Positions 1 through 64,000 of a stretch of 64,000 bases of DNA are shown here, one piece after another. The notes below the pieces were generated by a model. It had not been told where the DNA came from and did not search any database. It was given only the letters and a program-made list of their open reading frames with translations. Numbering within the stretch: the stretch's first letter is position 1; every line of letters begins with the position of its first letter. The DNA lies in contig OZ024742.1 in assembly GCA_964016885.1 (NCBI GenBank), positions 21,762,001 through 21,826,000 on the forward strand, read 5' to 3'. Made by a program: the position numbers and the translations under genes. The stretch is from Eledone cirrhosa. Its lineage: Eukaryota.

Positions 1-1786
1 TGGAGAGGCATCTTCGCAAGGAGGGGCCCGAGTGGGCCAGGTGGATGTCGAGGCCCTCCCTCCGTATAGCCTTGCGGATAGCGTTGGTGGTTTTCTCGCC
101 CAGGTGTGGCATTTTAAGGAAGCACTTGCCGTGGGTGCCTCTCTGTCTCTTGTGCCTGGCGTCTCCCACTCTGTCTGTGAGCGAGGTAGGGTACCCGTTC
201 GTCTCCAGCCGCCTCGAGGAATCGCTTGGTATGAGTGACACCATTCGCGGGATCGCTGCATCTGTTTTTGATTCGCGCGATCTCGTTCGTGATGTATCAT
301 CTTTTGGCACTGTTAGGGAGGGCGGACTTGTAGTGAACGAACAGGTACCTGCAGGCTGCCTTTCGGTAGAAGTTGCAGTGGATCCCTCCCTGTTCCGTGA
401 TGTTGATTCGGAAGTCGAGGAGGGCAAGTGCCACGTCTTCGTTGGGGTTTTCAACACTGAAGTCAATGTTCTCGTCGGTGTTGTTGAACGTCTCATAGAT
501 TCTCTTCGCCGTGTCTTGGGAAGATGTGAGGATGAGGATATCATCCACGTACCTTGAGAAAAAGGCGACGGCGTTGGGGTGGCAGGCGTCGAGTGCCTTG
601 CGCTCGAGGTTGTCCATGTAAGAGACCGCTAGCACACCTTATAGGCTTGATCCCATGGGCAATCCCGAGGTTTGTTGGTATGTTTGGTCAAGGAATCCGA
701 AGTAGGTGTTGTCGACGACGATGGATAGGAGTTGGTGGATGTCAGTGGTGGTGAGTCCGAAGCAGTGTAGGTCGGTGGATTGGACGCGTTCCAGCTGTAT
801 ATTGACGGCCGGGAGTGCCGGGACCGAGGTGTAGAGAGCGACTACATCAAGGCTGAAGGCATATCTGTTATTCCTTCTGGTGTCGGGATCCATTTGATGC
901 AGGCGCTTCAACACCTCCTCGGAGCTGTTAACGTGTCCCGGCAAGGTGTCTAAGATGGGTTTGAGTATTCTGGCTAGGAGCCATGAAATTTTGTAGAGTG
1001 GTACCTCCACGCTCGATAGAATGGGCCTGATCTTCAGGTCGGGTCCCTGCTTGTGTGTTTTCACGAGGTGGTAGAAGGTGGGTCGTCTGCTGTTCCTCGT
1101 GAGGATGTTGTATCTCAGCTTCTTCGGGAGCTTCCGCCGGTCGCAGATGTTGGTCCAGGCGGCGTTGATGTGCTCTTCTATCTGCGGGTGATTCCCGTGA
1201 CCTTGGAGTAGAGGTTGTCATCGTCAAGGTGTTGGAGGGCCAGGGTGTTGTAGGCCTCTCTGCTGATGACGCAGAATTCTTTTCCCTTGTCGGAGGGGAG
1301 ATAGATGAGGTTCTTCGATTTTAGGTTGGAGAGAGTGGTGAGTTGTGATTTGGTGAGATTATGTGTTGTGCGTGTGTGTGTGTGTGTTTGTGAAGTATAT
1401 CCGAGATGGAGTGTTTTAGCCTGATGAGTTTAGTGTCGAGTTCGTGGTTGGTGGGTCGGGGGTGGAGTGGGTTGTCGGGGTGGTAAGTGGGGAACTTGAG
1501 GTGGGTTGCGTGGGCGCTGTTATTTTCTGTGGCACTGTTGATGGCGGTCACCCATTTAAGTTGGTAAGCGGCTCGACAAAAGTTGGCCTCGATGTTGAGT
1601 TTGAGTCTGTCGTAGAGACGTTGTGAAACGATGAACTTGGGTCCGAGGTGTAGGAGTTTCAGCTCGTCGCTCGTGAGAGTGCCGGTTCGGTCGGTGACCA
1701 GGTGCGTCGCATCGTTGAGGTGTGGCTCGGTGTTGGTGGATGCGGCGGTAGCGGTTGTTAAGTTGTTGTTTTCCACGTGGTTCTGG
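1..1786 (-). pseudogene. Penelope-like element, RT-coding arm (disrupted), continues beyond window start
   Basis: Minus-strand ORF pieces with PLE RT motifs: KIRPILS, FSLDVVALYTSVP, YQQTSGLPMGSSL, FFSRYVDDILIL, LDFRI, FYRK. In-frame stop at ~636-638 and frameshifts. Bases 1-325 are the reverse complement of ~1786-2110. Confidence 0.92.
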
Positions 1787-2473
1787 TCCGCCCTCCCTAA
1801 CAGTGCCAAAAGAGGATACATCACGAACGTGATCGCGCGAATCAAAAATAGATGCAGCGATCCCGCGAGTGGTATCACTCATACCAAGCGATTCCTCGAG
1901 GTGCTGGAGACGAACGGGTACCCTACCTCGCTCACAGACAGAGTGGGAGACGCCAGGCACAAAAGACAGAGAGGCACCCAAGGAAAGTGCTTCCTTAAAA
2001 TGCAACACCTGGGCGAAAATACCACCAACGCTATCCGCAAGGCTATACGGAGGGAGGGCCTCGACATCCACCTGGCCCACTCGGGCCCCTCCCTGCGAAG
2101 ATTCCTCTCCAGGAAACCCGGGAAATCTACTGACGCGTGCTCCCTCAGGGACTGCTCGATACGCCATGCGAACTGTTGCCTACGCACATACGTCGTGTAT
2201 AAGATAGAATGTGACAGGTGCAACCAATACTATATAGGTAGCACAATCCGACCTTTGCACATCCGGATCAAGGAACACACTAAAACTAGGGCCTCGTCTT
2301 TCCGGAAACACTTAGACAAATGCGGAAACAAAGACGGAAGGCCCATTGTCACAATTCTAGCGACTGAAAGTAACGTCGGCACGTTACGTATCAAAGCAGC
2401 GCTTTTTATCAAACGCCTGGCACCGCAAATAAACAATCGATCCGAGAGAAGCGAAATGAGGTGGCTGATTTAA
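1787..2473 (+). CDS. Inverted, 5'-truncated PLE ORF: post-RT region + GIY-YIG endonuclease
   Basis: SALPNSAKRG...CSLRDC...CLRTYVVYKIECDRCNQYYIGSTIRPLHIRIKEH...ALFIKRLAPQIN; open to the stop at 2473. The N-terminal part of listed ORF 1631..2473 is antisense RT sequence across the inversion junction. Confidence 0.9.
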   Translation, partial: SALPNSAKRGYITNVIARIKNRCSDPASGITHTKRFLEVLETNGYPTSLTDRVGDARHKRQRGTQGKCFLKMQHLGENTTNAIRKAIRREGLDIHLAHSGPSLRRFLSRKPGKSTDACSLRDCSIRHANCCLRTYVVYKIECDRCNQYYIGSTIRPLHIRIKEHTKTRASSFRKHLDKCGNKDGRPIVTILATESNVGTLRIKAALFIKRLAPQINNRSERSEMRWLI

Positions 2474-3157
2474 GTTAACAAACGATGCAGCAACACACGC
2501 ACACACATACACAAACGAGACAACTACACACGCACACGCACACACACACAGTAGCATTCCACCATACGACCATACTACACTGCCAATACAGAGGAACAAG
2601 GCAACAACACACGCACACACACACACACACTCAAGCGAGACAACAACACACATACACACACACACACAGTAACATTTAACAAACAGGCAGAGAATAGACT
2701 GACAGCTAGCGCCACCCCACTCCCACATTCGGCCGCTGACCTCTGCCAGACCGACCCCATTTCACGCGCACGCGCGCTCTGCCGAATACCTCAGATATTC
2801 AAAACAACAAACAGCGGACGACGCGTTTCGCACCTTTCCGACAGACAACCTTTCCCCCACCCCGGAAAAAAACCCGGTTGATGGATGTGAATCCGAAATA
2901 TATAGGGACCATTAAATCTCTCCCAAGGTAACTCTCTCTCGTGTTGTTATTTTTATTTTATCCTTTATACTCTTTCCTTCATTCCTCTACACGTCTTATA
3001 CACACCACGCATCTCAACGTACACCCACTTACATCTCTCTCTCCACCACCGGATCTTGTTACCCGGAGATTTACCCATTTGCATTGTCGAGGCTTCCAAA
3101 CGACTTAAAGATATTTACCTATTATTCCACAATACTTCAAGCAAACTTCAATACTCT

Positions 3158-3158
<1 letters not shown>
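2474..3158 (+). mobile_element. PLE 3' UTR / pseudo-LTR with degenerate minimal hammerhead (~2873-2909)
   Basis: CA-rich UTR, then cc-CGGTTGA-t-ggat-gtga-atcc-GAAA-tata-TA-gg (two mismatches to CTGANGA); ends in (TA)n at ~3159. Confidence 0.7.
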
Positions 3159-3199
<41 letters not shown>

Positions 3200-3202
<3 letters not shown>

Positions 3203-3390
3203 TTAATATAGATGAGATTCTACAGGACTAGAACTGTTTCATTCATTAGAAATCATCAGGATTCCTGATGATTTCTAATGAATGAAACAGTTCTAGTCCT
3301 GTAGAATCTCATCTATATTAAAATGTTATACTCTGCTATGTATTGAGTACCTTACTTACTGTGGTTACCTCCGATTCAACCCGGAATAAC

Positions 3391-3391
<1 letters not shown>
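3200..3391 (+). mobile_element. Fold-back PLE-end element, family A, copy 1
   Basis: ~60-bp near-perfect inverted arms centred at ~3262 plus a ~68-bp unique tail, flanked by (TA)n. Homologous copies at 11424-11630, 33423-33606 and 55258-55380. Confidence 0.85.
3260..3308 (+). ncRNA. Type I hammerhead ribozyme motif (family A)
   Basis: gattc-CTGATGA-t ttc taat gaa t-GAAA-cag ttctagtc ctg-TA-gaatc; stems I, II and III pair; GUA cleavage triplet. Confidence 0.8.
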
Positions 3392-3430
<39 letters not shown>

Positions 3431-3590
3431 GAGATGTATGTATGCGTGTCTGAGTGTGTGTGTCTATGTCTGTGTGTATCGAATGTGTTATTTATTCTCG
3501 AATAATGTTGTTATCCTTTACACACAATATAATATATATGACAATAAAGCATATCTATTACATATTATTTCCTGAAACCATTATTTTCAG

Positions 3591-3782
3591 GGCGATGGAT
3601 TGGCAGTATCAGTAGAGGGTCGGACGCCATGCTTTGACGTATAGCGTTACGGCCCTTGCCATTCTGAGTTCAAATCCCGCCGAGGTTAACTTTGCCTTTC
3701 ATCCTTACAGATTCGATAAAATAAAGTACCAGTAATGCACTGGTTAATTGCTGGCCTTGTGCCAAACGTAGAAACAATTATT
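3591..3782 (+). mobile_element. tRNA-derived SINE (family 1)
   Basis: A-box-like tggcagtatcag, B-box gagttcaaatccc, body ctttgcctttcatcc...gataaaataaagtaccag; many copies in the window. Confidence 0.85.
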
Positions 3783-3904
3783 TCCTGTATATAACAATGT
3801 ATGTGAATGAATGTTTAATAAGAAGATTATAAAGCAAATAATAAAATATGTATAATAAAATATAGTGTAACGACCCCCTTCGCTCACGAAAGGCGATGGG
3901 ATTT

Positions 3905-4210
3905 ACACCTAGCAAGTTTCCCTTCCGAAGCACATATCCGGGCAATATTGTTTGTGGAAGACCAGCAGTCGCCCATGCCTGCTAGCCTTACCTCTCACTT
4001 CTACACACCACCAATTTTGTCCAAGGGAAAGACAGTTGTTGATACATCTTGACACCAGTGAGATCGCAACTCATTTCTACAGCTGAGTAAACTGCAGCAA
4101 TGTGAAATAAAGTGTCTTGGTCAAGGACACAAAACACCACCCGATCTGGTAATCGAACTCCCAACCTTACAATTGCAAATCCAACACTCTAACCACTAAG
4201 CCATACACCT
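3905..4210 (-). mobile_element. tRNA-derived SINE (family 2)
   Basis: Minus strand has ggcttagtggttagag (A box), gagttcgattacc (B box) and a central ccttgaccaagacacttt motif. Related pieces at ~6145-6310, ~36490-36610 and ~46455-46675. Confidence 0.75.
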
Positions 4211-4949
4211 ATAATTGATGATTTATTATATAACTTATTTAGTCGCATAATTAAACATTTATAGTCAATTTCTAATACGGTTAATTTACAACGGAGGAAA
4301 GATTACATAAGTTCGGGGTTGGTTCGAACGTTTTTTATTGTTTTATTTTGTGGGGTAGTTTTTTTCTTCTTCTATTCGTCTGTGGAATGTAGTCATTTTG
4401 CAACTTGTCGAAATATTACGAAATCTAACGAAAATATTTCGAATCTTTTTTATAAGCACAACGTCACAGCGGTTGTTTCCTTCTTCCTATGTCAAAAATC
4501 ATGAAATTACTCATTGATTGTTATTTTATGTTTGTTTCCTCTCTTCACATTTTTTATCTTTTTATTCTTCCATTAGTTGTTTCGTGTCGTGATTATTAAA
4601 CCTAACCTGCGTTCTCTTCTATACAGTCTAATTGCAAAGCATATGGCGTCGAAGATTATTTTATCGGTTAGATAATTATCTGTACTTTTTTTGTTTACTG
4701 ATGTTGATTAACCATTCGCTACAGAAGATGTTATGGTTGCCGGATACAATATTAAAAAATATCTCTGAAAATCTTTCATGGAGACAAAGAATTAAAAATA
4801 TCAGAAGATATTGAAAAGAATTTACTGATTTCTCCCAGTAAAAGATGACAAAAAAATTGTAATATATATAATTTTTTTTCTTAATTAAAAGATTTCTTTG
4901 TCTCTTGAACTTGGATTCTGAATGCTATGCCATATTACCATTTATTGCT

Positions 4950-5312
4950 ATGGCGTTGTAAACGGTAGGTATAAACACCAGACTCACTATCTTCAATTCA
5001 GAATTCGTCCCAACACTTACCTATGGTCCTGAATCTTGAGTAATGACCGAATGAATAAGATCACGAATACAAGTGACAGAAATAGCGTTCCTCCAGAGGG
5101 TCTTTGGAATACCGTTATTCGATAGTGTACGTAGCTCGGAGATCAGAGAGTCGCTCCAGTTGGAACAGCTATTTCTCCGAATTGAATGATCACAGTTCCG
5201 ATATTGCTGACATGTGTTTAGAATGTCTCAGGAAAGAATCACTGGGCAGATCTTACGGGCAAAATAAACAGTCAAGAGACCCAGGGGTAGACCCGAGCAC
5301 GATATTTGGATA
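4950..5312 (+). pseudogene. RTE-clade LINE ORF2 C-terminal remnant
   Basis: Manual translation: FVPTLTYGPES*VMTE*IRSRIQVTEIAFLQRVFG...DSVRSSEIRESL...HVFRMSQERI...KRPRGRP, with several stops. Confidence 0.8.
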
Positions 5313-6324
5313 ACATCACTGAGCTTAAATATTTTATGATCTGAAGCTTTAAGTTCTTTCTTTCTTGAATTAAAAGCTTTCATATTAACCACCATACACA
5401 CATTTATACAATATAATTAAACAGATCTTAGAAACAGAACATAGTGTACATTTGTGCAAGTGAAACTGATAAAGCAAGCACAACCAATCCAGCTCTGCAA
5501 ACCACACTGACAATACCACAACTGTAAGAAGGTAACAAAACAACGTTGCGGCCTTTAAAACTATAAGAGCAGTAGTGACAAAGACCCGTAACTTCCACAT
5601 ACAGAATAATCAGGGTTAACAATAAAGAAAATGTAACAGAAATAATAAAGTGAATAAAAGAACTAGCTATTAACAAATTCAATCATTCTGGATCAAAAGA
5701 ATTACCTTCTCGAGGCTGAGAATAAACAAATAGTTCGGGAAATTAATAGCTGACTGCAACCATCCTGTCAAAATGATTGTTTCCACTGCAACAATCCTGA
5801 ACATTGCATCGGTAAATTGTTTATTCAGTAACCATGACACTATTAAGAGAGGAAAGCGTTTTACCCATACTACATTAAATATCTTGTCACCCAACCATAA
5901 TGAAGAGAAACTATATAATATATATAATACAAAATACTAAATAGTTACTCAGTGAAACAGAAATGGAAATATATAAACAAGAAACGAAATTATGCAATAA
6001 GTGAAAAGAAAAAATTGTAACAATTGCTCTTGGCAAGCAGATGATGGGTAAGATGATTTGAAAGAAAATAGCGTGAACATTTCCTTCTGCATCAGAATAA
6101 TTTATTTGAAACAAATAGTAAAACATTCTTTCAGTACAGAATTAATTTGTTCGATTCCCCGTGGAGCGTTATGTCCTTGAGCGAAAAGCTTTCTTTCTTT
6201 CGGCTGGCAAAAACAAAACTAGTTGTACCTGTAATTCAAAGGCCTAAGCTTGTCACTTACTGTGTCAGGCTGAATCACACTGAGAACTATGATAACGGAG
6301 CATGTATCTATTAAATACATGCAT

Positions 6325-7226
6325 TATTTTATCGATTCCATAAGAATGAAATACAAAGCTAACCTCGGCGGGATTTGAACTCAGAAGGTAAACGAGTGTA
6401 ACTATATGCTGCAAAGCATGTTATTCGACGCTTTACTGATACTGCCAATACACCGCCTTTAGCCACACAAATAAGAGTTTTTGATTTAGCCACAAGATCA
6501 ACAATTTTGGGAGAAGGGGAAAGTCGATTAAATCGACTCCAGTTCATTACTGGTATTTTATTTCATCGAACCCGTAAGGTTAAATAGCAAAGCATTTTCC
6601 ATTACCTCCCTGTACTATCACACATCTCACACAGTACACATTCTACAGAATAACTACCAATACTATTAAACAACATACTAAACATACTAAACGCATGCAG
6701 CGTACTTTTTATTACCTCTCCTATACAGAAACTCACTTCACAAAACATAGGTTGTATATAATATCAATGGAGATATCTCCATACTACAACACAATTCACA
6801 GCATAAATTCTATACAATTATTTCTGATTTATGTAGAAGACCAAGAATTAGCAAGGGGTTGATTAATTCTACCCCATTGCGTTACTGGTGGTTTATTTTA
6901 TCGAACCCGCAAAGATGAATATCAAAGCTAACCTCAATGGGATTTGAACTCAGAACGTAAAGGGCCGTAACTATATGCTGCAAAACATGTTGTCCGATGC
7001 TCTACCAATACTGCAAATCCCCCGCCATACCACAGTGTATATAGTGATTTCTACTATAGGCAAAAGGCCAGCAATTTGGGAGAAGGGAAAGTCGATTAAA
7101 TCGACACCAGTGTATTACTGTTGCTTCATTTTATCGAAAGACAAAACTAACCTCGGCGCGATTTGAACTTAGAACGTATAGGTCTATAAAGTACATTGTA
7201 TATATATAAAACTGAGGATGTCTGTC

Positions 7227-7262
<36 letters not shown>

Positions 7263-8785
7263 AGTCTGTCTATGAGTTTGAATCCCTAAGACTCGAGAAG
7301 TACCCAACCGATTTTTTTCAAACTTTACATGTGTATTACTTATGTTTCAGGAAGTGTTATGCACATAAAAATATTCAACTTTTTGATCCGCTAGGTGAAA
7401 AACTTAGTTTTTTAAGCTTTTTAGGGTTTTTTTAGGCGTTACGTCAGACCGATTTCCTTGAAATTGTAACTATGTATTAGTCAGTCTCTTCTCCATAACG
7501 TGAGCAAAGAAAATTCTACTTTTGTATGGCCTATGTTAAAAACCTTTTTTAGCTTTTCAGGGCTTTTTTGAGGCGTTACGTCTAGCCGATTTTCCTGAAA
7601 TTTCAAGGCATATTATGCGCATAAAAAAATTCATTTTCTTGATCCACTAGGGCCCGCATGAGGTTAAAAATTGCATTTTTCCTGCTTCATCGAGGAAAAT
7701 CTTAAAGATTATCCAGCCATCAGAGTATTCGGTTTATTTTCTTTACATATCGTCCAGGCCTGCAGTTTTTCCACGATTAGGTCTGTTGGCGGCCCGCGTT
7801 CTAAAATACCTTATCCCGTATAACGCCGGGTACCACTGATAGTTGTATATAAATGTTTCTAATTTTGACACAGCGCCAGCAATTATCCCAGTACATTACT
7901 TTATTTTATTCGACCCTGTAAGGATGAAAGTCAAAGTTAACACATTGTATATAATGGTTTCTTATATAGGCACAATTCCAGCAATTTTGTGGGAGGGGAA
8001 AGTCGAATAAATCGACCCAGTGCGTGACTACTACTTTATTTTATCGACCCCGTAATGATGACAGGCAAAGTTAACCTCGGGATTTGAACTCAGATCATAA
8101 AGGCCCGTAACTCTATGCTGCAAAGCATGGGTGTCCGACTCTCTACCGATACTGCCAATCCACCCAACACATTGTATATAATAACCAGTCGAACTATTCG
8201 ATATTATAGCATAATTTAATACGACACAAATCGTTTGTAATAACCAGACAATACTACACCACAACGTACTAAACACATACTCTACACCATTAACTCGAAT
8301 ATTATGAAAGAGTTCAACATCAAAATATAAGAACAAACAATACTAGCAGCCAATGACTAGCATATTTCCATTCTATCAACAGACAATAATGTTTAGTGTC
8401 AAGGAACATAACACTATGACGTGGCGTTGCATTGAATAACTCACTTGAAACAGTTGGAAACAATAATGTTTCTACATTATTAATAATGGTTTCTGAGTTA
8501 GGAACAAGGCCATCAATTTAGTGGGAGGGGAAAGTTGATTAAAACACCCCCAGTGCGTTACTGGTAGTTTATTTTATCGATCCCTTAAGGATGAAAGACA
8601 TAGTTAACCTTGAACTCAGAACGTATAGAGATGTGACTATATCCCACAAAACATATTGTCCTGCGCTCTAACGATATTGTCAGTCTACCGACCTAAAGGG
8701 CAAAGTTGATCTCGGCGGGGTTTGAGCTTAGAACGTAAATGACCGTAACTAGATGTTACGAAGCATTTTGTCCGATACTCTAAAA
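6325..8785 (-). mobile_element. Cluster of ~8 co-oriented family-1 SINE copies/fragments
   Basis: Repeated ttttatcgaccc...aaggatgaaag.caaagttaacctcggcgggatttgaactcagaac at ~6325, 6550, 6890, 7125, 7900, 8035, 8570 and 8700. Confidence 0.85.
7196..7842 (+). mobile_element. Non-autonomous Helitron-like element
   Basis: 5' tatatataaaactgaggatgtctgtctg followed by (TG)n; internal ~130-bp tandem subrepeats containing ccgattt; 3' hairpin cccg-tataacgc-cggg followed by ATAG (CTAG-like); inserted between A and T without a clear TSD. Confidence 0.7.
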
Positions 8786-8939
8786 AGTAGGCAGAATATA
8801 CCTAATTTTTTTCCAAAGTTAGATTGTATGTTTTCATGAGCACACACTATCATACAAATACACTCTACTTCCCCAGGAATCGCTGAATCGCTGAATTAGC
8901 TGAATATGTTCTAAACTGGTAAATCACAATTTCTCTCTC

Positions 8940-9186
<247 letters not shown>

Positions 9187-9218
9187 AGAAATTAAAAGAT
9201 GGTTAAAAACGTTCCATA

Positions 9219-9288
9219 TATTTTATTATGCGCATTTCGAAAACAACATCATCCTGGGACAAAAATTGTGTTCTCATCAGATAAAATA
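9219..9288 (-). ncRNA. Type I hammerhead motif, stem III TGCGCA
   Basis: Minus strand: tattttat-CTGATGA-gaacaca...tgttgttttc-GAAA-tgcgca-TA-ataaaata. Confidence 0.8.
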
Positions 9289-9611
9289 AGGTAACATGAT
9301 ATGAGGTCTAAAAACACTTGTCAACAAGAAATTGTCCAGTCTACATATGACAAAAATATACGAGTAAGAGAAAAATATGAAAAAATGAAGAAAAGGAAAG
9401 AAGAAGGATAAAGGAAAAACAAATAGAAGAGAGGAAAAAAGAAAAAAGAAAGAAGGAAGAGAGAGAAAGAGAAATAGAGGGAGAGAGACTTTTGATCAGG
9501 AACGCTGTCAAAATGAAAACAGCTGTAAATAACGGCTAAAAAAATATATTGATGAGGTGTATGTGCGAATAATATAGATTGTATTCAAATATTAGAGGTC
9601 TAAAATATAGA

Positions 9612-9653
<42 letters not shown>

Positions 9654-9656
<3 letters not shown>

Positions 9657-10175
9657 AAAGTTCTATTTAAATTGTTGGGATACAACAAGCAAATATTTTT
9701 ATAACTGATATAAAGCACTCAACAAGTATTTGGAGTAAACTTACGATATTAACAAATGGAAACTATATTTATAAAACCATATTTATTTTATTATACATAT
9801 TTCAAGGACACCACGTTAAATTATGGTGTGCTTTCATCAGACAAAATATAATAGAGATCAGTTTTATAAATAAATATTGACATACCCTTAAAAAATGCAA
9901 CCATTACTGTTGGAAGCTCCCGGATAGTGGAGTTATTTACTTATATTATTATTAGTATTGGATATATATATTATATATTATTAGTAACTCCACTATCCGG
10001 GAGCTTCCAACAGTAATGGTTGCATTTTTTAAGGGTATGTCAATATTTATTTATAAAACTGATCTCTATTATATTTTGTCTGATGAAAGCACACCATAAT
10101 TTAACGTGGTGTCCTTGAAATATGTATGATAAAATAAATATGGTTTTATAAATATAGTTTCCATTTGTTAATATC

Positions 10176-10178
<3 letters not shown>
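9654..10178 (-). mobile_element. Fold-back PLE-end element, family B, copy 1
   Basis: ~195-bp inverted arms (9742-9935 and 9985-10178), ~88-bp tail on the left, (TA)n on both sides. Confidence 0.85.
9784..9848 (-). ncRNA. Type I hammerhead motif (family B); mirror copy at 10072-10136 (+) has a mutated triplet
   Basis: tattttgt-CTGATGA-aag cacacca..tggtgtc ctt-GAAA-tatgta-TA-ataaaata; the plus-arm copy reads TG instead of TA. Confidence 0.8.
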
Positions 10179-10257
<79 letters not shown>

Positions 10258-10299
10258 CTTCAAAATATTAATAAATATAGACATTCATGTGATCAAATA

Positions 10300-10365
10300 T
10301 ATTTTATTATACATATTTCAGAGATACTGAGCTATTTCATCAGTACGTCCTCATCAGATAAAATA
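10300..10365 (-). ncRNA. Type I hammerhead motif (B-related, different stem II)
   Basis: Minus strand: tattttat-CTGATGA-ggacgtactga...tcagtatctct-GAAA-tatgta-TA-ataaaata. Confidence 0.78.
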
Positions 10366-10421
10366 AATTGATGTCTGACATACCTCGACTGTGCTGATGG
10401 TTCAAATCCAGTCTTGGCAGA

Positions 10422-10477
<56 letters not shown>

Positions 10478-10478
10478 T

Positions 10479-10520
<42 letters not shown>

Positions 10521-10647
10521 TCTTTTTTAGTATATGTTGGTTGTATACCGACACCTCAGTATGCAGATTGGATAACTCGACGAAGTATGCAGGTTGGTTT
10601 GCTTATTCCGGAGTAATGTAAAATAATTAAGTCAAATGTGTAAAATT

Positions 10648-11420
10648 TGGATGGTCTGTATCTCTCGTCCATGAATTCGCCAAGCTTAAGCTTACAGATA
10701 TTATTTATTTGTTTCTTCCTATCTTTCCGTTGCTATACCATGTTTGTTTGTTTGTTTACTTGTCTCATTCGCTTTACGCTATTTCACTTGTCCCAATAGC
10801 TTTATTTAGCTATTGCTCGCACAAGCTGGGGGCATATGATTTTTAAAGCGATGAAATACCAATGAAGGTTGGAAAATCACTGATGAAGGACTATTTTATT
10901 CATATATAACCCATGTGCAACCACGCAGCTTTCAATTCTCATATTTTTATATATATATTTTTCCTCAGCTGCGTTTGTCTCTTTCTTTCTTACTACTTAC
11001 CCCTTCTCTCTGTATCTCTCACCTTGTTTCGCCCCCTCTGTCAGTCACACTTTCTCTCGACTGGCCTCTTCCTCGCACTTCCACTCACTCACTCTCTGCT
11101 TCTCCCCCTCTCACTTCCTCCCGTTTGGCCTGTGTGGGGTCCTTTCTCACTCACACCCCACCCATGTCGGATGGTCTGTATCTCTCGCCCATGAAATTCG
11201 CCCAGCTTAAGCTTACAGATATCATGTACTTGTTTCTTCCTATCTTTCCGTTGCTATACCATGTTTGTTTACTTGTCTCGCTCGCTTTACGCTATTTTAC
11301 TTGTCCCAATAGCTTTATTTAGATATTACTCGCACCAACTAGAGGTATATGATTTTTAAAGCGATGAAATACCAATGAAAGTTTGAAAATCACTGATGAA
11401 GTACTAATTTTATTCATATA
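10648..11420 (+). repeat. ~260-bp direct repeat with ~520-bp period, ending in a decayed HHR-like motif
   Basis: ggatggtctgtatctctcg...aatcaCTGATGAag at 10648-10907 and 11169-11420. The GAAA half is degenerate in copy 1 and interrupted in copy 2. Confidence 0.7.
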
Positions 11421-11423
11421 TAG

Positions 11424-11628
11424 ATATATAGATGAGATTCTACAGGACTAGAACTGTTTCATTCTTTAGAAATCATCATGAATCATCAGGCCAGATTCCT
11501 GCTGATTTCTAAAGAATGAAACAATTCTAGTGCTGTAGAATCTCATCTATATTAAAACTTTTATACTCTGCTATATATTGAGTACCTTACTTACTGTGGT
11601 TACCTCCGATTCAACACGGAATAACTTA

Positions 11629-11630
<2 letters not shown>
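11424..11630 (+). mobile_element. Fold-back element, family A, copy 2 (HHR 11493-11543, core CTGCTGA)
   Basis: Homologous to 3200-3391; inverted arms; ends in (TA)n. Confidence 0.85.
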
Positions 11631-11698
<68 letters not shown>

Positions 11699-12571
11699 GG
11701 TATGTATATACATACATGCATATGTATATACATACATACATATATATAAAGAGGGGGAGATAGAGAGAACAACGAGTGTATAAACATCAACTACCATTAA
11801 CCGAATACGACAAACATACAGACACACACACACACACACACACATACACACACACACACACACACACGCGCGCACAGACACAGACACACACTAATTCTAT
11901 ACAATGTACTGCATTCATTAAAGCGATCTAAAATCTGTACCTAGAAGTGATATCTACTAGTTTTTTTTATAAAATATGCTGCAAAGAATTAAACACATTT
12001 TTTTTTTTTTTTATCAATTTTCTTTATATGGTTTCATACACCATGACATTTTAATCTTATACCATGCACTTCGACTCGTAGATCGTATATAAACGAAAGC
12101 CAAGTGATTATTAGTTTGACAAAGAGTTAATGTCTTTTCTTTCAGAAGAGTTTATAATTGGTTCTAATTTTGACACAGGGACAACAAATTACCCAGTGTA
12201 TTACTGGTACTTTATTTTATCGACCCCGTAAGGCTGAAAGGCAAAGTTAACCTCAGCGGGATTTGAACCCAGAATGGCAAGAATGATTATGTTTTGTTTT
12301 GTCTGTACGTAGAACCGATTTTATAGTGGGGCAGTGGGGGCATTGACCCCAGACCCCCGACCAATAGGGGGCCTTATCGGCTAGATAAATGGGCCTTGGG
12401 ACGGCAAATGGTATTTTGTTTTTTAGACACACCAGAACATTATCTTTAAGAAAATGTACTTCATGTCACTCCTGTGATCAATTCATCGAAATTCTTCTAC
12501 TTTGGTGACATTAGATGATTGTTGTAGAAAATATAGGTATGTTTAATGCAAGAATATGTCATACATATATA

Positions 12572-12606
<35 letters not shown>

Positions 12607-12897
12607 CTGTGTGTATGTGTGTGTGTGTTTGTGTGTGTGTGTTTGTGTGTGTATGTGTCTGTGTGTATGTATTTTTCGTTGTTGTAGTATTAAGGTGGCA
12701 ACACGCATCTGGTCGCATTTTTCATTGTGTCAGTATTACCTAACTTATGTTGATTAAGCTGATAAGTAATTTATTGATTACTCTCTCATTGAGTGCTTTG
12801 TGACAGGCTTCAAAAATCGATTGCGAATCTGCTACTCGCAACTACAACTTGGGTTATACTCATTATTATTATTTACTAGCATTATTATCATATAAAC

Positions 12898-13088
12898 ATT
12901 GGCAGTATCGGTAGAGGGTCGGACGCCATGCTTTTCAGCAAAGAGTTACGGCCCTTTATGGTCTGAGTTCAAATCCCGCCGAGGTTAACTTTGCCTTTCA
13001 TCCTTACGGGGTCGATAAAATAAAGTACTAGTAATACACTGGGATAATTTCTGGCCTTGTGCCAAAAGTAGAAACAATTATTATTATA
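12898..13088 (+). mobile_element. tRNA-derived SINE (family 1)
   Basis: Near-identical to 3591-3782. Confidence 0.85.
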
Positions 13089-13629
13089 TACACCTTTGAG
13101 TGTTTTTTCTGCTAGTGTGTGTAGTGTGTATATTGATATTATACGCAAATATACATGCATGCAGATATGATATGACAAATAAAATTGTGAATGAGAATAT
13201 GCACAGAAATTGAAGGGAGACTCTGTTACAGTCTTCTGTAATCAGTAAAGTAATCCATGATACATTTTAAAAAGACGATATTATATATAAACTGCATTGC
13301 GGAGAAATGTTATGAAAACGAAACCGGAGAAAATTAGCGACGGAAATATAAACGTTATGATGCAAATATATGAATGTTTATATAGGCTATGTGGTATAGC
13401 AAACGGGATTAAGTGTTGTGATATAACGGACGTCAATTGAAAGAAGTGAATCTTAAAATAAGCTATACATTACTTATATATAAGAATATTTATGTTTAAT
13501 CAAGAGCTATGAAATTTAGTACATAAATTACCTAATATTCATTCATAATTTATTGAAAGTAATCCAAATTATTTTAATAAGGTATTCAGAAAGAAAACAT
13601 CCATGACACAGGCCAACAGTCCTGCAATC

Positions 13630-13677
<48 letters not shown>

Positions 13678-14006
13678 CAGGTACACATACATATATGCAC
13701 GTATCAGTTTAGCGGACGCTTATTATAACGCCGCTTTGTTCGTTTGTAAACAAACTGAACAGCCTGAATTTGTATGCCGTACGGTGTTAAGGCAACCACG
13801 TCACCTTTTTGTTCAACACTGACACAGGAACGATGTACTAGTTTCAAGCTTGTTAGCTATCATCAGCACCGTATACCCATCTGCCAGATAGTTGAACGTT
13901 CGGCATAAAAATTCAGGCTGTTCAGTTTGTTTACAAACGAACAAAGCGGCGTTATAATAAGCGTCCGCTAAACTGATACGTGCATATATGTATGTGTACC
14001 TGTATG

Positions 14007-14039
<33 letters not shown>

Positions 14040-14047
<8 letters not shown>

Positions 14048-14224
14048 CGTAAAATAAGAAAAATTTTTTAAAAAATTTTTTAAAAAAATTTTCTTATTTT
14101 ACGTCTTTTATATTATTGTTCTGCATTCTCCTGCATCGAACCACCTAGGTACTATGACATAACCTGTGTATTTGCTGGCATTGGCGTACATCTGTGCGCT
14201 TATGTTAGTAGATATATTAAATTA

Positions 14225-14228
<4 letters not shown>
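14040..14228 (+). mobile_element. Small fold-back insertion nested in the internal (TA)n of family C
   Basis: Arms ataaaagacgtaaaataagaaaa / ttttcttattttacgtcttttat plus a ~115-bp tail, flanked by (TA)n. Confidence 0.7.
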
Positions 14229-14290
<62 letters not shown>

Positions 14291-14528
14291 CATGCTACTG
14301 TACGTCTGTATACATATATGTATGTACGTATACACACACACTTACATTTAAGTAAGTGCCGTACTAAGAGTGAGAAATGAAATTTCGTTTTCATTTTATT
14401 TCAACTTATCGTTTTCGGTATGCCTGACCGACTTAGCTCACTCGATATGCAAATTAGGCTGCTCAGCCGTTAATTTTCATAAGGAAAGTATATACTTTCG
14501 AACGTTCAACTATCTGGCAGATGGGTAT

Positions 14529-14571
14529 ACGGTGCTGATGATAGCTAACAAGCCTGAAACTAGTACATCGT
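14529..14571 (+). ncRNA. Minimal type I hammerhead (family C); mirror copy at 13830-13872 (-)
   Basis: acggtg-CTGATGA-t agct aaca agc(c/t) t-GAAA-ctag-TA-catcgt; GUA triplet. Confidence 0.85.
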
Positions 14572-14723
14572 TCCTGTGTCAGTGTTGAACAAAAAGGTGA
14601 CGTGGTTGCCTTAACACCGTACGGCATAAAAATTCAGGCTGTTCAGTTTGTTTACAAACGAACAAAGCGGCGTTATAATAAGCGTCCGCTAAACTGATAC
14701 GTGCATATATGTATGTGTACCTG

Positions 14724-14797
<74 letters not shown>

Positions 14798-14911
14798 CAT
14801 GCTGCTGTACGTCTGTATACATATATGTATGTACGTATACACACATACTTACATTTAAGTAAGTGCCGTACTAAGAGTGAGAAATGAAATTTCGTTTTCA
14901 TTTTATTTCAA

Positions 14912-14970
<59 letters not shown>

Positions 14971-14973
<3 letters not shown>

Positions 14974-16530
14974 ATGATATTAAAAAAATGGAAATTATAT
15001 TTATAAAACCATATTTATTTTATTATATATATTTCAAGGGCAACCAAGACAACATTGGTACGCTTTTATCAGATAAAATACAAAGTTTGTTTTATAAATA
15101 GAGACATACCCATGAAAATCATACCTTATCGGTTGGAAATGCACTGGATAGTGGAAATATATTAGGGATTATTCAAACTTATGTGTGAATATTTAAATGA
15201 ATATGTAAATAATTGAAAAACAACCGTTTATTTAAATGACACTGGAGAAAGAGAGGGAGAGAAAAAAAGAGAGAGAGAAAAATAAAAAATATTACGAGAG
15301 AGATAGAGAGAAGAAATTAACAAGAGGATGAATAAAACTCATATAACGTTAATTTGGAGGAATATATTCAATGGTACATGTATTTACGATTAATTAGTTG
15401 TTAAAATTATTTTCTAATATAATATTTACTGTTATAAGTAGATAGAAAAATACATAGTTAGAAGAATAGATTTGAAAAATAAATAAATAAATAAATAAAT
15501 AAATGGATAAATGGATAAATAAATGAATAGATGGGTGTATCATTTCATAGATAATTGTTTTAATGAGTTATGAGGGATATTAATTTTGTATTTAATGTAA
15601 GTAAATATTAAGTTAAATTAAATTAAGTTAACTGAGTTAATAAAAATATTTATATTTATATATTTTAAAATGGGAAGATACGGAAAAAACTCCAGTTTTA
15701 TTTATTTATTCATTAGTATGAGACTATTTTGTCAAAATAAGTATAAATGTTAAAGATATATTTAGCCAGAATTAGTTAATGTTTATAAATCTAATAAAAG
15801 ATATTGAAATATTATTAAAAATGCGGGAAAATGTTTTTAAAACATAATTTATAAGAGACAAGTAATTTTTAAAGAAATAAGTAATTTTAAAAAATAGATA
15901 CAAAAATGAAAGAAATAAAAAATAAAGAATTAAAAATTATTAAGATTAAAATTACAATTAAAATTAAAATTAAATTTAAAATTAAAATTTTAATTTAAAA
16001 AAATTAGAATTATATATGTATATATTTTAAGAAACTTTAAGAAGTGAAATTATAGCAAATGTTATAGATATGATTTAGAGATATCAATATATTAAAACCA
16101 AGTGGATAAAAATGTTATGGAAATAAGTAGAAATATTATAAGTGTAATTATAATTTATATATAGTTCTAAACGTTGAATTCAGGCGATGTCTACAAGAAC
16201 TAAATAAATTCGGCCTTATATTAATAGAGTTCTTACATTTAAGTATGAAAATCCTCAACACACAATTTCCAAACTTGAACCGTTAAGGTATATTTTCCTT
16301 GGTTATGTCAAAATTTATAAAACACACTTCGTATTTTATCTGATGATAGCATACCAAAATGTTGGTACCCTTGAAATATATATAATAGAATAAATATGGT
16401 TTCATAAATATAGTTTCCATTTATTTAATGTCATTGAATATTATACTCCAGAAAAAATCTGTCGAGTGCTCTGAATCAGTTATAAACATTTATATTTGTT
16501 GAATTACCAACAAATTGAATATCCCTTCTG

Positions 16531-16533
<3 letters not shown>
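14971..16533 (+). mobile_element. Family B fold-back, older copy with long AT-rich interior (HHR 16332-16392 +; G8A copy 15016-15080 -)
   Basis: tattttat-CTGATGA-tagcatacca..tggtaccctt-GAAA-tatata-TA-atagaata; both ends homologous to 9654-10178. Confidence 0.75.
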
Positions 16534-16564
<31 letters not shown>

Positions 16565-16570
<6 letters not shown>

Positions 16571-17875
16571 ATGGATAACAAGTTATCCTTATAGGTAATC
16601 CAGTTAGAGGTTGTGAATACTCCGTATTGTGGATAGTTTTAGCGTACGGCGTTGTTTGACTCAACAACAGGTTTCCTTAGGTAGCGAGTTTATGAGTTCT
16701 AGGGAATTCCTATGTAAGTTAATCTTGGAGTAATAATAGTGAAAGAGTGAAGAATAACATGGTCAACAATACAAGAATGGTTTTATTTACAGTATTAACA
16801 ATTGTTTTATTCATTAAGTTGTCTTAAAATTGCTAATCATTTGAAGTTGTGTCACTCAGTTTTAAATACGATATATGCTTAACCAAATCATCAGATAACT
16901 GAAAAGAATTATACATAGCGTTTACAAATTCAAATTACAATATCAGTAATAAAGAAAAAATAAGAAAAAGAAGAAGAAAAAAAAGATAGAGAGAAAAAAA
17001 GAGAAAGAAAGAAAAAAAGAGTAAACAAAAAAAGATAAAGAAAAAGAAATATAAAAGTAGGGTTAATAAATGAATAATAATAAATAAGTTATAGCGAAGA
17101 TGATAAAAATAAATAAAAAATGTTTATATGTGTGTGAAGAAAATGAACATAATATGATTGTTGAAAATAGTTGTGGTGTTGGTGGTTAAAATATAAAGAT
17201 ATGACGGTATAAACATGAAAATATTAAATATATTCATATATGTATTATTTAAATTAATAAATTAATAAATTGGAAGTTATATTAGAAGTGAAGATAATAC
17301 GATAGGTTATATTGTAGGAGATGAAATATATTTAGGGAAAGAAATTAAAAGATAGAAAATGAAAGAGAGAAAATATAATAGGTTATGATGTTGATTCCTT
17401 GACAGTTAATAACAATAATATCAACAATGATGATAATGGGTTATTATAATTGACTCAGGTGGTATAATTTGAATTATGGAATTGTTGGGTCGAATCAAGT
17501 TGGTTTGAAATTATCGAATTTAATTGTTGCTTATGTCTACAGAAAAGTGACTTCAATGTTGCTGTTAAGCAGCATTTTGTTATATTTTAAAATATGGAAT
17601 ATTTTAAAGTCTACAGTGGGACATACCAATTTTGTAGGCCATTGCCCCTGACAATTTAGAGCAGCTAATCCTGTATTCTTGGTTTGTATCTTTAAGCTGC
17701 CAGATTTTATTGGCGAGCGTTCTAGTATTCATTAGTTTACGGTTCTTTGTAGAGTGTCTGTGGACACAACTTCAAGTGATTAGCAATTTTAAGACAACTT
17801 AATTAATGAAACAATTGTTAATGCTGTAAATAAAACCCTTCTTGTACTGTTGACCATGTTATTCTTCACTCTTTC

Positions 17876-17880
<5 letters not shown>
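16565..17880 (-). mobile_element. Decayed Naiad-type PLE 3' end (family G) with inverted arm 17762-17880
   Basis: Minus ~17490-17762 translates HRHSTKNRKLMNTRTLANKIWQLKD...AYKIGMSHCRL...LLNSNIE, similar to the C-terminus of the 21789-24230 ORF. Degenerate long-stem-II HHR at ~16786-16904 (stem III caattg). Related end at 38815-39050. Confidence 0.75.
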
Positions 17881-17959
<79 letters not shown>

Positions 17960-18004
17960 TAAAGAAATAATGAATAAACAATTCCTTATATTAAACAAAA
18001 AAAG

Positions 18005-18159
18005 TTCATTATTTAACGATCGTTTCTAGGGTATATATGTGTTATAATTGGTATGCATATTCAACAGATCTATGTACAAAATTATACAAAATTATACAAA
18101 TTATCAAGATTAAATATACATACCTAACACATATATACGCCGTCTTCAGAAATAATGAA
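18005..18159 (-). ncRNA. Hammerhead with ~115-nt stem II, 3' pLTR copy
   Basis: ttcattattt-CTGAAGA-c ggcgtatatatgtgtta...taacacatatataccc ta-GAAA-cgatcg-TT-aaataatgaa. Confidence 0.82.
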
Positions 18160-18989
18160 GTATATTTATTGATAATAACAACAATTCAAAATATCAGTTC
18201 AAAATTGACCAATGAAAACACAAAGGGTTAAAAGCAGTTCGGTGTGTGTATATACATGTAAAATCCTTACACATATTTTACAATAATGTGTGTATAATTT
18301 GTATGCGCATACTAAAAAGATGGATGCAAACACAAAATTTCAAGGTTAATATCTCTGTAAGCTTAATGCGCTGATAAGATGCGCATTGATACTTATGGAG
18401 TCAAGCATATAAATATATTTTTTCATACTCACACATATCAGTATAATCACACATACATGCGCGTATATGCATAAATATACACATAACCACGAACATACAA
18501 ACACACACACTCCCCCACTCACATTTATATATGTGGATATAAAATCATAAGCACATAGAAATTAAGTCACTCACATAAAACACTGGCACACACATTTCAA
18601 GATCAAGATACAGAAATTAGGTGGGAGGGGGGGAGGGGTCAGTATTCAATTGTCTGAGCAGACTGCCTAATATAAATGTATCTATAAATTAAGAAAAATA
18701 AAAAAATAAAAACAATAAAATATAATAAATATAATATAATGTACATACACATACAGATATATATACACATACATACATGTACGCGCACATAGAGATATTT
18801 ACGCATACACACATACACACATACATATACAGTCATACACACACATACACTTACACGAACATACACATACACATATAAAAAGATATATATATACACACAC
18901 TCACACGCGCAACACATACACACATACACATATATATAAAAAATAGATAATAAAGATATATATCCATATATATATATATACACACACAC

Positions 18990-19032
<43 letters not shown>

Positions 19033-19121
19033 TATACATATACATACACATACATCTAAATATACATACACATACATACACACATACATGTACATACATG
19101 TACATACATATACGCACATCG

Positions 19122-19171
<50 letters not shown>

Positions 19172-19491
19172 TCACATAGACATAAAGATACATACACACA
19201 CAACTTACATACACACGTATATATATATATATATAGATGTACCTTCATACATAGAATTAGATATATAATCATACTTACATATGCACCTACTTATACTCAT
19301 ATAAATAAATACATACGCTTCCATATATGTGTATATACATAAAAAACAATACAACCTCACCAAACTCAGACATACAAATGAAAATAATAATAAAAAGGCA
19401 TATGTATATACATACACACACGCATTAATAGAGAAATATATATATACACACATACATACACATATATATATACATACACACACACATATAT

Positions 19492-19546
<55 letters not shown>

Positions 19547-19550
19547 TAGA

Positions 19551-19589
<39 letters not shown>

Positions 19590-19681
19590 ATATATATCCA
19601 CACACTCATACCACCATAAATACACATACAAACACCCACATATATATATATATATATATATCTACATACACACACGTATAC

Positions 19682-19716
<35 letters not shown>

Positions 19717-20025
19717 CACACACATAAAAAACAGACATGCACATATATATATATATATATATTTCATTACTCTTACATATACACATATTATATATACATA
19801 CACAACCTCACTTATACACATATACACATAAGTTATATTACAATAATAATAAAGAATAATATACATATATATATATACATATACATATATATACATATAT
19901 ATATATACATACATACATACACATACATACATACACATAAATATATACATACATAAATACACACATACGAATAAAGACATATATTCACACATAGACACAT
20001 ATATATATATATATATATATATATC

Positions 20026-20063
<38 letters not shown>

Positions 20064-21213
20064 CACATACACACACACACACACACACAGACACACATAC
20101 ACACTCACATATATATATATATATATGTGTATGTGAGTGTGCGCACATACACATATATACACACACACATACAAACACACACAAACACATACATATGCAT
20201 ACGTGCACACACACACACATATATCACATAGATACGAAGATAAACATATAAATAGAGAGACATACATATATATACACAACACATATACACATACATACAT
20301 ACACGCATATACATATACATACATATATACACATATATATATTCCTATATATACAAGCATACACATACATACACATATATACACATATATACACATATAC
20401 ATACAACACATTCACATACACATACATATATAATACATATATATACATATATATACATACATATGTATGTACAATCATATATACACACACAATCTTACAT
20501 TCATATTTGCATGCTCATATATGTATTTTTATATTTAGATATAAATACCGAAACCTATATAGACACCTACCTACATATATATTCATACATAGACGCTTAC
20601 AAATACAGATGATAATAGTATGGGGGAAAGGGGGGGTTTGGAGAAGGGGATCAAAGTAAATATATGTTTCAAGAAACATATAATATTTTCCGTATCTTAA
20701 TTCAATGTATGTTCTTACATATTTTCAGTGCTAGGAAATACGAAATCTATGCATCTCAAAATAAATAAGTATACCATTAATCATATGTTAACTAAACCAA
20801 AGATAGTCAACATATTGATTTCTAAGGTGTAAATTAGTTAGGTTTATAATATTTGAAGCAGAATTTTGAAGTCAAACAGTAGTAGATTATTAATTACATT
20901 ATAACTAAATAAAAGTTAATAACGTTATGGTATCAATATTAGGAGATGAATTTAGTAATAGGGAAAAGAAACCCAAATAAAAATAAAATAAAGTATTACA
21001 TCGGTAGTAGCATATAAATTATATGTTAACTAAATTAAAAATTATATATTCATTTCAATAGTATACGTTAATTAGTATATGTTAATTAGGTACACAATAC
21101 ATAAAGCAGATATTGTATTTCATCAATAGCATAATATAATTATATGTAAATAGAAATCAAAATTAATACGCATACATATACATATACATACACATACACA
21201 TATACATACATAT

Positions 21214-21252
<39 letters not shown>

Positions 21253-21788
21253 TACATATATACACACATATACATACATACAGATACACATACACAGCAC
21301 ACACATATACATATACATATACATATACATATCTTTTTCAAAAAATTGCACAGAATATATTAACTAGGTATATATCCAAAACACATCCCATTCTATGATT
21401 ACATGACATTCTGCAATTCGTCTGTATAAGGATACTAATTTTAAGCAAATTAAAATTAAAGTTTTAGGTTGATTAAAACTAAAACCAAATAATAAATATA
21501 TTTCCAAAATGTATATTAATTAGGTCTATAATACTAAAAATTCTTTCTCCGTCATTGGATACATGATATTATTTTGTTATATTTTATCTGTAAAAGAATT
21601 ATAATAAAAGGTTTAAATAAATTAAAATTAATCTATAAATTAAATTACTAAGTATATATTAGTAATATTTAAAGGTTTTTCACAATTTATGATTACATAA
21701 TATTTTCTCATCTGTAATAAAATATTAATTAAATTAAATTTATAGGTTAACTAACATTTAAATTAAATTAATTTCTAGAATAATGTTA

Positions 21789-24230
21789 TTAATTAGGTTT
21801 ATAATATTTAAATGTTTTTTTTAATTTATGATTACACGATATAATTAATTCCTGTCGTTTATTTAATAAGATATCCTTAGACTTCATTATTTCAAATAGT
21901 TCTTGGGAACATAATCTACATTCCTTTCTATTATTTTGATAAGGGGTGGCTCTTTTGAGCACACTCCAGGTCAAATCATATTTTATATTCTTATTTTTAT
22001 AACTATTGATTTTTTCTGCTAGAGATGTTGTATTAGCCAGTGCGGCATTTTTAAAACTATGTTTGTGGGTATTAAACCTTGTCTTAAAATTGTTAGAGGT
22101 AGCTCCTATATATGAGCAAATAGAATCTTTAGTTTTAACATTACATTTATAGACTATGTTGTTAACAAGACAATTCCCTTTTAATGGGCAGTTTGTTTTG
22201 TTTCTACAGTTACATCCTTTCGTTAATTCTGTATTTGAGGAGATATTATTGTTAATTTGATGTACTGGTGGTATACTTATGGTTTTCTTACATTTATATG
22301 CATTATATGCACTTATATTTTGTTTTATGTTATTTGTTGTAGAGTATGAGAATTTAACTGTAGACCTATTTAAGATTTGATGGTATTTGTGGTTTGGCGG
22401 GAAGTTTTTCTCAAGGATATAAAAAAATTTTTTAGCAATATTATCCTTAACTTGTAAATTAAAAGGAGCATTATACCAAGTAACTCGTCTATTACGGTTT
22501 CTATGTTGTTTATTATTTTTATTATTTTTATAGGTTGTATCATGATTTTTACTAGGAGGATTAATGTTAATGATCTCACCACAACTATTTTTAGTTATAT
22601 TTGTAGATTTAGGTGTTTTATCTTTTTTATTAGGAGTTTTATTATTAATATTTATTATAGTTGTATGATGAGTAGTTTTTTGAGGGTTACTATACTTTAT
22701 ATTAGAAGATTTAGTATTTTGGGGTATATTGTGGGTGGCATTTAGGTGTGTACTTTTCATTTGGTGTTTGTTGGTAATATTATGCTGTATGCTTTCAGTA
22801 TTTTTAGTAGAAGGTATATACTCTAATCTATTTTTGTGGCCACTTCTATCTAGAGCTTCATTATAAAAGGTCGCATTTTTATCAAATACATCTTGGTTAG
22901 AAGAAAGGTTAGAAATTCTAAGTGATATATTATATGCAAGGTTTTTAAGGATAGATTTAGGGTGATTAGATTGTGAGTGTATGTAATGTAAGTTTTGGTT
23001 AGGTTTATGGTAAGGTTGGTATATACCCGTAGCTAAATCTAAAGTTATATCTAGGAAATTTACTACTTTACTTGTTTTTTCAAAAGTAATATTAAGATTA
23101 TAATAGTCTTTAAGGAAAGTTCTAATATGTTTTTTGTTTTTTTCGATTTCTGAAAGGCTAAGGTTGTTAGAAAGAAGAAGACAGTCATCACGATATAAAC
23201 CACCTTTGAGGTGGGGAAAAGAGGCATTTATGTTGAAAAGGAGAAAGAGGCCCACAAGATCAGTAATTTGGGCGGAATCGCTTGAACCCATAGTAATATC
23301 AAAAAGATTACTGTATGTGTTTCTGGTCCAGTATTCATTCTGAAATTCAATAAGTGTTAGTCTAGCATGTGTAATAATGTTAATGTCATCCGAAGTTAAA
23401 TTAGATCTATTTTTAGCAAATATTAATGCTTTGTTCAGGAGTATGGGTGATATAGAAGAATAGTAATTATCTATATCAAATTGTAGGAAAGAAGCAGAAG
23501 ATTTACACCTAATATTTTTAAACCAATTAATTACCTGGGAGGTGTTTTCCCAGAGTGGTAAAATAACGTATTTTCTTATTTGTGGGATGACTCTATCTAA
23601 AATTTTTTTGCTAATTATTCCAATATCTGATTTGGAGGGACATATAAGTCTAATAGAAGGATTAGAGTTAAAGTTAGATTTGTGATCTTTCAGGTTGAAG
23701 TGTGGTCTTTTCAATGCCAAAGGTTCAGTTCTATCTTCAATGTTTAGTTTTTTTACTATGTTGTGTGTTTTGTTGTTGATGTTGGTGAGTGACACATTAT
23801 TAGATTTTTTATAATTTTTTCTGAGTTCTTTATATATGAACTCATTATAATGTTCAATATCCATATGATACAAGTTACCAGTTTTGTCCGAGTGGACATG
23901 GATTTTTTTAGACTTTTTTAGGTCCAATAGGGTAGAATCAAGGTCCTTTTGAAAGACGGATTTATACTTTTTAAATTTGAGGTGTTTAATTAAATTAAAA
24001 AGGTCTTTCTCGAAGTCTTCAAGTAAAAAGTTGTGTGGTGGATTCTTGTAAGTATTGAAATCATACATATATTTCCGATCTGCTTGTTTAGATTTTCTAT
24101 CGAAGTGGTAGGCTCTCCATCTAACCCTTCTGATAAAATTATTAGTTTTCTGAATCATAAGGAGTAAGAAGTCGTCCTTAGAAGGTATTGGTATGTTTTT
24201 CAAGGAGGTTCCTAAATATTGTTTTTCCAT
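21789..24230 (-). CDS. Naiad-type PLE polyprotein: RT + Cys-rich linker + GIY-YIG endonuclease (~813 aa from ATG at 24230)
   Basis: N-terminal SLKNIPIP..FIRRVRWRAYHF; RT motifs FDIDNYYSSI, DITMGSSDSAQITDLVG, LYRDD, NFLDITL, YIHSQSNHP; CNCRNKTNCPLKGNC-IVY...YIG, CRLC, LLNKRQEL..C.H; uninterrupted. Confidence 0.95.
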   Translation of the reverse strand: MEKQYLGTSLKNIPIPSKDDFLLLMIQKTNNFIRRVRWRAYHFDRKSKQADRKYMYDFNTYKNPPHNFLLEDFEKDLFNLIKHLKFKKYKSVFQKDLDSTLLDLKKSKKIHVHSDKTGNLYHMDIEHYNEFIYKELRKNYKKSNNVSLTNINNKTHNIVKKLNIEDRTEPLALKRPHFNLKDHKSNFNSNPSIRLICPSKSDIGIISKKILDRVIPQIRKYVILPLWENTSQVINWFKNIRCKSSASFLQFDIDNYYSSISPILLNKALIFAKNRSNLTSDDINIITHARLTLIEFQNEYWTRNTYSNLFDITMGSSDSAQITDLVGLFLLFNINASFPHLKGGLYRDDCLLLSNNLSLSEIEKNKKHIRTFLKDYYNLNITFEKTSKVVNFLDITLDLATGIYQPYHKPNQNLHYIHSQSNHPKSILKNLAYNISLRISNLSSNQDVFDKNATFYNEALDRSGHKNRLEYIPSTKNTESIQHNITNKHQMKSTHLNATHNIPQNTKSSNIKYSNPQKTTHHTTIININNKTPNKKDKTPKSTNITKNSCGEIININPPSKNHDTTYKNNKNNKQHRNRNRRVTWYNAPFNLQVKDNIAKKFFYILEKNFPPNHKYHQILNRSTVKFSYSTTNNIKQNISAYNAYKCKKTISIPPVHQINNNISSNTELTKGCNCRNKTNCPLKGNCLVNNIVYKCNVKTKDSICSYIGATSNNFKTRFNTHKHSFKNAALANTTSLAEKINSYKNKNIKYDLTWSVLKRATPYQNNRKECRLCSQELFEIMKSKDILLNKRQELIISCNHKLKKTFKYYKPN

Positions 24231-24573
24231 TGTGATATGGATGATGGACAATTGAAAGAGCTCAACTAAATGTATATGGGTTTACAAAATCATACATATA
24301 TATATGTTTATACATAAATATAAAATTAATACACACATACAGTACAAAAATACGAATATTTCCGTGAAAATAGGAGCAAAATTATGTAGATAAATCTACC
24401 AAGAGTTTACGGTAGTGTCCAATCCGTATGAAGAACTCAATGTATTCCGGATATCATGGAAAGAAGAGATGTAATGAAAATCCACTTTCGGTGAAAGATA
24501 AACGGTATACAGAGTCAAGATAAAATATTAAAGAAATAATGAATAAACAATTCCTTATATTAAACAAAAAAAG

Positions 24574-24728
24574 TTCATTATTTAACGATCGTTTCTAGGG
24601 TATATATGTGTTATAATTGGTATGCATATTCAACAGATCTATGTACAAAATTATACAAAATTATACAAATTATCAAGATTAAATATACATACCTAACACA
24701 TATATACGCCGTCTTCAGAAATAATGAA
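24574..24728 (-). ncRNA. Hammerhead with ~115-nt stem II, 5' pLTR copy
   Basis: Identical to 18005-18159; lies ~345 nt upstream of the ORF ATG. Confidence 0.82.
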
Positions 24729-25558
24729 GTATATTTATTGATAATAACAACAATTCAAAATATCAGTTCAAAATTGACCAATGAAAACACAAAGGGTTAA
24801 AAGCAGTTCGGTGTGTGTATATACATGTAAAATCCTTACACATATTTTACAATAATGTGTGTATAATTTGTATGCGCATACTAAAAAGATGGATGCAAAC
24901 ACAAAATTTCAAGGTTAATATCTCTGTAAGCTTAATGCGCTGATAAGATGCGCATTGATACTTATGGAGTCAAGCATATAAATATATTTTTTCATACTCA
25001 CACATATCAGTATAATCACACATACATGCGCGTATATGCATAAATATACACATAACCACGAACATACAAACACACACACTCCCCCACTCACATTTATATA
25101 TGTGGATATAAAATCATAAGCACATAGAAATTAAGTCACTCACATAAAACACTGGCACACACATTTCAAGATCAAGATACAGAAATTAGGTGGGAGGGGG
25201 GGAGGGGTCAGTATTCAATTGTCTGAGCAGACTGCCTAATATAAATGTATCTATAAATTAAGAAAAATAAAAAAATAAAAACAATAAAATATAATAAATA
25301 TAATATAATGTACATACACATACAGATATATATACACATACATACATGTACGCGCACATAGAGATATTTACGCATACACACATACACACATACATATACA
25401 GTCATACACACACATACACTTACACGAACATACACATACACATATAAAAAGATATATATATACACACACTCACACGCGCAACACATACACACATACACAT
25501 ATATATAAAAAATAGATAATAAAGATATATATCCATATATATATATATACACACACAC

Positions 25559-25599
<41 letters not shown>

Positions 25600-25688
25600 T
25601 ATACATATACATACACATACATCTAAATATACATACACATACATACACACATACATGTACATACATGTACATACATATACGCACATCG

Positions 25689-25736
<48 letters not shown>

Positions 25737-26056
25737 TCACATAGACATAAAGATACATACACACACAACTTACATACACACGTATATATATATATATATA
25801 GATGTACCTTCATACATAGAATTAGATATATAATCATACATACATATGCACCTACTTATACTCATATAAATAAATACATACGCTTCCATATATGTGTATA
25901 TACATAAAAAACAATACAACCTCACCAAACTCAGACATACAAATGAAAATAATAATAAAAAGGCATATGTATATACATACACACACGCATTAATAGAGAA
26001 ATATATATATACACACATACATACACATATATATATACATACACACACACATATAT

Positions 26057-26111
<55 letters not shown>

Positions 26112-26115
26112 TAGA

Positions 26116-26154
<39 letters not shown>

Positions 26155-26244
26155 ATATATATCCACACACTCATACCACCATAAATACACATACAAACAC
26201 CCACATGTATATATATATATATATCTACATACACACACGTATAC

Positions 26245-26279
<35 letters not shown>

Positions 26280-26588
26280 CACACACATAAAAAACAGACA
26301 TGCACATATATATATATATATATATTTCATTACTCTTACATATACACATATTATATATACATACACAACCTCACTTATACACATATACACATAAGTTATA
26401 TTACAATAATAATAAAGAATAATATACATATATATATATACATATACATATATATACATATATATATATACATACATACATACACATACATACATACACA
26501 TAAATATATACATACATAAATACACACATACGAATAAAGACATATATTCACACATAGACACACATATATATATATATATATATATATC

Positions 26589-26626
<38 letters not shown>

Positions 26627-27776
26627 CACATACACACACACACACACACACAGACACACATACACACTCACATATATATATATATATATGTGTATGTGAG
26701 TGTGCGCACATACACATATATACACACACACATACAAACACACACAAACACATACATATGCATACGTGCACACACACACACATATATCACATAGATACGA
26801 AGATAAACATATAAATAGAGAGACATACATATATATACACAACACATATACACATACATACATACACGCATATACATATACATACATATATACACATATA
26901 TATATTCCTATATATACAAGCATACACATACATACACATATATACACATATATACACATATACATACAACACATTCACATACACATACATATATAATACA
27001 TATATATACATATATATACATACATATGTATGTACAATCATATATACACACACAATCTTACATTCATATTTGCATGCTCATATATGTATTTTTATATTTA
27101 GATATAAATACCGAAACCTATATAGACACCTACCTACATATATATTCATACATAGACGCTTACAAATACAGATGATAATAGTATGGGGGAAAGGGGGGGT
27201 TTGGAGAAGGGGATCAAAGTAAATATATGTTTCAAGAAACATATAATATTTTCCGTATCTTAATTCAATGTATGTTCTTACATATTTTCAGTGCTAGGAA
27301 ATACGAAATCTATGCATCTCAAAATAAATAAGTATACCATTAATCATATGTTAACTAAACCAAAGATAGTCAACATATTGATTTCTAAGGTGTAAATTAG
27401 TTAGGTTTATAATATTTGAAGCAGAATTTTGAAGTCAAACAGTAGTAGATTATTAATTACATTATAACTAAATAAAAGTTAATAACGTTATGGTATCAAT
27501 ATTAGGAGATGAATTTAGTAATAGGGAAAAGAAACCCAAATAAAAATAAAATAAAGTATTACATCGGTAGTAGCATATAAATTATATGTTAACTAAATTA
27601 AAAATTATATATTCATTTCAATAGTATACGTTAATTAGTATATGTTAATTAGGTACACAATACATAAAGCAGATATTGTATTTCATCAATAGCATAATAT
27701 AATTATATGCAAATAGAAATCAAAATTAATACGCATACATATACATATACATACACATACACATATACATACATAT

Positions 27777-27815
<39 letters not shown>

Positions 27816-28461
27816 TACATATATACACACATATACATACATACAGATACACATACACAACACACACATATACATATACATATACATATACATATCTTTT
27901 TCAAAAAATTGCACAGAATATATTAACTAGGTATATATCCAAAACACATCCCATTCTATGATTACATGACATTCTGCAATTCGTCTGTATAAGGATACTA
28001 ATTTTAAGCAAATTAAAATTAAAGTTTTAGGTTGATTAAAACTAAAACCAAATAATAAATATATTTCCAAAATGTATATTAATTAGGTCTATAATACTAA
28101 AAATTCTTTCTCCGTCATTGGATACATGATATTATTTTGTTATATTTTATCTGTAAAAGAATTATAATAAGAATTTTTAGTATTATAGACCTAATTAATA
28201 TACATTTTGGAAATATATTTATTATTTGGTTTTAGTTTTAATCAACCTAAAACTTTAATTTTAATTTGCTTAAAATTAGTATCCTTATACAGACGAATTG
28301 CAGAATGTCATGTAATCATAGAATGGGATGTGTTTTGGATATATACCTAGTTAATATATTCTGTGCAATTTTTTGAAAAAGATATGTATATGTATATGTA
28401 TATGTATATGTGTGTGTTGTGTATGTGTATCTGTATGTATGTATATGTGTGTATATATGTA

Positions 28462-28498
<37 letters not shown>

Positions 28499-29650
28499 AT
28501 ATGTATGTATATGTGTATGTGTATGTATATGTATATGTATGCGTATTAATTTTGATTTCTATTTGCATATAATTATATTATGCTATTGATGAAATACAAT
28601 ATCTGCTTTATGTATTGTGTACCTAATTAACATATACTAATTAACGTATACTATTGAAATGAATATATAATTTTTAATTTAGTTAACATATAATTTATAT
28701 GCTACTACCGATGTAATACTTTATTTTATTTTTATTTGGGTTTCTTTTCCCTATTACTAAATTCATCTCCTAATATTGATACCATAACGTTATTAACTTT
28801 TATTTAGTTATAATGTAATTAATAATCTACTACTGTTTGACTTCAAAATTCTGCTTCAAATATTATAAACCTAACTAATTTACACCTTAGAAATCAATAT
28901 GTTGACTATCTTTGGTTTAGTTAACATATGATTAATGGTATACTTATTTATTTTGAGATGCATAGATTTCGTATTTCCTAGCACTGAAAATATGTAAGAA
29001 CATACATTGAATTAAGATACGGAAAATATTATATGTTTCTTGAAACATATATTTACTTTGATCCCCTTCTCCAAACCCCCCCTTTCCCCCATACTATTAT
29101 CATCTGTATTTGTAAGCGTCTATGTATGAATATATATGTAGGTAGGTGTCTATATAGGTTTCGGTATTTATATCTAAATATAAAAATACATATATGAGCA
29201 TGCAAATATGAATGTAAGATTGTGTGTGTATATATGATTGTACATACATATGTATGTATATATATGTATATATATGTATTATATATGTATGTGTATGTGA
29301 ATGTGTTGTATGTATATGTGTATATATGTGTATATATGTGTATGTATGTGTATGCTTGTGTATATATAGGAATATATATATGTGTATATATGTATGTATA
29401 TGTATATGCGTGTATGTATGTATGTGTATATGTGTTGTGTATATATATGTATGTCTCTCTATTTATATGTTTATCTTCGTATCTATGTGATATATGTGTG
29501 TGTGTGTGCACGTATGCATATGTATGTGTTTGTGTGTGTTTGTATGTGTGTGTGTATATATGTGTATGTGCGCACACTCACATACACATATATATATATA
29601 TATATGTGAGTGTGTATGTGTGTCTGTGTGTGTGTGTGTGTGTGTATGTG

Positions 29651-29688
<38 letters not shown>

Positions 29689-29997
29689 GATATATATATA
29701 TATATATATATATATGTGTCTATGTGTGAATATATGTCTTTATTCGTATGTGTGTATTTATGTATGTATATATTTATGTGTATGTATGTATGTGTATGTA
29801 TGTATGTATATATATATATGTATATATATGTATATGTATATATATATATGTATATTATTCTTTATTATTATTGTAATATAACTTATGTGTATATGTGTAT
29901 AAGTGAGGTTGTGTATGTATATATAATATGTGTATATGTAAGAGTAATGAAATATATATATATATATATATGTGCATGTCTGTTTTTTATGTGTGTG

Positions 29998-30032
<35 letters not shown>

Positions 30033-30122
30033 GTATACGTGTGTGTATGTAGATATATATATATATATACATGTGGGTGTTTGTATGTGTATTTATGGTG
30101 GTATGAGTGTGTGGATATATAT

Positions 30123-30161
<39 letters not shown>

Positions 30162-30165
30162 TCTA

Positions 30166-30220
<55 letters not shown>

Positions 30221-30551
30221 ATATATGTGTGTGTGTATGTATATATATATGTGTATGTATGTGTGTATATATATATTTCTCTATTAATGCGTGTGTGTAT
30301 GTATATACATATGCCTTTTTATTATTTTTTTATTATTATTTTCATTTGTATGTCTGAGTTTGGTGAGGTTGTATTGTTTTTTATGTATATACACATATAT
30401 GGAAGCGTATGTATTTATTTATATGAGTATAAGTAGGTGCATATGTATGTATGATTATATATCTAATTCTATGTATGAAAGTACATCTATATATATATAT
30501 ATATACGTGTGTATGTAAGTTGTGTGTGTATGTATCTTTATGTCTATGTGA

Positions 30552-30601
<50 letters not shown>

Positions 30602-30690
30602 CGATGTGCGTATATGTATGTACATGTATGTACATGTATGTGTGTATGTATGTGTATGTATATTTAGATGTATGTGTATGTATATGTATA

Positions 30691-30731
<41 letters not shown>

Positions 30732-31561
30732 GTGTGTGTGTATATATATATATATGGATATATATCTTTATTATCTATTTTTTATATATATGTGTATGTG
30801 TGTATGTGTTGCGCGTGTGAGTGTGTGTATATATATATCTTTTTATATGTGTATGTGTATGTTCGTGTAAGTGTATGTGTGTGTATGACTGTATATGTAT
30901 GTGTGTATGTGTGTATGCGTAAATATCTCTATGTGCGCGTACATGTATGTATGTGTATATATATCTGTATGTGTATGTACATTATATTATATTTATTATA
31001 TTTTATTGTTTTTATTTTTTTATTTTTCTTAATTTATAGATACATTTATATTAGGCAGTCTGCTCAGACAATTGAATACTGACCCCTCCCCCCCTCCCAC
31101 CTAATTTCTGTATCTTGATCTTGAAATGTGTGTGCCAGTGTTTTATGTGAGTGACTTAATTTCTATGTGCTTATGATTTTATATCCACATATATAAATGT
31201 GAGTGGGGGAGTGTGTGTGTTTGTATGTTCGTGGTTATGTGTATATTTATGCATATACGCGCATGTATGTGTGATTATACTGATATGTGTGAGTATGAAA
31301 AAATATATTTATATGCTTGACTCCATAAGTATCAATGCGCATCTTATCAGCGCATTAAGCTTACAGAGATATTAACCTTGAAATTTTGTGTTTGCATCCA
31401 TCTTTTTAGTATGCGCATACAAATTATACACACATTATTGTAAAATATGTGTAAGGATTTTACATGTATATACACACACCGAACTGCTTTTAACCCTTTG
31501 TGTTTTCATTGGTCAATTTTGAACTGATATTTTGAATTGTTGTTATTATCAATAAATATAC

Positions 31562-31716
31562 TTCATTATTTCTGAAGACGGCGTATATATGTGTTAGGTA
31601 TGTATATTTAATCTTGATAATTTGTATAATTTTGTATAATTTTGTACATAGATCTGTTGAATATGCATACCAATTATAACACATATATACCCTAGAAACG
31701 ATCGTTAAATAATGAA
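31562..31716 (+). ncRNA. Hammerhead with ~115-nt stem II, inverted pLTR copy
   Basis: Same motif on the plus strand; 10-bp stem I; GUU triplet. Confidence 0.82.
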
Positions 31717-31901
31717 CTTTTTTTGTTTAATATAAGGAATTGTTTATTCATTATTTCTTTAATATTTTATCTTGACTCTGTATACCGTTTATCTTTCACC
31801 GAAAGTGGATTTTCATTACATCTCTTCTTTCCATGATATCCGGAATACATTGAGTTCTTCATACGGATTGGACACTACCGTAAACTCTTGGTAGATTTAT
31901 C

Positions 31902-31974
<73 letters not shown>

Positions 31975-32631
31975 GATTCTTTTATTCACACTTTTGAAAA
32001 TTTGCCCGCCAAAGCCCGGATGTGAATCTTCCTGTTTTCTTGATAAACAACATGTAACTCCGCTGCCAAAGTTACTGCTACAGTACTTGACAGTGGAGTT
32101 ACTAAGCCACGCTCATGGAATACGGAACGAAATGCCTGTTAAGAAAGGGATATCCTCGTTCCAGCTTAGGATACATTACAGACTTGCATATTGCTCAACT
32201 TGGAGTGTAGCATTCGGTTTCCCAGAAACCAACCGAAGATATTTATATAATTGTTTCAACATTTGGCACAAGGCCAGCAATTATCCCAGTGTATTACTGG
32301 TGCTTTATTTTATCGACCCTGTAAGGATGCGATCAGGTTCAGGTTCACAATTAACCTGTTTTTATTATCGTTGTTGTAGTGGCTTTTGTGGCAACATGTC
32401 ACCGACCACAATATTCACTGTATCACACCCACCCCTAACGTATTGTTACTAATATGCGATATAATTTATCGATTTATCGATATCATCTCATTGAGTGCTT
32501 CGTGCCAGTTTCTGAAGATTAATTTCGAAAAATATTAATCGCAGCTGCTACTTCGATTTTGCTCTCTATTATTATTATACGCACACACATTGATATATAT
32601 ATATACACACACACACATACATACGCACACG

Positions 32632-32711
<80 letters not shown>

Positions 32712-32716
<5 letters not shown>

Positions 32717-32805
32717 CGTTCCCCTAAAAATGTATACATATTTCGATTACATTTATAGGTAATATTTATTGGAATGCACAGTGTATAAAATTTTGGGACA
32801 CCCTG
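32712..32805. mobile_element. Short Tc1/mariner-type MITE
   Basis: Right TIR reads cagggtgtcccaaaa on the minus strand; degenerate left TIR tagggcgttcccctaaaa; TA on both flanks. Confidence 0.6.
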
Positions 32806-33422
32806 TATATATGATAAAAACAGTTGAAATTAATGTATGTAAGATTTCACAGCTCTAGCATCATTCCTTCATAATCATCCTCTGAACGTTTCAGCTCACC
32901 CTCATATATGTGGATACCGATAGTAGTTTTGAAAGTTAAACAATTGAAGTAAAATTTCAATGAAACATACTTACAAGAACTGGAAGATTCCTTCTCACAT
33001 AAATACTTAAATCCTGGCAAGATTGACTAACAGAACTCCGTTTAAAGTGAAGTTTATGTTGTTGGTCTCGCCTGGGGGAATCTAGCCGGATCAATTAGAG
33101 ACGGTTGCTTCTAACAGGACAAGCTCGCTGGAAGGTGGGTTGGAGGACTCCGCTCACACGACCATTGCAGGAATAAATGGGTGAACAAGGAGAGACAGAA
33201 GTAAAGCTGTGTAAACCATACACATTTGTCACTAATATACAGAACTTCCCAATGAACTCAGACAAAATATATCTAAATCAGGAAGCATATAAATATAGAA
33301 TAATTTATGCAAAGTTACCGACGGATTATTATTAAAGCCAACTAATGCAACAAAGTTTCATTCTCATCGTTTCCGTGACTGCAGTTTAGAAAACTTTGCA
33401 TGAAAATATCATTATATATCAA

Positions 33423-33606
33423 GTTTAATATAGAAATAATTCCTACATGACTAGAACTGTTTCATTCAAAAGAAATCCTCATGGCTTTCCTGGTGATTTC
33501 TTTTGAATAAAACAGTTCTAGTCCTGTAGGATCTATTTCTATATTAAATATGTTTACACTCTACTAATGTACTTACTCTGGTTGCGTCCGATTGAACCCG
33601 CGTCTC
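33423..33606 (+). mobile_element. Fold-back element, family A, diverged copy 3
   Basis: Arms ctagaactgtttcattcaaaagaaatc / gatttcttttgaataaaacagttctag; tail homologous to 3324-3391. Confidence 0.75.
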
Positions 33607-33619
33607 ACATATATATATA

Positions 33620-33739
<120 letters not shown>

Positions 33740-33916
33740 ATCCAGGACAGTGTTTATCATTCCTGCTGTACACTGTGGCCCTGAATACACCACCGAACTA
33801 TTCGAAGCTGTATGTCCATTCGACAGCTGTTGACCACGGAATTCTTGTATCTGTTGCCTATTTTGATTTATATATCTAGATACTACTAAAACACAACACT
33901 GTGATTGTGTGCTAAA

Positions 33917-34337
<421 letters not shown>

Positions 34338-35686
34338 ATCATATAAAGTTTCCGCATTATAATCTTTTTTCGTTCTACCTTGTTTTTATTATCTTCTCTT
34401 TGACAATTATTCTAATTATATACGCGTATGTGTATACATGGCTATGTGTGTGCGCATACATGCGTGTTTGTTTGTGTGTTTGTTTGTGTGTATCTGCGTG
34501 TGCGTCTGTGTATGTGTATCTGCGTTTATCTGATTCTGTGTCAATTTCCCTATGTGTAAATATCTGTAACTATATATGTGTATGAGTATGTCTGTGAGTG
34601 TACATATGTTTACATGTGTATGAGATTGTATAATGTGTGTGAGATTTCGTTTTGCATGCAACATTTGCATAGTTCTGATTAAACAGCGTAATCCCTCACA
34701 GAGAATCACGTTATGAAATGGAACGAGTTTAGTACACTCTCTGGTATTTCATTTTATATTGAAAATTACACACAGCTTTTTTTATTTTATTCTTCAGAAA
34801 AGTTCTGGCCATTTGATAAAATAGCCTGCAGTAATTATTATTATTATTATTTCATTAATTTGATCGGCATGTGGTGGTTCTTCTAAATATGATTGGTACT
34901 AATCCCAGCTCAAGGGTTTTAAGTGACCAAAAACAAAAGCTGTTGTGGTATTTATTAATTCTTCTCTTTCTTTTTACTATTTTCATATTTCCAATATTTG
35001 GTATTATTATGAATGTATCTGAATATTTCTTTTTGTTGCTGTTGCTGTTGTTGTTGTTGTTGTTGTTGTTGTTGTCTTTATATTCCAATTCCAAATAATC
35101 AGAATTAGGAAGCCTACAGGTCTGCAAAATGAAGATAATTCAAAAATCTGTGAAACTGCTGATATCATTCAAAAAGAATATAATTCTTCCAAGTATGAGT
35201 TTGTAATTAGAAGAGTTGTTGGAAATATGTTCAACATTAATGTATTCTATCATTGGACATTATTATTACACCATAATAAGTACATACAGGCTTGTCTATA
35301 AATATATATTTCTTTATATATCTAAGTCTGTAACTGATATTTTACACAAAGCTAAATATGATTTCAATTATATAGTATAATTATTTGATAATAAAAGAAA
35401 GTTATAATTATATGTAAGATTTCCTAGCCTATTCATATTTAGATGATTAAAATTTTAATTAACCCGTAGTATACATGAAGAAATTAAATGATAAAATACT
35501 AATTGCATATATGAGAGATATTCCGTTAGAAAGTAAATGTATTTAAGTATATAGTGTATACTTAATTGTATTTTTTTTTAAATATATTGTATATGATACG
35601 TTCGTATTAATGTTGACTGCACACCTATATATACATACATTAATATATTATATATGTGCGTGTGTATGTGTGTGTGCATAATTATA

Positions 35687-35773
<87 letters not shown>

Positions 35774-35866
35774 ATATTGGCAGCATGACTCTCCCAAAGT
35801 ATAACAATATCTGCTTCAACACACGTTTTCAGATAAGAAGTCTTGCAAAACAAATTCAAAACCGAA

Positions 35867-35974
<108 letters not shown>

Positions 35975-36864
35975 TACACGGAGCTCGTTGAGTGCATTAC
36001 CGATGTTTAAATTGTGTAATTATTTATATAGAACCTAAGGTTTGTGCTAGTAAGTGATCCAAAATGTAATTCCTCTAATACATCCTACGTTAGTGAGTAG
36101 AAAGTTTTCAAGCAAAAATAACTGATAGGGAAAAGATTATAAGTAACTTTCAAACAATATCTGTAAACCAAACCATAATAAAATAAAATCAATAAGACTT
36201 ATCAAATACAAAATACTGCGGGTGATCTAGTGTAATATGAAATAAATGTGTATTTCATAGAACTATTATTACCAATACATTAATGTACTTCAATGCAAAC
36301 CTTAGCTTTTGCCTGGAGATTTCTGATAACTAAATCAGTTTTCTATTTTTTTGTTTACTTAAGGTATATACTTATTCACCATGAGTACATTTAAGTTGTC
36401 ACTACAATAGGCTATGAAATGATGAGAATAAAACCATTATGATATTAGACAGAATCTAAGTAGTCCAATCTTATATTTTTCCCAAATCAGGCTTTAGTGG
36501 GTTAAATAATTTGATTCACAATCGTGAGGTTGTTATTCCGATTCCCTGGGCCGGGCGATACGTTGTGATCTTAAGCAACACACTTTATTTCACGCTTTAT
36601 TTCACTCTTTCTGCTAGGAGCTGCAATGGGTAAGTAGTATCAGCAATTGGTAAGACCAATAGAAACATTGGTTTTTTGCTCCAAGCTGACGAGTTCCACC
36701 ACACTCGATAAGCGAAGGGGGTCTAGGATCTTGTTCGTTCCTGGAATCCTTGAAAGCATATATAAAGCCAATGTTTATTTTCTGTTTCTGTAGAATAGGT
36801 GGCAAAGACATATTTCTCACCTTGGTTAGAAAAATATCTAACTGTATGTAGTTGATCCACAATA

Positions 36865-36998
36865 GGCGGTAAATTGGCAGAGTCACTAGAACGTCGGATA
36901 GAATGCTTAGTAAAGTTCGTTCCGGGAGTCTGCTCTCTGAGTTCAAATCCTGCTGAGGTCAACTTTGATCTTCATTCATTTAAGGTCGATAAAATGTA
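36865..36998 (+). mobile_element. tRNA-SINE copy whose head matches the 29-bp satellite unit
   Basis: ggcggtaaat-tggcagagtcactagaacgtcggatagaa-tgcttag...gagttcaaatcc. Confidence 0.85.
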
Positions 36999-38329
36999 TC
37001 GATTCTTCTTCTATATATTTTTCTCGCATCCTTTCTCTCTCACTTTTTATCCTTCTCTGGCAGAATTCTGCCGTATTCATACATATTCGCCGGGTTTAAG
37101 GAACACCCTAGAAACGCCGTATGTTAATATGGCACCCCTACGACTCCCTCGGTTGTTATACAGTTGAACCACTGCGCTCTAAGTTCAAATTACGCCTATT
37201 TCATATTTAAATTTTAACCTGTCAATGTTGATAAATAGAATACCTGTCAAATACTGATGTCGATAATCTCTCCCTCTCTCTCTTTCCTTCCTTCTTTGGA
37301 AAAACAATCAGCTGTATTCCGACCTAGAGAGGGATGGGTCTCGCCAGGTTTCAAATATTCAAGACACGTCGTGTAATAGGACGGTGCCTATATATATCTC
37401 CATCAGATATAAAGGGTCTACAGATGATATTGTACCTGGTACGGCAGGTGAATGTATCACTGTCTACACTATAAACCATGTCTAGTCTAGTACTATATGA
37501 AGGTAGATACTGAAGATTAATTGATTTCAGCTGTGACAAAAAGCATTGTTGTATATCTGTACGTTGCTAGAAGAGACGATTAATAGCAGTCCACTCAAGT
37601 ACTGCACTAATCTGTCTTATGTGACATTTTATGGCTTACTAAATAAATTTATACAGTTGTTTAAATTGATGAAATAAATACCGTAGTGGGTCACACTTTC
37701 ACAAATTCAAGGTTCAAATTATCAGTAAAAACCCAAATACTTTGTCAAACAACGTAGTTTATGTATATCGTGTCTTTCGTGGAATTTGTATTTCATCGGT
37801 CTATAGAAGCTTCACATATAACTATAATAAAGATACGGATAGAAAGAAAAAGAAAAAAGAAGAGGGGGGTGCAGTGAAGGTAGAGAAGAAAAAGAAGAAT
37901 GAATAAGGAAGAAGAGAAAGAGATAGAGAAGGATTGAGAAGGAAATAGGGATACAGGCAGAGATAGGAAGGAGAGAAAGAGGAAGATAAACAGACGGACG
38001 AATATATACAATACCAGACTGAAAGCAAATGTAAAATAGAGATTTAAGCACAGAAACAAAAAAATATAATAATAAATAATAAATAATAAATAATAATAAA
38101 TAAATAAATAAATAAGTAAATAAATAAATAAATATATAAATAAATAAATTAATAAATAAATACACAGGTAAATGATGGATAAATAGATAAACAGATAGAT
38201 GAATAAATAAACAATTTACATCTATTGTTATATAGAATGGTATAATATACGAAACGTAGAGACGAGAATAGATAAAAAAAAAAGTGTGTTGAAGAGAATG
38301 AGTGGTATTAATGTTGTTAATGTTATTAA

Positions 38330-38512
38330 TTGTTTCTACTTTTGGCACAAGGCCAGCAATTTCCCAGTGTATTACTGGTACTTTATTTTATCGACCCCAT
38401 AAGGATGAAAGGCAAAGTTAACCTCAGCGGGATTTGAACTCAGAACGGCAACGGCCGTAACTCTATGCGCCAAAGCATGGCGTCCGACCCCCTACCGATA
38501 CTGCCAATCCAT
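38330..38512 (-). mobile_element. tRNA-derived SINE (family 1)
   Basis: Reverse complement of 12898-13088. Confidence 0.85.
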
Positions 38513-38814
38513 TAATGTTGTTAATGTTATTGCGAATAGTTATTGATGATTATTAAAAATGGATAAATGTAAAGTTGAAAATATTATAATGTTGGATATA
38601 TTTATGCTTGTATTGGATGTAATAAGTAAATTAGCTAGTTTAAGATGTATTACATGATGAGATAAGGTAAAATGATCGAGAAGAAACAGGTTTAAGTAGA
38701 GAAATGCAAGATAAATGGAGATGCATGAAATAAATAACATAATAATGTAAATATAAAGGAACTGAAGTTATTCTTTGGTAATTATAAAGGTGACGATGGT
38801 GCTGATAGTTTGAT

Positions 38815-39050
38815 ATCGTAGAAACAATTGTGAGACTGTAAATAAATCTCCTTGTTTATAATGTTGACCATGTTATTCTTCACTTTTTTATTACTCCAAG
38901 ATATACTTACATAGGAAAACAAGTGAAGTCATTTACTCGTCACCCATGTAAACCTCTTGTCACACAGCACCGTACGCTTAAACTATCCATCATAAGTAGT
39001 TTTCACAAACTCTTATCGGAATACCTTTAACAATATATTGTTACACTCTA
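38815..39050 (+). mobile_element. Family G PLE 3' end (HHR 3' half + tail)
   Basis: gaaacaattgt..ctgtaaataaa...tgttgaccatgttattcttcact...ttactccaag, homologous to the reverse complement of 16565-16810. Confidence 0.65.
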
Positions 39051-39076
39051 TACATATATACATATATATATATGTA

Positions 39077-39201
<125 letters not shown>

Positions 39202-39492
39202 CATCATATAGGCATGAAGATTTTCATCATGAATAAGCTTGGTATATGACAAAGTAATTTGTGAATTTTATTGTATCCAAACTCGAACGAGATAGTGTTT
39301 TAATTAGAAATTCGTTGATAAGCTTATTAAGAAAATATCTTAAGTCAGGAATCATTACAACGCCAGAAAGTCTTATATACGTCAGTTGAAGAAAAAAAAA
39401 CGTCACAACTATATTTTTCATACTAAAATAAGCGGCATACTAGTATATATCGTGACTCTGTATTCTTGTGCATCGTGCTAAATTAGACGTGA

Positions 39493-39539
<47 letters not shown>

Positions 39540-39601
39540 AGTGTGTGTAAGTATACATACATATTCATACATATATGTGAGTATGTAAACATATATATGC
39601 A

Positions 39602-39644
<43 letters not shown>

Positions 39645-39849
39645 GATATATATATAATATATATATATAATATATATATATATATTATATATATATATAT
39701 ATAAACATATATATATTTGTATAAGTGTATATATGTGTGTGTATATATATATATGTATATGCTTATATATACATATATATAAATATATATATATTTATTT
39801 ATATGTGTGTGTCTCTATGTATATATGCATGTAAGTATACACACACACA

Positions 39850-39881
<32 letters not shown>

Positions 39882-40740
39882 AATTAATAAAAACAATGAA
39901 ATAAAAACAAAGAACAAGTTCCTTATATTAAAAGATTTTTACGATCGTTTCTAGGATGTATATGTGTGTTGGTATGTATATAATATGTAAAAATATTACA
40001 AATTATCAGAGGAAATATACATACCTTCACATATACATGCTGTCTTCAGAAATGATGAGATTTTTTTATTGAAAAAAAACAAAAACAACAAAGATTTAAT
40101 ATAAAAGGTCTGTTTGGGAACAGGTTTTGAATTGACCAATAGAAAAGTAGTTAGAGGTCAAGTTGATAGAATAGTGGTAGTAGAAATTTAATTTAGGGGT
40201 AGAGGAGTCAGACTTATGTTTTGAATGATAAGAATACTTTGAATGAAAAGAATACTTTGGGGATGAAAAGTAGTCAAGCCAGTGAAGGGTACATGAAAAT
40301 TTGATGTTATTAATGAATAATGTTAGAAACGAAGGAAAATAAAATTTTAGGGTAAGGGTATTAGTGAGAAATATCAATCTTATTTAAACCACAAGGAATC
40401 TAGATCTATAATAAGAAATTAAATTAATTGATAGGTATACTTATAGGGATAAATTTATATTATTTATATGAATGGGATAAATAAGAATTAGATGTTATTA
40501 AAAACGAAGGAAAGTAAAAATTTGGGATAAGGGAAGTAGTGAAAAATACCAATCTTATATAAACTACAAGGAAATTAAATTAATTTATAGGTAAACTTTT
40601 AGGTATTAATTTTAGGAAAAGAGAGCAGTAAAAGGGAAATTAAATTATGAAGTTACTCTTTAGTAAAATACTAATTATAGGTTAACTAAACTAATAAAAC
40701 TAATTATAATAATATGTAAAATATAAGTGTCAGGTGTATA

Positions 40741-41169
40741 TTAATTATGTTTATAATATTTGATGGTTCTTCTAATTCTATGATTGCAAGATATAATTAA
40801 TTCCTGTCGCTTATTTAATAGGATATCCTTAGATTTCATGATTTCACAAAGTTCCTGGGAGCATAACCTACAATTGTATCTATTGTTTTGGTAAGGAGTG
40901 ACCCTTTTGAGCACACTCCAGGTCAGGTTGTAATTGATATCCTTCTTTCTATAATTATTAATTGTTTCAGCCAAGGATTTTATATTAGCTAATGCGGCAT
41001 TTTTAAAACTATGTTTGTGTGTATTAAATCTTACTTTAAATTGGTTAGACGTAGCTCCTATATATGAATAAGTGGAGTCCTTAGTGCTAATTTTACATTT
41101 ATAGACTATGTTATTAATAAGACAATTTCCCTTTAATGGGCAATTTCTTTTGATTCTACAGTTACAATT
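40741..41169 (-). pseudogene. Naiad GIY-YIG domain fragment (open frame, 5'-truncated)
   Basis: NCNCRIKRNCPLKGNCLINNIVYKC...YIGATSNQFKVRFNTHKHSF...CRLCSQEL..LLNKRQELIISCNH; very similar to the C-terminus of the 21789 ORF. Confidence 0.92.
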
Positions 41170-41529
41170 TAATTTCTTCTTATAGATCTAGATTCCTTGT
41201 GGTTTAAATAAGATTGATATTTCTCACTAATAACCTTACCCTAAAATTTTATTTTCCTTCGTTTTTAACATTATTCTTTAATAAAATCAAATTTTCATGT
41301 ACCCTTCATTGGCTTGACCTCTTTTCATCCCCAAAGTATTCTTTTGATTCAAAGTATTCTTTTCATTCAAAACATAAGTCTGCACTCCTCTACCCCTAAA
41401 TTAAATTTCCACTACCACTATTCTATCAACTTGACCTCTAATTACTTTTCTATTGGTCAATTCAAAACCTGTTTCCAAACAGACCTTTTATATTAAATCT
41501 ATGTTGGGTTTTTTTTCAATAAAAAAATC

Positions 41530-41664
41530 TCATCATTTCTGAAGACAGCATGTATATGTGAAGGTATGTATATTTCCTCTGATAATTTGTAATATTTTTA
41601 CATACATCATATGATATACATACCAACACACATATACATCCTAGAAACGATCGTAAAATGATGA
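41530..41664 (+). ncRNA. Hammerhead with long stem II (Naiad subfamily 2); mirror copy ~39935-40059 has a damaged stem I
   Basis: tcatcattt-CTGAAGA-cagcatgtatatgtg...cacatatacatccta-GAAA-cgatcg-TA-aaatgatga. Confidence 0.85.
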
Positions 41665-41849
41665 ATTTTTTAATATAAGGAACTTTTTCTTTGTTTTTAT
41701 TTCATTGTTTTTATTAATTTATCTTGACTCTGTTTTCCTATGATTTCATCGAAACTTTTTGAATGCATCTTCTCTTTTCATGACATTTGGATTACATTGA
41801 GTTCTTCATACGGATTAGACACTACCGTATATTTTGGTAGATTTATCTA

Positions 41850-41906
<57 letters not shown>

Positions 41907-42107
41907 GCTACCCCCACATTCCCCATTAACATAGTTTAGTTATATACATGCATACATAAAATGGAACACATTCATAACCATACATGTATATAATACATTA
42001 TTACGTTATCGGAAATTACTATTTGAAAGTGACGAATATCAATTTTTCTAATCACCAGGAATTTAGAATTTAAATCAATCATAGATTTGATACATATTCT
42101 TTTCCAG

Positions 42108-42277
42108 ATTGTTACCTATTGCTTTTTTTGTTATTGGAAATTACTCAAGCTTTAAACCTAAAACTTCAATTCAAAATCTACTACTATCACATATCTGGTA
42201 ATTCTAATATTGTAAAGTTCAACACAGGTTTTCTTATATTACCGAACAGTATCTACACGATTTCTTCTGCACTTGAG
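42108..42277 (+). other. Candidate host coding exon (signal-peptide-like)
   Basis: Acceptor ttcttttccAG and donor gagGTaata; one open frame CYLLLFLLLEITQALNLKLQF...SSALE; no family recognised. Confidence 0.3.
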
Positions 42278-42425
42278 GTAATATAATTCAGAAGAAAAAG
42301 GTATTTTAATATATTGGAAAGAAATTAACAACACGGATAAGAGAAAAGAACTTAATGCTCCGGTCCTTACGTGCTCCAATTACGAAAAACCAATAAGAAT
42401 TCTTTCATAGTGAAATTATTTACAC

Positions 42426-42493
<68 letters not shown>

Positions 42494-42627
42494 GTATGTG
42501 TGTGTGTGTCTGTGTGTGCGTGCATGTGTGCGTGCATGTGTGCGTGTATGAGTGCATGTGGGGTTGTGTACATATACATATATTCATTAATGTATATGTG
42601 TATACATGCAATCTATATACACAAACA

Positions 42628-42702
<75 letters not shown>

Positions 42703-42707
<5 letters not shown>

Positions 42708-43927
42708 TATGTATACGTACATACATATATGTATACAGACGTACAGTAGTATGTATATATATTTACATACATGCACACATATATATATATATATGTACGT
42801 ATGGATTCACCGAACATTTATTATAATGCTCGGTGTGTTTGTAAACAAACATCCCGAATTAAGCCGTACAGTGTCTAGCAACCATCGTTGCTCATTTGTT
42901 CAACCCTGACAAAGGTACGCTGTACTCGTTTCAAGCTTATTAGCAACGTATACCTTCCTGCCAGATGATTGAACGTCTGAAAGTATATACTTTCCTTATG
43001 CATATTAACGGCTGAGCAGCCTAATTTGCATATCGTTTCATTTTTTCCGTTTATCGTTTTCTGTACCTCGTCGATTAACTCACTCGATATGCAAATTAGG
43101 CTGCTCATCCGTTAATATGCATAAGGAAAGTATATATTTCAGACGTTCAATCATCTGACAGGAAGGTATACGTTGCTGACGATAACTAATAAGCTTGAAA
43201 CTAGTACAGCGTTCCTTTGTCAGGGTTGACCAAATGAGCAACGATGGTTGCTAGACACTGTACGGCTTAATTCGGGATGTTTGTTAACAAACACACCGAG
43301 CATTATAATAAATGTTCGGTGAATCCATACGTACATATATATATATATATATGTGTGCATCTATGTATATATATATATACATACTACTGTACGTCTGTAT
43401 ACATAAATGTATGTACGTATACATACTTATATTTAAGTAACAGCCGTACTAAGAGTGAGAAATGAAATTTCGTTTCATTTTTTCCGTTTATCGTTTTCGG
43501 TACCCCGGCCGATTAACTCACTCGATATGCAAATTAGGCTGCTCAGCCGTTAATATGCATAAGGAAAGTATATACTTTCAGACGTTCAATCATCTGGCAA
43601 GAAGGTACACGTTGCAGACGATAGCTAATAAGCTTGAAACTAGTACAGCGTTCCTTTGTCAGGGTTGAACATATGAGCAAGCAACGATGGTAGCTAGACA
43701 CTGACGGCTTAATTCGGGATGTTTGTTTACAAACACACCGAGCATTATAATAAATGTTCGGTGAATCCATACGTACATATATATATATATATATGTGTGC
43801 ATCTATGTATATATATATATACATACTACTGTACGTCTGTATACATATATGTATGTACGTATACATACTTATATTTAAGTAACAGCCGTACAAAGAGTGA
43901 GAAATGAAATTTCGTTTCATTTTTTCC

Positions 43928-43931
<4 letters not shown>
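42703..43931 (+). mobile_element. Family C retrozyme-like element, second subfamily: inverted arm + two tandem monomers
   Basis: Inverted arm 42703-43035; monomers 43053-43489 (437 bp) and 43490-43931 (442 bp); (TA)n flanks. Confidence 0.88.
43170..43212 (+). ncRNA. Minimal hammerhead (family C); second copy 43609-43651 has CAGACGA
   Basis: acgttg-CTGACGA-taactaataagctt-GAAA-ctag-TA-cagcgt. Confidence 0.8.
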
Positions 43932-43963
<32 letters not shown>

Positions 43964-44074
43964 TATCCCAAGCATCGTGTACTCTTTTGAATAATGGTCT
44001 AACTAATTTAATCCCCATCTACACACATATACACGACATACGCACATGTATATACATATATGTATGTATATATA

Positions 44075-45930
44075 ATAATAATGAAATTATTGTGTAAACT
44101 ACTCAGGTGCACTACAACTCGTCAAAGGTGCATGTATAGTACATAGAATAATATACAAATGTCAGGGAAGTGAATAGTGTATGAGTCATGATATACATGT
44201 GTGTATGTGTATGGAGGGGGAACATTAGGTGTAGTGTTGGCGAATCTCAGGAAGCATGGAGGTTTTAAAGGATGCAGAGTCTCGACAGCAAACAACTGAT
44301 GCAGGTTGTTTCATGCTTCAACAACTCGGAGCGTGAAAAACTGTTTCCGAAAGTAATGGGAGCTGTGCTGTTTTCTGACTGTGTGGGCATGCTCACTTCT
44401 GTTAAACACATGGAAATTAAAAAGGTACTCAGGGTTGTTGTTGGCAAGATGGTTAATAATTTTGTGGGTGTTTACCAAGTCAATTGCCAGATATCGGAGC
44501 TTCAATGTCCAGGGGAGCAAGGCGTTCAGAGTGTGGTAGATGCCTGATGGAGGATATTCGCTTGGTTGCACGTCTCTGAACAGTTTCCAGGCGGTCAATG
44601 TTTTGAGCAAGGTAGGGTTTCCAAACTGGTGATGCAAATTCTAAGTGTGGCCGCACCATCGCTATGTGCAGCTTTAAATAGATAACTGGAGAGCGGATGA
44701 CAAAGGTCTTGCTGAGTGATGCGTGATGCTAAGACACCCTCGGCCTTCTTGACAATTTTAGAGACGTGCTTCGTCCAACGCAAATCGCTGCTGACCGTAA
44801 TGCCCAGGTCACGTTCACAAGAAGACTTCTTGATATTAGTGTTGTTGAGGGAGTATGTGAACGCTGGGATTTTACTCCCAAAATGCATGGTGGTTCAATT
44901 TTCCACAGCTAGCTTGAGTTGCCAGTCTGTGATCCATTGTTGCATTGTGTCCAGGTCAGATTGCAGGCAAGATCTATAGTGTTCAGGATCTGTCCTTTTT
45001 ATCTCAAGGTACAGCTTGATATCATCTGCATATTTCAGTACTGTGGCATTCTTTAAGTTGGAATCTATGTCATTAATATATGCCACAAACAAAACGGGGC
45101 CAAGAACAGATCCCTGTGGTACCCCAGATAACATCTCATATAGTGAGGAATGCTGTCCTAGAACCGTGACTACCTCTCTTCGACTGAGAATGAAGGACTT
45201 CAGCCAGTTGAAAATATCATCCTTCACACCCATTGCAGAGGGTTTTGCAATAAGCATTTTGTGTGGCACAGAATTGAAAGCTTTAGCAAAGTCAATCAGT
45301 GATGCAGGTGATGTCTTCAAGAAACTCAATAAGTTGATCACAGCAGTTGGAGTTAGGGATAAATCAAAATTGCGAGGGCCGGATAAGACTGTGAGAGTTC
45401 CAGAAGTCCCAAAGTGTTTCTCTGACACAGGATTCCATCAGTTTGGCAATGCAGTTAGTAAGACTGACTGGATAGTTCACAGAGGAATGAGACTGGCAGT
45501 TTTCTATTGTTCTGGAGTAGCACTGTTGTGTAGACAGAATAGGAGGAAGCGTGATAGCTGGTGCAGAAGGATGTACCCACCACGTTTAATAAGCAGGTAC
45601 ATAACACCATCAAGACCAAGAGAGGCATGGTTGCGTTTATTTTTAAGGTGACGTCGCAGCATTGCAGGTGTAAATTCCATAGTTGTAATAGAATCCGGTG
45701 TCATAGGTGGCGGAGACGGTACACTCTGGTCTTCAATAGTGAAAATGCCTGCATAGCGTTCAGCAATGAGCTCTGTGCATTCCTTGGGGTTGTCAGTAAC
45801 CTGGATTGTGTGGGGATTGCGAAGAGGACCAACTGGAGAGTGGGGCCTCTGATTTGAGTGAACATACTTCCAAAGCACCTTACTGTCAGGGTTGGTCGCT
45901 ATGCGCTGCTCAAATTGAAGCACTGCCTAA
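44075..45930 (-). pseudogene. CR1-group LINE, 5'-truncated, frameshifted RT
   Basis: DFAKAFNSVPH, SGVPQGSVLGPVLF, YADDIKLY, LQSDLD, ERDLGI, FFTLRVVEA; 3' end in an (ATT)n-like tail near 44075-44090. Confidence 0.9.
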
Positions 45931-45999
45931 TTTGCTGTGTTGAATATATATAAAGTGTAGGTTAGTTAGAGAAGTCCAATTTTAAAAGTATGTCACACT

Positions 46000-46420
46000 A
46001 TTTAAAAGGTATTCTCTAATAGATACTGAAAATTTAGTTTGAAAGTTTGCTTCACAGTATGTGTGACAACCAATAATATATTTTTGAAATTCATGAAGAG
46101 AGGGTTCACCTGGGACATTGCTAAAATATTTCTCACATCACTTTCTCATAACACCTAAAGTTTCTACAATGATTGGAATTATTTTTCTTTTTAAGGTTCC
46201 ACAATTATTTCTATCCCTATCTTTAGATCCTGATTAAACTTCCAAATTGTGTTATTGATATGCTTGTATCTGATGGAATCCTCATATTGATTGATTTTCA
46301 ATTCTTATCCCACTTCGATGATGATATTTATTTTGTTCATTTGAATTGTTACATTATTTCTTTTCATTAATGGATCTAGGGTTTGTTCAATCCAGTTGAT
46401 GATAGGTTCATTTTTGTAGT
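46000..46420 (-). pseudogene. Decayed RLE-type (R4/Dong-like) non-LTR element C-terminus
   Basis: Frameshifted manual translation resembling I.MRIPSDTSI...DLKIGIE..WNLK..IIPIIVETLGV..K...NVPGEPSLHEFQK. Confidence 0.55.
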
Positions 46421-46712
46421 GGTTACATAGTTTTTAAAATGTATCAATTTTCTCCTGATCCGAGAGTCTCATCAAGCCGGTGCTTATCTCGGTTTCCGTG
46501 GCGTGAAGCGACTCAGAGTAGAAGTTCCCCCTTCGACAAGACGCCAGTCCTTCCAGAGTTAAACTCCTAGCTATTGCTGATACTTATTTTCAGCTGAATA
46601 TACTGAAGCAACCTGAAAGGAAGTGTTTTGCTCAAGAACACAAAACACAACTTAGTCCAGAATTCGAACCTAAACTAAGAACACACACACACTCTATCTC
46701 TCTCTCTATCTC

Positions 46713-47157
46713 TATGTATGACTGATGGCAAACACCTTTCTCTCCGGACAACAACTCATCCCCTTCTTTAAGTACCACTTCAGAAGGAAGGTGAGAGAGG
46801 AGAGAGATGTGCTACACCCCAGTAAATTCGCTGAAAGGTGGGTGAATGTGGCGAAAATAGCCCGAGTGAATGGACCTTCTCTGTATATAAAACTGTAGGT
46901 TGAGGAAGATAAAGAGAGGGGAGACGGGAACACCTACAAAACGTGTTCTTGGTGTTGAGGGTTGTTATATCCACGGGGTGTAAAACAGTCCTGCAGTAAC
47001 GTTCCCTCCTATTGGGGATTTCAATTGTTATTTTATTATATATAATTTATTTTTATTTATTAATGTTAAAGTTATATGATTTTTATGTAAAACCCCCACC
47101 GTTACGTCTTGTAATGCCCCATTTTTGTACGCCCCTGTGGCAAATAAAGAAAGATAT
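46713..47157 (+). mobile_element. Probable L1/Tx1-like LINE 3' end
   Basis: FFKYHFRRKVREERDVLHPSKFAERWVNVAKI...*, then a T-rich UTR and AATAAA at ~47143. Confidence 0.45.
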
Positions 47158-47479
47158 CTATATAGTTATATTTCTATATAAGCATATAAATGGTACATGA
47201 ATCGTTTGACTGATAAGCGTGTATACATTTCAACCGATTTTACAGCCTAAATGATGGTTTCTCCAATGCAATATTTGATATTTGATATAAGGGCCACTCA
47301 TTAAATTCTACTTAGTCATTTTTTATCTATTACCTCTGAGCCACCCTCTTCCATTTCTATGGAGTCATTCGGAAACACCGACCGACACATTCATTTTAAA
47401 CAACCTTACATAGTTAAAATACAATGGACACAATACCGCATTCGTTCCCGTTTTAAATATAAATTTGATATATATGTTT

Positions 47480-47984
<505 letters not shown>

Positions 47985-48168
47985 TATATATATATATATA
48001 CATATACATATATAAATATGTAAATATATATGTATATATAAATAAATATATATATATATATATATAACTATATGCATGTATTTGTATGTATATTTATACA
48101 TAGATACATACATATATATATATATATACATATATACCTATATGCATGTATTGTATATATATTTATAC

Positions 48169-48189
<21 letters not shown>

Positions 48190-48201
<12 letters not shown>

Positions 48202-48494
48202 AAGAATCAAAGAACTGCTCAAAACATTATGAGCAGTTCTTTGATTCTTATATTTCATATAACTGCTCTGTAAACATTTGTAAACATAACTGCTCAAAAC
48301 ATTTTGAGCAGTTCTTTGATTCTTATATTTCATATAACTGCTCTGTAAATCATCTGATGTTTTTACATTGAGCTACTTAACTTACTGGTAATAAGGTAGT
48401 AATACATTACTGCCTACCACTATTTAGGGTGTATGTAAAATACTTATAACTGCATAAGGTTTTGTATGTACATAACCATAAATAGTATAACTAA

Positions 48495-48498
<4 letters not shown>
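48190..48498 (+). mobile_element. Small fold-back with internal tandem duplication (family H)
   Basis: atatgaaatataagaatcaaagaactgctca / tgagcagttctttgattcttatatttcatat; right arm repeated at ~48305-48348; (TA)n flanks. Confidence 0.7.
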
Positions 48499-48533
<35 letters not shown>

Positions 48534-49172
48534 TATTATAATATATAATATAGAACTAATATATCTGCACTTTGATATCAATTAGGAATATTCATGTCTA
48601 TCATATAAATACTTCAACATTTGCAAATAAACAGATTTGATATACATTTTATTGTTATTCAGTTCAATTCACTATCATATGATTCCAATCAAACAAAATC
48701 ATTATTTTTAGGCGAAAGTAATAAAAAAAAATCACATAAATCTCCGCTTTATTATTTCCTTTCTTTGATATTAATTCCAACTAAATCGGTATTTGAATCA
48801 TTTGATGACTAAGTGGACCCTGATATGGATGTTTTAATTAAGTTCAGATTTATGGATAACTCTATTATATAGTAATATTTTATGTGACATATTTAAACTA
48901 GAGTAGATTGAGCCAATATTTTCCAAGTATCTTGGGCAGCGATGCATGTAATGTAGTATCGCTGGCAGCATGTACATTTTAATATATCAATGATAATTCC
49001 TAAAGAGAAAAATATAAGAGGCATATAGTGTATATGATAAATAGACTAATAAATATTATCGCACACACACACAAACACACAATCACACACATACAAAATG
49101 TGACCCTGTATGTATACAGTGAAATGAGTAAACCGATAAAAGGCTGTACATCCCAAATATATATATATACAC

Positions 49173-49204
<32 letters not shown>

Positions 49205-49216
<12 letters not shown>

Positions 49217-49885
49217 TGGTTTTATATACACACCAAGAACAGTCATAATCTTATTTCATTTATATTGTATATAATCATTCTCTTACAAACTGTGCACGAT
49301 ATAATATAACAAAATACCATAAAATATATCACATGAATTATTGAGGCCCTTGGATAATTTGGAATCTGAAATGTGGATATATACATATATATATATATAT
49401 GTGGGGGGGGGGGGGGCGGTGTCTGTGTGTGTGGGTCTGTGTGTGTGTGTATGTCTGTGTGTGTGTCTGTGTGTATGTGTATAAGGTTAACAGCTGAGAA
49501 ATAAGAGTAGAGTTTTAATATTCATTTTAGTAAGGCTAAATAGTGAGTCTTGTGATGAACAGGCAAAACTCCTCAGTAGTAAGTCTCACTATTTAGCCCT
49601 AATGAAATGAATAGAGCCTGCTATCAACATTTTCCCGTCAACATCCTTATTTTACTCTAATAATATCTATAGTGATCGTTTGTTGCTACACATATTTTCT
49701 GCATTTAGATATCCACATTTCAGATTTCAAATTATCCAAGGGCCTCAATAATTCATGTGATATATTTTATGGTATTTTGTTATATTATATCGTGCACAGT
49801 TTGTAAGAGAATGAATATATACAATATAAATTAAATCAAATTATGAGTGTTCTTGCTGTGTATATAAAACCAATACACACACACA
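49205..49885. repeat. ~175-bp inverted repeat enclosing a second imperfect palindrome
   Basis: 49205-49380 matches the reverse complement of 49708-49885; inner arms ggctaaatagtgag / ctcactatttagcc at ~49534-49598. Confidence 0.8.
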
Positions 49886-49944
49886 CATATATATATATAT
49901 AATATATATATAATATATACATATATATATATAAAGTTATACGT

Positions 49945-49991
<47 letters not shown>

Positions 49992-50015
49992 AACTCATAC
50001 GTACACACACACACA

Positions 50016-50059
<44 letters not shown>

Positions 50060-50066
50060 TATACAT

Positions 50067-50143
<77 letters not shown>

Positions 50144-50879
50144 TAAAGTTATACGTACATATATATATATATATATGTATATACATCAAATAAATATATT
50201 ATTCGACATTAAAAAATATATAATATGCAGAGCTATATCTCATATTTCTAGACATGAAAATTACAGTCAATTGATTTCGTAAAGTAGAATGAAATAGTAG
50301 AGGAAATATAATTGATAAGATATAGAAAAAGAAATATATTAAAATGTATGAGTGAAGATATTTCTGATTATGCTTATCGTATTTATTTTAATTCCCCTAC
50401 TCTAGTTTCTGACAGTAAATTTATGATTAATAGTTTGTTTAAATGTTCTTAAGGTATTCTATTGTATATATGTGTTTACTGAAATGACTGACACGATGAA
50501 CCTGAGTTTTTCTTCTCGGCATATGATATGGAATATATAGGTTGTGTTATCTAGTATTTATTTGCCTTTAATATGGCTAAATTGTTGCAAAGTAAGGCAC
50601 CAATGCTTCCGACTATGTACTGTAAATCTTTACAGTAAATAAAAAAATATATGCTATCGAAGTCTTCTGTCTTACAATATGTTGCTTTTTCTATCGTTTG
50701 TAGAATGAAAGATAAGTGAATCAAATAAACAATGTATTAATTGATAAACTTTGGTGATCTATTTTTTTGCGTTTTTTATGATATATATATATATATGTGT
50801 GTGGGGGGGGTCTGTGTCTGTGTGTGTGTCTGTGTGTGCCTGTGTCTGTGTATGTGTATGTGTCTGTGTATGTTATATA

Positions 50880-51165
50880 TATGTCGCCGAATCCGTAGGT
50901 GCGGAAAGGAAAAAGGAAAAGAATGCTCAATCGAGAAGAGAGCGAAATATGTTATTTAATTATGTTCATATATGAAACAAAGTGGCTACCCAAGGTTTCA
51001 ACGCCCTATATTGAGCTCACTTTCAGAATACATGAGGGATACAAATTATGACCTATTTTCTAAACTCGTATAAGCTTCTGAAGAAAGGTCACAAATATGA
51101 TGGCTCTTGTATTCTGGAGCTATGGTCAATATTGGGCCTATGGATCTTGGGTAGCACTTTTGATA
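50880..51165 (-). mobile_element. Old degenerate fold-back with HHR 3' half
   Basis: Minus strand GAAA-ccttggg-TA at ~50986-50999; decayed inverted arm at ~51100-51160; tail resembles 52730-52790. Confidence 0.5.
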
Positions 51166-51593
51166 AATCACATGACCACTTAGCATTGACTTCGTGTGTC
51201 CAGTACGTCTCAACGTCATGAAAAACAAAACATTACATCAAACGTGTTCATTGCAAAGATTTCTCCCTTTGTCATACATTCTATTGGAGCCGATAAAGAA
51301 AGTGACATCACAACACTAGGATCGATTCTTCTTTCCTCTTTCTCACTACTTCTCACTACCCCTCTCATTATATATATATATATCACTCTCTAATTCTTCA
51401 CGTTCTCTCTCATATTCTGTCTTTCTAGAAGAAATCAGCTGCGTTCTGACAAGATGACGGATAGACTCCTCCATGTCTATAACACGGAACACATGTCATG
51501 ACGTCACCCCAACAATCTCATCAGAGGATGTGGAACCCAGAAAGGCAATATATTATTAGATGACACGTAATTTCGTCTACATGTAGCACCTAG

Positions 51594-51645
<52 letters not shown>

Positions 51646-51654
51646 GTGTGTGTG

Positions 51655-51689
<35 letters not shown>

Positions 51690-51693
<4 letters not shown>

Positions 51694-52299
51694 CAGGTCA
51701 CCAGTTGGTGCTACTGGTAACATGTATCCCAGTACAACCTGTCTCATGGTCGGGACGTTGGCGACTAAACTGGCAACCCCACCAAGGTTTCTTGGTGAGG
51801 AGGGTTACTTTGGACATCCTGCAGGACTAAAAACAAAACCTGTCAAAGGGCAAAGGAGCTCTTAAGAGTCAATGGCCATCCAAAATCACCGGGAGAGATG
51901 ACCCCTTAGCCTTTGTCAAGGGAGAATTCTAGGAGAAGGAAAACTCTGATATAACACCTGCAACCCTGATGGTATCCAATGATGTTGACTTGTTCTTCTT
52001 TTTGGTAAATATCATCTTGGTTAAGAGAGTGGGACTGGCTTTGTGCAGTGCCTTTGCTCACTATAAAAGCTTCACGGCACAGGCATTGCTTTATATCTGG
52101 AGATCTCTCTGCACTTGTCCTCACATGGTACCAAGGGCCCAGCACTATGTGTCAATAATTGTCACAAGTGTAGTGTTTGTACCAGAGTTTTCAAGTCGCT
52201 GGCTGGACTAAGAAGTCACACTCGTTCAGCGCATCGGTAGGGGTTCTCCTACATGGATATAAAGTAGTGGCCGTACTCGAAAACGAGTTGGCAGCCACC

Positions 52300-52302
<3 letters not shown>
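51690..52302 (+). mobile_element. Internally deleted RTE-type element (5' region joined to 3' end)
   Basis: 5' part repeated at 54355-54535; 3' part encodes the C2H2 finger CSVCTRVFKSLAGLRSHTRSAHR* (52169-52240), like the RTE at 53015. Confidence 0.65.
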
Positions 52303-52393
<91 letters not shown>

Positions 52394-52394
<1 letters not shown>

Positions 52395-52572
52395 AGAAAG
52401 GAATTGTGGTGAGGAACCAGATGGACCATAACGCATACTTAGGGTAGTAGAGTGGGAAATAGGAAAAAGTATGACCCCGACGGCAGAAGCTCAAGCCGTT
52501 TCGACGGCTATTTCTGTCCAGAAACAGCCGTCGAAACGGCTTGAGCTCTGCCGTTGGGGTCATACTTTTTCA
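52394..52572 (-). mobile_element. Fold-back element, family E (HHR 3' half only)
   Basis: Arms 52463-52515 / 52520-52572; minus strand agccgtc-GAAA-cggc..gccg-TC-gggg; CTGANGA absent. Confidence 0.75.
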
Positions 52573-52580
52573 TATATATA

Positions 52581-52615
<35 letters not shown>

Positions 52616-52634
52616 GTTTGTGTGTGTGTGTGTG

Positions 52635-52677
<43 letters not shown>

Positions 52678-52721
52678 CCGATTGTCTTGTTATTTCTGTT
52701 TATATATATATATATATATAT

Positions 52722-52946
52722 ATGAAGTATTTCCGTCGGAAAGGTACAGGAAAAAAGAGTGCTCTATGTAGGCTACAGAGCTTATTAGTTATGTAATAAA
52801 CAACATAAGATAATTATTTCATTTACCAGTGGTTTCATGAAGGCAGATATTTATATCTGTCTTCAGTCGTCTGAATATAAAAATATCTGCCTTCAAGAAA
52901 CCACTGGTAAATGAAATAATTATCTTATGTTGTTTATTACATAACT
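52722..52946 (-). mobile_element. Fold-back element, family F (HHR 3' half only)
   Basis: Arms ~52787-52855 / ~52880-52946; GAAA-ccactgg-TA-aatgaaa. Confidence 0.72.
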
Positions 52947-52948
52947 GT

Positions 52949-53008
<60 letters not shown>

Positions 53009-53014
53009 TTATAT

Positions 53015-54305
53015 ATGCGGATTGCTTCATCTTTGGAGATGATTCCCTTCTTTCCATGCACCCCCATCAACCATCATCACCAACTCCAAACGACCGTCCA
53101 TGGCCTCTTAGGTGGCTTTTAAGTCAAGCATTAGATTTGCATGGTCTGCAGCAAATGTGACAGACAAAGGATGTGCCCTCTATTGGATTGATTGGGTCAA
53201 TCCAATAGAGGGCACATGTTCTGTCTGTTTTCATGATCAAAACGTCTCATTTTCAAACATTTTGCAGCCTTCCTTCACATGTCCTCTCCATTTGCCCCTC
53301 TTTAAAGTAAGCACTTCCCAGTTCTGACTTCAAACTCTACATCTTTAAGGTTGTTTTTCATGCAATCCTTATATCTTTTTCTTCGATTGTGCAGGTGGCG
53401 TTTCCCAGTGTGCAATTGACTGTAAAATATTTGTTTTCGAAGTCTTTTATCATTTATGCCCACAACATGGCCTACCCAACTCATTTAAGAGGATATGATG
53501 GCCGTGCAACCAACATCTATAAGGATTTGTGTGTCAGATATTTGTGTGGCTATTTGATGTTTAGGATTCCTATTAAAACTTGTTTAAAGTGATCAAGCAA
53601 ATAAAGGTGTCTACGCTGTACTGTCCACGTTTCCGAAGAGTACAACAGACTCTCGGAATGCAGGCCTTGTACACAATAATCTTGGTCTTGATATTGATGC
53701 CATGATCCGCCTACAATCTGTTTTCAAGTTTTCCGAAGGCTACATAGGCCTTCTGAATGCGCAGCTGTATTTCTGCATCCAGTGAACCATATTTTGATAA
53801 TGCACTACTCAGGTAAACTAAAGTGTCAACTACAGCCAACCTAGTTACTTGCATCATTATATGTGGCTCAATATATGCTTCCCCTGGTGATGGGGTGAAC
53901 ATTACCTTGGGCTATTTTAGATTAATGTTCATGCCAAAAGGCATTACAAGAAGCTGCAAAACAATCGATGATGTGTTGCATGTCATCTTGAGAGTGAGCC
54001 CCAAAGTTAACATCGTCTGCATACAGGAGTTCGCTAATTAATATTTGGAACACCTTTGATATGAAATTGAACTTTCGTAGGTCAAAGTTCCTTTTTGTAG
54101 TTCTAACTTGCAATAGAACACCCTTTGCACAGTCCTGGAATGCATGATTCAGCATCACACTAAAAATATTGAAAACAGTGTGGGAGTCAGAATATCTCCC
54201 TGCTTCACGCCATTATCAACTGGGATTTCATTGGACAATTCACCATTCAAGGCAACCCGAGCATTCATATTTCTGTGCAGTCGGACGAACATATCAATGT
54301 TTTTG
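53015..54305 (-). pseudogene. RTE (BovB-like) LINE, 5'-truncated, disrupted
   Basis: GVKQGDILTPTLF, ELLYADD, YLSS..S...SLDAEIQLRIQKA..AFGKL, WVGHV...KQIFYSQL..GKR...RKRYKD, and terminal C2H2 finger CHICCRPCKSNA*LKSHLRGH. Confidence 0.9.
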
Positions 54306-54676
54306 AAAGTAAGAAAAAAGGAGAGATTTTAAAAAGGGTTTACAAGGTTTTATGTCAGGTCACTCTTCAGTGGTACTGGTAACATGTAACCCAGTACAAC
54401 CTGTTGCATGGTGGGTTGCCGGTGACTAAACCGGTAATCCTACCAAGCTTACTTGGTGAGGATGGCGATTTTGTGCACCCTGCAGGACAAAAACCAAAAC
54501 TTGGCGGAAGAACTCATATGAGTCAACGCCATCCAAAAATGTGTAAATATGTATATACTGTATGGGTGTGGGTGTGCGTTGGATTGATTGCCCGTTTGTC
54601 TCTGTACATATATATATTTGATAAAACATTTTTTTTTTATTTAAAAAATGTTTTAAACCCATTTAAAACTAAAATT

Positions 54677-54731
<55 letters not shown>

Positions 54732-54732
54732 G

Positions 54733-54759
<27 letters not shown>

Positions 54760-54764
<5 letters not shown>

Positions 54765-55105
54765 AAGAAAAAGAGATGAAATCGAAAATGCAACTGAAGT
54801 CTTATTTTTTTTTTAAATATATATATTTATTTGGTTCCTTTACCGGTTTCGCAGTTCTTCTGCTTTTCAAAAGGTGAGTTGAGATGGAGGGTCTGTGGTT
54901 TTTCTCAAAAAACCACAGACCCTCCATCTCAACTCACCTTTTGAAAAGCAGAAGAACTGCGAAACCGGTAAAGGAACCAAATAAATATATATATTTAAAA
55001 AAAAAATAAGACTTCAGTTGCATTTTCGATTTCATCTCTTTTTCTTTATACTTCCACTCGTGTAGGACACCTCGGTTATTTTTCATTTTGTAAAAAAAAC
55101 CTCAC

Positions 55106-55112
<7 letters not shown>
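54760..55112 (+). mobile_element. Fold-back element, family D, copy 2 (U3-A8 HHR at 54937-54974 + and 54837-54874 -)
   Basis: Near-perfect ~145-bp arms centred at ~54905; same tail as copy 1. Confidence 0.9.
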
Positions 55113-55165
<53 letters not shown>

Positions 55166-55207
55166 GCAAGTACTCATATAATTATAATTATATATATATA
55201 TATGTGT

Positions 55208-55256
<49 letters not shown>

Positions 55257-55257
55257 T

Positions 55258-55380
55258 TTATCCCGGGTTCAATCGAGAGTAACCACAATCAGTAAGGTAC
55301 TCAATACATAGCAGAGTATAAATATTTAATATAGAAATGGCTTCTACAGGATTAGAACTGTTTCATTCAGAAGAAATCAT
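55258..55380 (-). mobile_element. Family A 3' end without inverted arm
   Basis: Homologous to the reverse complement of 3268-3391; truncated inside the HHR core. Confidence 0.75.
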
Positions 55381-56052
55381 ACACGCATACACACATATAA
55401 TGATAATTATATATTCATATACAGATAGAGAGAGGGGGTGGGCGGAGGGAGAGAAAGATGAAAATAAAAGAGAGAGAATATTCACAAACAAACTTAATTG
55501 TGCCACCACCAAACGCTTAAGGAATTAAATATACTTATGTGGCATACTCAATAGGAGAGACAAGTGGAAGTGCGGTGGATCTAAATATCAATAACCTACC
55601 CAACAAAATGCCATATCAAGTCACGTGATATTGATATTTTGTAAGCCTGCTACAACTTTTATCATTTTAGAAATTTCTTAATCTCCTTTCCTCTTCTTAA
55701 AATCTGTATTACGGACCGAGTAGATACTTCAGTTTTACAAAAGAAAACTGCAGCTGTTTGCTTTCCTTTCTCTTCTCTGTCTTTATTCGCTCCCCTCTCT
55801 CTCTCACTCTCTCTCTCTCTCTTTCTCTCTCCATATTCATAAAGTCAGACCAAACGATTTTTGCCCACACACTGCAGAAAAAGAAAAGACACCTGGAAGC
55901 TAAGCATCTAGTGTATATATATATATATATGTACGTATGTATATATGTATGTATGTATGTATATATATATGTGTGTGTGTGTGAGTATGTACATGCTTAT
56001 ATACACAAGCACACACGCAAACACCCATACATACATATACACACACATATAA

Positions 56053-56100
<48 letters not shown>

Positions 56101-56115
56101 GTGTGTGTGTGTATT

Positions 56116-56186
<71 letters not shown>

Positions 56187-57361
56187 CTGTGTATTAGTAT
56201 CTGCCCGTGTGTGCCCATATGTATATGCGTACAATATAAATATATTTCTCTGGACAGTAGAATACTATAAAATCCTGTACACGTGCCTTATTCACCCATT
56301 GCATTGAAATGTACTTTAATGAGAAATAATCTTTGTTATTATCCAACTTTTAACCCTCTTATATCTTAACTACTACTGTGGTCAACGCCTGTCATGTCGT
56401 TTTTCTTTTTAGAGATTGACTACTTTTTTGTTTTACTCTTTTAATTTCTACAAATTATTTGTTTATTTTAATAACCAACTGCCATTGTGTTCTTAAAACA
56501 ATAGTAGTTATTTTGGCATTGTTTCTAACCTAATTCATGAACATGTAAATGCCAGCCAGAAAGATATAAAACACGTATAATAATGTCAGATATTTGTCAT
56601 CAAGAAAATATCTAAATCATATTTTGTTTTTTTTATTTCAATAAATTTTTATTTGCTTTTAAAAGATTTACATGTCATTGAAGAATATCTAATCGTAAGT
56701 TTGTCATTCATTTGGAAACTAATAAATCCCAGAAGTCTCCATCTTAGAGCTTCAGTCATATTCTTAATACCGTCATCCATTTTAATAACAACCCCATTCT
56801 ATCCCACTTGTTGCCAGTATATTAGAATAAAGATGTAGTTTCTAACAGAAGTATGTCAGTGAAGTTTGCTTGGCATATGTGACTTTGTTACCCTGTTTTT
56901 TCTTTGATTTTTGTAACGTTTCTTTGATTTTTGTTAGTTTCGCTGGATTTGTTTATAGGCTAGTGTTAACCCTTTATCTGTGGTAAAATATACGATTTAT
57001 TACTAAAATATTACTTGAAATTTATAAATATTTCACATTGTTTTTAACGAAGTGTATATATTATTTTGCAATTTCCGCTGTTTTTCCTGTCGTTGAGACA
57101 CGTATTAATCCACATTCGTGAAGCTAATCTATGATTCAATGCCATATTATACATTACTAAAATACCTAATTTGATAACCTTTCCAGCTAAACAGATACAA
57201 GAAAATTAGTATCACCTCTTGTGTAACACTTTATATCTTTCAAATCTTCTTTCTTACAATACACACTTTGGCTGTTCTTTCATTCCGAAATTTGCAACTC
57301 TCTGGAATTCACTCAACGCTATTTTTTAAAATATCTTCATATTGTTGTAAACGCTAGGATT

Positions 57362-60300
57362 TGGCAGAGTCGTTAGAACTTTGGATAGAATGGCAGAGTC
57401 GTTAGAACTTTGGATAGAATGGCAGAGTCGTTAGAACTTTGGATAGAATGGCCGAGTGGTTAGAACGTCGGGGAGAATGGCAGAGTCGTTAGAACGTCGG
57501 ATAGAATGGCCGAGTGGTTAGAACGTCGGATAGAAAGGCCAAGTAGTTAGAACGTTGGATAGAATGGCAGAGTGGTTAGAACGTCAGATAGAATGGCAGA
57601 GTCGTCAGAAGGTTGGATAGAATAGCAGAGGAGTTAGAACGTCGGATAGAATGGCAGAGTCGTTAGAAGGTCGGATAGAATGGCAGAGTCGTTAGAAGGT
57701 CAGATAGAATGGCAGAGTCGTAGGAAGGTCAGATAGAATGGCAGAGTCGTTGGAAGGTCGGATAGAATGGCAGAGACGTTAGAACGTTAGATAGAATAGC
57801 AGAGTCGTAAAAACGTTAGATAGAGTGGCAAAGTCATTAGAAGGTCGGATAGAATGGTAGAGTCGTTAGAACGTCGGATAGAATGGCAGAGTGGTTAGAA
57901 CGTTAGATAGAATGGCAGAGTCGTTATAATGTCGGATAGAATGGCAGAGTGGTTAGAACGTTAGATAGAATGGCAGAGTCGTTAGAATGTGAGATAGAAT
58001 GGTAGAGTCGTTAGAACGTCGGAGAGAATGCCAGAGTCATTAGAACTTTGAATAGAATGGCAGAGTCGTTAGAAAGTTAGATAGAATGACAGAGTCGTTA
58101 GAACGTTAGATAGAATGACAGAGTCGTTAGAACGACGGATAGAATGGCAGAGTCGTTAGAACGTTGGATAGAATGGCAGAGTCGTTAGAACGTCGGATAG
58201 AATGGCAGAGTCGTTAGAACGTTGGATAGAATGGCAGAGTCGTTAGAACGTTAGATAGAATGGTAGAGTCGTTAGAACGTTAGATAGAATGGCAGAGTCG
58301 TTAGAACGTCAGATAGAATGGCAGAGTCGTTAGAATGCCGGATAGAATGGCCGAGTGGTTAGAACGTTGGATAGAAGGGCAGAGTCGTTAGAAGGTCGGA
58401 TAGAATAGCAGAGTCGTTAGAACGTTAGATAGTATGGCAGACTCGTTACAACGTTAGATAGAATGGCAGAGTCGTTAGAACGTCGGATAGAATGGCAAAG
58501 TCGTTAGAACGTTAGATAGAATGGCAGAGTCGTTAGAACGTTAGATAGAATGGCAGAGTCCTTAGAACGTCGGATAGAATGGCAAATTCGTTAGAACGTT
58601 AGATAGAATGGTAGAGTCGTTAGAAGGTCGGATAGAATGGCAGAGTCGTTAGAACTTTGGATAGAATGGCAGAGTCGTTAGAACGTCGGATAGAATGGCG
58701 GATTCATTAGAAGGTCGGATAGATTGGCAGAGTCGTTAGAACGTCGGATAGAATGGCAAAGTCGTTAGAACGTCAGATAGAATGGCAGAGTCGTTAGAAT
58801 ACCGGACAGAATGGCAGAGTCGTTAGAACTTTGGATAGAATGGCAGAGACGTTAGAACGTTATATAGAATAGCAGAGTCGTAAGAACGTGAGATAGAGTG
58901 CCAGAGTCGTTAGAACGTTAGATAGTATAGCAGAGTCGTTAGAACGTTAGATAGAATGGCAGAGTCATTAGAAGGTCGGATAGAATGGTAGAGTCTTTAG
59001 AACGTCGGATAGAATGGCAGAGTGGTTAGAACGTTAGATAGAATGGCAGAGTCGTTAGAATGTCGGATAGAATGGCAGAGTGGTTAGAACGTTAGATAGA
59101 ATGGCTAAGTCGTTAGAATGTGAGATAGAATGGTAGAGTCGTTAGAACGTCGGATAGAATGGCAGAGACGTTAGAACGTTAGATAGAATGGTAGAGTCGT
59201 TAGAACGTTAGATAGAATGGCAGAGTCGTTAGAACGTAGGATAGAATGGCAGAGTCGTTAGAACGTCGGATAGAATGGAAGAGTCGTTAAAACGTAGGAT
59301 AGAATAACAGAGTCGTTAGAACGTTGGATAGAATGGCCGAGTGGTTAGAACGTCGGATAAATGACAGTGTCGTTAAAACGTAGGATAGAATGGTAGAGTC
59401 GTTAGAACCTCGGATAGAATGCCAGAGTCGTTAGAACGTCGGATAGAAAGGCCGAGTGGTTAGAACGTTGGATAGAATGGCCGAGTGGTTAGAACGTTAG
59501 ATAGAATGCCAGAGTCGTTAGAAGGTCTGATAGAATAGCAGAGTGGTTAGAACGTTAGATAGAATGGCTGAGTCGTTAGAACGTCTGATAGAATGGCCGA
59601 GTCGTTAGAACGTCGGATAGAATACCAAAGTCGTTAGAATGTCGGATAGAATGGCCGAGTCGTTAGAACGTCGGATAGAATGTCCGAGTGGTTAGAACGT
59701 TAGATAGAATGGCTGAGTCGTTAGAACGTCTGATAGAATGGCCGAGTCGTTAGAATATCGGATAGAATGGCCGAGTCGTTAGAACGTCGGCTAGAATGGC
59801 AGTGTTGTTAGAACGTCGGATAGAATGGTAGAGTCGTTAGAACGTCGCATAGAATGGCCGAGTACTTAGAATGTCGGATAAAATGGCAGAGTCGTTAGAA
59901 CGTCGGATAGAATGGCAGAGTCGTTAGAACGTTGGATAGAATGGCCGAGTGGTTAGAACGTCGGATAGAATGGCAGAGTCGTTAGAATGTTAGATAGAAT
60001 GGTAGAGTCGTTAGAACGTTAGATAGAATGGCAGAGACGTTAGAACGTCAGATAGAATGGCAGAGTCGTTAGAATGCCGGATAGAATGGCAGAGTCGTTA
60101 GAATGCAGGACAGAATGGCAGAGTCGTTAGAACGTCGGATAGAATGGCCGAGTGGTTAGAACGTTGAATAGAAGGGCAGAGTCGTTACAACGTCGGATAG
60201 AATGGCAGAGTCGTTAGAATGTTAGATAGAATGGCAGAGGCGTTAGAAGGTCGGAGAGAATGGCAGAGTCGTTAGAAGGTCGGATAGATTGGCAGAATCG

Positions 60301-63300
60301 TTAGAATGTCATATACAATGGCAAAGTCGTTAGAACGTCAGATAGAATGGCAGAGTCGTTAAAACGTCGGATAGAAGGGCCGAGTGGTTAGAACGTTGGA
60401 TAGAATGGCCGAGTGGTTAGAACGTTAGATAGAATGCCAGAGTCGTTAGAACGTCGGATAGAATGACAGAGTCGTTAGAACGTTGGATAGAATGTCCCAG
60501 TGGTTTGAACGTAGGATAGAATAGCAGTGGTTAGAACGTTAGATAGAATGGCAGAGTCGTTAGAATGTCGGATAGAATGGCCGAGTGGTTAGATCGTTGG
60601 ATAGAATGGCCGAGTGGTTAGAACGTTAGATAGAATGGTAGAGTCGTTAGAACGTTAGATAGAATGGAAGAGTCGTTAGAACGTCGGATAGAATGACAGA
60701 GTCGTTAGAACGTTGGATAGAATGGCCGAGTGGTTAGAACGTCTGATAGAATAGCAGAGTGGTTAGAACGTTAGATAGAATGGCAGAGTCGTTAGTACGT
60801 GGGATAGAATGGCAGAGACGTTAGAACGTTAGATAGAATAGCAGTGTCGTAAGAACGTTAGATAGAGTGGTAGAGTCGTTAGAACGTTAGATAGTATAGC
60901 AGAGTCGTTAGAACGTTAGATAGAATGGCAGAGTCATTAGAAGGTCGTATAGAATGGTAGAGTCGTTAGAACGTCGGATATAATGGCAGAGTGGTTAGAA
61001 CGTTACATAGAATGGCAGAGTCGTTAAAATGTCGGATAGAATGGCAGAGTGGTTAGAACGTTGGATAGAATGGCAGCGTCGTTATAACGTTAGATAGATT
61101 AGCAAAGTCATTAAACGTTAGATAGTATGGCAGTGTCGTTAGAACGTTAGATAGAATGACAGAGTTGTTAGAACGTTAGATAGAATGGCAGAGTCGTTAG
61201 AATGCCGGACAGAATGGCCGAGTGGTTAGAACGTTGGATAGAATGGCCGAGTGGTTAGAACGTCGGTTAAAACGGCCGAGTCGTTAGAAGGTTGGATAGA
61301 ATATCAGAGTGGTTAGAACGTCGGATAGAATGGCAGAGTCGTTAGAATGTTGGAGAGAATAGCCGAATCGTTAGAACGTCGGTTAGAGTGCCAGAGTCGT
61401 TAGAATGTCGGACAGAATGGCCGAGTCGTTAGAACGTTGGATAGAATGTCCGAGTGGTTAGAACGTTAGATAGAATGGCTGAGTCGTTAGAACGTCTGAT
61501 AGAATGGCCGAGTCGTTAAAACGTCGGATAGAATGGCCGAGTCGATAAAACGTCGGATAGAATGGCAGAGTCGTTAGAACGTTAGATAGAATGGCAGAGT
61601 CGTTAGTACGTGGGATAGAATGGCAGAGACGTTAGAACGTTAGATAGAATAGCAGAGTCGTAAGAACGTTAGATAGAGTGGCAGAGTCGTTAGAACTTTA
61701 CATAGTATAGCAGAGTCGTTAGAACGTTAGATAGAATGGCAGAGTCATTAGAAGGTCGGATAGAATGGTAGAGTCGTTAGAACGTTGGATAGAATGGCAG
61801 AGTGGTTAGAACGTTAGATCGAATGGCAGAGTCGTTAGAATGTCGGATAGAATGGCAGAGTGGTTAGAACGTCGGATAGAAGGGCCGAGTGGTTAGAACG
61901 TTGGATAGAATGGCCGAGTGGTTAGAACGTTAGATAGAATGCCAGAGTCGTTAGAACGTCGGATAGAATGGAAGAGTCGTTAGACTGTCGGATAGGATGA
62001 CAGTGTCGTTAAAACGTAGGATAGAATAACAGAGTGGTTAGAACGTTAGATAGAATGGCAGAGTCGTTAGAATGTCGGATAGAATGGCCGAGTGGTTAGA
62101 ACGTTAGATAGAATGGTAGAGTCGTTAGAACCTCGAATAGAATGGCAGAGTCGTTAGAACGTCGGAGAGAATAGCCGAATCGTTAGAACGTCGGATAGAA
62201 TGCCAGAGTCGTTAGAATGTCGGATAGAATGGCCGAGTCGTTAGAACGTTGGATAGAATGGCCTAGTGGTTAGAACGTTAGATAGAATGGTAGAGTCGTT
62301 AGAACCTCGGATAGAATGGAAGAGTCGTTAGAACGTCGGATAGAATAGCAGAGTGGTTAGAACGTCGGATAGAATGGCAGAGTCGTTAGAATGTCGGAGA
62401 GAATAGACGAATCGTTAGAACGTCGGATAGAATGCCAGAGTCGTTAGAATGTCGGATAGAATGGCCGAGTCGTTAGAACGTCGGATAGAATGGCCGAGTC
62501 GTTAGAACGTCGGCTAGAATGGCAGAGTTGTTAGAACGTCGGATAGAATGGCCGAGTACTTAGAATGTCGGAGAAAATGGCAGAGTCGTTAGAACATTAG
62601 ATAGAATGGCAGAGTCGTTAGTACGTGGGATAGAATGGCAGAGACGTTAGAACGTTAGATAGTATAGCAGAGTCGTTAGAACGTTAGATAGAATGGCAGA
62701 GTCATTAGAAGGTCGTATAGAATGGTAGAGTCGTTAGAACGTCGGATGTAATAGCAGAGTGGTTAGAACGTTACATAGAATGGCAGAGTCGTTAGAATGT
62801 CGGATAGAATGGCAGAGTGGTTAGAACGTTCGATAGAATGGCAGCGTCGTTATAACGTTAGATAGATTAGCAGAGTCATTAAACGTTAGATAGTATGGCA
62901 GTGTCGTTAGAACGTTAGATAGAATGACAGAGTTGTTAGAACGTTAGATAGTATGGCAGAGTCGTCAGAACGTCAGATAGAATGGCAGAGTCGTTAGAAT
63001 GCCGGACAGAATGGCGAGCTCGTTAGAACGTCGGGTAGAATGGCCGAGTGGTCAGAATGTTGGATAGAATGGCCGAGTGGTTAGAACGCCGGTTAAAACG
63101 GCCGAGTCGTTAGAAGGTTGGATAGAATAGCAGAGTGGTTAGAACGTCGGATAGAATGGCAGAGTGGTTAGAACGTCAGATAGAATGGCAGAGTCGTTAG
63201 AATGCCGGACAGAATGGCAGAGTCGTTAGAACGTTAGAAAAATGGCAGAGTCGTTAGAACGTCGGATAGAATGGCCGAGTAGTTAGAACGTCGGATATAA

Positions 63301-64000
63301 TGGAAGAGTCGTTAGAACGTCGGATAGAATGACAGAGTCGTTAGAACGTTGGATAGAATGGCCGAGTGGTTAGAACGTTAGATAGAATGGCAGAGTGGTT
63401 AGAACGTTAGATAGAATGACTGAGTCGTTAGAACGTCTGATAGAATGGCCGAGTCGTTAGAACGTCGGATAGAATGGCCGAGTCGTTCGAACGTTATCTA
63501 GAATGGCTGAGTCGTCAGAAGTCGGATAGAATGGCCGAGTACTTAGAATGTCTGATAAAATGGCAGAGTCGTTAGAAAGTTAGACAGAATGGCAGAGTCG
63601 TTAGAACATCGGATAGAATGGCAGAGTCGTTAGAACGTCGGATGGAATGGCTGAGTCGTTAGAAGGTTGGATAGAATAGCAGAGTGGTTAGAACGTCGGA
63701 TAGAATGGCAGAGTCCTTAGAATGTGAGATAGAATGGCAGAGTCGTTAGAACGTCGGATAGAATGGAAGAGTCGTTAGAACGTTAGATAGAATGGCAGAG
63801 TCGTTAGAACGTCGGATAGAATGGCAGAGTCGTTAGAACGTTAGATAGAATAGCATAGTCAGTAGAACGTTAGATAATATGGCAGAGTCGTTGGAACGTT
63901 AGATAGAATGCCAAAGTCGATAGAACGTTAGATAGTAGGGCAGAGTGGTTAGAACGTCGGATAGAATGGCAGAGTCGTTAGTACGTGGGATAGGATGGCA
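57362..64000 (+). repeat. 29-bp tandem satellite (~229 units in window) derived from the SINE/tRNA A-box head; runs off the window end
   Basis: Consensus TGGCAGAGTCGTTAGAACGTCGGATAGAA; first units start at 57362, 57391 and 57420; matches 36875-36903. Confidence 0.97.

Follow-up and report, generated by a model that had tools for sequence, protein, structure and literature searches.

How does a short element with a ribozyme and no ORF come to be dispersed among (TA)n microsatellites, frequently with one arm inverted? The question is raised by a locus in a 64,000-nt stretch of the Eledone cirrhosa genome (assembly GCA_964016885.1, contig OZ024742.1, positions 21,762,001 to 21,826,000), here called the window, to which all coordinates without a locus label refer. 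A preliminary description made from the sequence had proposed a retrozyme-like element mobilized by PLE machinery. We examined the copies in the window, further insertions elsewhere in the genome and the PLEs that might serve them.

Two loci of one family in the window

The first locus (13632-14971) belongs to subfamily A. Its full monomer (14408-14914, plus strand) measures 507 bp, has a GC content of 34% and is predicted to form a branched RNA fold; re-reading the sequence bore out these coordinates as well as the GUA triplet at 14563-14565, both given in the preliminary description. A canonical type I hammerhead motif (14529-14571, plus strand) comprises stem I (acggtg/catcgt), the core CUGAUGA, GAAA, a U.U pair as the base of stem II and a 1-bp stem III with a palindromic loop, and cleavage is predicted after 14565. 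A private C at 14554 breaks one stem II pair in this copy. Further downstream lies an internal (TA)n tract (14724-14794), present in the monomers examined at variable length, followed by a hairpin (14845-14860, plus strand) whose loop contains the short (S) 3' end site (~14853-14857). A 57-nt tail (14858-14914, plus strand) extends from S to the long (L) 3' end site, at which the right (TA)n target tract (14914-14971) is joined.

Upstream of the monomer, the earlier reading of a partial monomer preceded by an inverted arm held as architecture. The left (TA)n tract (13632-13677), where the inverted arm ends in the internal TA tract of its own unit, is followed by that arm (13678-13902, minus strand), which matches the reverse complement of 14499-14723 at all but 2 of 225 positions. 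The arm meets a sense partial unit (13897-14042, plus strand) at the palindrome gaacgttc. This unit is 5'-truncated, lacks the hammerhead and matches 14618-14724 before entering its TA tract; its remainder (14219-14407, plus strand) consists of TA tract and 3' segment including the tail. Two features had been missed. The inverted arm contains a second, intact canonical type I hammerhead motif (13830-13872, minus strand) equal to the subfamily A majority sequence, and the TA tract of the partial unit is interrupted by a 176-bp insert (14043-14218) of a different dispersed repeat. This nested repeat has matches in the sampled loci L094, L135 and L143 and resembles the 3' end of another TA-targeting element with a short inverted and a longer direct arm. 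The locus thus has only one sense ribozyme, and its outer ends were typed as TA+L.

A diverged subfamily had been reported to repeat the architecture at 42703-43931, and we recovered it there with two units at 73.5% identity to the first locus. This second locus (subfamily B, 42703-43962) starts with an inverted arm (42703-43035, minus strand) that ends at the S site and has lost its hammerhead core by deletion. Unit 1 (43053-43489, plus strand) retains an intact core with one stem II mismatch (43170-43212, plus strand), while the core of unit 2 (43490-43931, plus strand) is mutated to CAGACGA, leaving an intact core at one of three positions. At the L site, unit 2 gives way to (TA)n (43931-43962), so the outer ends are S+L. 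The units measure 437-442 bp and are 95% alike. The stem I difference noted earlier between the subfamilies (acggtg/catcgt versus acgttg/cagcgt) amounts to a G.U pair replaced by U.G, which preserves pairing. The absence of an ORF was likewise upheld, the longest ATG ORFs (73 aa in unit A, 125 aa in unit B) both being antisense and running partly through TA repeats. Since no locus in the window has two intact ribozymes on the same strand, neither could release a unit-length RNA by two cuts, and both are probably dead-end products. Elsewhere, the window holds a broken LINE-type reverse transcriptase remnant (44311-45926, minus strand) and a 29-bp satellite (57362-64000; 229 copies, 84% matches) that reaches the window edge.

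Ribozyme class, copy number and RNA fold

The hammerhead of the family has a helix I of 6 bp plus an extension, a helix II of 4 bp and a helix III of 1-2 bp with a palindromic loop, rather than the long helix II, short helix I and missing helix III of the minimal class. By the definitions of canonical and minimal hammerheads in passages of PMC4209133, which describe those of metazoan pLTRs as minimal, its sequence places it in the canonical type I class; the initial label 'minimal' was wrong. Each full unit has such a hammerhead, with individual copies decaying, those in the window included. A local Rfam scan gave HH9 at 14.8 bits, below the gathering score of 52, and a scan of the whole window returned only microsatellite-driven matches among the 150 of 286 matches listed.

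To estimate abundance, we searched 3.0 Gb of genome sequence in 1,796 contigs with reversed patterns as controls. A 35-nt core pattern had 22,909 exact matches, a subfamily A 38-mer 10,308 and a 28-nt tail pattern 16,992, with no match for any reversed control. Forty evenly spaced 10-kb stretches (400 kb) contained five insertions, which extrapolates to ~37,000 genome-wide (Poisson range ~12,000-87,000). Counting all hammerhead families, 400 kb of evenly spaced DNA held 38 motifs and its shuffles none; together with the core matches (22,909 versus 0), this excludes chance as the source of the motif. The 38 motifs also suggest a genome-wide number of hammerhead motifs on the order of 10^5. Other families lie in the window at 3265 and 16340 (plus strand) and at 9280, 9840 and 10357 (minus strand), as well as in L121-L160. 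One related family shares the extended stem I motif (L146:8700-10000, L173:1700-3300 and L071); its L173 copy is short, lies between (TA)n flanks and has an inverted arm, and its L146 copy is joined to a Hydra-like endonuclease fragment.

The best subfamily A copies, from loci picked for their resemblance to the query, match the window copy at 99-100% identity, which points to a recent spread of this subfamily; the best subfamily B copies, picked in the same way, reach 95-96%. One hairpin is absent from a third group of variants. The catalytic core is fixed and stem I is compensated across subfamilies that differ by about 20-26%. Units range from 422 to 583 bp, mostly 420-500, with GC below 50%, no apparent LTR structure and no internal domain between repeats. 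A search for tRNA found none, and Pol III A or B boxes are absent from the sense strand; the octamer ATGCAAAT is conserved but forms part of a stem and would at most be a candidate promoter. Contigs from four sequencing runs indicate presence only, including that of subfamily B-like relatives in two other organisms.

Compared with dinucleotide shuffles and with the microsatellite removed, the predicted fold had z scores of -4.1 and -6.1 (reverse strand, -1.7 and -4.4), and folding as a circle cut at the ribozyme gave -7.1 to -9.5. Among 22 hand-picked copies, both sides had changed at 11 of 86 consensus pairs, a covariation count that is inflated by relatedness of the copies. Across 70 named pairs, the paired fraction of cells is 98.1%, compared with 33-42% after sliding the partners. 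Double-change cells outnumbered those of all 500 shuffles, while the number of pairs with a double change did not lie above the shuffles (296 of 500). By this evidence, a branched RNA fold is kept across subfamilies through compensatory changes. Predicted stems span both the ribozyme cut site and the L unit junction, and the pairing probability of stem I in predicted circles ranges from 0.13 to 0.94, depending on position and copy.

Insertion ends, inversions and the search for a partner PLE

We parsed 130 insertions, comprising 74 inverted, 51 direct and 5 complex ones. Outer ends occur at two fixed sites, S, in the hairpin loop, and L, which lies 55-57 nt downstream. Almost all of them join (TA)n, flanks that would mask any target-site duplication (>4 bp when present, by the retrozyme criterion). 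Where both ends of an inverted insertion could be typed as S or L, one of each was found in 51 of 52 cases (about 50 of 51 independent ones, as two L259 insertions resemble a local duplicate), against a single S+S and no L+L. A subset of 66 insertions, either consecutive along one contig or random, yielded L+S in 24 of 24 inverted insertions typed at both ends. The remaining 22 of the 74 inverted insertions, among them the first locus of the window, end in internal TA, at the locus edge or elsewhere. Direct insertions terminate at L in 25 cases and at S in 19.

The arms of the inverted insertions bear on their origin. Among the 51 L+S insertions, the longer arm is the L arm as often as the S arm (25 each), and 14 have arms of which neither is contained in the other. 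This pattern argues against fold-back copying as the general cause of inversion and fits two separate priming events. Although 13 of 89 5' ends fall at the L site, we make no claim from this apparent excess, since several of them begin within the final 28 nt of the tail, a stretch below the alignment cut-off. The family also displays variable 5' truncation, inverted 5'-truncated arms and a tail at one end. PLE tails are often found at one end only, as described in sections of Craig et al. 2021 (PMC8557442), and parts of Frangieh et al. 2024 (PMC11167929) report that a PLE protein in vitro cleaves and extends both strands, with two internal start sites bounding the tail. The S/L two-end pattern matches this tail between two internal reverse-transcription starts. 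That PLE machinery mobilizes the family, initially argued from inversion and (TA)n target, is more strongly supported by the two-site ends with one of each in 51 of 52. A similar A(C/T)ATTT motif is found at the short 3' ends of the family, the related hammerhead family, PLE-1 and the Hydra-like PLE of the window, and may mark a common start-site preference.

PLE candidates abound in this genome, numbering 10,595 for a GIY-YIG family, 13,698 for the endonuclease of PLE-1 and 64,647 for that of the Hydra-like PLE, many of the latter with an intact 830-aa ORF. In the window, PLE-1 (297-3160) has a C-terminal GIY-YIG, an inverted arrangement and a ~690-bp 3' region with two 3' ends into (TA)n; the best 150 of its 13,698 candidates show 90-95% protein identity, apart from the window copy. 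The Hydra-like element (17951-31907), which resembles the Hydra clade, is young, with a ~6.6-kb unit, tandem and inverted arms and a 137-bp tail. Its 830-aa ORF is intact (21789-24281, minus strand), and many identical genomic copies keep the full ORF.

We read 100 PLE loci, including Neptune-like, Hydra-like and other C-terminal GIY-YIG families. The first two labels stand for what we take these families to be from reading their motifs against PLE clade definitions rather than from a phylogeny. A Neptune-like ORF of the genome had its closest named relative in Octopus bimaculoides (75% identity, 69% of the query covered), with named bivalve matches at 46-49%, which lent indirect support to the cephalopod attribution of the preliminary description and pointed to an octopod host. 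One Neptune-like family (L164, L165, L170 and L176) has its own hammerhead ~380 bp after the ORF, in which the base of stem II is likewise U.U and stem III is palindromic. In the Hydra-like unit of the window (17951-31907) we found no canonical hammerhead, whereas PMC8557442, in its sections on hammerheads, calls them universal in Hydra elements.

These loci bear on an alternative, namely that the copies are solo or partial pseudo-LTRs (pLTRs) of an unsampled autonomous PLE. The element occurred in seven of the 100 PLE loci (L085, L092, L116, L118, L120, L171 and L172), never as the terminal repeat of the family. No terminal repeat shared with the element was present in the GIY-YIG, PLE-1 and Hydra-like endonuclease loci or in 20 long-ORF loci, and the PLE families read have 3' regions of their own. 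No recurring junction with a reverse transcriptase or GIY-YIG ORF was seen in the 130 insertions. Copies flanking a PLE ORF as ordinary pLTRs, the case named in the preliminary description as refuting its reading, were absent from both samples. An autonomous partner with a matching 3' end was not found either in the 100 loci, which were drawn from more than 10,000 candidates. This last ratio leaves room for an unsampled PLE, and Xenopus retrozymes are often homologous to pLTRs according to parts of a recent preprint (bioRxiv 10.64898/2026.07.22.740005). Direct joins to PLE fragments without intervening TA, in L252:3200-6900, L116:2400-2600 and L040:2046-2936, could also be taken in favor of a pLTR origin, yet the joins vary in family and orientation, LINE and other repeats are joined as well, and no ORF neighbor recurs. 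Moreover, units lie head to tail at one fixed junction, up to nine of them with no ORF, and carry canonical hammerheads in place of the minimal ones reported for metazoan pLTRs in passages of PMC4209133. We therefore regard a pLTR origin as very unlikely. The joins in L252, L116 and L040 are possible template-switch chimeras. As partner clues, the chimeric joins in L116, L040, L146 and L252 were set aside, being single cases from different families and unenriched. Adjacency likewise failed to single out the Hydra-like PLE, as a distance of at most 700 bp from one of its ORF pieces was seen for 7 of 130 insertions compared to 8.2% of random positions.

The RNA template and relation to known systems

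Insertions contain up to nine full head-to-tail units with one fixed junction. Among 134 5' ends in the hammerhead-bearing segment, none lay within 4 nt of the cut, a count biased by the selection of most loci for an intact ribozyme. As 3' ends also do not fall at the cut and arrays span it, a linear cut monomer is an unlikely template, leaving a circle or an uncut multimer. Within single insertions, one haplotype may extend across both arms, as in M216 (0.45% within versus 3.1-4.2% to the nearest outside copy), M227 (0.52% versus 1.2-2.4%) and M206 (0.0% versus 1.7%); distinctive haplotypes are also common to both arms in L138 and to the tandem units in L171. Pooled variant-sharing fractions are dominated by one array and were left out of the argument. 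Mixed haplotypes occur in L005, L017, L033, L037 and one unit of L024, and L270 and L268 show a two-unit and a three-unit periodicity, respectively, which a single monomer circle alone does not explain.

Such heterogeneity would suit a non-autonomous PLE copied from uncut read-through multimers of mixed source arrays, with the same two-site priming but neither circle nor cutting. The 5' ends avoiding the cut fit this account equally well, and slow cleavage of monomers would be expected from the weak stem III and the U.U pair. Parts of PMC11167929 further report that insertion by an Anolis PLE was unaffected by hammerhead mutants and that uncut RNA was the main substrate; with cutting dispensable for the PLE tested in vitro, the genomic pattern does not require a circle. 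Of the Xenopus retrozyme dimers described in sections of the preprint, one in nine was cleaved in vitro. On the other hand, the fixed core and compensated stem I over ~20-26% divergence point to source copies in which the ribozyme is under selection, the predicted fold pairs across cut site and L junction as a closed circle would, and circular RNA has been demonstrated for coral, mussel and axolotl retrozymes (PMC7229834, in the portions available). By analogy with these systems and given the fixed core, a circle appears favored, and we consider copying from multimers less likely.

Arrays and inversions might instead have arisen at the DNA level, through satellite expansion and palindrome fold-back, with no PLE-type priming. 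The palindromic junction in the window would fit this origin, as would later unequal exchange for the higher-order periodicity of L268 and L270. It leaves unexplained how tens of thousands of (TA)n sites came to be occupied, as well as the two fixed 3' ends, the variable 5' truncation, the L+S count of 51 of 52 and the 14 of 51 insertions with non-containing arms. As a general mechanism it is largely refuted and has, in our judgment, a very small chance, though some arrays may have lengthened after insertion.

On balance, we favor a high-copy, non-coding retrozyme that is likely inserted in trans by a PLE reverse transcriptase/endonuclease, likely copying circular RNA. In this process, tandem source arrays would be transcribed through several units and paired hammerheads would cut the transcript into 420-500-nt units, the 1-bp stem III with its palindromic loop predicting a dimer fold. 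The long stem I extension could then hold the ends for ligation by a host ligase, as in other retrozymes. At the target, the PLE protein would nick both (TA)n strands, and reverse transcription would start from the S hairpin loop and from L, a U-rich linker 55-57 nt downstream. One start would give a direct insertion, and one start per strand, at S and L, an inverted pair of which only one arm carries the tail. Copying that runs round more than once would produce arrays of one to nine units with intact ribozymes. More tentatively, we propose that a PLE dimer uses the ribozyme-made circle as template and primes its two target strands at S and L, one each, so that a single rolling-circle, twin-primed reaction could yield tail, inversion and array.

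Sequence-level tests identify the family as a non-LTR retrozyme, as the initial class call had it. Like the metazoan non-LTR retrozymes described in parts of PMC7229834, its units have a canonical type I hammerhead each, are arranged head to tail, lack an ORF, are low in GC and possess a strongly self-paired predicted fold. Two features of the ribozyme are each known from an axolotl hammerhead, the 1-bp palindromic helix III from HHR_Amex1 and the U.U helix II base from HHR_Amex2; in axolotl retrozymes a short palindromic-loop helix III and this base go with dimer cleavage, according to the same portions. Units are longer here (~420-580 versus 150-450 bp) and include an internal (TA)n hairpin domain; inverted arms and microsatellite targets go unmentioned in the main-text parts of that study, and its retrozymes have demonstrated expression and circles, whereas a circle is a proposal for the present family.

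A PLE link of retrozymes was proposed in sections of PMC7229834 and argued in those of the preprint by Li, Clavereau and Pollet (bioRxiv 10.64898/2026.07.22.740005), whose consensus lengths of 51-972 bp cover our unit and whose conclusion on PLE machinery we share. Their evidence, in the portions available, is co-occurrence and pLTR homology, mainly in vertebrates and not in mollusks, while ours is insertion-end anatomy with no homologous pLTR found. Re-entry of retrozymes into the genome, previously argued from co-occurrence and terminal-repeat homology, is thus approached here through a PLE insertion signature over 130 insertions. In open-licence literature, we found no cephalopod retrozyme and no rule of one end of each type, though one may be contained in supplements or repeat databases. 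For the giant squid, one paper gives a count of 235 Rfam hammerhead matches, with no further analysis in the portions available. As a short, young and very abundant non-coding substrate, the family allows direct tests of whether the template is a circle or a multimer and of how PLE inversions arise. If circle and twin-priming are true, it would offer direct genomic evidence for integration of an animal retrozyme circle and a model substrate of 450 nt on which to study the PLE cycle.

Like PLEs, as characterized in parts of PMC8557442 and PMC11167929, the family forms partial tandems with an inverted copy truncated at the 5' end, prefers (TA)n targets, often has its tail at only one end and has end sites corresponding to two internal reverse-transcription starts, differing in the absence of an ORF, a tail of 55-57 instead of 30-40 nt and a canonical rather than minimal hammerhead. 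It also resembles non-autonomous Chlamys PLEs such as MRC1, described in sections of PMC8557442 as non-coding, multicopy head-to-tail arrays inserted by PLE. Those elements generally resemble the 3' end of an autonomous family and mostly lack canonical hammerheads, in contrast to the hammerhead-bearing units here, for which no partner was found in the 100 PLE loci. The family is a new one within the non-LTR retrozymes, while its class and its PLE link are not new.

Follow-up and report, generated by a model that had tools for sequence, protein, structure and literature searches.

The locus considered here raises the question of whether a retrotransposon that inserts into (TA)n tracts, and that carries TA-rich microsatellites in its own 3' untranslated region (UTR), can seed new targets for its own family and thereby help explain the microsatellite load of the genome, as the first-pass annotation of the window (the whole stretch of 64,000 nt that was analysed) had proposed. 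The interpretation that we favour, with moderate confidence, is that an intact Penelope-like element (PLE) of the Hydra clade has inserted into (TA)n together with some 2 kb of TA/TG repeats, which are likely to be copied as passive cargo, and that it probably adds little to the load of long TA tracts. If the long UTR proves to be dispersed, the element would clearly exemplify an autonomous retrotransposon that carries the repeat it targets, and the resulting loop could be measured by comparing tract lengths and nested insertions in cargo of known age with the background.

Identity of the element

The element contains an intact ORF (21789..24230, minus strand) for a protein of 813 aa in which a PLE reverse transcriptase and a GIY-YIG-type endonuclease are combined in a single frame, with the endonuclease core at the C-terminus. 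No Pfam-A family was matched by the protein, and the assignment of the two domains is therefore based on motifs and homologues. The motifs are RWR at 37, DKT at 115, YRDD at 346, CxCX5C at 673, IVY..YIG at 692-709, CxxC at 771 and CxH at 799; RWR is a conservative variant of RWK (RW[KR] occurs in 72 of 118 homologues), and DKT stands in place of DKG, as it does in 96 of the 118. These 118 homologues are of near-full length and are 31-48% identical to the protein. Neither the exact protein nor a close relative was found among the proteins searched, the best near-length match being at 48% and the best of 79 shorter matches at 56%; the named matches over both sets come from Octopus sinensis (48%) and Stylophora pistillata (34%). 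An Asn/Lys/Thr-rich low-complexity stretch of about 90 aa, encoded at 22544-22818, is missing from many homologues, which are about 700 aa long.

A pattern scan detected no CX2-5CxxC finger in the protein, and a CCHH motif is absent as judged by eye from the positions of Cys and His. The traits given for the Hydra clade in the consulted parts of PMC8557442 are RWK for GxKF/Y, the replacement of DKG by DKT, a CxCX5C linker, CxxC and CxH near the end, a C-terminal GIY-YIG domain, no CCHH and no CX2-5CxxC, a canonical hammerhead in the pseudo-LTR (pLTR), and insertion into (TA)n. Judged by its protein motifs, its hammerhead motif and its (TA)n flanks, the element is classified here as a Hydra-clade PLE. 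A Naiad/Chlamys PLE, Naiad having been the first candidate, was rejected on domain order, the endonuclease being C-terminal and not N-terminal, and also because a hammerhead motif occurs.

The type I hammerhead ribozyme motif, which has an extended stem II of 116 nt, lies at 18005..18159 on the minus strand and is supported by a motif scan, a fold z-score of -6.7 (with -5.8 in a second fold of the motif) and two compensatory pairs in the long stem II in comparison with the relative at 39879..41851 described below. Further copies were located by the motif scan at 24574-24728 (minus) and 31562-31716 (plus), and the core, a 10-bp stem I and a minimal stem III are present in all three. An Rfam search of 13000-45000 returned, among the best 150 of 238 matches, only microsatellite-like miRNA matches below the gathering score, and no hammerhead was found by Rfam in 24230-25000. 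We infer that the unit is transcribed and that the motif is self-cleaving. A donor-like site, AG/GTATGT, is found within stem II at 24692, at 18123 (minus) and at 40024 (minus), and is thus kept in both Hydra families of the window; the site in the upstream copy could be the start of an intron running from the pLTR to the 5' UTR, as in Penelope and Chlamys-3.

Layout of the insertion

The insertion totals 13,957 nt, with a unit of 6,569 nt from one hammerhead to the next, and lies between (TA)37 with one interruption on the left (17880..17953) and (TA)33 on the right (31905..31971). The order on the minus strand is a first copy of the UTR (B), a 137-nt tail which opens the 5' UTR, the ORF, and a second copy of the UTR (A); an inverted copy (C) adjoins B on the side away from the ORF. 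Copy A (17951..21788, minus) is the true 3' UTR; from the stop codon to the short 3' end (21788 to 17951) it measures 3,838 nt, which bears out the TA/TG-rich 3' UTR of about 3.8 kb described in the first-pass annotation, and it ends without a tail, directly in (TA)n. Copy B (24383..28170, minus) is the upstream pLTR, a 5'-truncated tandem copy consisting of UTR (24520-28170) followed by the 137-nt tail and start of the 5' UTR (24519-24383). Copy C (28169..31907, plus) is likewise 5'-truncated and consists of UTR (28169-31770) and a 137-nt tail which extends to 31907 and is followed by (TA)n. The tail is one-sided, present in B and C and absent from the end of A, and B and C together form a near-perfect palindrome of 7.5 kb whose junction is asymmetric, C beginning 62 nt deeper into the UTR than B.

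The UTR copies are 99.67% (A/B) and 99.31% (A/C) identical, and a comparison of all three reveals substitutions at 7 sites along with 6 small indels, 5 of the 6 indels being one dinucleotide unit. Each copy has private changes; those private to A account for 5 of the 7 substitutions, although the numbers are small and B and C may be homogenised. The intact element is likely to be recent, and if the octopus rate of 0.0036 per site per My used in PMC13282606 applies, and only then, the divergence of the copies would correspond to an age of about 0.1-0.2 My.

A partial tandem, an inverted copy and a one-sided tail together make up the layout described for PLEs in the literature consulted, and the three copies are probably the product of one retrotransposition event in a tandem-plus-inverted arrangement. 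The claim that the microsatellites are copied three times is thus correct as to number, the copies being 99.3-99.7% identical, but all three lie in one compound insertion and not at three loci; because one event probably built all of them, dispersal to other loci is not established.

The relative at 39879..41851 (minus) is informative here. It is a 5'-truncated element with the last 141 codons, a UTR of 855 nt, and an inverted copy at 41166-41722 with hammerhead and tail. It is 79% identical to the long-UTR element over the last 141 aa, its nucleotide identity to that element is 83%, its two 3' ends are at positions aligned with those of the long-UTR element, its tail is 84% identical, and its hammerhead motif is present in the inverted copy, the main copy being without one arm of stem I. 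No (TA)5+ tract occurs in its 855-nt UTR; it has likewise inserted into (TA)n, without any repeat cargo. On these identities it is taken to represent a sister family rather than a further copy of the long-UTR one, and the earlier description of a similar protein end, hammerhead and tail, combined with a UTR of about 0.86 kb free of the tracts, is accurate.

It could be supposed instead that the three copies arose by local duplication of DNA, or through a fold-back in the assembly, and that the long UTR never moved, since all copies are at one locus and a 7.5-kb palindrome is the kind of structure known to trouble assemblies, according to the sources consulted. This is very improbable, given that C is offset by 62 nt from B and has a tail end which matches that of the relative, that it runs into (TA)n and unique DNA and does not mirror the ORF, that each copy has private changes, and that the relative has an identical layout. 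Since a sister family shares the same 3' ends at aligned positions as well as the tail, retrotransposition appears by far the more probable source of the three-copy structure when set against local duplication or a fold-back.

Composition of the 3' UTR

From the stop codon onward, all on the minus strand, the 3' UTR begins with a proximal segment (21336..21788) that contains a decayed duplicate of the end of the ORF and the start of the UTR. There follow a short block of microsatellite (block 2, 21171..21335, 165 nt of TA/TG with one (TA)13), an AT-rich spacer (20536..21170), and the main block (block 1, 18740..20535), which comprises 1,796 nt of compound TA/TG/TATG repeats with 20 (TA)5+ tracts, the longest of 20 units. 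Beyond the main block lies a non-repetitive segment (18230..18739) for which no homologue was detected outside the insertion. The repeat-rich part of the UTR, 18740-20535 plus 21171-21335, thus totals about 1.96 kb in two blocks and not the single compound microsatellite of about 2.5 kb that had been claimed. Perfect simple repeats make up 21% of the bases in 18430-21330, and there are none in 20536-21170. Each copy has 21 (TA)5+ tracts, compared with 0.135 on average, and never more than 2, in 200 mononucleotide shuffles of the span.

The repeats come after the stop codon and before the hammerhead motif, within what would be the transcribed unit. Since they lie between successive hammerheads, any 6,569-nt RNA monomer cut at both (in B and in A) would include them. 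A practical consequence for annotation is that repeat maskers would fragment a Hydra unit of 6.6 kb whose UTR is of low complexity, so that neither its full length nor the source of the repeats would be apparent.

Origin of the long UTR

Part of the long UTR can be traced to the element. The proximal UTR repeats the end of the ORF with a score of 109, which none of 200 and none of 300 shuffles reached. The spacer resembles both the region of the ORF end (score 125, 0/300 shuffles) and the UTR of the relative (score 106, 0/300 shuffles, with one unrelated AT-rich control at 96), and it has a 29/32-nt match to the end of the relative's ORF (40763-40732). Spacers such as 20540-21120, which the first-pass annotation had taken to be unique and had offered as search probes, are in this respect element-derived, and part of the UTR is, on the evidence of these alignments, old self-duplicated element sequence. 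The proximal UTR gave no significant alignment with the relative (13/200 shuffles reach the score), and for the main block together with 18230-18739 no homologue was found there (23/200 shuffles reach the score); some 2.5 kb of the UTR (20740-18230) is without an equivalent in that element. Growth of the repeats in place is therefore not established by this comparison, and capture fits it equally. Within block 1, a few 10-12-mers are shared, but no convincing alignment points to a higher-order repeat.

Two further properties concern the strand on which the UTR would be transcribed, and both tests were selected post hoc, after inspection of the sequence. The first is repeat polarity: G exceeds C on the sense strand in 32 of the 34 informative runs (of 36), and TATGTA occurs 73 times in sense against 6 occurrences of TACATA in the UTR, compared with 84 and 81 outside it, with a simulated P of 0.003-0.037 according to the local correlation assumed. 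The second is that no AATAAA or ATTAAA occurs on the sense strand for about 3.6 kb upstream of the hammerhead (5.9 expected, P 0.003), while 0 of 146 overlapping control windows are free of these signals; the single AATAAA of the UTR is immediately upstream of the hammerhead, as it is in the relative. The ORF has six sense AATAAA, which weakens the poly(A) argument. Introns likewise show a T/G bias on one strand and few sense poly(A) signals. Polarity and the lack of poly(A) signals fit a long residence in a transcript, whether the element's own or that of a captured intron.

It is possible, though not probable, that template switch or read-through captured the 2.5-kb segment 20740-18230 in one step, out of either a host pre-mRNA (an intron) or the DNA next to an insertion, and that it has been carried since, in which case the repeats would still be cargo but would not have grown within the element. 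The lack of homology to the relative, the strand bias with its lack of sense poly(A) signals, and the presence of similar compound tracts elsewhere in the window outside these elements all agree with such a capture, and the mobilisation by PLEs of host genes that contain introns has been reported (PMC8557442, as consulted in part). However, block 2 shares the polarity of block 1 despite the element-derived spacer between them, no leftover hammerhead is found upstream of the block as would be expected from read-through, and similar stretches in other parts of the window reach 390 nt at most. The account that we prefer is that the TA/TG repeats are likely to have grown within the lineage of the element and to have been copied as passive cargo.

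A further proposal treats the main block as an intron that splicing would remove from the mRNA but that the unspliced template would retain. Donor-like and acceptor-like sites were called with splice-site consensus patterns, and a donor-like site at 20570 and the strongest acceptor-like site of the UTR, at 18682, bracket block 1. PLEs are also known to retain introns, in the sources consulted, but the introns described there are located in 5' UTRs. The UTR has 19 donor-like sites, about 0.4 acceptors of such strength are expected per 3.8 kb, and the two sites were found after the fact, so that their bracketing of the block is within chance; we regard a retained intron as improbable, and continue to prefer growth within the element lineage.

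A different explanation of the one-strand bias, which is equally improbable, is that the TA-to-TG change may be the trace of A-to-I editing in (UA)n RNA that had paired with itself, made permanent when the RNA was reverse-transcribed. Such editing would also blunt the targets. A CA-rich stretch at 2478-2668, which follows the ORF of another PLE and has a polarity opposite to that of the Hydra UTR, speaks against editing as a general rule. This other PLE occupies part of 1-2900, with a GIY-YIG ORF at 1616-2473 and an inverted repeat (1-327 / 2111-1786).

Contribution to the microsatellite load

That (TA)n is the target of the element's own family is well founded, since the element has (TA)n on both sides and since, in the consulted text of PMC8557442, 26 of 27 listed Hydra families prefer to insert there. 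The proposal that it seeds new TA tracts holds to the extent that the cargo would lie inside the transcribed unit, but there is one insertion, with no match elsewhere in the window: non-repeat words of the spacer and block were found elsewhere only in the relative and in low-complexity matches. Each jump would scatter short TA tracts.

The effect on the genome's load of long TA tracts is probably small. When the insertion is compared with the rest of the window, leaving out a 29-nt satellite (57362-64000; 229 copies, 84% matches, continuing past the window end), it contains 25 (TA)10+ tracts, a density of 1.79 per kb compared with 1.11 in the remainder, but the relation is reversed for longer tracts: 0.72 against 0.90 per kb at 15 or more units, 2 tracts (0.14 per kb) against 26 (0.60 per kb) at 20 or more, and 0 against 19 at 25 or more. 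Bases in (TA)10+ tracts are 5.2% of the total inside and 5.0% outside, and with 2 against 26 tracts of 20 or more units the suggested large share in the microsatellite load is not supported. The re-targeting of cargo, for which nested insertions in the UTR had been put forward as the measure, also finds no support here, as 0 of the 25 (TA)10+ tracts of this young insertion are interrupted. The median length is 13 units for the cargo tracts of copy A and 24 units for 24 hand-picked insertion-flank tracts, although flank tracts may have grown after insertion and their length need not equal the required target length.

A strong feedback, in which the UTR has spread widely, the (TA)n of the cargo is regularly re-targeted and a notable part of the microsatellite load results, is compatible with our preferred interpretation in the sense that the two are not mutually exclusive. 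One event laid down 25 (TA)10+ tracts at the elevated density given above, the ORF is intact and the copies are near-identical, and a small hammerhead family in the same window (S, below) has an internal (TA)n at two loci, in one of which a copy is interrupted by a palindrome-plus-tail insert. Strong feedback is nevertheless unlikely: none of the cargo tracts has been hit, the insertion is below background at 15, 20 and 25 or more units, the other compound tracts of the window share exact non-repeat words of at most 14 nt with the block, and the relative has inserted into (TA)n without cargo. It is similarly doubtful that an active Hydra subfamily has amplified the 6.6-kb unit genome-wide, with cargo TA lengthening until its own family and sister families can land in it, giving self-renewing pile-ups. 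For the long-UTR element a self-feeding seeding loop is plausible but probably minor, and the re-use of flanking (TA)n tracts looks like the main loop; by annotation, 27 of the 48 tracts beyond the insertion are situated within TA-inserted elements or border on them.

Internal TA tracts and pile-ups

The sole case of re-targeting in the window belongs to the S family, a small non-coding hammerhead family with retrozyme-like units, and not to the long-UTR family. Its locus S1 (13632..14916, plus; unit 507 nt) has an internal (TA)33 in which one copy carries a 184-nt insert (14043-14226), and its locus S2 (42698..43931, plus; unit 442 nt) has a TA tract of lesser length at the homologous position inside its unit and no insert; the two loci are 83% and 91% identical on the two sides of the tract. 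The insert is a palindrome with a one-sided tail and has no homologue within the window; its shape, which is common to other TA-bounded inserts in the window, suggests a PLE origin. The inverted copy of S1 ends in the internal TA tract, and internal TA may thus also truncate elements.

The S1 locus is the first member of an unbroken chain of TA-bounded inserts, placed end to end over 18.3 kb (13632-31971), in which it is followed by the inserts at 14972-16532 (hammerhead 16332-16392) and 16571-17879 and by the Hydra element; the chain may be a pile-up within one original TA tract. A decayed relative of the 16571-17879 element occurs at 37840-39045, and upstream of it are an (AAAT)40 tract and a copy of a dispersed repeat, possibly within its UTR. 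A second pile-up (8942-10517) consists of short inserts separated by TA tracts, with hammerhead motifs at 9288-9219, 9848-9784 and 10365-10300 that are related to each other and resemble the motif at 16332. Short palindromes, most with a one-sided tail, also occur beside TA tracts at 3200-3391, 11416-11630, 47579-47933, 54765-55111 and 52787-52946, and two of these families recur at separate loci. The window further contains a dispersed SINE-like repeat with copies 76-91% identical (3591-3782, 6324-7138, 7845-8180, 12154-12281, 12898-13083, 38324-38512) and a LINE-type reverse transcriptase fragment (44895-45437; Pfam RVT_1, E 5e-21).

Proposed mechanism

In the mechanism that we propose, a 6,569-nt RNA cut at successive hammerheads would serve as the template, the endonuclease would nick (TA)n, and reverse transcription would build the three-copy structure in one event; a single-event origin would imply that another locus had supplied the long UTR as donor. 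Old self-duplication of the ORF-end region, together with slippage, would have swelled the UTR, and this may have been tolerated because the sequence is non-coding and continued to lack poly(A) signals. It is probable that tracts in the cargo can turn into targets after they have lengthened, as in the neighbouring S family, a step not seen in the long-UTR family. The more evident feedback is a simpler one, in which an insertion ends up with long (TA)n to its left and right and those flanks are hit again.

Comparison with known systems

The following comparisons draw on sources consulted in part. Insertion into (TA)n or other microsatellites is shared with MuTAnT, Micron, TAFT and the Naiad and Neptune PLEs, which are DNA transposons or belong to other PLE clades and for which no multi-kb repeat cargo is described in those sources. 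Microsatellites are likewise carried or generated by DINE-1/Helentrons, lepidopteran MINEs, Alu and BARE-1 (PMC4067079, PMC9659126, PMC4486113), so that transposon-borne microsatellites are already known and the principle is not new; these elements, however, are mostly short and non-autonomous with one small tract, and the repeat is not described there as their own target. Among the open-access papers searched, considered by title and start of abstract, no description of a PLE seeding its own target was found.

The closest parallels among PLEs come from the supplement of PMC8557442: PLE-X1_cBra prefers (CA)n targets and, about 1.5 kb upstream of its hammerhead, contains a tract of (CA)n and extended T-rich runs, while the 3' part includes a compound CA/TA tract in PLE-X2_cBra and a long (CA)n in Physarum-Pp2. 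They differ from the present element in clade and host and in that their tracts are tens to a few hundred bases and not 2 kb, and the consulted parts of that paper do not discuss the tracts as seeding targets. The non-LTR retrozymes (bioRxiv 10.64898/2026.07.22.740005) resemble the S family in their short tandem unit, type I hammerhead and PLE-like layout, a likeness that does not concern the autonomous Hydra element. The O. vulgaris repeat library deposited on Zenodo by PMC13282606 might already include the long-UTR family.

With the Hydra clade, including Hydra-1_Obim (PMC8557442), which is a different family as judged by eye, the element shares its motifs, type I hammerhead, (TA)n insertion, and pLTR with inverted copy. 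It differs in its stem II region, which is 116 nt as against short stems, and in its tail of 137 nt; PLE-type insert tails in the window are about 60-160 nt, as against the 30-40 bp described for PLEs. Its 3' UTR of 3.8 kb compares with about 0.2-0.4 kb in six Hydra consensi, as estimated by eye. Hydra elements are generally shorter than 3 kb, the 27 families listed spanning 1,080-3,045 bp and the 14 complete ones 2,084-2,729 bp (Craig et al. 2021, PMC8557442), and the 6,569-nt unit, at 2.4 times the length of the longest complete published element, is a strong size outlier.
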